A DNA stretch of 63,533 bases, the filler included, from Stramenopiles sp. TOSAG23-3 (Eukaryota): assembly GCA_900128585.1 (NCBI GenBank). It is 13 parts of 13 records of this genome, joined end to end, with 100 filler letters (N's around TTAATTAATTAA, not from the genome) between each part and the next. Parts side by side here need not be neighbours in the genome. Positions count along the whole stretch, not along the records: positions 19,634 to 24,436 come from LT643699.1; 12 more parts are not named here. One strand, given 5' to 3'. The translations under genes and the position numbers were made by a program. Below are positions 1 to 63,533 of this stretch, piece after piece. The notes beneath the pieces are model-generated. The model saw only the letters and a program-made list of their open reading frames with translations. It made no database searches and was not told the origin of the DNA. Numbering within the stretch: position 1 is the stretch's first letter; every line of letters starts with the position of its first letter.

Positions 1-2256
1 ATTAGGAGTGTAACTGTAACACAGGGTGGATCAAAGTACCGGTCGGGCGATACACTGACAGTAAATATCCCTTCGAAAATCGATGATGTCGTTGTGACGT
101 TAAAGCCAGACTCAATTGATGGTACATGTAATCACGACCGTCTCCTGCGCAGCCAAAATGACTCTTATCCGACGATAAACTATACGTGGGTGAGTCCCGG
201 GAATGGGATAACGATTGTATTCACAGAGACGAGCGTTATACCTCCTGGCACCCTCGTTACTGTTGATACATACGTAACGAACCCGGGAGTCAGTATCAGT
301 TGGTCCGGTGCAATTGTGACTGTCATCGATTCGATCGGGGTGGTCAGCCAGCAATCAAAAAATGTATATCAAACGCCAACAAGATTGCCGATCGTGGACG
401 CCTCAATTTCGCTTCTTGATAGAACTGTGTTGGCACGGACCGACGCCACAGTCGAGTTATCAATCCCCTATTCGTTCAATTTCGAGAACAATGGTTGTGT
501 GATTGTTGAATTTCCGGTAAGTTATACTTCTGCGGCCTCAGTGACTGGTGTGACCGTCGAAGCGCCAATTATAAGCGCGGCTCGGGTGAAAGGAACGGGA
601 CAGCAGGTGTCATGGTGCATGAATTCTTCGAGCGCATCGCTAGCCCCAGAAACCACGCTGAAATTTTTAATCCACGGCATTATAAACCCTCTCTCGGCTG
701 GGGAACAGAGTAGCCCTAAAGTGTACTTGACGGATTTTGAATACAGGGTTTTAACTAAACAAATCACGAATGTGGGATTCCCTGTGCTGTCAACTCGTAT
801 GGAGGAATCGATAACGAGACTTCATGATTTCTCTATTACAAGTGGGAGACACGTCAAAGCAACAGTTTCAATGAAACCGTCGATAACGGTCCCTCGTTCG
901 GGCAAAGTAGAAGTGGTGTTTTTGTCCGGGGTTGGTGACATTACTAATTCAGGCGTAGATTTGAAATATCCTGCTGTTGGTGTGACGGTTGCCTCCGTTG
1001 AAACTGAAAGCGACCCTCCGTCAATATCTTGGTCCATCTACGATGACCAGCAAATCGCTCAGGGTGAACACGTAGAATTCGATATCCAATATTTGACAGG
1101 TGTTACTTCTGGGTGGCCCCAAATCGAATACCGTATAAAGGATTCTCTTGATAATATTTTGGCGGTTCAGATCGGAACTAGTTCATCCCAAGTTTTTGCG
1201 TGTGGTTCGCACTGCTTTTCTTGTGACACGCCAATGATGGGCACATGCATTGACAGTAGTAGGATAAGGTTTGTAAACGCAAGTTCTGAGGAAATGTGCA
1301 TTGCAGCATGTGAAAACGAAACGGAATGCACATGGATTTCGTTTTGCCCGAAAGGTGGTTTGTGCACGCAGAATAATAAGGACAACAAGTGCTCTTTGCA
1401 CAAGTCATGCGAAGGGATCGACTCGCAGCAACCGGGTTGGGAGCCAACTGGTTTTTATTCCATGCCCTCATTGAGTGCCAGTCGGAAGTATGCCCTGGAT
1501 CATCGCACTTGCAAAGAGTGCATGGACAGTATGTTTCTGTTCGAAGGGGAATGTATCGAGAAATGCCCCTCGGGTCATAATGCCTTGGGTTTTGGGGACC
1601 AAGGCAGATTCTGTTCCATGTCTTGGGCACCTTTTGCCGTAACCACCGATGAAAAGTGCGCCGAATCGCTGGTGTACGGCACACGCCGTATCGATAGAAC
1701 GGACGCGGTAACTACAAATGGTTATTTTTCGTTTGCCAATCTGGACATCGAGCATTTTTACTTTTTGCAGCGTTTTTTTATCGACGATCGGCTTTTGTTT
1801 GAGACTGAATGGAAGTTTAAAACGTTGAAAACCCTGAAGAGTCGCCTGATTTCAGCGAGTGAAAACGGGGAAGAATTGACATGGCGAGTAACGGATGATT
1901 ATGGAATACAGCATACGGGGAGTAGCACATGGCATTTTTCATCAACGGCAAAAATAGGTGCGGTAAGTGACAGATGGTCTTCTTCGGGTTCTTCATTCTC
2001 AAACAATGACGGAAGTTGGGGAGTCAACAAAGGTACAGTTGACGGAAGCGCGCAATGCGGAAAAGATGGAAATGGATGGTGGGGGCATGAAAACTGCGGA
2101 GGAAGCCAAGATTACCTCTTTTGCAACCGTGCCCCCACTTATGGATTGTACCGTAGTCACTCTGGTCGGCTCAGTAAGATATCCTCCAGTGGCATTCTTG
2201 ACGGCGGCTTTTACCCCATGAAAATTGGGCGGAACAAGGAGTTCCGGGTTTGCTAA
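1..2256 (+). CDS. Large extracellular/surface protein fragment (5'-partial): beta-sandwich-like repeats, furin-like Cys-rich repeat and PAN/apple-like module
   Basis: Frame is open from base 1 (IRSVTVTQGG...) into the 720-aa ORF. Cys patterns ACGSHCFSC...TCKECMDSMFLFEGECIEKCPSG (furin-like) and SEEMCIAACENETECTWISF (PAN-like). The 3' end may be chimeric. Confidence 0.7.
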   Translation: MRSVTVTQGGSKYRSGDTLTVNIPSKIDDVVVTLKPDSIDGTCNHDRLLRSQNDSYPTINYTWVSPGNGITIVFTETSVIPPGTLVTVDTYVTNPGVSISWSGAIVTVIDSIGVVSQQSKNVYQTPTRLPIVDASISLLDRTVLARTDATVELSIPYSFNFENNGCVIVEFPVSYTSAASVTGVTVEAPIISAARVKGTGQQVSWCMNSSSASLAPETTLKFLIHGIINPLSAGEQSSPKVYLTDFEYRVLTKQITNVGFPVLSTRMEESITRLHDFSITSGRHVKATVSMKPSITVPRSGKVEVVFLSGVGDITNSGVDLKYPAVGVTVASVETESDPPSISWSIYDDQQIAQGEHVEFDIQYLTGVTSGWPQIEYRIKDSLDNILAVQIGTSSSQVFACGSHCFSCDTPMMGTCIDSSRIRFVNASSEEMCIAACENETECTWISFCPKGGLCTQNNKDNKCSLHKSCEGIDSQQPGWEPTGFYSMPSLSASRKYALDHRTCKECMDSMFLFEGECIEKCPSGHNALGFGDQGRFCSMSWAPFAVTTDEKCAESLVYGTRRIDRTDAVTTNGYFSFANLDIEHFYFLQRFFIDDRLLFETEWKFKTLKTLKSRLISASENGEELTWRVTDDYGIQHTGSSTWHFSSTAKIGAVSDRWSSSGSSFSNNDGSWGVNKGTVDGSAQCGKDGNGWWGHENCGGSQDYLFCNRAPTYGLYRSHSGRLSKISSSGILDGGFYPMKIGRNKEFRVC

Positions 2257-4809
2257 AGCTTCCAAATTGACTGTGCAAGGATCCCCAGCAGCAAGCGAGA
2301 ACCCCGAAAGAACTATCGTGTAACTTGTGCCTTCGCCTTTATAGCTCGTTGTAACGGCACTTGCACACACAGACATGCCGGTTTTCGGCGACCCGCGCCA
2401 GTTTGGTAGGTTAATTTCGATTACATGTGAAGGTATCAGACTTCTTGTGTACTGAAACGTGTATTTGGCCGTAACAACGCCCGCGCCTGGCCGTGTATCA
2501 TTGAATACAAAACTATCTCCTATCAGTTTCGGTGTGGTAATGGCCATAATATCGTTCACCGTTTTAACGGGAATCAATATCACATCGGAGGAAGTATTGT
2601 GGAATTCACGCGTAACATATTCGTTGTTCTTGACGGAACCATTCACAGGATTAGATAACCCAGCAATTTTAACATGGCACGCAGCAGGAGTATGGACCGT
2701 GCCGTAGATCAAGGCGAGGGTTAGCACGCTGCCACTAAAGTCGGACGTAAAATTGGCGGCGCTACCGTCGCATGAAGTCCACGTTTGCATTCCGCTGGAT
2801 AAAGACCACCCCGGAAGCGCTATGATGATGTGCACCCCATTGCCTATGGGGTGGTCACCGACATATTCAAAGGTGTATGTTATATTTGACTCCTCTGAAG
2901 AACGTGGGTTATCAAATGCAATTGAATCACGGGTTAGAAAGCCTGCTCTGATTTCTGGTGTGTCGACAACAGGGGTGAGTGGCATACTGTCAGGACCAGC
3001 ATCTACTTTGTGCTTGATCAGCTTTGAGTTAGAAGCAATTGGGTCTTTTGGGTTCTTCATACCGGGAAACCGTAACTTGCACAGGGTACCCGAAGGAAGT
3101 ACATCAGCATCCAGTTCAAGGGACATCTCGAGCAGGTCGGAAGACAAGTCTGTCACTGAAAATGCACCGCCCCCACACGATATTACATCAACACTTGCTG
3201 TGCCTGGGTGAGTCCAGCCTGGTAATTCGAGGTTTACTTTGTCTCCACGGCGAAGGTCAACATTGTAGGCAAACTGGTACATAATATTTACGCCGGTAGC
3301 GCCTGTGCTGTTGTTATCAACTTCGACGGCATCGTTCAGCATGGCTCCGCGGTGGGTCCATCGCCCGCTCAAAAATACCGACAGCTTAATTCGTAGTGAC
3401 AAATGCCTGTCTAGATTTTCGACCTTGTACAATAGAGGCCCGTCCCCTACTTTAAACATCCCGTGAATTTCATTGCATTTGGCGTCATCTGAGCAGCGAC
3501 TTCCCAGAGGGATAAGGTCGCCTGGTTTATAACCTTGGACAATCGTGCTACCGACCCACCCTAGTGTTTTTACTTTGGAAACTTCTCCATCGATGGTGTT
3601 GCTCTCGTAGTCGAGGTAGTCCGGGCTCAAAGCGTTCCTATGGTTTCCTACCTTAAAGGTACGAAAACGGCCCATATCCGAACTGACGAAAACATCCGAA
3701 TTAAAAGATACCTCGTCTGGATTGCTCGGAATTAGGCATCTATGTTCATACCCTTTACTGAAAGATTCTGGGGTACATTGGAGACGTAAAGGAGAACAAA
3801 TTACACCAGCATCATTGTCATGGCTACAATGCTCATTGAACAAGAGAGTTGAATTCCGTTTACAGTAATCGATGGAGCCCTCATTTCCCTCACACATAAT
3901 TCTAACCGGCCATATTGGACCAATGCCAGGAGAAAAGTGCGACCCCCCCGATGTCGCAGAAATTGCAGAAGAGTACCCGAGGTCTCTGCAAACGACTTTA
4001 GCGTCCGCAATACCCCACCCTACACCACAAATTGATTTCCACTCTCCATCCCGGAAGGTCTCCACGCGCCCACTACTTTCACTGACACCGCCGACGAGCC
4101 TGTACTGCTTGTTGAATACGGCCTTTGGGATTCGTGATTTTGACTGAAAAGAATGACACTGAATTGCCACATCAAATGCATGGTCGCCATTCCCATCTTG
4201 GATCCACTGAGTCGCGCAATCAGTCAGCTTCTCCGCACCAGGAGTTAGGATACACCGAACGTCGTAGATCCACTGGGGCTGTTCCAAACGTTCAGTGACA
4301 TATTTCGATGCATCCATTAAATAAGTCCCCCCCGTCATTCCTAATTCACGGCATGCAATTTTAGCTTCCGAAGACGAAAAATCACGTCCAGCACCACCTA
4401 CTGTTCCCCAGACACCTTTCCTGAATATTTCTAGACGCCCAGAGTATGCTTGGCCATCGTCCAGCCCGACAAGGCGCAACTGGTGTGGCGAGGCAACTTT
4501 ACACGCCTGTCTCCCCCCAAACATCTGCCCTACGGCAAGAAACGGCTCAGTTTGCCCAGAGAACTGATCGATTAGTAACTCGCTGTCCTTTGGGTGGACA
4601 CGCAGCCGAAAATTGCCTTGCCCAATCTTATAAAACTTGGGCAAATGCGAGTATGGCGGCAACTGAATGCCCCCTATAGTAATATTTAACGATGCGCCAT
4701 GATCACTTAGCAATGCTGGATAATTTTTTAGGACTATGGTGTTGGGAGGAATTCGTAATATTTCCGAACCAGCAAAATCGGATGGATGCTTCAAAACTCC
4801 GAAATAAAT
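1999..4809 (-). CDS. Large surface protein fragment (5'-partial) with two SRCR domains and three ~130-aa beta-sandwich repeats
   Basis: SRCR motifs LRLVG...SGRLEIFRKGVWGTV...AKIACRELG and YRLVGG..ESSGRVETFRDGEWKSICGVGWGIADAKVVCRDLG...CSHDNDAGVIC. The repeat Y-x-F-x-Y...LP(G/N)W...C...NP occurs three times. Frame is open to the contig edge. Confidence 0.85.
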   Translation of the reverse strand: MYFGVLKHPSDFAGSEILRIPPNTIVLKNYPALLSDHGASLNITIGGIQLPPYSHLPKFYKIGQGNFRLRVHPKDSELLIDQFSGQTEPFLAVGQMFGGRQACKVASPHQLRLVGLDDGQAYSGRLEIFRKGVWGTVGGAGRDFSSSEAKIACRELGMTGGTYLMDASKYVTERLEQPQWIYDVRCILTPGAEKLTDCATQWIQDGNGDHAFDVAIQCHSFQSKSRIPKAVFNKQYRLVGGVSESSGRVETFRDGEWKSICGVGWGIADAKVVCRDLGYSSAISATSGGSHFSPGIGPIWPVRIMCEGNEGSIDYCKRNSTLLFNEHCSHDNDAGVICSPLRLQCTPESFSKGYEHRCLIPSNPDEVSFNSDVFVSSDMGRFRTFKVGNHRNALSPDYLDYESNTIDGEVSKVKTLGWVGSTIVQGYKPGDLIPLGSRCSDDAKCNEIHGMFKVGDGPLLYKVENLDRHLSLRIKLSVFLSGRWTHRGAMLNDAVEVDNNSTGATGVNIMYQFAYNVDLRRGDKVNLELPGWTHPGTASVDVISCGGGAFSVTDLSSDLLEMSLELDADVLPSGTLCKLRFPGMKNPKDPIASNSKLIKHKVDAGPDSMPLTPVVDTPEIRAGFLTRDSIAFDNPRSSEESNITYTFEYVGDHPIGNGVHIIIALPGWSLSSGMQTWTSCDGSAANFTSDFSGSVLTLALIYGTVHTPAACHVKIAGLSNPVNGSVKNNEYVTREFHNTSSDVILIPVKTVNDIMAITTPKLIGDSFVFNDTRPGAGVVTAKYTFQYTRSLIPSHVIEINLPNWRGSPKTGMSVCASAVTTSYKGEGTSYTIVLSGFSLAAGDPCTVNLEALANPELLVPPNFHGVKAAVKNATGGYLTEPTRVTTVQSISGGTVAKEVILASSAVFMPPPSISIFSALRASVNCTFVDSPTSVIV

Positions 4810-4811
4810 AT

Positions 4812-4911
4812 NNNNNNNNNNNNNNNNNNNNNNNNNNNNNNNNNNNNNNNNNNNNTTAATTAATTAANNNNNNNNNNNNNNNNNNNNNNNNNNNNNNNNN
4901 NNNNNNNNNNN
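4812..4911. other. Artificial contig linker N44-TTAATTAATTAA-N44; identical linkers at 9722, 14629, 19534, 24437, 29339, 34234, 39127, 44014, 48900, 53782 and 58661 (100 bp each)
   Basis: The same 100-bp structure recurs 12 times and carries stops in all six frames. Flanking contigs decrease monotonically in length. Confidence 0.99.
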
Positions 4912-5066
4912 AGAAGAAGAAGAAAGAAGAAGAAGAAGAAGAAGAAGAAGAAGAAGAAAGAAGAAGAAGAAAGAAGAAGAAGAAGAAGAAAGAAGAAGAA
5001 GAAGAAAGAAGAAGAAAGAAGAAGAAAGAAGAAGAAGAAGAAAGAAGAAGAAGAAAGAAAAGAAGA
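4912..5066 (+). repeat. Imperfect (GAA)n/(GAAA) microsatellite at contig end
   Basis: Directly visible purine-only tandem repeat. Confidence 0.95.
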
Positions 5067-5303
5067 TGATATATAATGATCTCAAACCCACCTATAGTAT
5101 TGGCCCATACTACGGTAGCCGATTATCACCCCCGATGATTCCCATTAAAACGTTTCCCCTTTTCAATCATAGAAACAATTGAAACGAAATTAATTCCATT
5201 CCATACACCCTATTTACCACCCGAACAATAAAAATTATCGTACGAATTGCCTTGCATACCGTCTGACTCCATCCACAACACGACGATGGTGTAACAGCCC
5301 CCC

Positions 5304-6764
5304 ATGCCCACGCTCACCAACTCCCTCCTCGCGGTCCGGCCGTTGGGTCGATTCACCGTGGACGGCAACCCGGCGTACAAGCGTGCGCTGGAACGGGCAA
5401 AGGCGGCCGCGCAGTCGCACTCCAACACGGAAGACCACCAGTTTGAGAGTGCGGACGACTGGGTGTCGAAGCTCCAGCACCGCGTCCTTTCCCTGTACAG
5501 CAACCAGCAGAAGGCGTTCGAGCACCGGCGGCTCGTCCAGCGGCTGTTCCGGGCGTGCGAGCGGGGGCACGCGGACGACGCGCGGCAGATCCTCACCGAA
5601 GACGTCGACGCGATGCACGGGAAAGACATAGCCGGCCTGGCCACCCTGGTCATTGCCGCGATCAACGGGTCCGCGGACGTCATGCAGGTGCTCGTCGACT
5701 TTGGCGCCTTCATGGAGCACACGGACGAGCATGGCAACACGCCCTTCGTCCTTGCCAGCCACCAAGGGGGGTTCCGCATCTGCAGGATCCTGCACGCGGC
5801 CGGGTGCCACGTCGACGCGCAGAACGGGGTCCGCAAGGGCGCCCTGCACTACGCCGTCCTCGCGGGGCGGCTGCGGTACGCCGAGCTCCTCCTGAACGTC
5901 TGCAAGTGCTCCCCGTCGGTAACGGACGTTTTCGGGATGTCCCCCCTGCTCTGCGCCGTGGAGACGGGGAAGGAGGCCATCGTCCGGCTCCTCCTCAAGC
6001 ACGGCGCGTCGCCCGACGAGCGGAACGGCGCGAGCCTCACCTGCCTGATGATCTCCTCGATCAACCGGGAGCCCCGCATCGCCCAGGCGCTGATCGACCA
6101 CGGCGCTGGCGTCGACGCGCTCGACGGCCGGGGGGAGACGGTCCTGATGATGGCCGCCCAGCGCGGGCAGACCGAGTTCCTGGACATGCTCCTTCGGGCG
6201 GGCGCCAACAAAGACCTGACGACGCGCCAGGGGGAGACGGCGCTCGACCTCGCCGTGCTCCTTCGAAAGAAACGCGCCGAGCGCGTCCTTCGCGGTCGCC
6301 GCGCGAGCCAGGAGAGCACCGTCCCGGAGGTCCCCGACGTGGTCGTCCCCCCGACCCCGCGGTACCTTCGAAAGGGCACGGGGCACGTTCGACGGATCAT
6401 CCTCCCGAAGCTGAAGCGAAGGGCCGAGGAGGGGAAGGAGCGGGAAACGGAGAAAGAGACCAAGCTGGAGCGGGAGCGGCGGAGGGCCAGGGAGAAGCGG
6501 TTCAAGCGCGAGCGAAAGCGGGCGCAGACGGGGCTCAAGGTGTCCAGCTACGTGAGGCAGAGGAGGCGGGAGGCCGAGGAGGAGAACAAGAAGAAGGCAA
6601 AGGAGAGGCAGGAGGAGCGGGAGAGGCAGGAGGAGCGGGAGAGGATAGAGCGGGAGAGGATGGAGCGGGAGAAGAAGGAACGGAGGGGTCGGTGGAGGAA
6701 GTTCCTGGCCTGCCTGCAGGTGTGGAAGGGGGGGGGGGGGGGTCCGGGGTTGCCGATGAATTAA
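5304..6764 (+). CDS. Ankyrin-repeat protein with charged coiled-coil C-terminus
   Basis: About seven ANK motifs (GNTPFVLA, ALHYAV, GMSPLLCAVETG, GETVLMMAAQRG, GETALDLA) and an E/R/K-rich tail. The end is uncertain at the G15 run (6728-6742). Confidence 0.9.
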   Translation: MPTLTNSLLAVRPLGRFTVDGNPAYKRALERAKAAAQSHSNTEDHQFESADDWVSKLQHRVLSLYSNQQKAFEHRRLVQRLFRACERGHADDARQILTEDVDAMHGKDIAGLATLVIAAINGSADVMQVLVDFGAFMEHTDEHGNTPFVLASHQGGFRICRILHAAGCHVDAQNGVRKGALHYAVLAGRLRYAELLLNVCKCSPSVTDVFGMSPLLCAVETGKEAIVRLLLKHGASPDERNGASLTCLMISSINREPRIAQALIDHGAGVDALDGRGETVLMMAAQRGQTEFLDMLLRAGANKDLTTRQGETALDLAVLLRKKRAERVLRGRRASQESTVPEVPDVVVPPTPRYLRKGTGHVRRIILPKLKRRAEEGKERETEKETKLERERRRAREKRFKRERKRAQTGLKVSSYVRQRRREAEEENKKKAKERQEERERQEERERIERERMEREKKERRGRWRKFLACLQVWKGGGGGPGLPMN

Positions 6765-6848
6765 CATGAAACAATGGGTTTCCTAGAGCGGGAGAAGAAG
6801 GAACGGAGGGGTCGGTGGAGGAAGTTCCTGTTCTGCCTGCAGGTGTGG
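6663..6848 (+). repeat. 63-bp direct repeat (6663-6725 and 6786-6848, 2 mismatches)
   Basis: GAGCGGGAGAAGAAGG...CTGCAGGTGTGG is present twice. Confidence 0.95.
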
Positions 6849-7732
6849 CCGGTATATAACATATAAACAATAGAATTATTACCTAGTCGAATTAGACTTT
6901 ATATACTCTTACGAAGTCATTATATAGTTTCCTTATTGATATTATACCTATCCTCCTATATAACCTAATATAGTATACTAGTACAGCATACTTAATTATT
7001 AAACGTCCATTATTATACTCAATATTTATTATACTCTATTATTATTAATATTATACCCAGCAGCAGCAGAGAGAAGAGAGAAGAAGATGGTTTAATAAAT
7101 AATAAAAAAAACAAACCAAATAATTAATTTCATAAAAACAAGAAAATTGGCTGTTGTTTAAAACGAAAAATTGGCTGTTAGTTTAAAAGGAAATCAATTA
7201 AATTTAGCTTCGTTCCCCATGTGCATTTTGTACATTTTTAGAGGGTTTGCTAGATTTTCCTTCATGGACTGCGAACTGATCTCAACTGTGGTAATTTTAG
7301 TAACACTTACTTATAAGTCAATAATATTTTAACTAATATATGATATGATTTATAAGGTATGATATGATACTTAAATAACAGCCAATTTTCTAGTTTTTTT
7401 ACTTTATCAATATAATACCCTTGCCACTTAGTCTTGACTATATTTAAGCGTGTAATTAAAATTTATCTCTTCCTCGTATACCACGAAACTGAATCTACAC
7501 TCCTTTTGTCCATTAACGGTTTACGTTCTCATTATTCTTTTAAGTTGCGGCGCAGAGGCGCGATGGCACCGACAGCAGGGGCATGGCGTACCACACTGAT
7601 CTTCGAAACTTTCTCTTTTGTTGTCGTGTCGCGCATCATCCCTCGTCCGCAAATCGGTTTTTCAAAGCCTTACTATTGGAAACCGTCAGTGCTTCTTCCA
7701 TCCTCCCCCCCCCCCCTCGCACACGCGCCTCC

Positions 7733-8509
7733 TCAAGACATCAAGTTCTGCGGCGCCTTGGCCTCCTTCCCCCACTTTGGCACGGGAGTCCCGGTGACTT
7801 TCGAAATCTTCTCTTCGACGTGGCCGAACACGTGCGTGATGGCGTAGTTCGCTACGGATTGCTTGCAGTAGTACTGGGCGTTGAACCAGGACAGGACCGA
7901 AATCATCAAGATGACGGGCCAAGGGACCGTCGTGTTCCCCGTCATAAACCCAATGTACATGAGCCCCACCTCGTACGTGATTCCAGGGGCCCGGACCCAC
8001 GTGTTTAGCGAAGCGCAGACCCGCTTCTGCGTGATCACCTTGACGTACCCATGCTTCACCAGGACAAGCATACAGTAGTCCACCCCGCCAGGGAGACCGC
8101 TGATGAACAGGCAGAGGAAGTTCCGGATTGCCCCCCACTCGTAGTACTGCCCAAAAAATCCTACCGTCGGGATGAACATAAGGTGGTGGAAGTAGTCGCT
8201 GCTTGTGAGCTTCGAGAAGGCAAGCATGTGGTACACGTGCACGGCGTTCACCACGAGGATGGGCCACGGCGAGGCGTTGCCGAAGAGACTATGGTCGTTG
8301 TACACCCGAGAGTCCATCGCATGGACGGGGTCGACGACGACCGTGTAGGCGGACGTCACGCTGGTCAAAACGACGAAGGCGTTCGCGAACGCGTGGATTG
8401 CGAACCACCGCGCCTGCTTTGGCGCGAACAGCACGTCGAAGGCGAGGATAAAGGCCAGCGCGACACAGTTCCCCCCGATAGAACCGAGGTACGGGAGGTC
8501 GAACCACAT
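7733..8509 (-). CDS. TLC (TRAM/LAG1/CLN8) domain membrane protein, 258 aa
   Basis: Multiple TM segments plus the DYFHHLMF motif. The first ATG at 8509 (MWFDLPY) coincides with the switch to GC-rich codons. Confidence 0.75.
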   Translation of the reverse strand: MWFDLPYLGSIGGNCVALAFILAFDVLFAPKQARWFAIHAFANAFVVLTSVTSAYTVVVDPVHAMDSRVYNDHSLFGNASPWPILVVNAVHVYHMLAFSKLTSSDYFHHLMFIPTVGFFGQYYEWGAIRNFLCLFISGLPGGVDYCMLVLVKHGYVKVITQKRVCASLNTWVRAPGITYEVGLMYIGFMTGNTTVPWPVILMISVLSWFNAQYYCKQSVANYAITHVFGHVEEKISKVTGTPVPKWGKEAKAPQNLMS

Positions 8510-8935
8510 TTTATGCGGAGGGTGTGGTGTAAATTTGTGGATGAGTGGCGGGAAGACGATATCGCTTTTGGGTGAGTTTGTGGAAGGATTAGACTCGTTC
8601 GATTGTTTGTTCGACTGTTTGTTCGATTGGTTGATGTATCTGTTTATACATAATTCGTACTTGGTTTCTTCCAATAAAATATTTACACAGGAAGGAGAGC
8701 CATTGATGATAGTAGTTAGTGAGTGCCGTAGTAGTGGTGGTTGTTGGTTGGTCAATGTGATAGATCGGAGGTAATAAGGAGAGGAGGACAAAAAAAATAA
8801 TTAAATTAATAAGATGAAAATAGGATGGAAGAGAAGAGAAGAAGAAGATACATAAAAAAAATAAATTAATTTTTTTTTTCTTCTTCTTTTTTTTTTATTT
8901 ATTATTATTTTATTTTTTTATTTCGACTCTTTCTC

Positions 8936-8939
8936 GTTC

Positions 8940-9015
<76 letters not shown>

Positions 9016-9146
9016 TTCTTTCTTTTGTCTGTTTGTTTGTTTGTTTCTTTCTTTCTTTTGTTTGTTTGTTTGTTTGTTTCTTTTAGATTTCTTTCTTTCT
9101 TTCCTATTCTATCCCTATTCCTATTCTATTCCTATTCTCTTCTATT
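8936..9146 (+). repeat. Compound microsatellite (TTTC)n, (GTTT)n, (CTATT)n
   Basis: Directly visible. Confidence 0.9.
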
Positions 9147-9428
9147 CCTTCTAAGAAGAAACCCACACTTTTGAACTGAAATGGATCAACAACCAACCAG
9201 AACAACTTCTCCTTCTCCCTTCTACTTTAAGAATAGTTTAATTTAAATTAGAATACGGAATCCAAATAGAACAATACAGTTCAATGCTATGTCCATGGTG
9301 CAACAGGCGAATAGCATCAATAATATAATACTTTTGTATATATAGATAAAATCTGACCATTCCACCAATAGCAAATTGCACTGACTGTTTAGTAACAGGT
9401 GTAACGAGTCTCCTATCGTTAAATGATA

Positions 9429-9570
9429 GGCGGTATCGTCCAGTGGTTAGGGTACGTAAAAAAAACACAGAATGATGACCTTTCAGTGTCTCTAACATAT
9501 TCTAAATATTCAATAACTCAGACGGCAGACTTTGAATCTGTAGACCCGGGTTCGAATCCCGGTACTGCCT
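9429..9570 (+). tRNA. tRNA-Gln(UUG) with a 70-nt intron in the D-arm (exon 1 9429-9451, exon 2 9522-9570)
   Basis: The spliced product folds fully: acceptor GGCGGTA/TACTGCC, D-stem GTCC/GGAC (formed only after intron removal), anticodon stem GCAGA/TCTGT with loop CT-TTG-AA, T-arm CCGGG-TTCGAAT-CCCGG, discriminator T. A and B boxes are intact. Confidence 0.93.
9452..9521 (+). other. Intron in tRNA-Gln with spliceosomal-type signals
   Basis: 5' GTACGT, branch-like CTAAC at 9492-9496, 3' CAG at 9519-9521. The boundary is ambiguous by 1 nt (alternative 9451-9520). Confidence 0.85.
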
Positions 9571-9573
9571 TTA

Positions 9574-9579
9574 TTTTTT
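9574..9579 (+). terminator. Pol III oligo-T terminator of tRNA-Gln
   Basis: T6 run 4 nt after the discriminator base. Confidence 0.75.
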
Positions 9580-9644
9580 CCAAACTTAACCATGCTGTGT
9601 GATGTATTGTCTTTTCCGGACTAAATAAAAAACGTTATTCCGTA

Positions 9645-9663
9645 CCCTAACCCTAACCCTAAC
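9645..9663 (+). repeat. Short interstitial telomere-type repeat (CCCTAA)3C
   Basis: ccctaaccctaaccctaac, flanked by non-telomeric sequence on both sides. Confidence 0.85.
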
Positions 9664-9821
9664 TTGGGTGGATCGAGTGATTACGGGTAGCAACATCCAA
9701 CAGGCTTGGATTAAGAAGATTNNNNNNNNNNNNNNNNNNNNNNNNNNNNNNNNNNNNNNNNNNNNTTAATTAATTAANNNNNNNNNNNNNNNNNNNNNNN
9801 NNNNNNNNNNNNNNNNNNNNN

Positions 9822-12800
9822 GCATGTGGGGCAAACGAAGAGTCCTTTACCCATGCGGATGGGTCGAAAACCTGTGTTTGTTCGGAAGGTAGTGAAGCCG
9901 ATACTACCTGTGTCGCTTGTACCGCTAATGCGAACGCTCTTTCGGGTCCAAAGACTGCCATGTGCGTAGTTAATCCAGATGCACTATTGGATGGTGCATG
10001 TCCAGTAGATTGCAAGAGCAAGACGGCCGATACTAACAATTGTATTCTACCATTCGAAGACAGTGTATCGACGCCATGCTGTAAGTTGTTACTTCCTCAG
10101 GAATGCGGTTGCAACGAGAATTTCCATGTAATGAACAACGAATGCGTTGCGTGTACAACCGGCGAGCTACGAGCAGCCGGCGACGATGCCAGTAATGGAA
10201 ATACGTACTGCAATACAGAAGGAATAACGTTGGCCTTTGGTAACAATGGCAACGATGACTTCGTATACGACGGTCAAAACGATCCAAACGTAGCGTTGGA
10301 GGTGGGGCAAACGTATACTTTCTTGAGGGATACCGCTGGCCATCCCATGCGAATTTTGAGTGATTCGGATGTGGTTGGGTTAGTATCATCTGGGCTGGAC
10401 ACCATAACATGGTCTTCTCCTACAACGACTAATTTACCGTCTGCACGAATATGGCAACGCTCCACGGTTCGTGGCGATGATTTTATAGTGTATGGTGGAT
10501 ACAATACCAACGCCGCGTTCGTGTTGGATACGAGTACGATGGTTTGGTCCACGTTAGGCACGGATCCGGGTTCTCGACGCGAACATGTTATGGTGACTCA
10601 TGGTACAGACGTGTACGTTCATGGTGGGTATGGATCGGATTACCTATCGGATGTATGGAAACTGTCTGCTTCCAATGTTTGGTCTTCAATAACCACTAGT
10701 GGTACGGCACCGGCTAGGATGGGACATACCGCTGTGGTGCATGGTGGGGCGATGTACGTGTTTGGCGGGTCTACCACAGGCGGAAGTAACCCGACCTCGG
10801 TTCATAAACTGGATTTAACGACCTACGAATGGTTCGATGTCACAACCACCGGTTCTGCTGCTTCGGGTCGGTACGAACACAGTGCCGTGGTGTACGGCGA
10901 TTACATGATTGTGTATGGTGGTTCGTACAACAAGAATGATGTAAAGAAATTGAATTTGTTAACCTACGAATGGACATCAGTGACGACTACCGGTACAATG
11001 ACGGCACGTGCCTCTCACCAAGCTGGTGTTATAGGGGACTTTATGTTTGTATTTGGCGGGAACAAGGAAGCCAGTAATACGGTAGTGGACGAACTGTGGA
11101 CGTTGAATCTACTCACTAACGAATGGGCACAGCATACGGAAGCAAACACACCATCTGCTCGTCAACGGTTCACTATGGGCGTTCACAACAACGATTTGTT
11201 GATTTATGGTACCGGTGCAACCAACAGCGTTGATTTTCACAAACTTTCTGTAACAATGGGTATTGGCGGTCTTCAATCTTTACCAACCAGTAGTCTCACG
11301 AATGTCGATTCCATCAAAGGTACTTCGAACGTGGTCTATAATTTCAAGAAAGCCGGAACCTACTATTATGTGTGCACATCCCACTTGGGCATGTTCGGTA
11401 AGTTGATTGTGACGTGGCCTGTCTGTAGCATGTCCTCACAAGGGTCTGTTACACTTTCCAAGTCGTGTAGAATTGAAACCTCAATAACGTTAACCGGCGC
11501 CTTAAGCGTCAACACAGCATTGCGATCCAGCGGTCAGAAACTATTGTTGAGTATGACAGATATTACAGCAATTAGCGCGGGAACCTATGCTTTTATTCTC
11601 AACAATGTTGAACTATCGGATATTAGCAGCGCGAATCCATTTGCAACTGGCCAATCCATTACTTTGAACAATGTAGATGTAAAGGGTAATACCCAGACCG
11701 GTAGTTTGTTTGTTTCTTCTGGCCATTTAGTAGCGCAAAACATGAACATTGAAGGCCCATCTTCTCAAATCGTCATTGACGGTACGGGCGATGTATCCAT
11801 TGCCAACGTTGTTTCGGACGGCGTAACTTTAGTAAAACACAGTGCTGGTGCAGTTGTGGCCCGCGATATTAATATAACCAATGGACGATTGGGCGAACTG
11901 AGCGATTCTACGACGGTCTTCGAGGCAATTTTGGCCGATAATTCGGACCTAGTTGCGGTTAACTCGGCAGTCCAAGTGGAGCGTTCATCTTTCAAAACCA
12001 AGGGCATTTCCTTTGATTCAAGTACGTGTACGGAATGTAAAAGGGAATTGATTTTGTCGGGTATTGATTTTGACGGTAGCCAAGTCAGTGTTGTATCGAA
12101 CGCACTGAACAAACCGGTAGTGAAGGTAATTGAAGGAAGCGGAGCAAACGTAGTCTCCGACAATGGTATGTCTTTGTACGCGATCGACGTGAATCTTACT
12201 GCTACTGACGCCATTGTGGAAGAATGTCTACCACATCAGTGTTCGCACAAACCATTGGCTACCTCTTGTAGAGTGAAGGCCGGGAAAGGTACCGAATGCA
12301 TATGCGACGTGGGGGTGGCGACATACAATTTAGAAACACAAGAGCTGGATAAGCAATCTACGGTTGAGGAGATGTTGTCTCTAGCATTTGCTACCGCCGA
12401 TGAAATGGACCGTGTGATAAAGTTGGTGGATAGAAATGTTCGCTATATACCGACACAGGCTACACCACAATCCGCAAAAAGTAACATTCTTCTTATGAAA
12501 CCGAGTAATACTGACGGAGAGATGGAGAGCGAGAAGACCATCTTGGTAAAGCCCGACACTGGTGTCGTGTGTGCAACTTTTCAAACGTGGCTTTGTGCGG
12601 AATTGTCAGCATGTCACTGGGCGAATGGTACGTTAACCGCCGTTTGCGATGGAACACGGATTAGTATGCCACAAAGGCGGTTGAGGTCTTTCATGAAGAA
12701 AAAATATAGATTAAGAGCCGACGCCAATTGCGACTATAATCAGGTTTCGAATTTGAAGGTTCCGTGTGTTTCGGGCAGCATGATTTACAGCAGGTGCGTG

Positions 12801-13379
12801 GAGGACGCGTATTTCTTCCATGATCAGTGCGTTTGTGCTGTTGGTCTGAAAGCCAACGCCAACGGCGATGCATGTATTGACGAAGACGACCTGTGCGAGC
12901 AGAATGAACGAGTAAAAGATGGTCGGTGCGTTGCGTGCGAAGGATTGTTAACGAATAAGGCAGGTGACGTTAAAAGCGGTAGTGATACAACATGCGATGA
13001 TGTTATTTGCAGAGAGGGCTTTTACAGTACCGGGAATGGCGGATGCTTGAGATGCTCGGCAGGTGCGTTTAATCTTGCCGGTGATATCGCGTACGACGCC
13101 AATTCCGGGAATGGAGTAGCGACCACGTGCTGTAATTCAGGGGAGTATGAATTCGACGTAGATATTAATGCTGGTACAAGGACATGTAAAGCATGCGGTG
13201 ACGGGACAGAAGGAATTCGAGTTCGCTTTGGAACTTCTGGTGGCGGATTGAGCTGCTGTAGAGAGGAGAGGTTAACAGTAGACGCGGCTTTAAAATGTGG
13301 AAGGCTGATGGATTATTACCGCAAAGTGTGCCAACCACTCGAGGATACTAATACGTGTCCTGCTCAGAGCTACATTTAG
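9822..13379 (+). CDS. Large Cys-rich, Kelch-propeller and cupredoxin-like protein (5'-partial), probably viral surface/secreted
   Basis: Open from the contig start. About six Kelch blades (H..V....Y(V/I)FGG...W), GHP...YYYVCTSHLGMFGKLIV cupredoxin-like motif, a beta-helix-like middle and CVAC..G...AGD..SG.(N/D)T.C repeats. Confidence 0.85.
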   Translation, partial: ACGANEESFTHADGSKTCVCSEGSEADTTCVACTANANALSGPKTAMCVVNPDALLDGACPVDCKSKTADTNNCILPFEDSVSTPCCKLLLPQECGCNENFHVMNNECVACTTGELRAAGDDASNGNTYCNTEGITLAFGNNGNDDFVYDGQNDPNVALEVGQTYTFLRDTAGHPMRILSDSDVVGLVSSGLDTITWSSPTTTNLPSARIWQRSTVRGDDFIVYGGYNTNAAFVLDTSTMVWSTLGTDPGSRREHVMVTHGTDVYVHGGYGSDYLSDVWKLSASNVWSSITTSGTAPARMGHTAVVHGGAMYVFGGSTTGGSNPTSVHKLDLTTYEWFDVTTTGSAASGRYEHSAVVYGDYMIVYGGSYNKNDVKKLNLLTYEWTSVTTTGTMTARASHQAGVIGDFMFVFGGNKEASNTVVDELWTLNLLTNEWAQHTEANTPSARQRFTMGVHNNDLLIYGTGATNSVDFHKLSVTMGIGGLQSLPTSSLTNVDSIKGTSNVVYNFKKAGTYYYVCTSHLGMFGKLIVTWPVCSMSSQGSVTLSKSCRIETSITLTGALSVNTALRSSGQKLLLSMTDITAISAGTYAFILNNVELSDISSANPFATGQSITLNNVDVKGNTQTGSLFVSSGHLVAQNMNIEGPSSQIVIDGTGDVSIANVVSDGVTLVKHSAGAVVARDINITNGRLGELSDSTTVFEAILADNSDLVAVNSAVQVERSSFKTKGISFDSSTCTECKRELILSGIDFDGSQVSVVSNALNKPVVKVIEGSGANVVSDNGMSLYAIDVNLTATDAIVEECLPHQCSHKPLATSCRVKAGKGTECICDVGVATYNLETQELDKQSTVEEMLSLAFATADEMDRVIKLVDRNVRYIPTQATPQSAKSNILLMKPSNTDGEMESEKTILVKPDTGVVCATFQTWLCAELSACHWANGTLTAVCDGTRISMPQRRLRSFMKKKYRLRADANCDYNQVSNLKVPCVSGSMIYSRCVEDAYFFHDQCVCAVGLKANANGDACIDEDDLCEQNERVKDGRCVACEGLLTNKAGDVKSGSDTTCDDVICREGFYSTGNGGCLRCSAGAFNLAGDIAYDANSGNGVATTCCNSGEYEFDVDINAGTRTCKACGDGTEGIRVRFGTSGGGLSCCREERLTVDAALKCGRLMDYYRKVCQPLEDTNTCPAQSYI

Positions 13380-13388
13380 TTATATTAA

Positions 13389-13571
13389 TTAAGACTTATA
13401 TTTTTTCGCAACATTTTGCATTTTTTCAGTATGGTTTTGTCCACTCGTATTTTTGTATTCATTTTTCAGGAACTGATTAAAATCCTTTTTCACCATTCCA
13501 ACATTGTATTTGTGTGGTTTGACATGCTGGTTTGTGATAGCTGTATTAATTGTGTTGTTCACGGATTCCAT
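13389..13571 (-). CDS. Small basic HMG-box/YABBY-like protein, 60 aa
   Basis: FNQFLKNEYKNTSGQNHTEKMQNVAKKYK resembles HMG/YABBY helices. It has an ATG start and fills the gap between its neighbours. Confidence 0.6.
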   Translation of the reverse strand: MESVNNTINTAITNQHVKPHKYNVGMVKKDFNQFLKNEYKNTSGQNHTEKMQNVAKKYKS

Positions 13572-13590
13572 TTATCTAAATTTTAGTTAC

Positions 13591-14262
13591 TTATATACTC
13601 TCCCAACGTGTCCCGTTCCATGTGCGGTTGTAGATAACTTTATCTCCTTTGCTTATGTTCTCCGATGCCCACATGGGCTGGAGGTTGGTGTAATGAAAAC
13701 ATCGCCTTTGCTGTTCGGGATCTTCCAAGTCAAAGGAAGCACATGGCATCATGTGATCGGCGTGCCATGTTCCATAGTTCTCCCATGTCATTCCGGGTTG
13801 GAATCTCATCGTTAGATAGTCTTGTAGGTGTGTAGTGGAACAACCCAATAATGTCATGGTTTTCGCACTCTTTGTGTTGCCCTTGAGTGCATGATGTACA
13901 CGTCTACGTAAATTATTTGTAATCTTGTAGGCTGGATCGTTGTTTCTACGTTCTTTTCGGCGTGCATTATTTCGTTTCTTGACTTCTGGGAGATTGCGGT
14001 TTTTCCTGCACATTGCCTTGTGTTTCTCCCGGTTGGTTTCGTAACGCTTCTTGGAAGCTGCACGTCTTTTTTTCTTGGCTTCCGGGCGTTGGTTGCTCTT
14101 CCTTGTTGCTGCATTGCATTTCTCCCGGTTGTTCTGTCGGTACTTCTTATACGCTGCATTACGACAAACTTTGCATCGGGGTCTGAGTCCATCGCGCTTC
14201 TGAGAGTGCTTGCCAAACTCCGTGAGCGCTTTGGTTTGTTTGCATTTGGTACAGGTCTTCAT
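13591..14262 (-). CDS. HNH/endonuclease VII-like free-standing endonuclease of the type common in large DNA viruses and phages
   Basis: N-terminal CxxC...CxxC zinc ribbon and C-terminal MTWENYGTWHADHMMPCASFDL...CFHYTNLQPMWASENISKGDK. Confidence 0.85.
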   Translation of the reverse strand: MKTCTKCKQTKALTEFGKHSQKRDGLRPRCKVCRNAAYKKYRQNNREKCNAATRKSNQRPEAKKKRRAASKKRYETNREKHKAMCRKNRNLPEVKKRNNARRKERRNNDPAYKITNNLRRRVHHALKGNTKSAKTMTLLGCSTTHLQDYLTMRFQPGMTWENYGTWHADHMMPCASFDLEDPEQQRRCFHYTNLQPMWASENISKGDKVIYNRTWNGTRWESI

Positions 14263-14289
14263 TTTTATTTAATTTATGGAGTTTAAATA

Positions 14290-14301
14290 CTATATATATA
14301 A
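14290..14301. promoter_or_regulatory. TATA-like element in a 54-bp divergent intergenic region
   Basis: TATATATATAA lies between the ATG at 14262 (-) and the ATG at 14317 (+). A similar TATATAA lies about 20 nt upstream of the 13571 start. Confidence 0.5.
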
Positions 14302-14316
14302 TTTGTTATTAAAGAA

Positions 14317-14487
14317 ATGGAACTCTTTGAATTCTCATTAATCACAATATTAGTAACATCCTCGTTAGGTATGGTTTTATATTTATTCTATGTCTTTCTT
14401 AAAAAAGTAGACAGCAACGATAAAGAAAATGAACCCATACTTAATAATTTAATGAAATATCGTCCGCCGACTCCGAATATTCAATAA
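14317..14487 (+). CDS. Small single-pass membrane protein, 56 aa (not in the ORF track)
   Basis: MELFEFSLITILVTSSLGMVLYLFYVFLKKVDSNDKENEPILNNLMKYRPPTPNIQ*: a hydrophobic segment followed by KK. Confidence 0.6.
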   Translation: MELFEFSLITILVTSSLGMVLYLFYVFLKKVDSNDKENEPILNNLMKYRPPTPNIQ

Positions 14488-14728
14488 TCCCAAGAATCCC
14501 ATCTGGTACATCCCCTATCAAGCGCAAAATCCGTACTTAATAAAAAAACCGAATACAAACGTAGTAGGTGCTCTGTATATGAGGACTACATGGTACAGTG
14601 GGAACTACCCATACCCCTCTAGCTATTCNNNNNNNNNNNNNNNNNNNNNNNNNNNNNNNNNNNNNNNNNNNNTTAATTAATTAANNNNNNNNNNNNNNNN
14701 NNNNNNNNNNNNNNNNNNNNNNNNNNNN

Positions 14729-15187
14729 AAACTATCCACCCATCCAAGTAACAGGCGGTCGTTGCCAAGAAGCCCAAGCAAACAGCGGGCTCGGAAAGGC
14801 ACCAAGTTTGAAAACCCTGCCAAATATAACTTTGAGGGCTATCTTTGGAAAAAAGGCCAATGGAACCCAAGATGGCGCAAACGTTTATTCTGTCTAGCAA
14901 ACCTTCAATTTGAGTATTTTCGCCCGTTGGGTAAAACCGACAAAGACAACGAGAGGGGCGCACCGTTAGGGACCATACGACTCAATGACATAAAACTAAT
15001 TAATGGCAAAATTGCAAACATAGTTCGGGGCAAATCGAAGGGCACCAACGATAGCGCATTTAAAATTTGCACTGTTTCGCGAACGTACTGGCTTAGGGCA
15101 GGGAACAGTGACGAACGAGCGAAGTGGCTGAACTATTTGAACAGTGAGAACATGGTCGCGAGGTTAAGTACGTTGACAATCAAGTAG
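14729..15187 (+). CDS. PH-domain protein, C-terminal fragment (5'-partial)
   Basis: FEGYLWKKG...WRKRLFCL...PLGTIRL...FKICTVSRTYWLRA...ERAKWL. Confidence 0.9.
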   Translation, partial: KLSTHPSNRRSLPRSPSKQRARKGTKFENPAKYNFEGYLWKKGQWNPRWRKRLFCLANLQFEYFRPLGKTDKDNERGAPLGTIRLNDIKLINGKIANIVRGKSKGTNDSAFKICTVSRTYWLRAGNSDERAKWLNYLNSENMVARLSTLTIK

Positions 15188-15627
15188 TGGAAGGGACACT
15201 GGTGGAATGGCCTTTTTTCAAAAAATCAGGAAAGAACAAAAAATATACATGTATGCGGTACGCGCTGATATTAATAGATATGAATATAGAGAACAACAAA
15301 CATTTATCTGCTAATAATAAAATTTTGTAATAAATAATCACACCTTCTTCTTCTTCTTTCGATTTTTTATTCTCCTCTTCTTCTAAGCCCTTGTCAATTC
15401 GTAATTAAGGATGATATGTGTATATTGGTACCAGGTACCTATTTATTGGGATTAAGATGAATTTTTTTATAGTAGTAAATTAAATATAATAAAGGAAGCC
15501 ACTGATCGCAGTCCATTTTCGTCCACTTTTATTACGCTTTACGAAAGGATATTCCGTGGGAAAAGATCAATACACCAACATTTAAGCCGCGGCGGTCTAC
15601 GAGAATTCATGACCTTACTGCCGCAAT

Positions 15628-16995
15628 ATGAAACAATTTCAAATTGCCGGAAAAGGTCTTTTCAAGCGTTGCTACTCGTCTTCCAAGCCTTGCTTGGAAT
15701 TTCGTTTTAGAAACTATGAAGGGCACGTTCCTACGCGCCCATCCGAAAGATTAGTACTTGCGGCATCATCAGCTGTTGGAGCATTTTTAGATCCTACTCG
15801 AGCAGACCTTATTGCCACTCTGGGGGAAACGACAGGGGAAGCTTCATTAGGAAAGCTACGGGACAGAATGAGGGACCACCCGGTGGGAAACACTATTCTC
15901 ACGGAAAGGCCTCGCGTGAACACGGCCAGCGTTTGTGTTGAGGAGCTTTTGGGGTTAAAAAAAAATACTTTTGGTTATTCTTACGGGAAATTTTTGGATG
16001 GACACGGTTTCAATCCTGACGACAGACCAGCAGTGCAGTACGTTGACGACGAAGAGTTGGCTTACGTTATTACAAGATACAGAGAAATTCACGATTTTGC
16101 GCACGTCATTTGTGGACTACCCCCGACAGTTTTTGGTGAAGTTGCCTTGAAGTGGTTCGAAATGGCACAGACGAAAGTCCCAATGACAGCTTTGTCCGCG
16201 TTTGTTGGTCCTTTAAGGCCCGATTTGAGCGCTGAAGAAAGGTCTTTATTGCGAAAGTACATGGTTTGGGCGTGCAAGGCTGGCCCAACTTCAGAACTAT
16301 TTCTAAACGTATATTTTGAAAAGTACTATGAGGAACCATTGCATGAGTTGCAGAAACAAGTCTTTGGCCAATCAAACTTTGCCGAAATGCCTCGTGCAAG
16401 CTCTGGAAAAAAGAAAAAACCCGCGGCCCAAAAGAAGAAGAAACCAAAGCAGCGTTCCACCCCCAAGGATGGAGGCGCGCTCAACCCTGAAGGCTCCAAC
16501 GCCTTTAGCAAGATCGACATTCGCGTGGGGCATATTGTCGATGCATGGAACCATCCGGATTCAGATAAGTTGTTCTGTGAATTAATTGATGTTGGGGAAG
16601 AGTCTCCCAGAAGTGTGGCGTCTGGTCTTCGGTCGTATTACAATTTAGACGATATGATTGACCGAAAAGTTTTGGTAGTTTGCAATTTAAAACCAGCAAA
16701 ATTAGCAGGTTTTAAGAGCGAAGGCATGGTGCTCTGCGCTCAAGATGGCGATAAAGTAGAATTTGTAGAGCCACCGCCAAGTGCTGTGATCGGGGAGCGT
16801 ATCATAGTCGACGGGATGTCTGGTGAACCAGAGGCAAATCCAAACAGAGTTAAAAAAAAGAAAATGTGGGAAGCTGTTGCAAAAGACCTAGTTACAAATA
16901 GCGAAAAGGTGGTTTGTTGGGATGGAGCCCCATTGGTGACGCCTTCCGGCGATCTATGCACCTGCCCAACCATTTCAAATAGCGTGGTCTCATGA
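15628..16995 (+). CDS. COQ4: COQ4 ubiquinone-biosynthesis protein fused to a C-terminal EMAPII/Arc1p-type tRNA-binding OB domain
   Basis: COQ4: LGETTG, RYREIHDFAHV...GEVALKWFE. tRNA-binding: IDIRVGHI...HPDSDKLF...IDVGE...VCNLKPAKLAGFKSEGMVLCA. N-terminus is a mitochondrial-like presequence. Confidence 0.9.
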   Translation: MKQFQIAGKGLFKRCYSSSKPCLEFRFRNYEGHVPTRPSERLVLAASSAVGAFLDPTRADLIATLGETTGEASLGKLRDRMRDHPVGNTILTERPRVNTASVCVEELLGLKKNTFGYSYGKFLDGHGFNPDDRPAVQYVDDEELAYVITRYREIHDFAHVICGLPPTVFGEVALKWFEMAQTKVPMTALSAFVGPLRPDLSAEERSLLRKYMVWACKAGPTSELFLNVYFEKYYEEPLHELQKQVFGQSNFAEMPRASSGKKKKPAAQKKKKPKQRSTPKDGGALNPEGSNAFSKIDIRVGHIVDAWNHPDSDKLFCELIDVGEESPRSVASGLRSYYNLDDMIDRKVLVVCNLKPAKLAGFKSEGMVLCAQDGDKVEFVEPPPSAVIGERIIVDGMSGEPEANPNRVKKKKMWEAVAKDLVTNSEKVVCWDGAPLVTPSGDLCTCPTISNSVVS

Positions 16996-17369
16996 ACCAA
17001 CACACGATATTACACATCATCGCTTCGGTGTGTGTGCGTTTTGGTCGCCGGTGGGTTGGGAGAGATTAAGACTTTAAGAACTACACGCTTAAGTTTTAAA
17101 AATCTAAAATTATATATTTATATAATTTGTTTTTTATCTTTACGCGAGTATTTTTTAATCTAATTTGAAAAGACGTACTTAGTAAGATCTAAAAGTTGGT
17201 CGAAAGAATTATGCGTTTGAGACCTCATACGGTCAACAAAGCATTTTGTTCAATTTCTCCCGCTCCTCTCGCTAGTGATTAATACGACAAGGGTTATACT
17301 CTTCCAAACCATTGCATTCAAAACTCTAAGAGTTTTTAATGCGTATATTACTCTTTCCATGGACTCGTA

Positions 17370-19292
17370 TCATGCAATTCTTTTGCTATCTACGATGGCT
17401 GTTATTGAGCCAACCGCTTCCTGAAATTTAACTCTTCTCTCTTTTAAATATTTCCTAATCGTTGTCAGGAGACGTGGCTGTCCAACCAATCCTCGGTACT
17501 TCCCATGACCTGTTATAATAATGAGCTTTTGGTATACTCGCACGTGGCCGGACCCCCTTTCATGGCTGGCAGACTTGACGTAATCTTGGCAAACTTTGTA
17601 CATGTCCGACACGCGAAGAAGGGCTTCTTGCTGATGGAGTCCATGTAAATCTATTTGCATGGGGGGCAGCTCGTTTCCAATCATTTGAAAATTGTCGGTG
17701 CCTTCACCAACACCTGTCCAGTTATTACCTTTCTGCGAGTTCACATATACGTGGGGAAGGGCAGGCTTCGTCAAAACTACATTTGGATTGTTTTCCGTAA
17801 ATATTTTGTCCGCCTCTTCTCCACGGTACTGCAGGGCCATGAACCTGAACTTTTCGCCCTCGTCGGCCAGTATTCGGGCGTATGCCGTGTTCCCCTTCCT
17901 GTATTCATTCGATGCTTTCTGGAACTTGGAAAGCATCATTGCCCTTGCGTACACCCAGTCATTCCTAGGAAACGCTTCGCCTTTGGTTTTCTTTCGCGCA
18001 TTTTTTCTACGTACAATCTTAAACCCATCGGCGGAATCTTCACCAAGAAGAGGCCCACTAAAACTGTCAACAGAGGAGAAGTTTTTAGTGTGCGGACTCT
18101 TCCGTCTCTTTGGGCTCTTCTTCAGGCCTTTCTTCAGCAGAGACGCATACGTCATGGTAACCGAGGCATTACGCTTTTGCGAGTCTACCAATCTTCGCTT
18201 TTCTGGATCGAAACCATTTGCCACCAACTCCTCTCGTACTTTGTTAACATCTCCATTAAAAGCACGCAGCATTCCTCGCACAAAATAAGGATGGGCGTCT
18301 TGAAATATTTCGCACAAATCATTCAAATCTTCAGAAGTTTCGCCACTCTCTTCTCCCGTTGAATTTCGAGCCGCCTGGTTTAATAGGTCGAGTGCATCTT
18401 TTGTACCAAAAGACTCGGAACCGCTCGGCACGTCTGAATCTGCATGATCTTCATCCCCAACAACACCATCTTCGTACATTCGAATTATACGCTCCATCGT
18501 TTGGTCGATATTATGTTTGCAGGCTTTGAAAATGCTTTGGTGCACCCGCAAGGGTACATCTGGAAAAACGTCCGCTAGGATTGAAATACCCATCGCTTCT
18601 TTTGTTTGCTGGTCGACCACGCCCAAGGACTCATTCTTTTTGGCAATAGTTTCCTCCGCGATTGCTCTGGCGACTTTCGTAGGAATAGCCCGGCGGAAAG
18701 AGGAGGCTTTCGTAGGAGTCAGATAATGCGGGGGGGAAGAATTCCCCACCTTGCAGGATTTGCGCCTTTTTTTTGTCTCTGAACCTATTATTTTCTTCGC
18801 TTCTTTTTTGGACGAAGCCGGAGCAGAACTCCCGTTTGCCGTGCTTCTATTTTGATCCGTTTTCGCACTATTTTTCTTCCCGTTGACAACGCCCTTTGCC
18901 GCCCCTTTCGCGGACGCGCACTTACTGCCAATAGCTGTATTTATTGCCGCCCCTTTCCCTTTCTTCTTTTTCTTTTTCGATTTCTTCTTCGCTTTTGTTG
19001 CCCCCTCCGCTGCACGTGTTTTCTCCAACGCGGCAGCTGCCTTCTCGGCTTTCTCTGCTGCTTGCGCAACCGCAAGGACTTCTTGCTTCTTCAGTTGATC
19101 GTTTTCTTCAGTAAAACCAAAGAGACGGGACAGCGACAGCTCAAAGTCTTTGGCCGAAGCAAGCCAAACATTTTCAATTATATCCCGCGAAAGTTTAGAC
19201 GGTTTGAAAATTTCCAACAACGACTGTAGTTCAGAATCTAGCCTGGCGCGAGCCTTCTCCCGTTTGCCGACTTTCGGCTCGACAAAGAGCAT
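17370..19292 (-). CDS. CUE/UBA-like + DUF1771 + Smr domain protein (Cue2/N4BP2-like)
   Basis: LLEIF, LADVFPD and LCEIFQD CUE-like motifs, A..EYRKGN...A DUF1771-like region, IDLHGLH and IITGHG Smr motifs. First ATG at 19292. Confidence 0.85.
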   Translation of the reverse strand: MLFVEPKVGKREKARARLDSELQSLLEIFKPSKLSRDIIENVWLASAKDFELSLSRLFGFTEENDQLKKQEVLAVAQAAEKAEKAAAALEKTRAAEGATKAKKKSKKKKKKGKGAAINTAIGSKCASAKGAAKGVVNGKKNSAKTDQNRSTANGSSAPASSKKEAKKIIGSETKKRRKSCKVGNSSPPHYLTPTKASSFRRAIPTKVARAIAEETIAKKNESLGVVDQQTKEAMGISILADVFPDVPLRVHQSIFKACKHNIDQTMERIIRMYEDGVVGDEDHADSDVPSGSESFGTKDALDLLNQAARNSTGEESGETSEDLNDLCEIFQDAHPYFVRGMLRAFNGDVNKVREELVANGFDPEKRRLVDSQKRNASVTMTYASLLKKGLKKSPKRRKSPHTKNFSSVDSFSGPLLGEDSADGFKIVRRKNARKKTKGEAFPRNDWVYARAMMLSKFQKASNEYRKGNTAYARILADEGEKFRFMALQYRGEEADKIFTENNPNVVLTKPALPHVYVNSQKGNNWTGVGEGTDNFQMIGNELPPMQIDLHGLHQQEALLRVSDMYKVCQDYVKSASHERGSGHVRVYQKLIIITGHGKYRGLVGQPRLLTTIRKYLKERRVKFQEAVGSITAIVDSKRIA

Positions 19293-19764
19293 CCTGTTCC
19301 GGCAGTGGTTCGCCCCCACCACCGTCCGTTCAAATGCTTTAATTGGACTTGAGCTTATTAAATCAGGTATGATGCTGTAAATTCTTTATTAAAAAATTCA
19401 ATACAGTTTCCATTTCGTTCATGATCAAGAGATACAAATCATGATTGAAATATAAAATTGATATGTCGATGGCCTAACGATGGCCAGATGATAGTCGTCT
19501 ATATATAAATTAAATAAAAAAATAATAATAATTNNNNNNNNNNNNNNNNNNNNNNNNNNNNNNNNNNNNNNNNNNNNTTAATTAATTAANNNNNNNNNNN
19601 NNNNNNNNNNNNNNNNNNNNNNNNNNNNNNNNNTACCTGACCTGACGACAATCATAAAAATTTTTGGTGTCTTTTCAAAATCGATTCATTTTGTAACATT
19701 GTATCCTGTATATAATTTAGTCAAAACCTCGTGTAGACCTCTACAATATCATTAAAAATCATCA

Positions 19765-21961
19765 ATGTTGTTACGACATAGTGGATACAGACTACACCTT
19801 TCAGCATCAAGGTCTAGATTATCTTTACCGAGAAGTCGTTCTTTAAGTTATATTGTGTCTCCTCCTAGGTCAAATTTCCGTAAATTTGGTATATATGGAT
19901 TAGCAGCAGGATCAGCTGCTTTCGCGGCAGCAGTTGTGAGCAACCAAAATACTTTTAGTGATGATGCCCCTGTTGCAGGAACCTTTGGCTCGGGTGGAGC
20001 TCCTCCAGAAGGTACATTGAACCGAATCTTCTCCTTGGACGAGTTTCGCAACGCACCTGAAGGTCGCGTTTGGGTCAGTCTCAATGGTGGTGTTTATGAT
20101 GTCACTAACTTTATGGATGCTCATCCTGGTGGTGCTATGCGTATCATGATGGTTTCTGGTCAAGATTTGCATGCCTTTTGGCGGGTATATCACGAAATCC
20201 ATGACCGACCTCACATTCGTGAGTTACTCGAAGACTATAGGATTGGTAGTTTATCCCCTGAAGATGCCATCATTGTCAAAAATGAGTCTCAATTTGAAGA
20301 TGCATACAAGGATGATCCAGAAAGGCCAAAAGCAACAGAAATGCGCATACCATCAACGAAACCTTGGAATATGGAACCGCCACTTAGAGCTTTGGTGAAT
20401 GATTTTTTAACTCCAAATGACTTATTTTTTGTACGTAATCATAATCCTGTACCCAGCGTTGATATTGAAGATTATGTTTTAGAGATTGAAGCAAATGAAG
20501 ATGCAGGAACGAAAGAATTAAAACTAACTCTTGCAGATCTCAAGACTAAATTTCCCAGACATGAAGTCGTATCTGCTTTACAATGCGCTGGAAATCGACA
20601 AGAAGATTATGTCACCCCTGATCGCCCTTTATATGTCGCACCTCATTGGCGCGGTGGTGCAATTGGTTGTGCAAAATGGGTGGGTGTAAAAGTTCGAGAT
20701 ATATTTCGTGTTGCAGGTTTAGATGTAGATGGTATGTATGTTTTTATCACTTAATTTCAAATTTATTTTCTTTTGTACCAATTTTCGTACCTAACAAATT
20801 TCAAACGTACGACATATTTTTTCACAATATATGGCTTTAGGAAACGTTTCTCATTCTAAAGTGAAAATAGTAAATTTTATTGGAGAAGACCAGGATGAGA
20901 CTGGGACACCGTATGCTGGAGTAATACCTATTGAAAAAGTAGTAAATCCATTTGGTGATGCAATTCTTGTATGTTGTCCACTTAAAAAATTTCAAAGTTT
21001 TTACAAAGAAAATTTTTTACCTAACGATTTTTATTTTTTTAAATATTTTTCCACAATTTTTGCGTATGAGATGAATGATGAAACTCTACCACGTGATCAT
21101 GGATACCCTATTCGTCTCTTAGCTCCAGGACATGCTGGTTGTCGTAATGTGAAGTGGGTTTCTAGAATTATTTTGACTGAAGCTCCGTCAGAGTTGGACT
21201 CTGGATCAAAACTTGATCGTCATTTTGCACCAGATGTAACATTTAAAGGTCACATACGTGAAGGAGAAGATAAACTTCGACTCGATCAAGGTCCTGTAAT
21301 TCAAACTTTACCTGTCCAGTCTGTCATTTCAGAACCTCCTGATAGAGCTACTTTATCTGGTCAAATGGATAGTGTAACTGTAGAGGGTGTAGCTTGGTCT
21401 GGAGGTGGTCGTGGGATATGTCGTGTTGAAGTATCTATTGATGGAGGTGATTCTTATCAAGCTGCTGAGTTATTTAGTGGACCCATCGGAATACCAAGAA
21501 GTAAGAGAGAATTGGTTATTCAAAGACCAAATGATCGTGCCAAAAATCCAGACTCTGCTAATTGTGCTATGAGATCAAATCCTCAATCCGGCATGGGAAG
21601 TCACTGGGCATGGCAACAGTTTCAGCAAAAAATTGCTTTACCGGATCATGTAAAAGAAAAACTTCGAAATGGTGAAAAAGTTGAGTTGGAAATTGTAACA
21701 AATGCAATTGATGGTGATTTTAACTCTCAACCAGAAAAAATGACATCAACATGGAATGTTTTAGGTATTTGTTGTAATCATCAAGCAAGAGTAAAAGTAA
21801 CTTTAGACCCAGAAAAGAAATGTACTGAATGTGTTGATGCTCCAAAAATGCCAGCTGGTGGAAGTCATGTCTGGCCTGTTGAAAACCCAGGATTTACATA
21901 CCGTGTAGATGACAATGTTGCTTGTGGACCCGACGGGTTTCAATGTCCAGGGAGAGCATGA
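19765..21961 (+). CDS. SUOX: Animal-type sulfite oxidase (mitochondrial presequence, cytochrome b5, Moco and dimerisation domains) with two introns
   Basis: VYDVTNFMDAHPGG (b5), FFVRNH, LQCAGNR (Mo-ligand Cys), AYEMN..LPRDHGYPIR, GVAWSGGGRGI.RVEVS. AT-rich insertions at ~20736-20832 and 20969-21061. Confidence 0.92.
20736..20832 (+). other. SUOX intron 1 (alternative canonical boundaries 20732-20840)
   Basis: GTATGT donor, TACCTAAC at 20788-20795, in-frame stop, frame change between exons. Confidence 0.7.
20969..21061 (+). other. SUOX intron 2 (93 nt, apparent GT...TT ends)
   Basis: GTATGT donor and TACCTAAC at 21018-21025. Removal restores DAIL|AYEMN. Confidence 0.7.
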
Positions 21962-22033
21962 TTTTGTGTAGATGACAATGTTGTATGTGGATTCTAGTAT
22001 TTTTAAGAGATGGTTTTTTTTTGATGCATTTTA

Positions 22034-22090
22034 TATTGAGTCATTGTTACTGATGTATATAAAATTGAGTCATTGTTACTGATGTATATC
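22034..22090 (+). repeat. Tandem duplication of a ~29-bp unit (ATTGAGTCATTGTTACTGATGTATAT)
   Basis: Two adjacent copies. An 18-bp repeat GTGTAGATGACAATGTTG also flanks the SUOX stop (21903, 21966). Confidence 0.85.
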
Positions 22091-22208
22091 AAATACTTTT
22101 TATTTAATTTATTGTACTAAATCTTTGGAGATTTAATGATTTCATCTCTTATCATTTTGCTTTACAAATAGTGTTGTGCGCATTGTGACATTCCATAGCA
22201 TTTTTTTG

Positions 22209-24434
22209 TTACAAATATGTTTCATCCTCAGAAAAATCTTCTGCAACAAGAGGTAAATCATTTACAGAATCAGATATTTCTTCTTCAGAATTTACAGAAT
22301 CAGATATGTTTTCTTCAGAATTAGGTAACTCTTCTGTAATACCTTGTAAGTCTTGATCAAATGTATCCATAAGTTGCTGTACATTGACAGAGTCAGGTAA
22401 ATCTTCTCTAACAATTTCTTTCTCATCTGAAGAATCTTCCTCATCTGAAGGCTCATAGGAATACTTATTTTCATCGACAGAATCTTCCTCAATGGCAAAT
22501 TTTGATGGTGCAACTGACTGCAAATTATTTTCGTATGTAATTTTGTTATTTTCTAAACTTTGATTTGAGGAATCCCCTAACACTTGCCGTGCAACAGCCA
22601 CTTTTCTTCGCAGTTTTCTATGGTGAAAGCCCTCAAGCTTTTTCCTCACAGGTGGAATCATTGTAAACACAACAATTCCACCATATAGTAAACCACAACA
22701 GTGGGATCCTACCAGTACCTCATTCAGACCAGAAGAATCACTTGTCAACATGCCACTAGAAATCAACAAATTTGAGAAAAATACACCCATTGTGAGAAAA
22801 AGTAAAAGTGACTGAAGACTAAAATCGCCATTTCGTCGAAATGGTTTCACAATTAAGCAAAACATGAAGAAGAAAAATGATGTTGCTACAGATACACAAT
22901 TACGATACACGCCAGCCGGCCAGATTGTTAAAAATCCTGTCATAGCAGCTTTTCGGATCATTTCAACAAACTCATACCACCATACACCATGACGATAATT
23001 CAAATACAAATTTCCATACTGCTCCAAATATTTAAAGTGTGTTCTGTTGATTTCGTCATTTGTTGAGATAGCAGTATACATGTCGTCATCCATATCTTCT
23101 TGTGCCACAAGCCAGTCTCTTATATGATAAAAAAAGATGCACGATGAAGCTGGTATACCAACTACATAAAAAGCTATTCCAATTTTAGCAGTTATTGCCA
23201 TCATTTCGTATTGGTCTCCAGAACATTCAATACTAAGATCCGCATATAGATATCTAATTCCATTAATTTCAAGACAATTGAAAACATTGAAGCACTTCAT
23301 ACAAAGACCCGGATACATCACAAATAATATATTGCTCATTAAGTTTCGAGCATGCATCCTTGCGCTACTTTTTGTAAACTTTAATTTAAAGTGGCAGAAG
23401 TTCTTTATACAAATAGCATTTGCCAAGGCTATTCCAATAAGTAGTAAACATAATGGAAGGAGTATGATATGGGTGTAGAACTTGTACTCAAAATTGGAAG
23501 CAAAACTGCATGGACCTAGGTCTGGGGCAATTTGTGTGAAATCTAAATTTACAATGTCAAGTGATTCAGAGAAGTTTTCAAAATCTTCAGGCTGTGGTTC
23601 ACCTGAAGTATACTTCAATTGGGATGTCACTTGTAGAAAGCTAATGATGAGCTTTACTGTGGACTGCAATTCTCCCCACTTCTGTGCCTTGTCGGTTTTT
23701 GACATTTGTCCCTCATGAATGTGTCGTCGTTTTCGACGTTTCAACTTTTCTTCAATTGACACTTGAGTTTTGGGTTTGGTTTTCTTGTGCAAAACTGTCA
23801 TTAATTTTTTACGCCCCTTGTTTGTATCCGCCATCTTGTGAATTTTATTGTGAAGAAAGCTTTGCTTCTTAAATATATTTAAATCATGAGTGTGTCGTTC
23901 TTTCGATGATCCAATGGGGATTACTTTTGTCACTGATGTGCCTGCCTCAAATAGAGTAATCATTTTTGATAACTTCTTCAATCTTCTTCTAGCTTTCTTT
24001 CTCTTTTCTGCTAAGACATCGTCATAAACTACAGGATTTGCCTTCAATGTCATCAATAAGATAAATACAATGTAAAGAAGTATACATAAAACAATAAAAA
24101 GTATATTGGGTGTATTTGAATTGTCTCCACTATCTGTGCAGTTATTGCAAGTGAAACCAGACAATGCCCACTCTGCACCTAATTTACATCCATTCTTCCA
24201 CTTTTCTGTACACGAATCTTTGCAGACATTGTCAGTATCTTTACACTTGGCTAAACATAAATCATATTTCTTTTGGGAACAGCATAAAGCACATAGCGGG
24301 CCAGTATGCCCCTCACGACAATTTCTTCCATTTGGGTTTGGATGGGGCCTATCCACACCCCCAAGGCATAAAGCAGTAGCATATTTTGGAGGTACGTAGT
24401 CTCCACAATAATATGGTGAAAAGTTTTCTGGTTT
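22209..24434 (-). CDS. Multi-pass membrane protein of the protist Cys-rich + TRP-C-like family (5'-partial)
   Basis: CREGHTGPLCALC, KLIISFLQV, YLYADLSIEC, YGNLYLNYR...WYEFVEMIRK. Frame is open to the contig edge. Confidence 0.85.
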   Translation of the reverse strand, partial: KPENFSPYYCGDYVPPKYATALCLGGVDRPHPNPNGRNCREGHTGPLCALCCSQKKYDLCLAKCKDTDNVCKDSCTEKWKNGCKLGAEWALSGFTCNNCTDSGDNSNTPNILFIVLCILLYIVFILLMTLKANPVVYDDVLAEKRKKARRRLKKLSKMITLFEAGTSVTKVIPIGSSKERHTHDLNIFKKQSFLHNKIHKMADTNKGRKKLMTVLHKKTKPKTQVSIEEKLKRRKRRHIHEGQMSKTDKAQKWGELQSTVKLIISFLQVTSQLKYTSGEPQPEDFENFSESLDIVNLDFTQIAPDLGPCSFASNFEYKFYTHIILLPLCLLLIGIALANAICIKNFCHFKLKFTKSSARMHARNLMSNILFVMYPGLCMKCFNVFNCLEINGIRYLYADLSIECSGDQYEMMAITAKIGIAFYVVGIPASSCIFFYHIRDWLVAQEDMDDDMYTAISTNDEINRTHFKYLEQYGNLYLNYRHGVWWYEFVEMIRKAAMTGFLTIWPAGVYRNCVSVATSFFFFMFCLIVKPFRRNGDFSLQSLLLFLTMGVFFSNLLISSGMLTSDSSGLNEVLVGSHCCGLLYGGIVVFTMIPPVRKKLEGFHHRKLRRKVAVARQVLGDSSNQSLENNKITYENNLQSVAPSKFAIEEDSVDENKYSYEPSDEEDSSDEKEIVREDLPDSVNVQQLMDTFDQDLQGITEELPNSEENISDSVNSEEEISDSVNDLPLVAEDFSEDETYL

Positions 24435-24881
24435 ATNNNNNNNNNNNNNNNNNNNNNNNNNNNNNNNNNNNNNNNNNNNNTTAATTAATTAANNNNNNNN
24501 NNNNNNNNNNNNNNNNNNNNNNNNNNNNNNNNNNNNTTAAGACTCTCTCTTTTGTAATCAATCATTGGTTCCTTCGAAATCTAAAATTGTTGTTTGTATA
24601 AATTTATTACTTAAATAACAGCATAATTACATACTCTATATTAATTTGTTTCTTAAATAACAGCCAATTTTCTTGCTTTTTGGATATTAATTTTTTTCTT
24701 TTTCTTTCCGTTGTTTGACGAGTGTTATATTCCAGTGAACTTTTATAGAAATGATCTGTAGTAAACAAATCGATCCTTCAAACGTATTATGTATCGGTAT
24801 TACTGCGTGCCTTCGACAACTTACACCCTTCCTACTGCAACAAAATTTTCCTTTCCGGAGCTTCATGCCCAGCGCTTGCAA

Positions 24882-25379
24882 TTAGCGCGACATCTCCAGA
24901 ACAGGGGCAGCGCCACCCCCTGCAGCCTTTTCCTTTGCTGCGTACACTTCTTTCAGAGCACCGATGTTTTTGCAGCACCCTGGAATGAATTTCTTCCTGT
25001 AGAACAGATTAAGCCCGAGCAAATTTACGGTGCATGGAACTTCGTCTGTAGCGGGCAAAGCTCCCCGGCAATCCAGAATGAAAAACTGACTGGTAAATTG
25101 CATGCACGTCTTGGGCTTGATAATAGAAACACTCCCTTCGCATAGAATGCAGTACTTCCCTTCCTCTTTGCTTCTTTTAAAACCGATAACATCGGTGTCC
25201 ATGCAACAAATTTGCCCCCCCGTGTTGCACCCCCAACAGTTGGTTGTATCAGTGTACAAACTTTGAATGAAGCAGCAGCAGGCATGGCAAGGAATAAGTT
25301 GGTCGACATTGATATCGTCCAAATGCTGTTGCGACAGGGTAACCCTGACTTGTCCCGCGTCTGCGTCTGGTGCTGCCAT
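24882..25379 (-). CDS. Small Cys-rich hypothetical protein, 165 aa
   Basis: ATG start and GC-richer than flanks, with clustered Cys (PCHACCC, CWGC, ICC, CILC, GCC). Confidence 0.7.
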   Translation of the reverse strand: MAAPDADAGQVRVTLSQQHLDDINVDQLIPCHACCCFIQSLYTDTTNCWGCNTGGQICCMDTDVIGFKRSKEEGKYCILCEGSVSIIKPKTCMQFTSQFFILDCRGALPATDEVPCTVNLLGLNLFYRKKFIPGCCKNIGALKEVYAAKEKAAGGGAAPVLEMSR

Positions 25380-26024
25380 TGTCCTATTAGTTTTTTAAGA
25401 TTTGAAACGTTGTTTTATTTTCAGTTTTGAAGAGGTTTTTACATAAAAAGGATAGTCTACATTTATGCAGTTTAACGAATGCTCAATCTTTTCATTCCCT
25501 TTACATGTGTTCATATATGTCCTCTTTCGTTTTCATATTCAACATTTACTGACACACACTCGCACCACACAAAAACACACGCACCACACAACAAAAAACC
25601 CACTTCAAAATCTTTTCTGTGCTGTGTGTATGTAGTTTTTAAAATCATTATTTTATTAGTATTTAATTACGAGGAGTAGTAGGTGTACGATGATATAGAC
25701 GAGTAAATAAAAAATTAAAAAATAATAATAATAAAATAATTGAAATTTTCAAAAAATAATACATGTAATAATACAGTAATAAAATAATTTTAATATAAAA
25801 AAATAAATGAACAAAAAAGAAGAAGTATTATTATTAATAATAATAGTAACGTAACGGCACGACAAGAAGAAGCAAAAAAAACAATATAATAAAATAATAA
25901 TAATAGAAGAGTAATACAATGAGAAGAGATATGACCGTACGTATCTTTGAATTTAATGTATTGTCTAAGTATGTGGAATGCCTATAATACATAAACCCTT
26001 CGGCTCGCTATACAAATTGTCAGC

Positions 26025-28907
26025 TCATGCATTCCCAGTCACTGCTTGTGCTTCACTAAGCGTCGTTGCCTCGAGGGATAAAACTTGCCCCGACAGCGAC
26101 CAAACCGTATCCGATATACACTCGAGGTGAACTCTGGACCCCATTGTCCCACCCGGGGCATTTGTCCACACTTGCGCAGTGTCTCTTCCCGAATCACCCG
26201 CAACAGTGCACAAATCCTTGGTATTCAACGTGACACAAAAAACCTGCTGGGTAGTTGTGCAGCTATCCGTGTACGTTTCTATAAATTCGTAGTTTGGAGA
26301 TGGGCAGTCAGTTGGAGTGGCGCACGGGTTACTTAAGCAGTTTGATACATTCCCGAAGGTGGCCGCCTGTTGACTTATACAGGTCTTAGTTGCGAAACGG
26401 TAGGCGCACTTTCCGAAGGCGTCCAAAACAACTTGTTGCGCGCTGTCCGCGGCAGCAACGTAGTATGAGCCCACGCTCGATATGACTTGAGCCCCTCCCG
26501 TTATTGTATCCGAAGCGCTCCTTCTAACTCTGTATCCACTTTGATCAGCTACGTTGTCTACCGAGTTTGTAACGACGTAGAAATCAAAAAAAGCCCCCAG
26601 GGTACTGGGGGTGCAGGCGGGTAGAGTCACGACAAACCCTGTCGCATTGTTGAGGTATATATGCGATCCAGAATTACTAGACAAGAGGGTAGTCGCAACA
26701 TTCAACTGCGTCACTTTGGAAAACGCCCCAGTTATTGACTGCCCAGAAAACTTAACTCCTTCTATATACACGTCTCCGTTTGTGGACGAAACAGTAAGAT
26801 CGGCAGACCCTCCATTCGCGCCGGTGTGCGTGACCGCCTGGGCACTAGTGGAACTGAATGCCATGCCCCCAGCGGCGGCGGTTATGCCCCCACCACTCGT
26901 TAGCCCCCCCGCGGTAATGGAAAGACCACCGGTCACAATCGACACGGCACCGGCGGTAGTCACTAAACCGTCCCCTCGGACACTAAACAAGTCAACAGGG
27001 GTACCACCGACAGCACTTACGGCTTCCATTATTTTCCACGTGGTTGCCGCAGCCTGCGTTGCCTCTAACCTTAGCAAGGACCCCGTGAAGCCGGACGCAT
27101 CGGTTTGCGTCAAGGTGACGACATCTACGTCGCCCGTGGCACTATTGGCAAAGTACGCGCCCCCGTCTTCCACGACTAGCCCGCCCCCAGAATAAAAATT
27201 TCCTGCGACGCCAAGACCACCGGCCACTATTACAGATCCTGTGGTGGACGACGTGGACACTGTGGTATCAGAGGCTATGATTTTCTGCCCCACGTAAAGA
27301 TGCTTTGCAATCCCCACCCCCCCCGTCGTTGTGAATGAGCCCGTGGTGGTGGAGGTACTTTCTGTGGTCGATGAAATAAACACTTGCCCAGTCCCATCGA
27401 CTTTAAACCTTGTGGTGCCACCATTGGTGTTGAAATCGCTTCTTACATTGATAAAATTGAAGTTTGTGCTCGCCGCCGAAGTCGTATCAAGCCTGAGAAT
27501 ATCGGAGGTAAACGCCGCAGAAGCGGCGCCCCCGGTAATGATTGGGTTGGCCCCATCGTCATAGACCTGGACTTGCCCTTCCGAAAGGGTGAGCCCCCCG
27601 CCCGCAATCGTGGCCCCTCCTTTCTCTATCTCCATCCCACTGACGGTCGTAACTTTACCATTCCCAGCGATGGTAAAGACCGTCGAGCCAGAGGCAGTAG
27701 CTTTTAAAAAATTAAATGCATCACTTGCACCCCGCGCTGCGCTAAGTTCCAGGACCGACCCTGTGTACGAATCCCCCGTCGACGATATGGTCATTGCGGA
27801 GGCCGAGTCAACTATCTCTTGCGTAACCCCTCTTGTATGGCAAGCTGGGCCGTAAAAGTTAGCGTAACAGACACAGTCCCCCGTTGCGGGGGCACAAACG
27901 CCACGGTTCGAGCAGTACGTGTACTCTTTCGTACGCGCTGTCGTTATCGCAATCGTGCACGATCGCCCCGTCCCACCACTCACTCTCTCGTCGGTGCACC
28001 CCATTTGGGTCAGGGAGGGGGACCCGCCGTTGACGTGCACGTTACCCTCGTACGGCCGTTCGGGAAACGCGGTGATGGTTATGGTATGGGTGGCCCCCTT
28101 TTGCCCCGTAGGGCTTGAGACGGCGCATGTCGCCGTCTCAACATTGTTCAGATTCATAATAGCCACCCCACAGTCAGAGTTTGACAGGCTATCTCCTAGC
28201 GCTGAAAACGTGGTGGATTCACCAAGAAAATGGAATGTCCACTGACCAGCCAGGGTTCCACCTGTTGCGGCAGTTGTGATTGTGAACACAAAGTCCGTTT
28301 GGCCTGTAGTCAACGGGTCATCGTTTTTCGGACAGTGCTTCAGCGTGCAGTCCGGACCGGTCCACCCGATGGAGCAAACGCAGCCGCGAATGATGTCTCT
28401 GTCCCACGGCGTGTACACGTAGCCCTTCCCATCTCCAATAGTCCCGTCCGTGGTGTCCGCGCCGTGAAAAAGGGCCGCGCGCCGTAGCGACATGCAGGTC
28501 CCGTGGCCGTTGCAAATGTTGTCGACATTCTCTTCTCCTTCGGCAATGTACGGTGGGCATGTTAAACGCTCACAAGCAGAGCCAGTAAACCCCGGCCTGC
28601 AAATGCAAAATCCTGTGGTCTTGTCGCACACCCCAACGTTCGAACACTCCGCCATGTGCCCCGTCGTATCGTGTGACCCTGCCGAGAACATAGCAGTCCC
28701 CTTCGGACACGAACGCACCGAGCAATCCTTTTCCCCGTCCCAACCGGTGTAGCACGTGCAAATACTGTAGAGACCACAGGATCCGTGGCCGTTACAATTC
28801 CCAGGGCATGTGCCTGCCACATTCTGCAGGAAAAACGCTGACGCCAATAGGATCAGACTGTGCAGGGAACTTTTCCAGCGACGACCAGCTACTGGGCAGT
28901 TTGACAT
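26025..28907 (-). CDS. Sig1/Ocm1-type mastigoneme (flagellar hair) EGF-like protein with a long C-terminal beta-repeat extension
   Basis: Signal peptide, then CPGNCNGHG...DCSVRSCP...ECSNVGVCDKTTG...YTPWD...CPKNDDPLT...CSNRGVC...C, matching the stramenopile mastigoneme layout. About 600 extra residues follow. Confidence 0.8.
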   Translation of the reverse strand: MSNCPVAGRRWKSSLHSLILLASAFFLQNVAGTCPGNCNGHGSCGLYSICTCYTGWDGEKDCSVRSCPKGTAMFSAGSHDTTGHMAECSNVGVCDKTTGFCICRPGFTGSACERLTCPPYIAEGEENVDNICNGHGTCMSLRRAALFHGADTTDGTIGDGKGYVYTPWDRDIIRGCVCSIGWTGPDCTLKHCPKNDDPLTTGQTDFVFTITTAATGGTLAGQWTFHFLGESTTFSALGDSLSNSDCGVAIMNLNNVETATCAVSSPTGQKGATHTITITAFPERPYEGNVHVNGGSPSLTQMGCTDERVSGGTGRSCTIAITTARTKEYTYCSNRGVCAPATGDCVCYANFYGPACHTRGVTQEIVDSASAMTISSTGDSYTGSVLELSAARGASDAFNFLKATASGSTVFTIAGNGKVTTVSGMEIEKGGATIAGGGLTLSEGQVQVYDDGANPIITGGAASAAFTSDILRLDTTSAASTNFNFINVRSDFNTNGGTTRFKVDGTGQVFISSTTESTSTTTGSFTTTGGVGIAKHLYVGQKIIASDTTVSTSSTTGSVIVAGGLGVAGNFYSGGGLVVEDGGAYFANSATGDVDVVTLTQTDASGFTGSLLRLEATQAAATTWKIMEAVSAVGGTPVDLFSVRGDGLVTTAGAVSIVTGGLSITAGGLTSGGGITAAAGGMAFSSTSAQAVTHTGANGGSADLTVSSTNGDVYIEGVKFSGQSITGAFSKVTQLNVATTLLSSNSGSHIYLNNATGFVVTLPACTPSTLGAFFDFYVVTNSVDNVADQSGYRVRRSASDTITGGAQVISSVGSYYVAAADSAQQVVLDAFGKCAYRFATKTCISQQAATFGNVSNCLSNPCATPTDCPSPNYEFIETYTDSCTTTQQVFCVTLNTKDLCTVAGDSGRDTAQVWTNAPGGTMGSRVHLECISDTVWSLSGQVLSLEATTLSEAQAVTGNA

Positions 28908-29259
28908 GGTGCAGTCTTTGAAGGTGCAGCTTCTGGCTCTAATAACGTGCTCCCAACACTATAGCAATAAATGATGGTTTTATCTTACGTTTTCGAAAAG
29001 TCTATACTCTGAGACATTAAGGATAATGTTTTGCAAATGAATCACAGGTACTTTTACAATTTAACACACATTATTTGTTACCTTCTAATTGTTTTAATAA
29101 ATAATATATAGTTGTTAGTCAATATATATTATTTATTATTTAATATTTGCACCTCCTCCGTCGTCGTCTTCTACTATAATGTACTACCATTGTTACAACA
29201 ACAGCAAACAACATCAAAACGAACGCAAGAAGTACTGAAGTATTAAAACAGTTATTAGT

Positions 29260-29260
<1 letters not shown>

Positions 29261-29329
<69 letters not shown>
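29261..29329 (+). repeat. (GAAA)n microsatellite
   Basis: Directly visible. Confidence 0.95.
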
Positions 29330-29330
<1 letters not shown>

Positions 29331-29583
29331 GTCGAAAGNNNNNNNNNNNNNNNNNNNNNNNNNNNNNNNNNNNNNNNNNNNNTTAATTAATTAANNNNNN
29401 NNNNNNNNNNNNNNNNNNNNNNNNNNNNNNNNNNNNNNAATTTTAACAGTAAATTTCGCAGTGGCAACGCGGCATAACAGTCCGAGGAGCGTCGCTTTTC
29501 CCTACAGCTTCAAGCTGCTTCAAGCGGCAGTATAAAAAAGCTGTGTAAAGGATAATCGTGTCGTTCTCCACATCAAGAAAACG

Positions 29584-40516: not shown

Positions 40517-41983
40517 ATGTCCACCCCAAGTGAGCTCTCGGTAGCAAAGATGGCGCTTTCTATGAAGGCACCGTGGTCGATAATGCCGAGGAAACGGTTG
40601 GACATTTCGTACACGGACTATTTGTATGGTATATACGCCTGTGCAAAACCAGAATCGTCGAGGAGGTCGATGGAGCGAGACATTGAGAAACGGTTTGAAG
40701 ATGGAAGGGGGAGCGACCGGGCTGGACGGAACGCTTTGGTCTGCCTTAGTGTGCGGACCGGGTTAGACCTTTTGCTCACTGCGATGCGTTTGCCGAAGGG
40801 ATCCGAAGTGATATGCTCAGCGGTCACGATCAAGGACATGATAAAGGTCGTTCAGTTGCACGGCCTTGTTCCAGTCGCTGTGGACTTGCACGCGGACACA
40901 CTGGAGCCACGCGTCGACCTGTTGAAGCAAGCAATTAATCCGGGAAAGACCAAGCTGATTGTGGTGGCACACATTTTTGGTGTAATTGCCCCGCTCGATG
41001 GCCTCTGCGACGTTGCGAACGAGCACGGCATACCGGTCGTAGAGGACTGCGCGGAAGCGTTTGTTGGCCCGTCGTACATGGGACACCCTGGGGCAACCGC
41101 CGTGACATTCAGTTTTGGAACCATCAAGACCACCACCGCCTTGGGGGGATCCGTGTGGATCGTTCGAAACGGCGAACTCTTGCAGGAAATGCGTCGATTG
41201 AACGGGCAGTTCACGCCCCGTTCCAACGTGTTTTTCCTGAAGCGGTTGATTAAGTACATGGGCGTGTCGGCCCTTATGGCACCGCACGTGTGGGGGGTGG
41301 CCGTCCGTGCTATCAACGGGGTGGGGCTTAGCTGGGAGGAGGTCATAACGTCCGTTTCCCGGGGATTCCCTGGGCCAGATCTGATCGGGCAGCTCCGCCA
41401 GCGTCCGTCCATCCCTTTGCTGGCCCTCATGGAGCATCGGTTTAAGCATTACAGCGGGGAGAGTGTGACGCGCCGGAAGCGGTTGAGCGAGCAGCTGGCC
41501 GCGCGATTGGAAGGCTGCGAAGGCATTACGGTCCCGGGGCTGAACGCAAAATTCCATTCGTACTGGCTGTTCCCTGTCATGGTGCACCCCCCGTTGGAAC
41601 CACGCCGCGTCTGCTCTACGATGCTCAAGTTAGGGTACGATGTGACCAGTGGGACGACGCAACTCGGGAGTGTGGACGATTACGTGTTTGACAAAACGGA
41701 CCGTTTCCTGTCGCTCGAACCGAAAACGGCAAGCTCTATGATGAAATCGATCATCTACTTGCCCGTCACCCAAGACATGCCGGAGGACACGATGCTAGCA
41801 ATGGCAGACATGTTCATCAAAGTAATCCGAAAGATGACGGGGAAAAGCGCCCGTGGCGGTGTTGGTAGTGCCCGGACGAAAAGCACGCGCACGGCCGAGA
41901 GCAGTGGTGGTGGTGGCAAAGACCTTGTCCTGAACGACGATGAGGACTATTTGATTCCCGTGACCCACGTCGCTAGAATGTAA
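40517..41983 (+). CDS. DegT/DnrJ/EryC1/StrS-family PLP-dependent aminotransferase
   Basis: SVRTGLDL, VVAHIFG, VVEDCAEAF, FSFGTIKTTTALGG (PLP lysine), YWLFPV. Confidence 0.9.
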   Translation: MSTPSELSVAKMALSMKAPWSIMPRKRLDISYTDYLYGIYACAKPESSRRSMERDIEKRFEDGRGSDRAGRNALVCLSVRTGLDLLLTAMRLPKGSEVICSAVTIKDMIKVVQLHGLVPVAVDLHADTLEPRVDLLKQAINPGKTKLIVVAHIFGVIAPLDGLCDVANEHGIPVVEDCAEAFVGPSYMGHPGATAVTFSFGTIKTTTALGGSVWIVRNGELLQEMRRLNGQFTPRSNVFFLKRLIKYMGVSALMAPHVWGVAVRAINGVGLSWEEVITSVSRGFPGPDLIGQLRQRPSIPLLALMEHRFKHYSGESVTRRKRLSEQLAARLEGCEGITVPGLNAKFHSYWLFPVMVHPPLEPRRVCSTMLKLGYDVTSGTTQLGSVDDYVFDKTDRFLSLEPKTASSMMKSIIYLPVTQDMPEDTMLAMADMFIKVIRKMTGKSARGGVGSARTKSTRTAESSGGGGKDLVLNDDEDYLIPVTHVARM

Positions 41984-42210
41984 AGGGAACGCGGCGTAGC
42001 CCTTTGGCGCGCGTATCGTGAAGATGTATGGAGGCTTGTTCACTAATTGTACCCTCCGTGCCTTGTGTAATGTATATATAATATGCTTTTTTAAGAATTT
42101 TCGTAATACCACACATGTTTTCCAGTACCTATGATAGAAATTGATTACAGGAGCAAAAAATAGTAAAAATTAAACCAAAATTATATTGTTGGACTCTTCT
42201 TTGTAATTAC

Positions 42211-42882
42211 TCACGCCTCCTGGCTGTCCTCTCCCGAAATGTAGATATTTTCCATCAACGTCGATCCGTACGCAGTCACGTACTCTTGCTGCCTCTTCTC
42301 CGATGCCGTCGAAAATGCGGTTTGAGCCGGCCGTGGGGTGTACACAGGCGTGCTAGTGACGGGGGATGGGGCGGCGACGGGGGGTGGAGCAGGGGTGGCG
42401 ACCGCCGCTGGTGCTGGTGGTGCTGCCGCGGCGGCTTCCTCCACTGGGGCACTATCGCTCGCAAACTCGTCAGCAGTTGCCCCGGCAAATGCTGCTACAT
42501 TCTCCTTCTCCTCTACGGTGATGGCGATGGCAATGCCAGTCGCCGCTGGTGCGTGGCCCGCCGGTACTAAATGCTTGGCCATAAAACCGTCCTCGGTTGC
42601 TTCGAAGTCTACCGCTGCCTTGTCCGTTTCAATTTGGCAAATGACGTCCCCTTCGGCGAACTCTTCCCCTTCTTGAACCGTCCAAGATTGAACGGTCCCC
42701 TCTTCCATGGTCGGCGACAGCTTTGGAAGACCTACTATTTGGTGCTCTGGGTACTCTGCCATACGCAACTGTGTCCCACGGGTGGAAAAAAACGCCGGAG
42801 TCGCCGTGCACCGTAGCACACCACCCTGGCGGGCGACGGTGCCTACCACACTCGTCGCGGTCTTACGAATCAAGGATAACAT
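42211..42882 (-). CDS. Mitochondrial lipoyl-domain protein (PDH E2/E3BP-like) lacking the catalytic domain, 223 aa
   Basis: LPKLSPTMEEG...QIETDKAAVDFE (lipoyl Lys), Ala/Pro linker, short C-terminus, Arg-rich presequence. Confidence 0.88.
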   Translation of the reverse strand: MLSLIRKTATSVVGTVARQGGVLRCTATPAFFSTRGTQLRMAEYPEHQIVGLPKLSPTMEEGTVQSWTVQEGEEFAEGDVICQIETDKAAVDFEATEDGFMAKHLVPAGHAPAATGIAIAITVEEKENVAAFAGATADEFASDSAPVEEAAAAAPPAPAAVATPAPPPVAAPSPVTSTPVYTPRPAQTAFSTASEKRQQEYVTAYGSTLMENIYISGEDSQEA

Positions 42883-44163
42883 GAAGAAGGAAGAAAAAAA
42901 AAGTATCGTTCTAAGATAAGTCAAACAATTATCTGTTCGATTTATAAGAAATGACTAAATAGAGTGATTTAAATGAAACCTATTCATAGTTTCACTAGTT
43001 TCTTTAATTCAAAACTCTCTCATATTCAATTCTGGAATATCTATGTATAAAATCTGGAATAGAANNNNNNNNNNNNNNNNNNNNNNNNNNNNNNNNNNNN
43101 NNNNNNNNNNNNNNNNNNNNNNNNNNNNNNNNNNNNNNNNNNNNNNNNNNNNNNNNNNNNNNNNNNNNNNNNNNNNNNNNNNNNNNNNNNNNNNNNNNNN
43201 NNNNNNNNNNNNNNNNNNNNNNNNNGATCGATCGATGACGATGCAACTCAATTTAAGATGACGTCAAATTAAGGAATAAAAAGTATTTAAATATATTAAA
43301 TGTACTTATTTGTTCATAGTGTTGTGTTGTTCTATTCCTATGAAAACAAGGATAGAGAAACCATGAATTACAAATTAATTGAAGGAAAAAAAGGGGGGAG
43401 GCTTTGTTGGATTGAAGCGGTTCGATTCTCAATTGAATGAATAAGGATGAGTTCATTTCATATCTGAAGAGGAATTATGTATAGAATCAAGATAGGTAAA
43501 GAATATTCTGGATTTTCTTTTCGTATTGGGTTTATATTCCTTAGTTTTAATAGCCAAACAAACGATTTCGTTTGCCTTCTTTCGGGTGGATTTAGGTGAA
43601 TTTAGTAAAGCGGCGTATGGTATTTTCATGGTAAATAATGAATAGGTATTTAACACCGTCTTATTATGGAAGAAAATGAAAGAAATGAAAAATAGAAACA
43701 AAACAAAGAAGAAGAAGAAGAAGAAAGGAAGGAAGGAAGGAAACGATTTTAGATTGTGGTTTTTGGTTCGTTCGTTATAGATTAGTATGTTTTTCTTTGT
43801 TTATGAAGAATTAATAGAGACGTGTTGAAAGGCTTTACTTGTTTTAGGATACGTAGCAAGAAGTTGAAAGTTGCGATTGTAATTCGTTTAGGCAATTTTG
43901 TACTTAAGACTGTTCGTACGATGGCGTCTAGGGTAGTGTTTGGTATTGTTTGTCTGTTCGTCTTGTGTGGAAATGTACTTGGGGAAGGAGAAAGGAGGCT
44001 GTTTACGGGCCGGNNNNNNNNNNNNNNNNNNNNNNNNNNNNNNNNNNNNNNNNNNNNTTAATTAATTAANNNNNNNNNNNNNNNNNNNNNNNNNNNNNNN
44101 NNNNNNNNNNNNNACGCCACAAAGACAAAACAAAAACCTCAACCCCCAAGCCGTAAACGAAAA

Positions 44164-44898
44164 ATGAAACCAACTTTACTTTTATTATCGCTCGTTGCGA
44201 TAGCTTTGATTTCGGGCATCGAAGCCTTCGGTGGGTCCAGATGTATATGCCCAGCGGTGGTAAAGAGATATTGTCGCCGCGGAGAAGAGCCAAAAAACTG
44301 CGGATGCTGCGGATGCTCATGCCGAAAGATCCGAGCCTTTCTTGGCGACGAGTTGGACGACGAGCTCGTTGGTGCCGGAAGTTTTTTTGTGGATCGTAAC
44401 CCTGAGAACAAAAGTCCGTCTGAAGAACGCTGGAGAAAGAACTTAAAAAAGGCGAAAAAAGCTTATAAGGAAGGAAAGAAGCTACCGAGCAAATGTTTTG
44501 TTGTTGCAGGAAGAGTTGGTTGTGGTTCTAGCGCTGCACATGGCCTGGGCGATGAAATGGACGACGAAGAAGTCGGTGGCTTTAGCGTCGAAGCTGGGTA
44601 CGAGAAAGACGGGAAATATGCCAAAATCAAGTACGAAATGGACGATGAAATGGAAGGCGACGAGTTGGACAACGAAGACGAGACCGCCCTGGCAAATCAA
44701 CAAGCCTGGAAGCAGGCAGAGCAACAAGCCTGGCAGCTAAAGCTACTAGCCCGTCGTGATCGTTGGCGAAAGTGGAGGTTGGCCCAATTGCAAGCCCGGA
44801 AGCCAATTCGCGAAGCTTCCCCTAACCGCCGCCTAATAGTGTATGGAAGCCGTAAGAAACGACGACGACGACGCCGTAAGAAACGACGACGTCTTTGA
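44164..44898 (+). CDS. Secreted multi-core precursor-like protein (signal peptide, acidic spacers, basic/Cys-rich cores)
   Basis: MKPTLLLLSLVAIALISGIEA signal and repeated GDE(L/M)D(D/N)E spacers. Confidence 0.7.
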   Translation: MKPTLLLLSLVAIALISGIEAFGGSRCICPAVVKRYCRRGEEPKNCGCCGCSCRKIRAFLGDELDDELVGAGSFFVDRNPENKSPSEERWRKNLKKAKKAYKEGKKLPSKCFVVAGRVGCGSSAAHGLGDEMDDEEVGGFSVEAGYEKDGKYAKIKYEMDDEMEGDELDNEDETALANQQAWKQAEQQAWQLKLLARRDRWRKWRLAQLQARKPIREASPNRRLIVYGSRKKRRRRRRKKRRRL

Positions 44899-45489
44899 GG
44901 TCAACTCTGACGAAGAGGAGAGCTCGTCCGAGGACGATTGGGACGAGGAGGATACGGCGGAAGAAGAAGAAGAATGCCCACCACAGATGAGGAGGCTGCT
45001 ATTTAGTGCCGTCTTAACATCGTATATATTCTAACATACGCCGTATAGATATGTGCGGGAAAATTATTAATTGTATCACGCTAGGGATCGCGACCACGTA
45101 ACATACGTTTTTTTTATTCATTCCATTTCTAATTCGAGGATGGAGCCAATCGAAATAAATTACGTCGATCATGTTTGTGTTTATATGTGAGTTTAAAAAA
45201 CTGTCATAATGCATAGACCCTGTACCCACCAGTTGTTCATTTTGGATTGTTGCCACGCCGGAGGGTTGTTCGCAGGCACGCGAGGTGCCCCCTATTTTCA
45301 AGTATTCCCTTGTAGATACTTCTATAATATTATAATTTTATAACTACAAAAAAACATAGCAAATTCGTTAGAATGTATTCTTATTATATAATCTCGGATC
45401 TCGGTATCAAACAACAGGTACATTTTTTTAGTATATTTTTAAACATTGAATCTACTACTTACAACCTTCTTCTTTATTTCGAGTCAATC

Positions 45490-45593
45490 AAATTAGAGAA
45501 TGATCCAAGTTTACTGTCTGTTTGTCTGTCTTCTATCTGTATAAAAAATTAGAGAATGATCCAAGTTTACTGTCTGTTTGTCTATCTGTATAA
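45490..45593 (+). repeat. Tandem duplication of a ~50-56-bp unit
   Basis: AAATTAGAGAATGATCCAAGTTTACTGTCTGTTTGTCT...ATCTGTATAA appears twice. Confidence 0.9.
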
Positions 45594-45714
45594 GAACATT
45601 TTGTAAAAAAAAGTACAGATTTATGCCATTCCATTCAAAATGCTAACCAATGAATCAATCGGATAGGAACACACGAACAAGTAAGAAAGGAAGGAAGGAA
45701 ACCGAACGTAAAGG

Positions 45715-47667
45715 ATGAACCGATTTACGGCATTGTGTTTCATATCGGGCTGCTTGTTCGGTCTGGCAACGGGGAGGACGGTCACCGTCAATGGAGAATC
45801 TATAGACACCGTGGTTGGGAGGGGCAGCACTGCCATTCCCATGGTACCCGAGCTGGACGCCCTTTACACTTGCAAACGGCTAAACATAGAGCCGTTTGAC
45901 AACTGCGTTGAGAAACTAACACATGGACATCTGCACGAAGATGGTTCCGTAAAGTGTTGCGACAAATACAGTGCCTGGTTGGAAGCGCTCCAAATAGAAA
46001 CGGCCAATCGCCACTTTAGAGCATTTACACAATTAGGGCATCGCTTCAACCATAGTACCAATCGCACGCTGTACGACACGGTGCTGAAAGATTTGGACCT
46101 CCGTGGAGGGCTGATGACTCCGCGCGGGCTGTGGCACCCTTTAAACTTTAATTTTCCATTCAATCCATCGGGAGAAAACGAGCGCAAGATGAAACTAAAG
46201 TACATGTCACAAGAGGAACTGGACGTCCTGTTCGAGAAAAAATACCGCAATATGACGAAGATGTTTGGGGGGTGGACTGGTATGGCATACGATGACGACG
46301 TCCTTACAGGGACCCTGTTGCAGTTCCGGCGGGTGCTCCGCCACCTTGACGTTTTCTCCATGCTTCCTGTAGAGGCGTACTCGACAGAGAAAGCGTTCGC
46401 AGACTACGTGGTAAAGAACCAGCTTTTGCAGTGCGACCTTGACACTGTCTTGGACGTGAACTTAATACTGAGCCACGCATCGCAACGATTGCCCGTTACG
46501 GGACAATCCTCCCCCGTGCGTGTTCTCGAGATTGGGGGAGGGTTCGGGAGAATTCCCGAAGCACTATTCTCCATGGCGAACCCGGCCAAAGTGGCGTACT
46601 TGCTGGTCGACGCTGCGCCGATAACAATGGTCCTTCAATACCAGTACTTATCGAGCGCGTTTCCAGGGCTACGCGTGGGAATTTACTGCGATGAGAAAGA
46701 CATGGAAGCGTACAACCGCCAAGGCCTGGGCGCGTTTGACATTTTCATCCTGGCGGCATGGGAATTTTCCTCCGAGGTGGAATTGTCGCGGCTGGACGCG
46801 CACTTTGACATCAGCATCAACGTCCAAAGCATGCAAGAAATGAGCCAGTGGCACGTAGATTACTATATCAACGCCTTTAACCGGGTGACCCGGCCCGGTG
46901 GAATTGTCTATAATTCCAACTCTCGACGGTGGATGTTTCGGGGTCGATGGGAATGGCCGAACCGGTGGGGACCACCCATTTACAACCAGTCGATCCCCGG
47001 AAGAAGTTGGACGGATAGTTTTTGGACGCTGGTATTCAGGATTCCACCGGAAACGCCGTACTACACCCGAGCCTCCTACACTTCTAGGAATTGGACAAAA
47101 CATGAAGAGCTCGTGTTTGCGCTGCCGAAAGAGCCCGGTAGCGTCGGGCTGAACCCATTCGCCGCTCTCCATGATGGCGGTGGGGTCGGTGCGATTGCGG
47201 TTGCGGCCGCAGATTGGTGGTGGACGGTAGGATTCACTATGGACAATGTTCTCCTGGAAATTCTGATCCCCCCGACGGTGGTGGACCTTGAAACCGCCGC
47301 AATGAGCATGTGCGTGCGACTGGTGGTGAGAGGGTCGACGGAACAGCAGCAGCAGCTGTGCTCTGCCCAGGTGATGACGGAACTGAAGCGACTGGCAGAG
47401 CACAAGGACCACGAGTTCAACCACAAGCTAGGTTTGCATCCCTCTTCGCGTTCGTTTTCCAGTGCAGACAGGAGGAACCCGAAAGCATCGGGCACGCAGG
47501 CGTGCACTGAGCAAAGCCTGGCCCATGCAGTTTGGCGAACGAAGACATCATCTCGTGCCTTGACCTCCAACTGCCTAGGGCAATGGAGCATTCACAGCTC
47601 GGTAGATGTTCCACAGGAAGCGGGGGACGCCGTTTTGTGCGTCTACCGTTGCGATGAAAGCCATTAA
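45715..47667 (+). CDS. Secreted putative sugar O-methyltransferase (TIGR04371-like class I SAM fold)
   Basis: Signal peptide, VLEIGGGFGR, YLLVD...LQYQYL..AFP, FDISINVQSMQEMS...VDYY. Confidence 0.75.
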   Translation: MNRFTALCFISGCLFGLATGRTVTVNGESIDTVVGRGSTAIPMVPELDALYTCKRLNIEPFDNCVEKLTHGHLHEDGSVKCCDKYSAWLEALQIETANRHFRAFTQLGHRFNHSTNRTLYDTVLKDLDLRGGLMTPRGLWHPLNFNFPFNPSGENERKMKLKYMSQEELDVLFEKKYRNMTKMFGGWTGMAYDDDVLTGTLLQFRRVLRHLDVFSMLPVEAYSTEKAFADYVVKNQLLQCDLDTVLDVNLILSHASQRLPVTGQSSPVRVLEIGGGFGRIPEALFSMANPAKVAYLLVDAAPITMVLQYQYLSSAFPGLRVGIYCDEKDMEAYNRQGLGAFDIFILAAWEFSSEVELSRLDAHFDISINVQSMQEMSQWHVDYYINAFNRVTRPGGIVYNSNSRRWMFRGRWEWPNRWGPPIYNQSIPGRSWTDSFWTLVFRIPPETPYYTRASYTSRNWTKHEELVFALPKEPGSVGLNPFAALHDGGGVGAIAVAAADWWWTVGFTMDNVLLEILIPPTVVDLETAAMSMCVRLVVRGSTEQQQQLCSAQVMTELKRLAEHKDHEFNHKLGLHPSSRSFSSADRRNPKASGTQACTEQSLAHAVWRTKTSSRALTSNCLGQWSIHSSVDVPQEAGDAVLCVYRCDESH

Positions 47668-47990
47668 AATTTCTGAAACATTTTGAGTTCCAATTTTTGA
47701 GGAAGGATTGGAGACATTTCCTAAGAATACTCGCTATTTAAATCAGCCAGCCTTTAAACTGCTAATATTTTATCATAGCTACCAGACGAGATGGTACGAA
47801 GTTTTGAAGATTATGATTGGNNNNNNNNNNNNNNNNNNNNNNNNNNNNNNNNNNNNNNNNNNNNNNNNNNNNNNNNNNNNNNNNNNNNNNNNNNNNNNNN
47901 NNNNNNAGTCTTAAAACATCATTAATAGTTTTTTTTTATCATAGCTGTATCATATGATGATATAAATAATATTTTCAGATTTTCATTACT

Positions 47991-48692
47991 TTATAAGTTT
48001 ATCTCCGACACTGGGACAGGCTGAAAAGAGCATTTTGATTCGTCGTCTACGAGCATTGGGGAGTACTGAACGCCTGGGCGTTGCAGACTAGGATTCTCTG
48101 GGCAGACACGGTCCGATCCCAGGAGGCGCCCGTTCGATATTGGCCGCACCGTTCTGTAAACGTCCCAGCCTCCCGAGCCCCCACAATCTATAAAAGGTCG
48201 AACATCTAAATCGTAGTGACGGAGCGAAGCTCCCTTTATTACCTGGAAAAGTGCTACCCAGGGCGACGTCGGCGCGCTGGCTTTGTCCGCAGTCCCCCCG
48301 CCTGGCCCATCTGTGATAAGCCGTCCATCTGACGAGTAGCAGCATTGTTGGCTATGGGCCTTGTATTTTCGCCGAAAGCAATTATTCGCCCCCGGGTGGT
48401 ACGCTTCTAACCTCCAAAAGTAAGACATTTCACGTAGAAGGTTCTTTTCCGACTGCCACAAGGAGTCGTTCTCAGCAACACTATCTATGCAAGGACATGG
48501 TGCGTCTGACTCCAGTGCATCAACCCAGGACAAATCTGTGCTCGCCCGTTCGTATTCAATCCAACGCTCGCAACAGTTTACAACCCTCCCCTCCCCCAAC
48601 GTTCCTTCGCCTTGGTTGGACGCACGACACAACCCATTCTTCAACAACTGGACAAAACATACCATCACAAACACTCGCCCAAGAATTCCCAT
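47991..48692 (-). CDS. Secreted stand-alone AMOP-domain (isthmin-like) protein
   Basis: CPC...YHPGANNCFR...QQCCYSSDGRLITDGPGGGTAD...HYDLDVRPF.DC...Y..VRP.SNG...CPENP. First ATG at 48692 with a hydrophobic signal. Confidence 0.85.
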   Translation of the reverse strand: MGILGRVFVMVCFVQLLKNGLCRASNQGEGTLGEGRVVNCCERWIEYERASTDLSWVDALESDAPCPCIDSVAENDSLWQSEKNLLREMSYFWRLEAYHPGANNCFRRKYKAHSQQCCYSSDGRLITDGPGGGTADKASAPTSPWVALFQVIKGASLRHYDLDVRPFIDCGGSGGWDVYRTVRPISNGRLLGSDRVCPENPSLQRPGVQYSPMLVDDESKCSFQPVPVSEINL

Positions 48693-48999
48693 CCTTTTCA
48701 ACTGCGGTGAACCGTTCAAATTCTATATACCGGCGTTGTTCAGTAAAAAGCATTGCAAGAAAAGAAGAAGAGACTTGACCTTTTATATTTTTCAAACCTA
48801 AACACCTTGAGTATTACTCCAAAACATTCAACAAAAACAACAAAAAAGCAAGAAGAAGAAGGGACAAAGCCAAAAAAAAAAGCATTCTTCTTCTTCATCN
48901 NNNNNNNNNNNNNNNNNNNNNNNNNNNNNNNNNNNNNNNNNNNTTAATTAATTAANNNNNNNNNNNNNNNNNNNNNNNNNNNNNNNNNNNNNNNNNNNN

Positions 49000-49001
49000 T
49001 T

Positions 49002-49069
<68 letters not shown>

Positions 49070-49070
49070 T
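49000..49070 (+). repeat. (TTTC)n microsatellite; a (CTT)n tract also lies at ~49509-49563
   Basis: Directly visible. Confidence 0.9.
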
Positions 49071-49809
49071 TGACTCTTCTCTTCTCTTCGCTTGTATTGC
49101 ATTGGTTTTCTGTTTGTCTTCTTTGGTGTCCTTCCTATCAATGGGGTGGTTTTAAGTACATGTTTTTTTTCGATTTTGGTATAGTAAAATCAACAGGGAT
49201 ACAAAAGGGGCATCCTCGAACTGCGTCGGACGGTATAGTACACTACACAGCAGGGACTTAATTCCCCACCAGTCAATTTTTTCATGTCAAAAAGTATATA
49301 AACCCTGTTTGTATTGTTAAATTAACAAAAGTATCTTTAATAAACATAATGATAGGTAAATATACCAAAATATGTAATATACTGTTTCTATATTATTTTA
49401 CATTCTTTCATGATTACATAGGTATATATTCTTAATATTTTCTACAAGTACAATGAAGTACTTTTTTCTTTTTCTCTCTATCCATTCATTTTAGCTTTGC
49501 CTTCTTTTCTTCTTCTTCTTCTTCTTCTTCTTCTTCTTCTTCTTCTTCTTCTTCTTCTTCTTCTCTTCTTCTCATTTCTTTCTTTCTTTCTTCTTCTCTT
49601 CTTTCATTTTAATTATTTATCAAAAGGAAAGAATAGATAGTAGATGACAGATAGTACATTTGCAATCTATCCTTTACTACCAATCTATCCATCTACTTTC
49701 AACACAACGGTTGAGAAAGAAAAGATTCTTACAGTTGGAGGACAGAAAACGTATTTAGATATATAATCCATTTATATTTTTAAACAACACCAATACACAA
49801 ATATTCAAC

Positions 49810-50583
49810 ATGCCAAAACGTTCCTCCAAGAAGAAGACCAGCACGAAAAAGTCGGTGCCCAAGGAAGACCCCCTTTACGCCAAGAATGCCCGTTCGTTCC
49901 GTATCGGTGGGGATGTCCCAAACCACAAGCGTGACCTGTCCCGCTTCGTTAAATGGCCAAAGTACATCCGCCTTCAGCGCCAAAAGAAGGTATTGATGGA
50001 CCGTCTTAAGACCCCACCATCCTTGAACCAGTTCAACGACGCTTTGGACAAGAACCAAGCCACCGAACTCTTCAAGCTTTTGAACAAGTACCGCCCAGAG
50101 ACCAAGAAAGAGAAGAAGGAACGCCTCAAGAAGCAAGCCGCCGCCGAGGCCGGCAAGGCCGGTGCCGGTGTCAGCGCCAAGCCGCCACCAACCCTTAAGT
50201 TCGGTTTGAACCACATCACCCATCTCATCGAGAAGAAGAAGGCCAAGTTGGTGTGCATCGCCAGCGACGTTCAGCCAATCGAACTTGTAGTATGGCTTCC
50301 AGCCCTGTGCAAGTCCATGGGCGTCCCCTACTGCATCGTTAAGAACAAGTCCCGATTGGGATCCTTGGTCAACCAGAAGAACGCCACCGCCGTTGCCCTG
50401 ACCGCCGTTAACGGTGGCGACAACGGTGCCCTTGACACCATGACCTCCCTGTGCAAAGCCAAGTACAACGATGGCCCAGAACCGAAATGGGGCGACCGCA
50501 CCCTGGGCTTGAAGACCCAGCGTGCCGTTGCCAAGCGTGAGGCCGAGTTAGCCGCCGAAGCCGCCAAACGTGCCAAGTACTAA
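49810..50583 (+). CDS. RPL7A: 60S ribosomal protein L7a (eL8), intronless
   Basis: RDLSRFVKWPKYIRLQRQK...PPSLNQF, GLNHITHLIEKKKAKLV.IA.DV.PIELVVWLPALC. Strong codon bias. Confidence 0.98.
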   Translation: MPKRSSKKKTSTKKSVPKEDPLYAKNARSFRIGGDVPNHKRDLSRFVKWPKYIRLQRQKKVLMDRLKTPPSLNQFNDALDKNQATELFKLLNKYRPETKKEKKERLKKQAAAEAGKAGAGVSAKPPPTLKFGLNHITHLIEKKKAKLVCIASDVQPIELVVWLPALCKSMGVPYCIVKNKSRLGSLVNQKNATAVALTAVNGGDNGALDTMTSLCKAKYNDGPEPKWGDRTLGLKTQRAVAKREAELAAEAAKRAKY

Positions 50584-50695
50584 AGTGATAGTCCAGCTTA
50601 GGTATGTAACGTGTACTTTATAAAAGCTTTTAGTTTGTAGAAATTTAACAATCATAAACACATACGGGTACGTAAGAATAGCAATTCCTGCGCGC

Positions 50696-50828
50696 GTCGC
50701 GTACCTTTCCGTGTCTCCCGAGACACACGTTGCAGCGCAGGCGACGTGGTAACGTGACAAAAGCAAGACCCCCTCGGCTCCTCACACCCTATGGTGTGGC
50801 CCTGTTAATAAGCCATTCCTTGACACTG
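50696..50828 (+). ncRNA. Candidate structured ncRNA, H/ACA-like (hairpin-H-hairpin-ACA)
   Basis: GC-rich island in an AT-rich spacer. Stems were found by eye; ANANNA at 50760-50765 and ACA at 50823-50825. Confidence 0.35.
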
Positions 50829-50999
50829 TAAAATTATTGAAAAAGTGGTGAGATTAATGGAAAACGTGTACGTACGTACTCACTCTTCGCATTAATAACG
50901 CGCTTACTTCGTATTAACATAATTTAACGCGCACTCTTTAGTGTTGTGTTTCTTTTCCCCCTTCTTTTACCAACGCCCAACTCTCAACTCTCTCTCTTC

Positions 51000-53282
51000 T
51001 CAAAGGGTCAGGTCCGTGGGGTCAGCGGCACCGAGGCCAGAGACCGGCCGGACCATAGGGGAGAACAGCAGGGCCTGCTTCGAGGAGTGCAGGCCTTTGT
51101 TGCGCTGCTTGCTAATTTCACCAAACACGGACGGCTTCCCCATTCCCGCCGACGTGCCAGCAGCAGCGGCAAGGACAGAGCTCTGAAACAGGTTGCGGAC
51201 GGAGACCGGGGGGGCACCGCCGGTGCTGCCCCCGGCCATGCTTTCTTTGGACACCCGTCGCCGTTTCACGGCGGGCGACTTCCCCGCCCTCTTCTCGTTC
51301 CCCTTCGGCTTTCGCGACGCTCCGGAGAGGACGCTCGATGGGAACTTGCTGTTCGTGCGGGGCGTCGCGTGATTCCCGCCCGCAAACGCAGAGAGGGAGC
51401 CGTAGTCGTCCGGAAAGTTTTCGTACTCAAACAAGCCAGGAACCAAGCCTTCGTGCTCCCCCGGGAACAGGTTCGGGACGGGCTCGGACTGGTACCGGGT
51501 GTGCGGGGATGCCGTGATGGCGTTGGTGACGTCCAGGTCCGCGACGTTCAGGGACAGCTGCCCCATCGGGGACATGGGCATGACGGGCTCCAGCATGCTC
51601 ATTTGGCCCAAAGGCGTGACGTTTATACTGTCGACCGCCACGTCCCCTATGCTCCCAAAGCTCGCAGCGCTGAGCGGCCGCGGCGTGCTGGAGTCAAAGT
51701 TGGGCAGGCCGTGCTGCAGGTCGATGCTGCTTGCCTGCCCGCCCCCGCCGTCCCCCCAGTGGGTGGACGACGACTGCGAGTACGCGGAGGCGTGGCTCGC
51801 GCGGCTGCTCGGGTAGTCCTCTTCGCTTTGCTGGCTGCTGGCCGTGCTCATGCGCTCTTCGTGATCGCCCATGCTGCTGTCGGGGACTACGAGGAGGAGG
51901 GGCTTGCTCGACCGCCGCATTTTCCGTTTCTGGGGCTTTCCCATGCTCTTCTTGCTCGCCGCAGCCGACGGGTCGCGCCAGGCGGTGGTCGGGCGGACCG
52001 CCGCCGCCCCGCCCCGCTGCTTTGCTTTCGACTTGCCCCCCGCCCTCTTTCGGGCCGCTTGCTTGGGGGAACGGGATGCGGAGGACGCGGGAGAACGTTT
52101 GCCGGGGGCCTTCTTCCGCACGGGGCTGCCCCCCGGCTGCGCGTCGCCTTTGTTCACGCGGTCCAGCTTGCACCGCGCCGGGTGGCGGTTGGGCTTGCTG
52201 CAGTGGGGGTGCCGCTGGCAGCGCTCGAACCCGAGCATCAGCTTCGTCGGGTCGATTCGAAGCAGGGTCTCCCTCGCCGCTTTCTCCTCCTCCTCCCTCA
52301 GCGACTGCATTCCTTTACTAATGTTGCTGCGCCCGAACGCATTGTTCAGGGCACCCTTGCTGCCCGGACCGTCCCCCGCCGCCGCCGCCGCACCGCCGAC
52401 ACCAGGGATGGTGATCCCCGCAGACGCCGCCCTTCGTTTGCACAGGGGGCAAAAAAAACTCCCAACGGCTTCTACAATCTTTCGGGACGTGCCCACGCAC
52501 CGGGGATGGTACTTTCGCCCGCACCCAATGACCCGGGTGGCCGACGGCACGTATCCTTCCCCCCTCTCCCAGCCACACTGTATGAAGGTGCGGTCCGGGT
52601 TTTCGGGCTGCACGCATAAACACAAAAACGAAACCTTGTTATAATTTACAAACACGTGCTTGTCTACGTTGTACGTGACACGGCAAAAATAGACCTGCTT
52701 GTTCTTTCGCTTGCTTCGCACCGGTTTCAAACTCTTGAGCCCGACCACTAGCACCTTTTCCTTTATCTGAGACGTGGGGATCGTGCACACGAAGTTCGTC
52801 ATAAAAATCTCCCGCCGCCCCATCCAAGGGAGCCTCCCACATTTCACCTGCTCCGGGGCAAAGTAGAGCCGGCAGGTATAGTCCCCGGCTCGTCCAACGC
52901 GGCCGGCCCCCTTGTCCCCGGCCGACCCGCCCCCCTCGATCAGGGCGACGCACCCGATGCCGCCCACGGCGACAAAGTCGCCCACCCTGTACCTGATATC
53001 CTCCACATCTTGGGCGTGGTTGGGCTTTTCATACAACAACGCTTCCTGTTCCGACAGCAAGTAGGGCTCGGCGTAGAGCCCCTGGGTAGATTTCCGGCTC
53101 GGAACACGCTTGAAAGGAATGTCTTCCGTTAATAGCAACGACTTTTCCGGTTGCTTTGGCTTTGTGGAGGAGTTCCCGACGTCGACACTACTGCCTTGGG
53201 AAGGACGGGAGGGCGCGGATGCGGGCGCGGGCGCGGGCGCGGGCGCTTGCCCAAGTGCACTGCCCGTCGCCAGCTGCTCCAT
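51000..53282 (-). CDS. BAH + PHD-finger chromatin protein (EBS/SHL-like module) with long disordered C-terminus
   Basis: YRVGDFV...YFAPEQ...REIFMT...YFCRVTYN (BAH) and CLC.QPENPDRTFIQC...YHPRCVG...FFCPLC (PHD). Confidence 0.85.
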   Translation of the reverse strand: MEQLATGSALGQAPAPAPAPASAPSRPSQGSSVDVGNSSTKPKQPEKSLLLTEDIPFKRVPSRKSTQGLYAEPYLLSEQEALLYEKPNHAQDVEDIRYRVGDFVAVGGIGCVALIEGGGSAGDKGAGRVGRAGDYTCRLYFAPEQVKCGRLPWMGRREIFMTNFVCTIPTSQIKEKVLVVGLKSLKPVRSKRKNKQVYFCRVTYNVDKHVFVNYNKVSFLCLCVQPENPDRTFIQCGWERGEGYVPSATRVIGCGRKYHPRCVGTSRKIVEAVGSFFCPLCKRRAASAGITIPGVGGAAAAAGDGPGSKGALNNAFGRSNISKGMQSLREEEEKAARETLLRIDPTKLMLGFERCQRHPHCSKPNRHPARCKLDRVNKGDAQPGGSPVRKKAPGKRSPASSASRSPKQAARKRAGGKSKAKQRGGAAAVRPTTAWRDPSAAASKKSMGKPQKRKMRRSSKPLLLVVPDSSMGDHEERMSTASSQQSEEDYPSSRASHASAYSQSSSTHWGDGGGGQASSIDLQHGLPNFDSSTPRPLSAASFGSIGDVAVDSINVTPLGQMSMLEPVMPMSPMGQLSLNVADLDVTNAITASPHTRYQSEPVPNLFPGEHEGLVPGLFEYENFPDDYGSLSAFAGGNHATPRTNSKFPSSVLSGASRKPKGNEKRAGKSPAVKRRRVSKESMAGGSTGGAPPVSVRNLFQSSVLAAAAGTSAGMGKPSVFGEISKQRNKGLHSSKQALLFSPMVRPVSGLGAADPTDLTL

Positions 53283-53882
53283 AAGTTTTCACAAGATTTA
53301 GCCGTTTGCCTGTTCCCTCGTTCGGCAAGTGGTCCGTTTGCCCGTTCACTCGTTCAGTCCTGCTCTTCTATGATAAAAAGAAGTGCAGAAGGAAGAAAGG
53401 AATCGTTCGTTAATTTATTATATATATCTTTGACATAGAAACCTCAATTCCTCTTAAAATTATTCGTTCCTTCATTCCCCTCTTTCTTGCTTTCTTTCTA
53501 ACTTACACTATACATTCAATTCTCCAACACTTTGCCCATCACTTCCAAGCTTCGCTGGGAATCATTATTGGATTATTATTATGAGAGAGATAGAAAGAAG
53601 AAGATAGAAGATCGATCACATTTCTTCTTCTTTTTTTTCTTTCTTCTTTTTTCTTCTTCTTCTATAAGGAACACAACAAGAACAACAACAACAAGAACCA
53701 CACTTCTTCTTCCCGAAAAAAAAAAAAAATAAAAAAAATAAAAATTTATTAAAATATTCTTCTTTTTGTTTAATTATTTATNNNNNNNNNNNNNNNNNNN
53801 NNNNNNNNNNNNNNNNNNNNNNNNNTTAATTAATTAANNNNNNNNNNNNNNNNNNNNNNNNNNNNNNNNNNNNNNNNNNNNA

Positions 53883-55733
53883 ATCAACCGGTTGAGCAAC
53901 TTGGAGCCGACGTGGATCGACGTTACGTGGGGGGCCGGTGGAAAGACGGGGGAGCTGACCCTGGACATTGCCGTCAACGCCCAAAAGTACTGCGGGGTGG
54001 ATGTGCTGATGCACCTGACGTGCACGGGCATGACAAAGGAGAAGCTTAGAAAGGTCCTCCAGCAGGCGAAAGACCAAGGGATACAGAACATCCTTGCGCT
54101 TCGGGGGGACAAGAGTCGGGGAACGCACAAGTGGACGCAGTGCGAGGGTGGGTGCAACGGGGCGAAGGAGTTGGTGGAGTTCATTCGGGCAGAGTTCGGG
54201 GACCACTTCTGCATCGCCGTCGCGGGGTACCCGGAGGGGTGGGATGGCGAAGAGGGGTACAAGAAGGACGTTGACTGGCTGAAACAGAAGGTCGACGCCG
54301 GGGCGGACTTTGTGATCACCCAGCTGTTCTACCGGGCCGAAGCGTACAAAACGTTCCTTGCCGACTGCAAGAGCGCCGGGATCGACGTTCCGATCATCCC
54401 GGGAATCATGCCGATCCAAAGCTACCACGCCTTTCAGACCATGACGACGTACTGCAAGTGTACGGTGCCACCGAGCTTGACGGACAAGCTGGTCGCCACA
54501 AAAGACAACGACGAGGCGACGCGAAAAGTTGGAATCGAAGAGGTCACGAAGATCTGCAACGCCTGCTTGGAGGCCGGCGCCCCCGGGCTTCACTTTTACA
54601 CGCTTAACCTGGAGCGGTCCGTGCGGGAGATCATTGGGAACGTGAACCTTGGCGCGGGGGAGGAGGGCCCGGCAAAGACACCTTTGGAGGCACCGGCCGC
54701 GCCATCGTCCCAACAACTGACGCCGGAAGCCCCGTCCCCGACCCTGTCCGCTGCCGAAGGCAAGGCGTGGTACGACGGGGCGGCGAAGAAGAACGAAAAC
54801 TTGATCGAACGGGCGGCGACGCGGCGGAAGTTCCCGTGGCGAGCGTCCGCGCTGTCGAACCGGGCCGACGAGAGCGTTCGCCCAATCTTCTGGGCAAACC
54901 GGCCAAAGAGTTACATGGCACGGACGGAGACATGGGACGAGTACCCCAACGGGAGGTGGGGGGACGCCAACAGTCCAGCGTTTGGGGACTTGGCGGAGAC
55001 CCATTTTTTTCACTTTAACTCGGGCTCGAAGGCCGAGCGGAAGGCGCAGTGGAACGAAGCCCCCCTCTCCGCGGCGGACGTGAACGAAGTGTTCGCACAG
55101 TACGTGGAGGGAAAGGTGACACGGTTGCCGTGGTGCACGGAGGCGTTGCAGTTGGAGACCGGGCCAATTTTGAACCGACTGGCCAACTTGAATCGCCATG
55201 GGTTCTTGACGATCAACAGCCAACCGTCCATCAACGCGGTCGAATCGACGGACCCAGTGTTTGGGTGGGGCGGGGCCGGGGGGCGGATCTACCAAAAGGC
55301 GTACATTGAGTTCTTCGTGTCTCCTAGAAAGTTGGGAAAGTTCATGTCTACCATTGCAGAGAACAAGAAGAACACGTTAACGTACCACGCGATCGATATT
55401 GCCGGGAACTCCTACACAAACTGCCAGACGGGCGCGGCGTGTGCGGTTACGTGGGGGATTTTCCCAGGGCGCGAAGCCATTCAACCGACCGTCGTCGACC
55501 CCGAAGCATTTGCCGTCTGGAAGGACGAAGCATTTTCGCTTTGGCTCAGCGAATGGGCGTCCCTGTACAACGACGAATCGAAGTCCTCGGAACTGATCCA
55601 TGAAATTTACAAATCGTACTATTTGGTCAACATTGTCGACAACAATTTTATCAACGGAGATATATTTGAAATTTTCGAACAATTGATTGCAAACGATGGA
55701 GGTGAGAGTGAGAGCAGCACTACCAGTGTGTAA
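53883..55733 (+). CDS. MTHFR: Methylenetetrahydrofolate reductase, eukaryotic type with regulatory domain (5'-partial)
   Basis: DVTWGAGG, MHLTC, NILALRGD, VAGYPE, ITQLFY, HFYTLNLE, VRPIFWANRPKSY..RT..WDEYPNGRWGD. Confidence 0.97.
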   Translation: MNRLSNLEPTWIDVTWGAGGKTGELTLDIAVNAQKYCGVDVLMHLTCTGMTKEKLRKVLQQAKDQGIQNILALRGDKSRGTHKWTQCEGGCNGAKELVEFIRAEFGDHFCIAVAGYPEGWDGEEGYKKDVDWLKQKVDAGADFVITQLFYRAEAYKTFLADCKSAGIDVPIIPGIMPIQSYHAFQTMTTYCKCTVPPSLTDKLVATKDNDEATRKVGIEEVTKICNACLEAGAPGLHFYTLNLERSVREIIGNVNLGAGEEGPAKTPLEAPAAPSSQQLTPEAPSPTLSAAEGKAWYDGAAKKNENLIERAATRRKFPWRASALSNRADESVRPIFWANRPKSYMARTETWDEYPNGRWGDANSPAFGDLAETHFFHFNSGSKAERKAQWNEAPLSAADVNEVFAQYVEGKVTRLPWCTEALQLETGPILNRLANLNRHGFLTINSQPSINAVESTDPVFGWGGAGGRIYQKAYIEFFVSPRKLGKFMSTIAENKKNTLTYHAIDIAGNSYTNCQTGAACAVTWGIFPGREAIQPTVVDPEAFAVWKDEAFSLWLSEWASLYNDESKSSELIHEIYKSYYLVNIVDNNFINGDIFEIFEQLIANDGGESESSTTSV

Positions 55734-56059
55734 TTATTTGTTGTTTTGCTTAAGTAGAAATAAAACATAGAAAGAAATTGTGACAGTCTAACCTATTATA
55801 TAACCTCTAAAAAAGCCCCTTCTTCTTCTCTTAAATTATAATTTTTGTTGAAAAAGTAAGATATTTAGAGAACCCCGACGAACCAATTATCATACCGTTT
55901 TACAATAACTATTGTTCGTTTCATGGTTTCCCATGCCAAATAGTTTTAAAACAGGCGAGGCAATTCAAACCTAGACCGCACGGTAATTTGAGCGCCGTTC
56001 CTTCTTCTCATCACCCGTCCCAGTAGTCGTCGTTTTGATTTGATATTGTTATTATCGCC

Positions 56060-56875
56060 ATGCCGTACCTTACGACCTCAGACAACGTCAGAATATACTA
56101 CGAGGACGTTGGTGGGCTGGGGACCCCTGTCGTGTTTACTCATGGGTTTGGAAGTGGTTCAAGGTTGTGGCGGTATCAAGTCCCTGCGTTAAAAGCTGCC
56201 GGTTACCGTCCGATCATTTGGGATATGAGGGGGCATGCAAAGAGCGATAGCCCAGCGGACGCGAGGCTCTACAGCAAGATGAAGCAAGTCAGTGATCTCA
56301 AGGCCGTGTGCGACGCCTGCGGCGTTCGTCGGGCAGTTTTCGTGGGCCATTCCATGGGAGGGTACGACATGATGCTGTTTCAACTAAAGTACCCATCGTA
56401 CGTTGCAGCGTGGGTCTTGTACGCAACTGGGCCAGGATTCTCGAAAGAAAAGGGATGGAGCAATTGGAACAAATCGGCCGCAAGAATGGCAAAGAAGTAC
56501 CAGGACAAAGGCTTGGGCGCGCTCGTGGGGTCCGATAAAGCCATGGGGCACACCGACGCGAAAGGGTTGGAACACGCTTTGCGGGGGAATTACACCCAGC
56601 GAAGGGACGATGAATTTTACATGGAGTTTGAAGAGGGTCCGTTGGTTGCGGCAAAACGGATTACATCGTTCTCCACGGTCCCGACGGCGATCGTTGTCGG
56701 AAGTCGCGACAAAGGGTTTGGCCGTGCCTGCGACATGATGCACGCAAAGATTCAAGGTTCAGTCCTGATGAAAATTCCAAACGCTGGTCACATGGCCGCA
56801 GAGAAAAACCCGAAAGAGTTCAACGTGATTTTGCTTTCGGCCCTTAATCATTTCTTTGCCACCGCGAAACTTTAA
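56060..56875 (+). CDS. Alpha/beta hydrolase (enol-lactonase/MenH-like)
   Basis: HGF oxyanion motif, WDMRGH, GHSMGG nucleophile, VGSRD, AGH. Confidence 0.9.
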   Translation: MPYLTTSDNVRIYYEDVGGLGTPVVFTHGFGSGSRLWRYQVPALKAAGYRPIIWDMRGHAKSDSPADARLYSKMKQVSDLKAVCDACGVRRAVFVGHSMGGYDMMLFQLKYPSYVAAWVLYATGPGFSKEKGWSNWNKSAARMAKKYQDKGLGALVGSDKAMGHTDAKGLEHALRGNYTQRRDDEFYMEFEEGPLVAAKRITSFSTVPTAIVVGSRDKGFGRACDMMHAKIQGSVLMKIPNAGHMAAEKNPKEFNVILLSALNHFFATAKL

Positions 56876-57093
56876 AGGGAGCAACGAACGGGATGTAGAG
56901 CACTGGTGGGGATGGTTTTAAAATTTAGAAGCCCGGCATCTTTTCAATAATAAATGAAGTCTTTAATAATTTATTACTTTTGTGTAAAAGCCTTGTTCGG
57001 GTTTTAAGATGAAACCCTTTCGTCCTTCTCTCCCTCCCGCCACCCCCTCGTTCTCTCTCCTATTTACAAATTTGTGCGACGTTTTCGTTCGAA

Positions 57094-58374
57094 CTACTTT
57101 GCCATGGCGGCCAACGTCGCCACTAACTGTTCCTGTTCGGCCGGGGTCAAACGCTTCGCATGGTCAATTATTTGAGCGACGGTCATCATGGCTCCCGAGG
57201 CAATGAATGTGCTGTAGTAGAGGTGCACGAAGCAGCACATGATGAACTGGCAATCCATCCTATCAACAACCCCACCATGCCCGGGAAAGATATTGTTGAA
57301 ATCTTTGATTCCAGTGGCACGCTTGATCCCGCTAGCGAGGAATCCGCCGAACGGGGCCACCAAGCTTGCGAACATCGCAATGCAGACCGCGTGGACTTGG
57401 ATCGGGAAATGCGTCCTTCCGCCCGGGCCGTTTGGGGTGGAAAACAAATCGTAGTGTCTGCACTCTGCGCCGTTCATACCTTTCTGTACTTCCAGGTACG
57501 AGCACCCAAACATCCTTCCGAGCGTGGGCGCGCTGTAGTACGCCCAGACCAGGGTCAGAACGAGCGCCCCAAGGAACCCTTCCCACGTCTTGTTCGGGCT
57601 CAGGCTCAAGAAGGTGGCGTTCTTGAACAGTTTACGGCCGAGGGTGATGCCGGCAAAATACGCAGACACGTCGTTCACGACGACGGAGAGGAAGGGGAAC
57701 ACGAACCAAAACAGACCGTTGTAAATGTTGAACACCAACGTTTTCATCTGAAGAACGACCAGGAGGAGGACGGCGATCGTCCACACGAACTGGGTGATCT
57801 GGTAATCGTACAGTCCTTGCTTCAAACTCAGGACGGACAGGATGAACACCGCGACGAAGAGCCCGAACGAGAAGAACTCGAAAAAAACGAGGTGGTTGCC
57901 TTGCTCCGCCCCAACGACGTTTTCAAACACCGCTTTGTCAAACCCCATCGGGGCTTTCAACCACGAACTGCCATGAGCGTACAACATCGCAACCGTAAAC
58001 CACGCCCACTGCAAGCTGCGAAACCAGGGCATGTCTCTTTCCTTCGCTTCTTTGTACCGAAGGTTTACCAGTTCGCTGAACGCTTGCGTTTGAAGGCATA
58101 TAAGGACAAAGCAAACGGCGACGTGCCCGGCCTTTAGCATCGCTACGAATGCGAAGAACATTACCAATGCCGTCATGGACCGAGTTATCATTTTCTGAAG
58201 TTTCGACGGCCGAGTTGTTGTGGTTGTTGCCGCCGTCGTTGTCTTCGTCGACAACTCTTCCCGACGAGGAGACTCTATTTTTGTACTACTATTCCTGCTG
58301 CTAGTGATAGTCCGTGACGACGGTCGCGAGGTTCCACGGGAAAGACGACGGCTCTTCGGTGTTGTTAATGGCAT
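57094..58374 (-). CDS. CDS1: Phosphatidate cytidylyltransferase (CDP-diacylglycerol synthase), eukaryotic type
   Basis: LSPNKTWEGF, APFGGFLASGIKRA..IKDF...PGHGGVVDRMDCQ. Start placed at 58374 (MPLTTPK); the upstream ATG at 58503 lies in AT-rich sequence. Confidence 0.95.
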   Translation of the reverse strand: MPLTTPKSRRLSRGTSRPSSRTITSSRNSSTKIESPRREELSTKTTTAATTTTTRPSKLQKMITRSMTALVMFFAFVAMLKAGHVAVCFVLICLQTQAFSELVNLRYKEAKERDMPWFRSLQWAWFTVAMLYAHGSSWLKAPMGFDKAVFENVVGAEQGNHLVFFEFFSFGLFVAVFILSVLSLKQGLYDYQITQFVWTIAVLLLVVLQMKTLVFNIYNGLFWFVFPFLSVVVNDVSAYFAGITLGRKLFKNATFLSLSPNKTWEGFLGALVLTLVWAYYSAPTLGRMFGCSYLEVQKGMNGAECRHYDLFSTPNGPGGRTHFPIQVHAVCIAMFASLVAPFGGFLASGIKRATGIKDFNNIFPGHGGVVDRMDCQFIMCCFVHLYYSTFIASGAMMTVAQIIDHAKRLTPAEQEQLVATLAAMAK

Positions 58375-58760
58375 TATAATATAAAGTAGACGACCGCGTG
58401 ATAAAGTATTAATGGCTTTTTTTCTCTTTCCTTTTCTTTTGGTTCCTTTTGATTCTCTTGGTTCTCTTTTTCTTTCTTTTCTAAACAATACTTTCCATAC
58501 CATAGTTCCAAGATCTAACTATCTCCATAATCAATTTTTGATATAGAAAGGTTAATTTATTCAATCAAGTGGTGGGTGTCATCTGCTGTGATGATGTAAT
58601 ACATGGTATGCATTGTATTCTATGCTGTGATTATGTATACTTCGTATAGTTCTTTCGTTTNNNNNNNNNNNNNNNNNNNNNNNNNNNNNNNNNNNNNNNN
58701 NNNNTTAATTAATTAANNNNNNNNNNNNNNNNNNNNNNNNNNNNNNNNNNNNNNNNNNNN

Positions 58761-60627
58761 TCAAAGGAAGAAGAAGACGATCTCCGGGTAAAGTTGAGCG
58801 CTTTGGACATTGAGGCGATCTTTGAGAGCGGGCGAAACCTGTCGATGATAACATTTAGTGACATTGTGTACCGCCATTTAACAGACGGGGAAATAGCGCA
58901 TATTTTTCAGGTCATTGATACCGACGAAAGTGGGTGTATTTCCAAGACCGAGCTGTTGGACTACATAACTGACGATGGGGACATGGACATTGACACGATC
59001 CAGGACAAACACGACGATTTATGCGACAAGCAAGACAATACTGTCGAATCTATGGAGACCATGGGCACGGCGCTTATGAAGGTAAAGATTATGCTCAGTT
59101 ACATGCAGTGCATGACCTTTCTCCCGGTCGTGTTTGAGCTGCCGTTTCCGCCTGTCCTAGAAACAATGTTGGCGCTGCTCGAAATATCTTCGCTGGACAT
59201 TTACGTCTTTTTCGGTGAACTGTCGTGCCACATGCAAACCACGTTTGAACAAAAGTTTGTCTTTCACATGCTGCTCCTTCCAGTAATATGTGTCTGCACG
59301 GGATTAGTATGGAAAGTTGTCATGTTCCGTAAAGCGCACTGCAAAAAGTTTCCGGCGCTTTTTACTCAAGAGAGCATGCGGTCGCGACTGAACGGTTTCG
59401 GCTCGATCCTTTCGTTTGGGGTGTACGCGGGACTGTCGACAAAGATCTTTCGTTTGTTCAAGTGCCGTCAGATTGGCCAGCACTTCTACTTGATGGCCGA
59501 CTACAGCCTAATGTGTTACGAAGGTCGCTGGTGGAATTACGGCGGTGTGGCCATTGCCGGCATGCTCTTGTATGTTGTCGGCATTCCAATCGTACAGTTC
59601 ATCATCCTTTGGAAGCACCGTGCACACCTGTACGAGGACTCGTCCCTCGACGATAAGGCCCATCGGCAGGTGAAGAAACAGTACGGCTCGCTGTACCTTC
59701 ATTTCAGAGAGGATTGCTACTACTACGAACTGGTAAATATGTTTCGCAAACTGATGCTGACGGGGGGGGTTGATCTTGGTCGGAGAACATTCTACGGTCC
59801 AGGGGCTGCTGGGAATACTTGTCTGTGCCTTCTGGCTGCTTCTGGTGGCCGTTAAGTTTCCATACGCCGTATACTGGGACAACATGCTTGAAATTGCGCT
59901 CTCCTTCGGGCTCATGATGACGTTGCTTAGCGGACTCGCGCTGGAAATGTTTCGATTGCAGGAATTCGATGGCAACGAGCAGATTGTGTTTGACGTCCTG
60001 CTTGTATTAATGCTTTTGTTTGGCCTTTTCGCGGGGTGTTTCGCGCTGGCAACGACGCTCCCATTTTGCCGGCCATACGCTGCCAAACTCTTGTTTTGGA
60101 ACACAAAAGGGACCGCACGAAGGTTCTTGAACGGGTGGGTCAAGAAGAACTTGATCTTTGCAAAATGGTTGTCGGTGGAAGAGCTGAAGAGGATGCTGCG
60201 GTCTACTGAAGGAACGTTAAAGAAGATGGCCAAAGAGAAAGCGGAAAACACCCACAAAGAGCGGCGTTTGTCCAGGAAAATCTACCCCTCCAGAAAGGAC
60301 ACGGTATCGCTCGATATCATGATTCGAACAAAACGATTGGTAAGGCGGCGGACAAAAATTCTTAGGGTGAGAAAAGCCCTTCTCCCCGCAGCCCGAAAAC
60401 GCGCCAAACCGTCGCTAAAATCGTATACGAGTATGTTGAGATCGCACATCGCGTCCAGGCGCAACCAGCGGAAGCTTCATAAAGAGGAAGTCGACAGGAT
60501 TCACGAAGATCGAAGCAGCAAAATGATTCACCTGAGAAAAAAGCAAGAGGAAGTCTTGCGGACAAAGGAGCAGAAAAGGCTACTCTTGGAGAAACGGATC
60601 GAATCGAGAAACAAAGCGAAGAAGTAA
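58761..60627 (+). CDS. EF-hand + TRP-C-like multi-pass membrane protein (5'-partial), with a +1 frameshift at G8 (59762-59769)
   Basis: DTDESGCISKTE EF-hand, KIMLSYMQ, YLMADYSLMC, YGSLY...YYELVNMFRK. Deleting one G joins the two ORFs as LMLTGGLILVG. Confidence 0.8.
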
Positions 60628-61005
60628 AAATGATTTTTTAAAAGAAATAGACTAAGAGTATATACAAGTACGTTTATTATCCTATCTAATTATAAACATC
60701 GCCGTCTTTTTTACTTTTGTCTGTTTTGATGAACCTGAATCATGAATCTGATGTTGTGTCCATGTTAAAATATTGACCGGCGGTGGTCTCCTCGTCGTTG
60801 AGGAGAGAGAGGAGACCCCCTCGCTCCATCCCCTTCCCAATCGATCAGAATAACCATGCGATTTCAACCAAAACAAAATGTATACGTAAAACATTATAAA
60901 AAATACCGCGTAGAAGAAAGAAATAGGTAAGCAAACGACATCCCATCCTGTCCTATTCAACGCTTTGTTTGTTCGATTTACAGGAAGAACTTCTTATTTT
61001 TGGAA

Positions 61006-62226
61006 ATGGGGTTGCCGAAGTACTTTACGATAGGCACCGTCCTTATCCTTGTGCTGGCGGTTGCGTTCCAGCAGTACCACTCGTACGTTGTGTCCGGAGC
61101 CCCAGACTATCCTGGCAGGCCCGTGAATATGCCCACGCTGATAATGCAGGGACTAGCAAATGCAAGGCGCAACCGAGAGATGCTCCAATACATCGAGAGC
61201 GACCTGCTACACCCGTACGACGACAACTTGGCGAAAGCAAAAACCGTGCTCCTGACGGGAGCAACGTCTGGCCTAGGGTTTGGGGTCGCCGTCCGGCTCA
61301 TTGCTGCCGGGCGGCTGAGGCTCATTTTGCCGGCCAGAAAGGCCAACGACGCGGCGTACGTTAAGGATTGGAAGAGTAGGCTGGAGTCGGGGGCGTTGGA
61401 CCTCCTGCTGTCGAACGGGAACGATCGCGAGCTTAGCGAAAGCCGGATCCGACGGGTCATGTCTCGTTTGAGAACACCACAGTTGGACCTTGCTTCGTTT
61501 GACTCGATCGAAAAGTGTGCCGAGGAAGTGGGGGCGTACTACGACGGCCAGCGCAGCATTACAATAGAAGTTTTGATCAACAATGCGGGGATGATATCGG
61601 TTTACGGTGGTAACACGGTGGACGGCTTTGAAAAGGCGCTCGGGATCAACTACATCGGCACTGCGTATTTCACTGAAAAGCTGAGAGAAGTGGGGGCATT
61701 TTCGGCGTGGGATCCCGTCTTCCACTTCCCACGCATCGTCATGGTGTCCTCGGAGGAGCACCGCTTTACGAAATCTTTTGATCTGTCCGGGACGACAAAT
61801 TTTGGGGACCCGTACGATTGGGGACCGATCGGAACCATGGGTGGATACGGTTACAGCAAGTTTGCCCTGACCACGTACTCGCACGAGCTGTCGCGCCGAT
61901 GGAAGGGAAAGGCCCGTGTGTACGACATTTGTCCTGGGCCGGTGGCAAGTGACATCGCAAGCTCCGCCCCGTGGCCCTTGAACCTGTTGGTGAAGCTGTG
62001 GATGGACGCGTCATTCATCCCGGCCATAGACGCCGCGCTGCCCGTAGTGTTCCTGGCCCTGTATCCCACTGACGAGCACGTAAACGCTGGCGAAGATCTC
62101 CCTGTACACTGGCACATGGCGGAGGCCAGGCAGGCGCTGGAGACGACCACTTTGGAAAGCACGGGGCAGTTTCTCTGGGAGTCGACGCGAAAAATATTCG
62201 AGAAGAAAGGGCCGCTGTCCCGTTGA
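61006..62226 (+). CDS. Short-chain dehydrogenase/reductase (retinol dehydrogenase/WWOX-like) with N-terminal membrane anchor
   Basis: TGATSGLG, LDLASFDSI, LINNAG, YGYSK, CPGPVAS. Confidence 0.92.
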   Translation: MGLPKYFTIGTVLILVLAVAFQQYHSYVVSGAPDYPGRPVNMPTLIMQGLANARRNREMLQYIESDLLHPYDDNLAKAKTVLLTGATSGLGFGVAVRLIAAGRLRLILPARKANDAAYVKDWKSRLESGALDLLLSNGNDRELSESRIRRVMSRLRTPQLDLASFDSIEKCAEEVGAYYDGQRSITIEVLINNAGMISVYGGNTVDGFEKALGINYIGTAYFTEKLREVGAFSAWDPVFHFPRIVMVSSEEHRFTKSFDLSGTTNFGDPYDWGPIGTMGGYGYSKFALTTYSHELSRRWKGKARVYDICPGPVASDIASSAPWPLNLLVKLWMDASFIPAIDAALPVVFLALYPTDEHVNAGEDLPVHWHMAEARQALETTTLESTGQFLWESTRKIFEKKGPLSR

Positions 62227-62359
62227 GTTTGATTCTAATTCGTACCTAGAACCGTACAAGTAAAGAACTAGAGGGTGCGTACGCCCCTCTTCCTTTAATG
62301 TTTAATGTGTAACATAGAAAATTTGTAAGCGTAACGTACATTTTAAGCTATACGGAATA

Positions 62360-63391
62360 CTACGATAGCAAGGTGTCTGCTGCCTGAGAAAAGACGTCCA
62401 CATGACACGCAACACTGTCTTCAATGTTTGGATAGCTGTAACCCCCTCCCATCAAGCAAACGACCCTGCTCCCCCGCTCCTTGCACCACCTGTACACCAT
62501 TTCGTTGCGATCCTGCAACGTTTCCCTTGACATCTTCAGCCGTCCCAAACGATCGGACTTCAGCGGGTCGACACCTGCTTGAAAAATAACAAGCTCCGGC
62601 ATTTCGCTGTTCTGATTACCGTACGGATCACAGGGGAATGGTCCCTCCTCAGCCAAAAGCGCACTGGTCTTTTCCAATGCTTCAGAGCAAACTTGCAAGT
62701 ACTCTTCCTCCGATACATCATCCTCAACTCCAAAATCAAGGTCTGACGGCTCGTCGTCCCAGGGATAGTTCTTTGAACCGTGAACGGATAAGGTGAACGC
62801 ACCAGGCTCGTTTCTAAGCATCTCGGCCGTCCCGTTCCCTTGGTGAACGTCGAAATCCAAAGATACGACACGGTTGACGTTTTTTGGAACGGTACCACCA
62901 TGAAGTGCTAAATATGTACAGCAAGCAATGTCGTTAAAGATGCAAAAACCTTCCCCATGCGCGGTGAATGCATGGTGCGTTCCCCCGGCTAGATTGCCGG
63001 CAACCCTGTCCCCTGGCCGCTTCGGGTCCAGCACGTGCTCTACACAGCTCAAGCTTCCCCCAGTGATCCGAAATGTTCGGCGCACGAAGTCGTAGGAGAA
63101 TGGAAAGCCAATTTTTCGCATCTGCTTTTCATTCAAGCGACCCCTTGAAAAGTTCGTCACGTAGTTCTCGTCGTGAACGGAAAGAACTTCTTGTTTCGTT
63201 GCCAGCCTAGATTCCATTATCCTTATCATGGAGTCCTTTTTGCCACAGTGTTGCTCCATCGCTCGCCAGACGGCCTCATAACGGTGCATCGGAAACGTGT
63301 GTGTGTCCGGCAATTGCACCGTGTAATCCGAGTGCATGAAAACCGGCATGTAGCCAGAAGAGAAGAGTCTCCGAACACGGTTTGGCTGCAT
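62360..63391 (-). CDS. Zn-dependent deacetylase, HDAC class IV/bacterial-like
   Basis: HTFPM..Y, AGGTHHAF..HGEGFCIFND, DFDVHQGNGT, QAGVDPL..DRLG, MGGGY. Confidence 0.93.
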   Translation of the reverse strand: MQPNRVRRLFSSGYMPVFMHSDYTVQLPDTHTFPMHRYEAVWRAMEQHCGKKDSMIRIMESRLATKQEVLSVHDENYVTNFSRGRLNEKQMRKIGFPFSYDFVRRTFRITGGSLSCVEHVLDPKRPGDRVAGNLAGGTHHAFTAHGEGFCIFNDIACCTYLALHGGTVPKNVNRVVSLDFDVHQGNGTAEMLRNEPGAFTLSVHGSKNYPWDDEPSDLDFGVEDDVSEEEYLQVCSEALEKTSALLAEEGPFPCDPYGNQNSEMPELVIFQAGVDPLKSDRLGRLKMSRETLQDRNEMVYRWCKERGSRVVCLMGGGYSYPNIEDSVACHVDVFSQAADTLLS

Positions 63392-63533
63392 CTACTTTTG
63401 GAACGAGATGAAACGAATTGGTTATACTACCCGTGTCATGGTACAATGAAACAATATAAAATAATTGTTCTACACGAAAGAAAATGGACCCACGGCTTTA
63501 CTTTTGTGTAATTTTTTCTTCTTCTTGTGTGTA

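What the first reader, a model, noticed from the sequence alone, without database searches (positions are those of the whole stretch)
9429..9579. tRNA-Gln(UUG) gene interrupted in the D-arm by an intron with complete spliceosomal signals
Seen: removing 9452-9521 gives a fully paired 72-nt cloverleaf, and the D-stem GTCC/GGAC is completed only across the junction (between positions 23 and 24). The insert begins GTACGT, has CTAAC about 25 nt before its end and ends CAG. It has no run of 4 or more T, so Pol III could read through to the T6 terminator. Established: eukaryotic tRNA introns normally sit at 37/38 and are cut by the TSEN endonuclease; spliceosomal introns are known in some fungal U6 snRNA and rRNA genes. 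I know of no established spliceosomal intron in a tRNA gene. Inference: spliceosome-dependent tRNA maturation, or a recent introner or reverse-splicing insertion. Standard tRNA scanners would likely miss or mis-call this gene.
Basis: partly seen in the sequence, partly recalled or inferred. Interest (0 to 1): 0.92.

Follow-up and report, generated by a model that had tools for sequence, protein, structure and literature searches.

The report
tRNA-Gln gene with mRNA-type intron
A glutamine tRNA gene of an uncultured marine protist is split in its D-arm by a 70-base insert that carries all the signals of an ordinary messenger-RNA intron, which would be a first for a tRNA if the cell really splices it out.

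Summary
Window 9429-9451 plus 9522-9570 form a flawless eukaryote-type tRNA-Gln(UUG) with intact A and B boxes and a T6 terminator. The 70 nt between them (9452-9521) start GTACGT, carry TCTCTAAC with the branch A 26 nt before the end, and end CAG at the first AG after the branch. These signals fall at the insert's ends by chance about 1e-6 of the time. They match the three mRNA introns I could find in the window (GTATGT, YCTAAC, first AG).

The rival reading is a bulge-helix-bulge intron cut by the tRNA endonuclease. It can be drawn only in relaxed form with a 1-nt shifted boundary, and it is thermodynamically poor: +5.2 kcal/mol, pair probabilities at most 0.017, fold z-score -0.05.

An independent marine DNA run carries the same interrupted gene unchanged. 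One contig from an oligo-dT RNA library carries it with the insert retained. No spliced junction was seen, no whole genome is held, and both metagenome scans found no eukaryotic relatives. Splicing, paralogues and conservation therefore stay untested.

Best reading, about 45%: a functional tRNA gene with a spliceosomal-type intron. Main rival: a recently disrupted spare copy.

The parts
9429..9451 (+). tRNA-Gln(UUG) exon 1: acceptor 5' strand, U8, D-stem 5' strand GTCC, D-loop, and the first two bases (GG) of the D-stem 3' strand. The A box TCGTCCAGTGG lies at 9436-9446.
   Evidence: In all 15 metagenome loci holding the same 20-mer (uninterrupted bacterial tRNAs), GG is followed directly by AC.
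9452..9521 (+). 70-nt insert with spliceosomal-type signals: 5' splice site GTACGT 9452-9457, branch TCTCTAAC 9489-9496 (A at 9495), 3' splice site CAG 9519-9521 at the first AG after the branch. It has an A8 run at 9458-9465 and no T4 run. It is 30% G+C.
   Evidence: No other copy in the window. No TSD or TIR.
9522..9570 (+). tRNA-Gln(UUG) exon 2: AC completing the D-stem, anticodon arm (anticodon TTG 9532-9534), variable loop AGAC, T-arm with B box GGTTCGAATCC 9549-9559, acceptor 3' strand, discriminator T at 9570.
9571..9579 (+). Pol III-type terminator TTATTTTTT (T6 at 9574-9579).
20732..20840 (+). Reference mRNA intron 1 of the Mo-co oxidoreductase gene: GTATGT, TACCTAAC, TTTAG, phase 1, 109 nt. 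The branch A lies 46 nt before the first downstream AG.
   Evidence: Pfam domain split across ORFs 19765-20754 and 20831-21961. Sequence and frame.
20969..21070 (+). Probable mRNA intron 2 of the same gene: GTATGT, TACCTAAC, ATGAG, 102 nt. The 3' boundary is not certain.
33039..33204 (-). Candidate intron just upstream of the first ATG of the ankyrin/RING ORF: GTATGT, TTCTCTAAC, AACAG at the first AG after the branch. There is no expression evidence.

Best explanation
This is a real, probably functional nuclear tRNA-Gln(UUG) gene of an uncultured marine stramenopile-like protist. Its D-stem, between tRNA positions 23 and 24, is interrupted by a 70-nt intron of the spliceosomal (GT-AG, CTAAC branch) kind.

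Inferred mechanism:
- RNA polymerase III starts from the intact A and B boxes, now about 113 nt apart, reads through the intron because it has no T4 run, and stops at the T6 tract.
- The spliceosome recognises GTACGT, the branch A at 9495 and the first downstream AG. It removes the intron as a lariat and joins ...TTAGG to ACGGC..., which completes the D-stem.
- Normal end-processing and CCA addition follow.

The intron most likely arrived by reverse splicing or intron transposition into a tRNA transcript or gene, as proposed for the mRNA-type introns of fungal U6 snRNA genes.

Shown: the tRNA, the signals, their match to local mRNA introns, the weakness of any BHB fold, and the presence of the interrupted gene in independent DNA and RNA-library data. 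Inferred: transcription by Pol III, removal by the spliceosome, the origin of the intron, and function of the gene.
For: 1. The exons are flawless. The cloverleaf is full, with U8, A14, G15:C48, G18 G19, A21, U33, T-loop TTCGAAT, G1:C72 and U73.

2. The chance of GTAYGT + CTAAC + AG at the insert's ends is about 1e-6.

3. The same signal set is found in the window's mRNA introns. All 3 introns or candidates have GTATGT, YCTAAC and use the first AG after the branch.

4. The insert has no T4 run, whereas the three mRNA introns have 5, 6 and 1. This fits Pol III read-through. It is only mild evidence, because 46% of 70-nt windows of like G+C also lack TTTT.

5. The BHB alternative is poor. The motif costs +5.2 kcal/mol. 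The BHB-constrained fold is -20.4 against an MFE of -35.1 kcal/mol, and the pair probabilities are at most 0.017. The insert with its flanks folds no better than shuffles, z = -0.05.

6. An independent DNA contig (X1) has 0 differences in 9429-9579 against 5 in 9101-9428. If neutral, I estimate the chance of no change at about 0.1 (my arithmetic, not a tool output).

7. CAA is used 124 times, against 105 CAG, in 13 Pfam-supported ORFs. A UUG-anticodon tRNA is therefore needed.

8. There is precedent for spliceosomal introns in a Pol III transcript (U6) and in other non-coding RNA genes: U6 review PMC5855946, passages read.
Against: No spliced junction was recovered. The only RNA-library contig on the locus (X17, record 18, 9408-9543) retains the insert. 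That library may also hold DNA.

In the predicted MFE the 5' splice site sits inside an 8-bp helix. The tract between branch and 3' splice site is not T-rich, unlike the two Mo-co introns.

The intron consensus rests on only 3 local introns, and only one of them is verified by frame and homology.

A relaxed hBHBh' can be drawn with the boundary at 9451-9520. Only 0.55% of 200,000 shuffled inserts do as well.

I could not show that this is the only tRNA-Gln(UUG) gene. X1 has about 5.7 units of extra depth in bin 9420-9580 that I cannot explain.

My literature searches found no precedent for a spliceosomal intron in a tRNA gene.
Confidence: 0.45

Rival explanations
1. Insertional pseudogene. A spliceosomal-type intron, or a copy of one, landed in a dispensable copy of tRNA-Gln(UUG). 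It is not removed, or only inefficiently, and intact paralogues elsewhere decode CAA. The locus would be a snapshot of a failed or neutral intron gain.
For: The only RNA-library contig covering the locus keeps the insert. My searches found no published precedent for a spliceosomal tRNA intron. tRNA genes are often multi-copy, and the paralogue question could not be tested. X1 has unexplained extra depth over 9420-9580.
Against: The exons carry no defect at all. The interrupted gene is identical in an independent population whose upstream flank differs at 5 of 328 positions. The insert avoids T4 runs that would stop Pol III. No contig joining the exons without the insert was listed in the DNA run X1. 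That last point is weak, since contigs show presence and not absence.
Confidence: 0.3
2. Non-canonical tRNA intron of the bulge-helix-bulge kind, cut by the tRNA splicing endonuclease and joined by tRNA ligase, as in the D-arm introns of red algae and nucleomorphs. The GT / CTAAC / AG motifs would be coincidental or vestigial.
For: With the boundary shifted by one base (9451-9520) a motif can be drawn. It has two 3-nt bulges (AGG 9449-9451, CAG 9519-9521) around a 4-bp helix (GGTT 9445-9448 with AACT 9515-9518), and 2-bp helices on either side. Only 1,094 of 200,000 shuffled inserts (0.55%) do as well. D-arm introns processed through BHB motifs are documented in Cyanidioschyzon merolae (PMC3728597, passages read). 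D-loop introns spliced in vivo are documented in Chondrus crispus (PlantRNA 2.0 preprint, passages read).
Against: The motif is energetically unfavourable: +5.2 kcal/mol over the three tRNA arms alone. The best BHB-constrained fold is 14.7 kcal/mol worse than the MFE, and the pair probabilities are at most 0.017. The C. merolae paper reports BHB energies of -11.1 to +1.15 kcal/mol and asks for flanking helices of more than two pairs; here each has two. The insert with its flanks shows no excess structure, z = -0.05. A chance of 5.5e-3 for the BHB compares with about 1e-6 for the spliceosomal signals.
Confidence: 0.12
3. Member of a mobile introner family or other small transposon that inserted into the tRNA gene.
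For: Introner families are known in marine algae: Ares et al. 2024, PMC11146597, discussion passage read. The two Mo-co introns resemble each other.
Against: There is no second copy of the insert in the 63.5-kb window; the best other match is 12 nt. There are no direct repeats at the ends and no terminal inverted repeats. The insert does not align with the three mRNA introns beyond the splice motifs. Only one window could be searched.
Confidence: 0.08

Closest known systems
mRNA-type (spliceosomal) introns in U6 snRNA genes of Schizosaccharomyces pombe and other fungi, and in U1, U2, U5 snRNA and rRNA genes
   Same: A GT-AG intron with a branch site sits in a short, structured, conserved non-coding RNA gene. 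In the U6 case the gene is transcribed by Pol III. The proposed origin is reverse splicing (U6 review PMC5855946, passages read).
   Different: The host here is a tRNA, which is not part of the spliceosome and has its own dedicated protein-only splicing pathway. The read passages of that review do not list a tRNA among such hosts. Splicing is not shown here.
BHB-dependent non-canonical tRNA introns (Cyanidioschyzon merolae; D-loop 20/21 introns of Chondrus crispus; cryptomonad nucleomorphs)
   Same: A nuclear tRNA gene is interrupted in the D-arm, outside position 37/38, is missed by standard scanners, and has perfect exons.
   Different: Those introns are defined by, or processed through, bulge-helix-bulge structures. 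This one has only an unstable relaxed version and instead carries full spliceosomal signals. The lineage is stramenopile-like, not red algal.
Canonical eukaryotic tRNA introns at 37/38 cut by the TSEN endonuclease
   Same: An intervening sequence lies between the A and B boxes of a Pol III tRNA gene and lacks T runs.
   Different: The position is 23/24, inside the D-stem. That disrupts the mature domain which the eukaryotic enzyme is recalled to use as a ruler. The sequence signals are those of pre-mRNA introns.
Introner elements of marine algae and fungi
   Same: Short (under 200 nt), non-coding, recently gained spliceosomal introns with strong signals.
   Different: No family of copies, TSD or TIR was detected. 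Only one window could be searched.

Membership tests
tRNA-Gln(UUG) gene, eukaryotic cytosolic type | Cloverleaf with anticodon UUG and the conserved tertiary nucleotides | tested here: met
   After removal of 9452-9521, ARAGORN calls tRNA-Gln(ttg) and RNAfold gives the cloverleaf. U8, A14, G18 G19, A21, U33, TTCGAAT, G1:C72 and U73 were read from the sequence.
tRNA-Gln(UUG) gene, eukaryotic cytosolic type | Pol III internal promoter (A box, B box) and oligo-T terminator | tested here: met
   TCGTCCAGTGG at 9436-9446, GGTTCGAATCC at 9549-9559, T6 at 9574-9579. The box consensus sequences are recalled, not taken from a call.
tRNA-Gln(UUG) gene, eukaryotic cytosolic type | A mature tRNA is made and charged | not testable with these tools
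   Only contigs of public runs were available. A mature tRNA is too short to appear as a contig.
Spliceosomal (U2-type GT-AG) intron | 5' splice site GTRNGT at the exact exon boundary | tested here: met
   GTACGT at 9452-9457. Local mRNA introns have GTATGT.
Spliceosomal (U2-type GT-AG) intron | Branch-site motif at a suitable distance from the 3' end | tested here: met
   TCTCTAAC at 9489-9496, with A9495 26 nt before the 3' end. Local introns have TACCTAAC / TTCTCTAAC at 46, 46 and 16 nt.
Spliceosomal (U2-type GT-AG) intron | 3' splice site YAG, at the first AG downstream of the branch | tested here: met
   CAG at 9519-9521 is the first AG after A9495.
Spliceosomal (U2-type GT-AG) intron | Pyrimidine-rich tract before the 3' splice site | tested here: inconclusive
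   The 25 nt between the branch and the CAG are A/T-rich without T runs. The insert is 29% T, against 46% in both Mo-co introns.
Spliceosomal (U2-type GT-AG) intron | Removed in vivo as a lariat, giving joined exons | tested here: inconclusive
   No joint at 9451/9522 was listed in 3 RNA runs and 1 DNA run laid as contigs. One RNA-library contig retains the insert. Contigs cannot show absence.
BHB / endonuclease-type tRNA intron | Two 3-nt bulges holding the cut sites, separated by a 4-bp helix and flanked by helices of more than 2 bp (definition in PMC3728597) | tested here: inconclusive
   It can be drawn only with the boundary at 9451-9520. The flanking helices have 2 bp each. 0.55% of shuffles do as well.
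BHB / endonuclease-type tRNA intron | The motif is a stable or accessible fold of the precursor | tested here: not met
   +5.2 kcal/mol; 14.7 kcal/mol above the MFE; pair probabilities at most 0.017; z = -0.05.
Canonical eukaryotic tRNA intron | Located between positions 37 and 38 | tested here: not met
   The insert lies between positions 23 and 24. ARAGORN's anticodon-loop placement needs a mismatched anticodon stem and a G-U-rich D-stem.
Introner / mobile intron family | Multiple near-identical copies; TSD or TIR in the transposon class | tested here: not met
   There is no other copy in the window and no terminal repeats. The genome-wide test was not possible.

The most novel reading that the evidence does not exclude
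This is the first tRNA whose maturation depends on the spliceosome. A pre-mRNA-type intron was gained by reverse splicing into the D-stem of the tRNA-Gln(UUG) that decodes CAA. [quoted passage not shown] If so, the two eukaryotic splicing systems are not partitioned by substrate class, and abundant structured RNAs are live targets for intron gain.
Probability: 0.4. Interest if true: 0.9.

Novelty: new variant of a known kind. Interest (0 to 1): 0.72.

Why it matters
Textbook biology assigns tRNA introns to a protein-only endonuclease/ligase pathway and GT-AG introns to Pol II transcripts, plus a few snRNA and rRNA genes. A GT-AG intron in a tRNA gene that is actually spliced would extend the spliceosome's substrate range to tRNAs. 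It would give a clean natural example of intron gain in a non-coding, highly structured Pol III transcript, which bears on the reverse-splicing model. It would also expose a blind spot in tRNA gene finders: this gene is missed or mis-called by ARAGORN and barely reaches Rfam's threshold. If it proves to be a dead copy, it is still a datable record of an intron insertion event in an intron-poor protist.

Tried and rejected
- **Whole genome.** None is held for this window. The searches for an intronless paralogue, for other interrupted tRNAs and for copies of the insert could not be run.
- **Metagenome scan, exon 2.** A 24-mer gave 0 matches. The same pattern in viral contigs also gave 0.
- **Metagenome scan, exon 1.** A 20-mer gave 15 loci, L001-L015. 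All are uninterrupted tRNA genes that look bacterial: by my reading 14 Gln(UUG) and 1 His(GUG). None is a relative of this organism. They show only that this D-arm sequence normally runs straight on into AC.
- **Reads.** Read laying on 4912-9721 listed no joint at 9451/9522 in X15, X16, X17 (RNA) or X1 (DNA). All four runs are contigs, so this is not evidence that splicing is absent. X15 and X16 do not cover the tRNA at all. Periodic N masks kept me from laying the Mo-co introns in the same call as a positive control.
- **Unmatched contig end.** The remaining 65 nt of the X17 contig do not fit the laid stretch and were not shown, so I could not interpret them.
- **Other tRNAs in the window.** A T-arm/acceptor search and ARAGORN with introns up to 400 nt found only this gene.
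- **More mRNA introns in the window.** Frame-aware scans gave only the Mo-co gene as a clear case. The triple motif as such is not enriched in the window, 15 observed against 10.7 in shuffles. Its weight comes only from sitting exactly at the tRNA junctions.
- **Similarity of the insert to local introns.** None beyond the motifs.
- **T4 avoidance.** Not significant on its own, P about 0.3-0.7 depending on the model.
- **Literature.** Searches for a reported spliceosomal intron in a tRNA gene found none. Subscription journals and supplements were not searched.

Full report
**Observation**

Window 9429-9451 (23 nt) and 9522-9570 (49 nt) together make a tRNA-Gln with anticodon TTG at 9532-9534. 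It has a 7-bp acceptor stem, the D-stem GTCC/GGAC, a 5-bp anticodon stem and a 5-bp T-stem.

In a script that cut out 9452-9521, ARAGORN called tRNA-Gln(ttg) and RNAfold returned the cloverleaf at -29.8 kcal/mol. The conserved positions are all present: U8, A14, G15 with C48, G18 G19, A21, U33, T-loop TTCGAAT. G1:C72 with U73 is the eukaryotic rather than the bacterial Gln pattern; that attribution is recalled, not from a call.

The A box TCGTCCAGTGG (9436-9446) and the B box GGTTCGAATCC (9549-9559) are intact. TTATTTTTT follows at 9571-9579.

The insert is 70 nt. It begins GTACGT, has TCTCTAAC at 9489-9496 with the presumptive branch A at 9495, 26 nt before the end. It ends CAG, which is the first AG after that A. 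The boundary can be slid by one base (9451-9520) without changing the product.

Scanners behave as predicted:
- ARAGORN with default settings finds nothing in the whole window.
- With its intron option it forces a 71-nt intron into the anticodon loop, at the price of a mismatched stem.
- Rfam aligns only 9506-9563 at 30.5 bits, against a threshold of 29.

This is the only tRNA gene in the 63.5-kb window.

**Is it real and more than chance?**

A DNA contig from an independent marine metagenome run (X1, record 8) spans 9101-9579 with the insert in place, so the structure is not an assembly artefact. That contig shows 5 differences in 9101-9428 and none in 9429-9579.

I used the window's own frequencies of GTAYGT (5.7e-4 per position), CTAAC (4.2e-4) and AG (0.052). 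The chance that an insert carries all three in the right places at either permitted boundary is about 1e-6. The triple motif is not enriched in the window as a whole, 15 observed against 10.7 in shuffles. Its weight comes entirely from coinciding with the tRNA junctions.

**The organism**

No genome is held. The window's proteins occur only in metagenome-derived sets. The best named relatives of its MTHFR are oomycetes and ochrophyte algae at about 50% identity, with unnamed metagenomic relatives at 64-66%.

The stretch is held by marine and seawater metagenome runs of 12 studies. I therefore take it to be an uncultured marine stramenopile-like protist.

The genome is gene-dense and intron-poor, with long uninterrupted ORFs on both strands. 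CAA is used 124 times and CAG 105 times in 13 Pfam-supported ORFs, so a UUG-anticodon tRNA-Gln is needed.

**Local mRNA introns**

The Mo-co oxidoreductase gene is split. Pfam Oxidored_molyb positions 1-93 lie in ORF 19765-20754 and positions 119-165 in ORF 20831-21961.

- **Intron 20732-20840.** It restores frame and homology. It reads GTATGT...TACCTAAC...TTTAG.
- **Intron 20969-21070.** It reads GTATGT...TACCTAAC...ATGAG. By the first-AG rule it has the same 46-nt branch-to-3' distance. Its 3' boundary is uncertain, because the last nine bases would encode a plausible AYE.
- **Candidate 33039-33204, minus strand.** It reads GTATGT...TTCTCTAAC...AACAG and sits just before the first ATG of the ankyrin/RING ORF.

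The tRNA insert's GTACGT / TCTCTAAC / CAG therefore fits this genome's intron grammar. The grammar rests on three cases, and only one of them is verified.

The insert differs in one suggestive way. The three mRNA introns contain 5, 6 and 1 runs of four or more T, any of which would stop Pol III. The insert contains none and is A-rich on the sense strand. On its own this is not significant.

**The endonuclease alternative**

D-arm introns in nuclear tRNA genes are known in red algae and nucleomorphs. There they are processed through bulge-helix-bulge motifs (PMC3728597, passages read), or were shown to be spliced (PlantRNA 2.0 preprint, passages read).

With 9451-9520 a relaxed hBHBh' can be drawn:
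- a 4-bp helix, GGTT (9445-9448) with AACT (9515-9518), one pair being G-U;
- 3-nt bulges AGG and CAG holding the cut sites;
- 2-bp helices on either side.

Only 0.55% of 200,000 shuffled inserts do as well, so this is not negligible. But the motif costs +5.2 kcal/mol relative to the three tRNA arms alone. The best fold constrained to it is -20.4 against an unconstrained -35.1 kcal/mol. Its pairs have ensemble probabilities of at most 0.017.

The C. merolae motifs are reported at -11.1 to +1.15 kcal/mol, with flanking helices of more than two pairs. The insert with its flanks folds no better than dinucleotide shuffles: z = -0.05, and 89 of 200 shuffles fold at least as well. I rate this rival at about 0.12.

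**Mobile-element alternative**

The insert has no other copy in the window. It has no direct repeats at its ends and no terminal inverted repeats. It does not align with the local introns beyond the motifs. A genome-wide test was impossible.

**Expression**

I laid three RNA runs and one DNA run on 4912-9721. The periodic N masks forced that range.

In the oligo-dT library X17, a 202-nt contig at depth 5 covers 9408-9543 with the insert retained, one extra A in the A-run and one other difference. Apart from short matches to repeats and low-complexity stretches, X17 covers only the neighbouring gene at 7777-8550. That hints at an intron-containing transcript rather than bulk DNA carry-over, but the tool's own caveat that DNA can be present stands.

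The contig's remaining 65 nt do not fit the laid stretch and were not shown. No joint across 9452-9521 was listed in any run. Because all four are contigs and a mature tRNA is too short to assemble, this says nothing about absence.

**Relatives**

The exon 2 24-mer found nothing. The exon 1 20-mer found 15 uninterrupted tRNA genes that look bacterial. In all 15 the GG is followed directly by AC, as the predicted junction requires. No eukaryotic relative was recovered, so conservation of the splice signals could not be tested.

**Literature**

A review of U6 snRNA records spliceosomal introns in U6 (a Pol III transcript), U2, U5 and U1 snRNA genes and in rRNA genes, with reverse splicing as the suggested origin. 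The passages I read do not list tRNA among such hosts (PMC5855946).

Six searches found no report of a spliceosomal intron in a tRNA gene. The library lacks most subscription journals, and supplements were closed.

**Verdict**

That the insert is a spliceosomal-type intron sequence sitting precisely in a perfect tRNA gene is, in my judgement, about 80% likely. That it is removed by the spliceosome to give a working tRNA is inferred, and I put it at about 45%.

The rivals are:
- a recently disrupted, dispensable copy, about 30%;
- endonuclease processing through a weak BHB, about 12%;
- an introner-like mobile element, about 8%. This reading partly overlaps the others.

The finding is a new variant of known kinds: spliceosomal introns in non-coding RNA genes, and ectopic tRNA introns. 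It deserves follow-up with raw-read junction searches, the organism's full tRNA set, and tRNA-seq.

Noticed in passing
window 9645-9662: Three tandem CCCTAA units (telomere-type TTAGGG repeat on the other strand) lie about 75 nt downstream of the tRNA terminator and about 300 nt upstream of the Kelch-repeat ORF (9960-13379). It is the only such run in the window. It may be a promoter element or an interstitial telomeric repeat.
   Followed up: partly
window 4812-58760, about every 4.9 kb: The window holds regularly spaced N masks (44 N, 12 bases, 44 N), plus N blocks of 161 and 86 bases at 43065 and 47821. They limited which stretch could be laid with reads and hide the 5' end of the MTHFR gene.
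   Followed up: yes
window about 7005-7648: A repeat with summed contig depth of about 3,000-8,000 in DNA run X1, against about 5 for the flanks. It has many joints and loose ends in X1 and X17. It is a high-copy or low-complexity element, possibly shared with other organisms.
   Followed up: no
window 15628-16995 (+): One ORF fuses a Coq4 ubiquinone-biosynthesis domain to a tRNA-binding (Arc1p/EMAP-like) domain. The identical 455-aa protein is in public metagenome sets. The relatives listed carry one domain or the other, not both.
   Followed up: partly
window 20732-20840 and 20969-21070: The two introns of the Mo-co oxidoreductase gene resemble each other (ATTTCAAA, TACCTAAC, ATATTTTT-CACAAT). 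Both have 46 nt from the branch A to the first AG. They may be duplicated or belong to an introner-like family. The second one's 3' end would remove a plausible AYE tripeptide.
   Followed up: partly
window 9408-9543, run X17 record 18: The RNA-library contig carrying the unspliced tRNA gene stops matching at 9543, in the variable loop, and has 65 further letters that fit nothing in 4912-9721. This could be a variant locus, a chimera, or a joint to sequence beyond 9721.
   Followed up: no
window 9501-9513 versus 9532-9544: 13 nt of the insert are 85% complementary to the anticodon loop and the 3' strand of the anticodon stem. With six such pairs found in 201 nt, this is probably chance.
   Followed up: partly
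window 1999-4524 (-), 26025-28907 (-), 47991-48692 (-): ORFs with SRCR, teneurin-type EGF and AMOP domains. By my recollection these are animal-like extracellular domains. They sit in a genome whose MTHFR is closest to stramenopiles.
   Followed up: no

What the first reader, a model, noticed from the sequence alone, without database searches (positions are those of the whole stretch)
20732..21070. Two related introns in sulfite oxidase that appear to end without AG (introner-like, non-canonical acceptors)
Seen: both share ordered blocks GTATGTT..CACTTAA..ATTTCAAA..TACCTAAC..ATATTTTTYCACAATWTWT. Cutting right after this motif (97 nt ending AT; 93 nt ending TT) restores DG-MALG and the conserved LAYEMN. 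The next AG for intron 2 (21070) would delete the conserved AYE. Short TG-ending direct repeats flank both (TATG/TATG, CTTG/TTTG). Caveats: intron 1 has an in-frame canonical option (20732-20840), both downstream AGs lie 45 nt from the branch motif, and intron 2 has no in-frame stop. Inference: a recently spread intron family with a relaxed 3' splice site.
Basis: partly seen in the sequence, partly recalled or inferred. Interest (0 to 1): 0.75.

Follow-up and report, generated by a model that had tools for sequence, protein, structure and literature searches.

The report
Two introns that end without AG
A sulfite oxidase gene of an uncultured marine protist carries two related short introns that start and branch like normal introns but appear to be cut out at ends lacking the near-universal AG, which would be a rare exception to the splicing rules.

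Summary
Two related AT-rich inserts (97 and 93 nt) interrupt a cytochrome-b5/molybdenum sulfite oxidase gene. Both have a GTATGTT start, a TACCTAAC branch motif and a shared 3' block, CACAAT plus 4 nt.

- **No canonical cut fits.** Only non-AG cuts restore the conserved protein: GT..AT at 20736-20832 and GT..TT at 20969-21061, each shiftable by up to 4 nt.
- **Homologues.** 0 of 61 have residues at the 31-aa insert, and 61 of 61 keep the A-Y-E-M-N-type motif. MALG-type residues precede the NVSH position.
- **RNA.** A polyA metatranscriptome contig (74 nt on the short side) skips exactly 93 nt, 20967-21059 plus or minus 3. A second study's contig does the same with only 27 nt on one side. The AG 9 nt downstream is not used.
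- **Main rival.** Those contigs come from a slightly different strain that might simply lack intron 2. This is weakened because a contig carrying that strain group's marker allele still holds intron 1.

The "recently spread family" part is not shown: I found only these two copies. The one named public gene model I found forces GT-AG introns here, and the RNA contradicts it. I put non-AG splicing at about 0.65. If real, it is a new variant of known non-canonical splicing.

The parts
19765..20735 (+). Exon 1 of the sulfite oxidase gene (cytochrome b5 domain plus the first part of the Moco domain). The end is ambiguous within 20732-20736.
   Evidence: ORF 19756-20754. Matches chicken sulfite oxidase 1sox at E 3.9e-54. 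Homologues read ...GLDVDGMALG.
20736..20832 (+). Intron 1, 97 nt, GT..AT. Equivalent cuts are 20733-20829 (TA..TA), 20734-20830 (AT..AT), 20735-20831 (TG..TA) and 20737-20833 (TA..TG).
   Evidence: Only a 97-nt removal gives DVDG-MALG-NVSH as in the 82%-identical homologue P0002 and others. There is no RNA evidence for this junction.
20788..20795 (+). Branch-site-like TACCTAAC of intron 1, 37 nt before the inferred 3' cut and 45 nt before the AG at 20839-20840.
   Evidence: Its role as a branch site is inferred from the motif alone.
20814..20832 (+). Conserved 3' block of intron 1 (ATATTTTTTCACAATATAT). The cut lies 4 nt after CACAAT.
   Evidence: (family D3, 85% identical to the intron 2 block).
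20839..20840 (+). First AG downstream of the intron 1 branch motif. It lies inside the codons for conserved L-G. Used with the GT at 20732 (109 nt), it would delete MALG.
   Evidence: The named public model P0250 uses this AG. Homologues keep MALG-type residues.
20833..20968 (+). Exon 2 (MALGNVSH...GDAIL).
   Evidence: The X3 contig covers 20893-20966.
20969..21061 (+). Intron 2, 93 nt, GT..TT. Equivalent cuts are 20967-21059 (TT..TT), 20968-21060 (TG..TT) and 20970-21062 (TA..TG). It is in frame with no stop.
   Evidence: Contigs of polyA RNA runs X3 and X4 skip 93 nt from 20966 to 21060, with 3 nt fitting either side. 0 of 61 homologues have residues in these columns.
21018..21025 (+). Branch-site-like TACCTAAC of intron 2, 36 nt before the 3' cut and 45 nt before the AG at 21069-21070.
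   Evidence: Its role as a branch site is inferred.
21043..21061 (+). Conserved 3' block of intron 2 (ATATTTTTCCACAATTTTT).
   Evidence: family D3.
21069..21070 (+). First AG downstream of the intron 2 branch motif, inside the GAG codon of conserved A-Y-E. The mRNA contigs do not use it.
   Evidence: The listed joint is a 93-nt skip, not a 102-nt one.
21062..21961 (+). Exon 3 (AYEMNDETLPRDHGYP... to the stop codon).
   Evidence: The X3 contig runs unbroken over 21060-21995.

Best explanation
The gene holds two related, lineage-specific introns of the spliceosomal type. Each has a strong donor (GTATGTT) and a branch motif (TACCTAAC). Exon ligation takes place about 37 nt after the branch motif, just after ...CACAATATAT (intron 1) or ...CACAATTTTT (intron 2). 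The introns therefore end in AT or TT, not AG, and the next exon begins with G.

The first AG lies 8-9 nt further on, inside conserved codons. It is not the ligation site. By analogy with human TG/AG tandem acceptors, it may serve only to define the intron before the first catalytic step.

**Shown:**
- The sequence anatomy.
- That only non-AG cuts restore the conserved protein.
- That mRNA contigs lack exactly the 93 nt of intron 2.

**Inferred:**
- That the removal is done by the spliceosome.
- The exact register (GT..NT rather than TA..TG).
- The role of the downstream AG and of the 3' block.
- That intron 1 behaves like intron 2.
For: - **RNA joint.** Each of two polyA metatranscriptome runs from two studies gave one contig that joins 20966 to 21060, a 93-nt skip with 3 nt fitting either side. 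The shorter side is 74 nt in X3 and 27 nt in X4. No 102-nt skip to the AG at 21070 is listed. The X3 contig is otherwise unbroken over 21060-21995.
- **Homologues at intron 2.** 0 of 61 have any residue in the 31 insert columns. 61 of 61 have [AV][YFM][EKD]MN[GDH] directly after ...IL/LL.
- **Homologues at intron 1.** The four residues before the NVSH position are IALG in 14, MALG in 9 and MSLG in 8 of 61, with most others similar. The 82%-identical P0002 reads DVDGMALGNVSH.
- **No canonical pair fits.** No GT-AG, GC-AG or AT-AC pair lies among the 5 possible cuts of intron 1 or the 4 of intron 2.
- **Matching register.** Both introns end exactly 4 nt after CACAAT. The 3' block is 85% identical, while the stretch between branch motif and block is poorly alike (alignment).
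- **The DNA reading is right.** Contigs of runs X1 and X2 cover both introns with 0 differences.
- **Intron 1 is not private to one strain.** P0242, from a 2552-nt Logan contig, carries V269I. That is the G>A at 20569 seen in X3 and X4 but not in X1 or X2. P0242 still ends ...DVDGMYVFIT, reading into intron 1.
- **Intron 2 is probably on that contig too.** The 296-aa call P0001 lies on a contig of the same length and starts at MNDETLP. That start fits an AT-rich insert just upstream. This is an inference.
- **The gene is under purifying selection.** 7 of 9 coding differences between the window and X3/X4 are synonymous.
- **Precedents.** Human TG acceptors work only next to an AG within 28 nt (PMC2374985, passages read). 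Non-AG 3' ends, including AU, are spliced by the U2 spliceosome in Fritillaria (PMC13326754, passages read).
Against: - **Different strain.** The spliced contigs differ from the window by 4 letters in about 1010 (X3) and 7 in about 980 (X4). They come from another strain whose DNA I could not see, and it might lack intron 2.
- **Thin RNA support.** X4 has 27.
- **Intron 1 untested by RNA.** No RNA contig bridges it. X3 stops at 20724 and resumes at 20893. X4 stops at 20684 and resumes at 20940.
- **Matching-strain runs are unspliced.** X1 and X2 match the window exactly, carry both introns and show no joint. Their even depth over genes and spacers looks like DNA.
- **The canonical alternatives are both in frame.** These are 20732-20840 and 20969-21070. 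Intron 2 is also 3n and stop-free, which 1557 of 20000 shuffles match. Selection on a canonically spliced or retained insert would predict such features.
- **Unusual behaviour.** A spliceosome that passes over an AG 9 nt downstream is unusual.
- **Small sample.** There are only two introns and no genome-wide support.
Confidence: 0.65

Rival explanations
1. Presence/absence polymorphism. Intron 2, and perhaps intron 1, is a recent insertion. The polyA mRNA contigs come from strains, or from a second gene copy, whose DNA lacks it. In alleles that carry the inserts, splicing would use the downstream AGs and lose MALG and AYE, or it would fail and the allele would be decaying.
For: - The spliced contigs carry 4-7 differences from the window, so they are from another strain.
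- The runs identical to the window show only the unspliced form.
- Both AG alternatives are in frame. Intron 2 is 3n and stop-free.
- 3-4 nt direct repeats at the borders look like target-site duplications or microhomology.
- The 82%-identical relative P0002 reads straight through both positions.
- The vertebrate homologue has a gap over the MALG loop, so losing MALG might be tolerated.
Against: - Two insertions of elements only about 75% alike would have to land in the same orientation, 136 nt apart, in one gene. I found no other copy in 63.5 kb.
- A contig with the X3/X4 marker allele (V269I) still contains intron 1, so that intron is shared between strain groups.
- AYE is conserved in all 61 homologues, and the gene shows mostly synonymous differences.
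- The conserved 3' block ends exactly at the inferred cut in both introns.
Confidence: 0.2
2. The inserts are removed by something other than the spliceosome. Candidates are precise DNA elimination, as with ciliate internal eliminated sequences, or another RNA-processing route.
For: - The ends are not GT-AG.
- Short direct repeats flank both inserts.
- Intron 1 can be drawn as TA-bounded, 20733-20829 followed by TA.
Against: - Intron 2 has no TA..TA option.
- Both inserts carry a textbook donor and the same branch motif at the same distance from the cut.
- Neither shows end-pairing beyond shuffles, with fold z-scores of 0.99 and 0.03.
- The best named relatives of a neighbouring gene are stramenopiles, not ciliates, and the ORFs read with the standard code.
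Confidence: 0.05
3. Intron 2 is not removed in this strain and is translated as a 31-residue insert (VCCPLKKFQSFYKENFLPNDFYFFKYFSTIF).
For: - It is a multiple of 3 with no stop.
- The named public model P0250 translates its last 21 codons.
Against: - 0 of 61 homologues have any residue there.
- mRNA contigs lack it.
- It starts with GTATGTT and holds TACCTAAC, as intron 1 does. Intron 1 cannot be read through, because a TAA at 20752 stops the frame.
- In the AlphaFold2 model with the insert, the pLDDT block means over residues 41-80 are 54, 49, 35 and 46. This is weak evidence.
Confidence: 0.03
4. A consensus error in the assembly hides a true AG at the cuts.
For: None found.
Against: - Contigs of X1 (20433-21214) and X2 (20628-21030 and 21035-21396) cover the introns with 0 differences. 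These runs may not be independent of the assembly.
- An AG at the cut would need two changed letters in each intron.
- P0242 reads the start of intron 1 identically.
Confidence: 0.01

Closest known systems
Human TG/AG tandem acceptors in U2-type introns (Szafranski et al. 2007, PMC2374985; listing and passages read)
   Same: - A non-AG 3' end is used by an otherwise ordinary U2-type intron, with an AG close by.
- The AG lies 8-9 nt downstream here. In human the limit is 28 nt.
- That paper proposes that the AG defines the intron at step I and the other site is chosen at step II.
   Different: - In human the site is TG, is always a minor alternative and is never the sole acceptor.
- Here the last two letters are AT or TT. 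A GT..TG cut would remove 94 nt, which one search excludes.
- Here the non-AG form is the only one seen in the mRNA contigs.
Non-canonical introns of the larvacean Fritillaria borealis (PMC13326754; abstract and passages read)
   Same: - U2-type splicing of introns with non-AG 3' ends, including AU.
- A marine plankton organism.
   Different: - There fewer than 10% of introns keep GT/AG and the donors are also non-canonical, with duplicated U2AF subunits.
- Here the donors and branch motif are canonical and only two introns are known.
- U2AF could not be inspected because no genome is held.
Non-canonical introns and introner elements of Amoebophrya (PMC7789003; abstract and passages read)
   Same: - Direct repeats of 3-5 nt overlap the exon/intron borders (here 4 and 3 nt).
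- The introns are repeated and related.
- A marine protist.
   Different: - Amoebophrya elements have 8-20 nt inverted repeats that pair the intron ends. None is found here.
- There is no shared dinucleotide signature at either end there, whereas here the donor is standard.
Introners and introner-like elements (10.1101/2022.06.06.494994 and PMC12130899, search listings only; details recalled)
   Same: - Sequence-similar introns at lineage-specific positions.
- Short direct repeats at the borders that could be target-site duplications.
   Different: - Introners are defined by many near-identical copies across unrelated genes and are spliced at canonical sites.
- Here there are two copies about 75% alike, in one gene, with non-AG ends.
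Strict 3' intron architecture of intron-poor eukaryotes (Irimia and Roy 2008, PMC2483917; listing only, content recalled)
   Same: - The window is nearly intron-free.
- The donor is a strong extended GTATGTT.
- The branch motif is identical in both introns, and its distance to the cut is fixed (36-37 nt).
   Different: Those species still end their introns in AG.

Membership tests
U2-type GT-AG spliceosomal intron | GT (GTATGT-like) at the 5' end | tested here: met
   GTATGTT lies at 20736 and 20969, and the GT register is among the allowed cuts of both introns.
U2-type GT-AG spliceosomal intron | Branch-site motif (yUnAy / TACTAAC-like) upstream of the 3' end | tested here: met
   TACCTAAC is present in both, 36-37 nt before the cut. 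It was identified by motif only and the branch point was not mapped.
U2-type GT-AG spliceosomal intron | AG as the last two nucleotides | tested here: not met
   None of the 5 cuts of intron 1 or the 4 cuts of intron 2 ends in AG. The RNA joint removes 93 nt, not the 102 nt that the AG at 21070 would require.
U12-type (AT-AC or GT-AG) intron | 5' RTATCCTT box, and a TCCTTAAC branch site 10-20 nt from the 3' end (consensus recalled) | tested here: not met
   The 5' end reads GTATGTT. The TACCTAAC motif lies 36-37 nt from the cut.
Introner / introner-like element | Many similar copies in unrelated genes of one genome | tested here: inconclusive
   There are 2 copies in the window, both in this gene. 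No genome is held. One JGI scan and one IMG/VR scan each gave 1 chance-like hit.
Introner / introner-like element | Target-site duplication and, for DNA-transposon types, terminal inverted repeats | tested here: inconclusive
   Direct repeats TATG and TTG are present. No terminal inverted repeat was found, and folds are no better than shuffles.
Amoebophrya-type non-canonical introner | 8-20 nt inverted repeats pairing the two intron ends, plus 3-5 nt direct repeats | tested here: not met
   The direct repeats are present but the inverted repeats are not.
Ciliate TA-bounded internal eliminated sequence | TA at both borders with one TA kept after excision | tested here: not met
   This is possible for intron 1 only. 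Intron 2 has no TA..TA option.
Eukaryotic sulfite oxidase (cytochrome b5 + Moco + dimerisation domains) | PF00173, PF00174 and PF03404 domain order, and likeness to solved sulfite oxidases | tested here: met
   The gene matches chicken sulfite oxidase 1sox at E 3.9e-54 (exon 1) and 1.1e-30 (exons 2-3). The Pfam domains are those precomputed for hits, including P0250's cluster. The residue aligned with chicken Tyr322 is Asp. Enzyme activity was not tested.

The most novel reading that the evidence does not exclude
An uncultured marine stramenopile may ligate exons constitutively at non-AG sites. A source name suggests a MAST-3-type organism. The donor and branch site are canonical and the intron ends in AT or TT. 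The cut would be set by a fixed distance of about 37 nt from the branch site and/or by a conserved CACAAT-N4 block. An exonic AG 8-9 nt downstream would serve only to define the intron. In human this arrangement exists only as a minor alternative. If it holds genome-wide, gene models of this lineage built with GT-AG-only tools are systematically wrong at such introns.
Probability: 0.35. Interest if true: 0.8.

Novelty: new variant of a known kind. Interest (0 to 1): 0.65.

Why it matters
The AG at the 3' end of U2-type introns is among the most constant signals in eukaryotic genes. Well-documented exceptions are few: larvacean tunicates, Amoebophrya, euglenids and rare human TG sites.

A case with normal donor and branch signals but a non-AG end, next to an unused AG, would separate two steps. 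One step defines the intron and the other chooses the ligation site. A mini-gene with the downstream AG or the CACAAT block mutated would make that directly testable.

There is also a practical consequence. The one named public model of this gene that I found (P0250) forces GT-AG introns. It deletes conserved residues and translates intron sequence, so proteomes of such uncultured plankton may carry hidden errors.

Tried and rejected
- **Whole genome.** None is held, so the family census and a look at U2AF35 were not possible.
- **Reads over 20 kb.** I laid reads on the N-free stretch 19634-24436 instead, so no other gene's introns could be checked by RNA.
- **Intron 1 junction in RNA.** No contig covers it in X3 or X4, so nothing can be said.
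- **Family search outside the window.**
  - The 3' pattern in JGI metagenome contigs gave 1 hit, L001. It is an unrelated AT-rich contig with no GTATGT upstream.
  - The 5' pattern in IMG/VR gave 1 hit, L002, inside a coding stretch with no branch motif or 3' block.
  - I read both as chance hits.
- **Other introns in the window.**
  - A scan for GTAWGT sites and for AT-rich islands in 27 long ORFs found no other window at or above 0.80 AT.
  - Candidate GT..AG introns at 33125(+), 45462(-) and 43785(+) lie in non-coding DNA and could not be verified.
  - The window therefore yields no verified AG-ending intron to serve as a control.
- **End-pairing or hairpin model.** Fold z-scores are 0.99 and 0.03, so I rejected it.
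- **Nested or recursive canonical splicing.** The only AGs inside intron 2 lie upstream of the branch motif, so I rejected it.
- **GT..TG cut.** It would remove 94 nt, and the RNA shows 93, so I rejected it.
- **My early idea of a green alga (Mamiellales) outlier chromosome.** I dropped it. The best named MTHFR relatives are stramenopiles and a source name reads GSMAST32.
- **Protein Atlas look-up for taxonomy.** Uninformative.
- **AlphaFold2 model with the insert.** Mean pLDDT is 66 and the insert is low-confidence. This is too weak to decide on retention.
- **Earlier-findings look-ups.** Nothing on this genome.
- **Literature.** I found no report of non-AG introns in MAST or other stramenopiles. 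Supplementary files were not open to me and may hold intron tables.
Full report
**What is there**

The + strand from 19765 to 21961 encodes a sulfite oxidase with an N-terminal cytochrome b5 domain.
- Exon 1 matches chicken sulfite oxidase (1sox) at E 3.9e-54, and the rest at E 1.1e-30.
- The reading frame is broken once, by a TAA at 20752.
- Further on it carries a 31-codon stretch that no relative has.

Both interruptions are AT-rich: 77 and 79 of the first 100 nt counted from the GTATGT at 20732 and at 20969 are A or T. Both start with GTATGT(T) and contain TACCTAAC. Both share the blocks CACTTAA, ATTTCAAA and ATATTTTTYCACAAT.

**Is the likeness real?**

- Taken as 20736-20832 and 20969-21061, the two inserts align with 67 identical of 89 aligned pairs over 101 columns.
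- The score of 57 compares with 20.7 +/- 9.5 for dinucleotide shuffles, and 1 of 2000 shuffles reaches it.
- The best of 909 AT-rich control windows from the same 63.5 kb scored 31 and 38.
- The combined branch-motif-plus-3'-block pattern occurs twice in the window and never in 100 shuffles.

One correction applies: the register that gives DG-MALG is 20736-20832 or a shift of it, not 20732-20828.

**Where must the cuts lie?**

I aligned the translation of 20843-21958, read through intron 2, with 61 homologues.
- None of the 61 has a residue in the 31 insert columns.
- All 61 have an A-Y-E-M-N-type motif directly after ...IL or ...LL.
- Upstream, the four residues before the NVSH position are IALG (14), MALG (9), MSLG (8) and similar.
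- The closest relative, P0002 (82% identical), reads GLDVDGMALGNVSH and GDAILAYEMNG.

The window encodes MALG at 20831-20842 and AYE at 21062-21070. The mature message should therefore lack 97 nt and 93 nt.

Because of short repeats at the borders (TATG/TATG and TTG/TTG), the cuts can slide.
- Intron 1 has five options: TA..TA, AT..AT, TG..TA, GT..AT and TA..TG.
- Intron 2 has four options: TT..TT, TG..TT, GT..TT and TA..TG.
- None is GT-AG, GC-AG or AT-AC.
- With the obvious donor, the introns are GT..AT and GT..TT. Both end exactly 4 nt after CACAAT, and the next exon starts with G.

The first AG after each branch motif lies 45 nt after the motif, inside conserved codons. Using it would delete MALG (together with the GT at 20732) or AYE.

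**RNA evidence**

One search found 20 runs holding part of the gene. I laid four of them on 19634-24436.
- **X3 and X4.** These are polyA metatranscriptomes from two studies. Each has one contig that joins 20966 to 21060, a skip of 93 nt with 3 nt fitting either side. That is exactly the predicted removal.
- **Strength of each contig.** The X3 contig has 74 nt on its shorter side. The X4 contig has only 27, below the tool's own 31-nt rule.
- **No other joint.** No joint to 21070 is listed, and the X3 contig is unbroken from 21060 to 21995.
- **Intron 1.** No contig bridges it in X3 or X4, so that junction rests on homology alone.
- **X1 and X2.** These are identical to the window. They cover genes, spacers and both introns at even depth and show no joint. 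They look like DNA within an RNA library. They confirm the DNA sequence at the cuts, though they may not be independent of the assembly.

**The main rival**

The spliced contigs differ from the window at 4 positions (X3) and 7 positions (X4). They come from another strain whose DNA might lack intron 2.

Points in favour of this rival:
- Both canonical alternatives are in frame.
- Intron 2 is a multiple of three with no stop, which 7.8% of shuffles match.
- The borders carry short direct repeats.

Points against it:
- Without any non-AG splicing, it needs two separate recent insertions of elements only about 75% alike. They would have to land in the same orientation, 136 nt apart, in one gene of a window that otherwise shows no copy.
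- A protein from a 2552-nt Logan contig (P0242) differs from the window's exon 1 only by V269I. That is the G>A at 20569 shared by X3 and X4 and absent from X1 and X2. Yet it ends ...DVDGMYVFIT, running into intron 1.
- So intron 1 is present in both strain groups. With MALG intact, and 7 of 9 strain differences synonymous, it is most simply an intron that is correctly removed.
- The companion 296-aa call (P0001) lies on a contig of the same length and starts at MNDETLP. This suggests that intron 2 is on that contig too, but that is an inference about a gene caller.

I put non-AG splicing at about 0.65 and the polymorphism reading at about 0.2.

**Mechanism**

The donor and branch motif are standard, so removal by the U2-type spliceosome is the natural reading. 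This is inferred, not shown.
- The ends do not pair. Fold z-scores are 0.99 and 0.03, and there are no terminal inverted repeats. The hairpin model of Amoebophrya elements therefore does not apply.
- A GT..TG cut is excluded because it would remove 94 nt.
- In both introns the cut lies 36-37 nt after TACCTAAC, after a conserved block, and an AG follows 8-9 nt later.
- In human genes, TG acceptors work only within 28 nt of an AG. The authors propose that the AG defines the intron at step I and the final site is chosen at step II (PMC2374985, passages read).

I propose the same two-step logic here, with the non-AG site as the main or only ligation site. The roles of the AG and of the CACAAT block are untested.

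**Context**

- The window is gene-dense and almost intron-free. It has 27 long ORFs, and the ribosomal protein eL8 gene is a single ORF.
- A neighbouring MTHFR gene has its best named relatives among stramenopiles, at about 50% identity. An unnamed ENA protein is 99% identical and JGI/ENA proteins are 66% identical.
- An EukProt protein named GSMAST32.ASY1.ANO1.1149.1 (P0250) maps exactly onto this gene in six pieces. The name hints at a MAST-3-type stramenopile, but I take that only as a hint.

That model uses the GT-AG pair 20732-20840, which loses MALG. It then jumps from 20911 to 20999 and translates the last 21 codons of intron 2. It also places three further gaps, at 21248-21268, 21470-21574 and 21650-21685. 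The unbroken X3 contig contradicts those three gaps. The one named model I found therefore does not capture what the RNA shows.

**Comparison and novelty**

- Non-AG 3' ends are known in Fritillaria (PMC13326754) and Amoebophrya (PMC7789003), and as minor human TG sites.
- This case differs in combining canonical donor and branch signals with a non-AG end beside an unused AG, in an intron-poor stramenopile-like protist.
- My six literature searches found no report of this for MAST or other stramenopiles.
- The introner label is not earned. There are two copies, in one gene, about 75% alike, and no further copy was found.
- I rate it a new variant of a known kind, with interest 0.65. The limits are that it rests on two introns, one solid mRNA contig and no matched DNA.

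Noticed in passing
window 19765-21958 versus protein P0250: A public EukProt gene model (source name GSMAST32.ASY1.ANO1.1149.1, 612 aa) maps exactly to this gene but is built only from GT-AG-style gaps. It drops MALG, skips 20912-20998 and translates 21 codons of intron 2. It also has three more gaps (21, 105 and 36 nt) inside conserved coding sequence. The unbroken X3 mRNA contig over 21060-21995 contradicts those three.
   Followed up: yes
window 59762-59769: A run of eight G sits where ORF 58713-59852 (frame 0) overlaps ORF 59761-60624 (frame 1). It looks like one gene with a one-base homopolymer error or a real frameshift.
   Followed up: partly
window 19756-24488 versus the rest: Codon composition differs strongly between neighbouring genes. 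The sulfite oxidase exons have GC3 of 0.18-0.26 and the next gene (22212-24488, minus strand) 0.30. Other genes range from 0.38 to 0.92, for example 0.92 at 5295-6761 and 0.77 for MTHFR. A run X1 contig bridges from upstream of 19634 to 19753, so a simple assembly chimera is not obvious.
   Followed up: partly
window about 33186-33221 and 33641-33680: A segment of about 35-40 nt occurs twice in the spacer between divergent genes. On the + strand it reads like a branch site plus acceptor (ACAATTTTACTAA(A)ACATACAG, then ATGATTGTTGATTA). On the - strand it reads like a donor (GTATGTT(T)TAGTAAAATTGT). The first copy contains CCACAATTTT, the same 10-mer as the 3' block of intron 2. Its function is unknown.
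   Followed up: partly
window 49497-49570: A long (CTT)n microsatellite lies about 240 nt upstream of the intron-less ribosomal protein eL8 gene (start codon near 49810).
   Followed up: no
window 4812-58760, every ~4.9 kb: Paired 44-nt N runs separated by 12 bases recur at regular spacing, with two longer runs at 43065-43225 and 47821-47906. They look like masking rather than scaffold gaps. They blocked laying reads on a 20-kb stretch.
   Followed up: no
window 9506-9563 (+): A weak tRNA match (Rfam RF00005, 30.5 bits against a gathering score of 29) was the only Rfam hit in the window.
   Followed up: no
window 20736-20832 and 20969-21061, frame 0 from the GT: Read from their GT, both introns are open in the same frame and give similar peptides (VCFYHLISNLF... 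and VCCPLKKFQSF...). For intron 1 this is not the frame entered from exon 1. It may be chance in T-rich sequence or a trace of common origin.
   Followed up: partly
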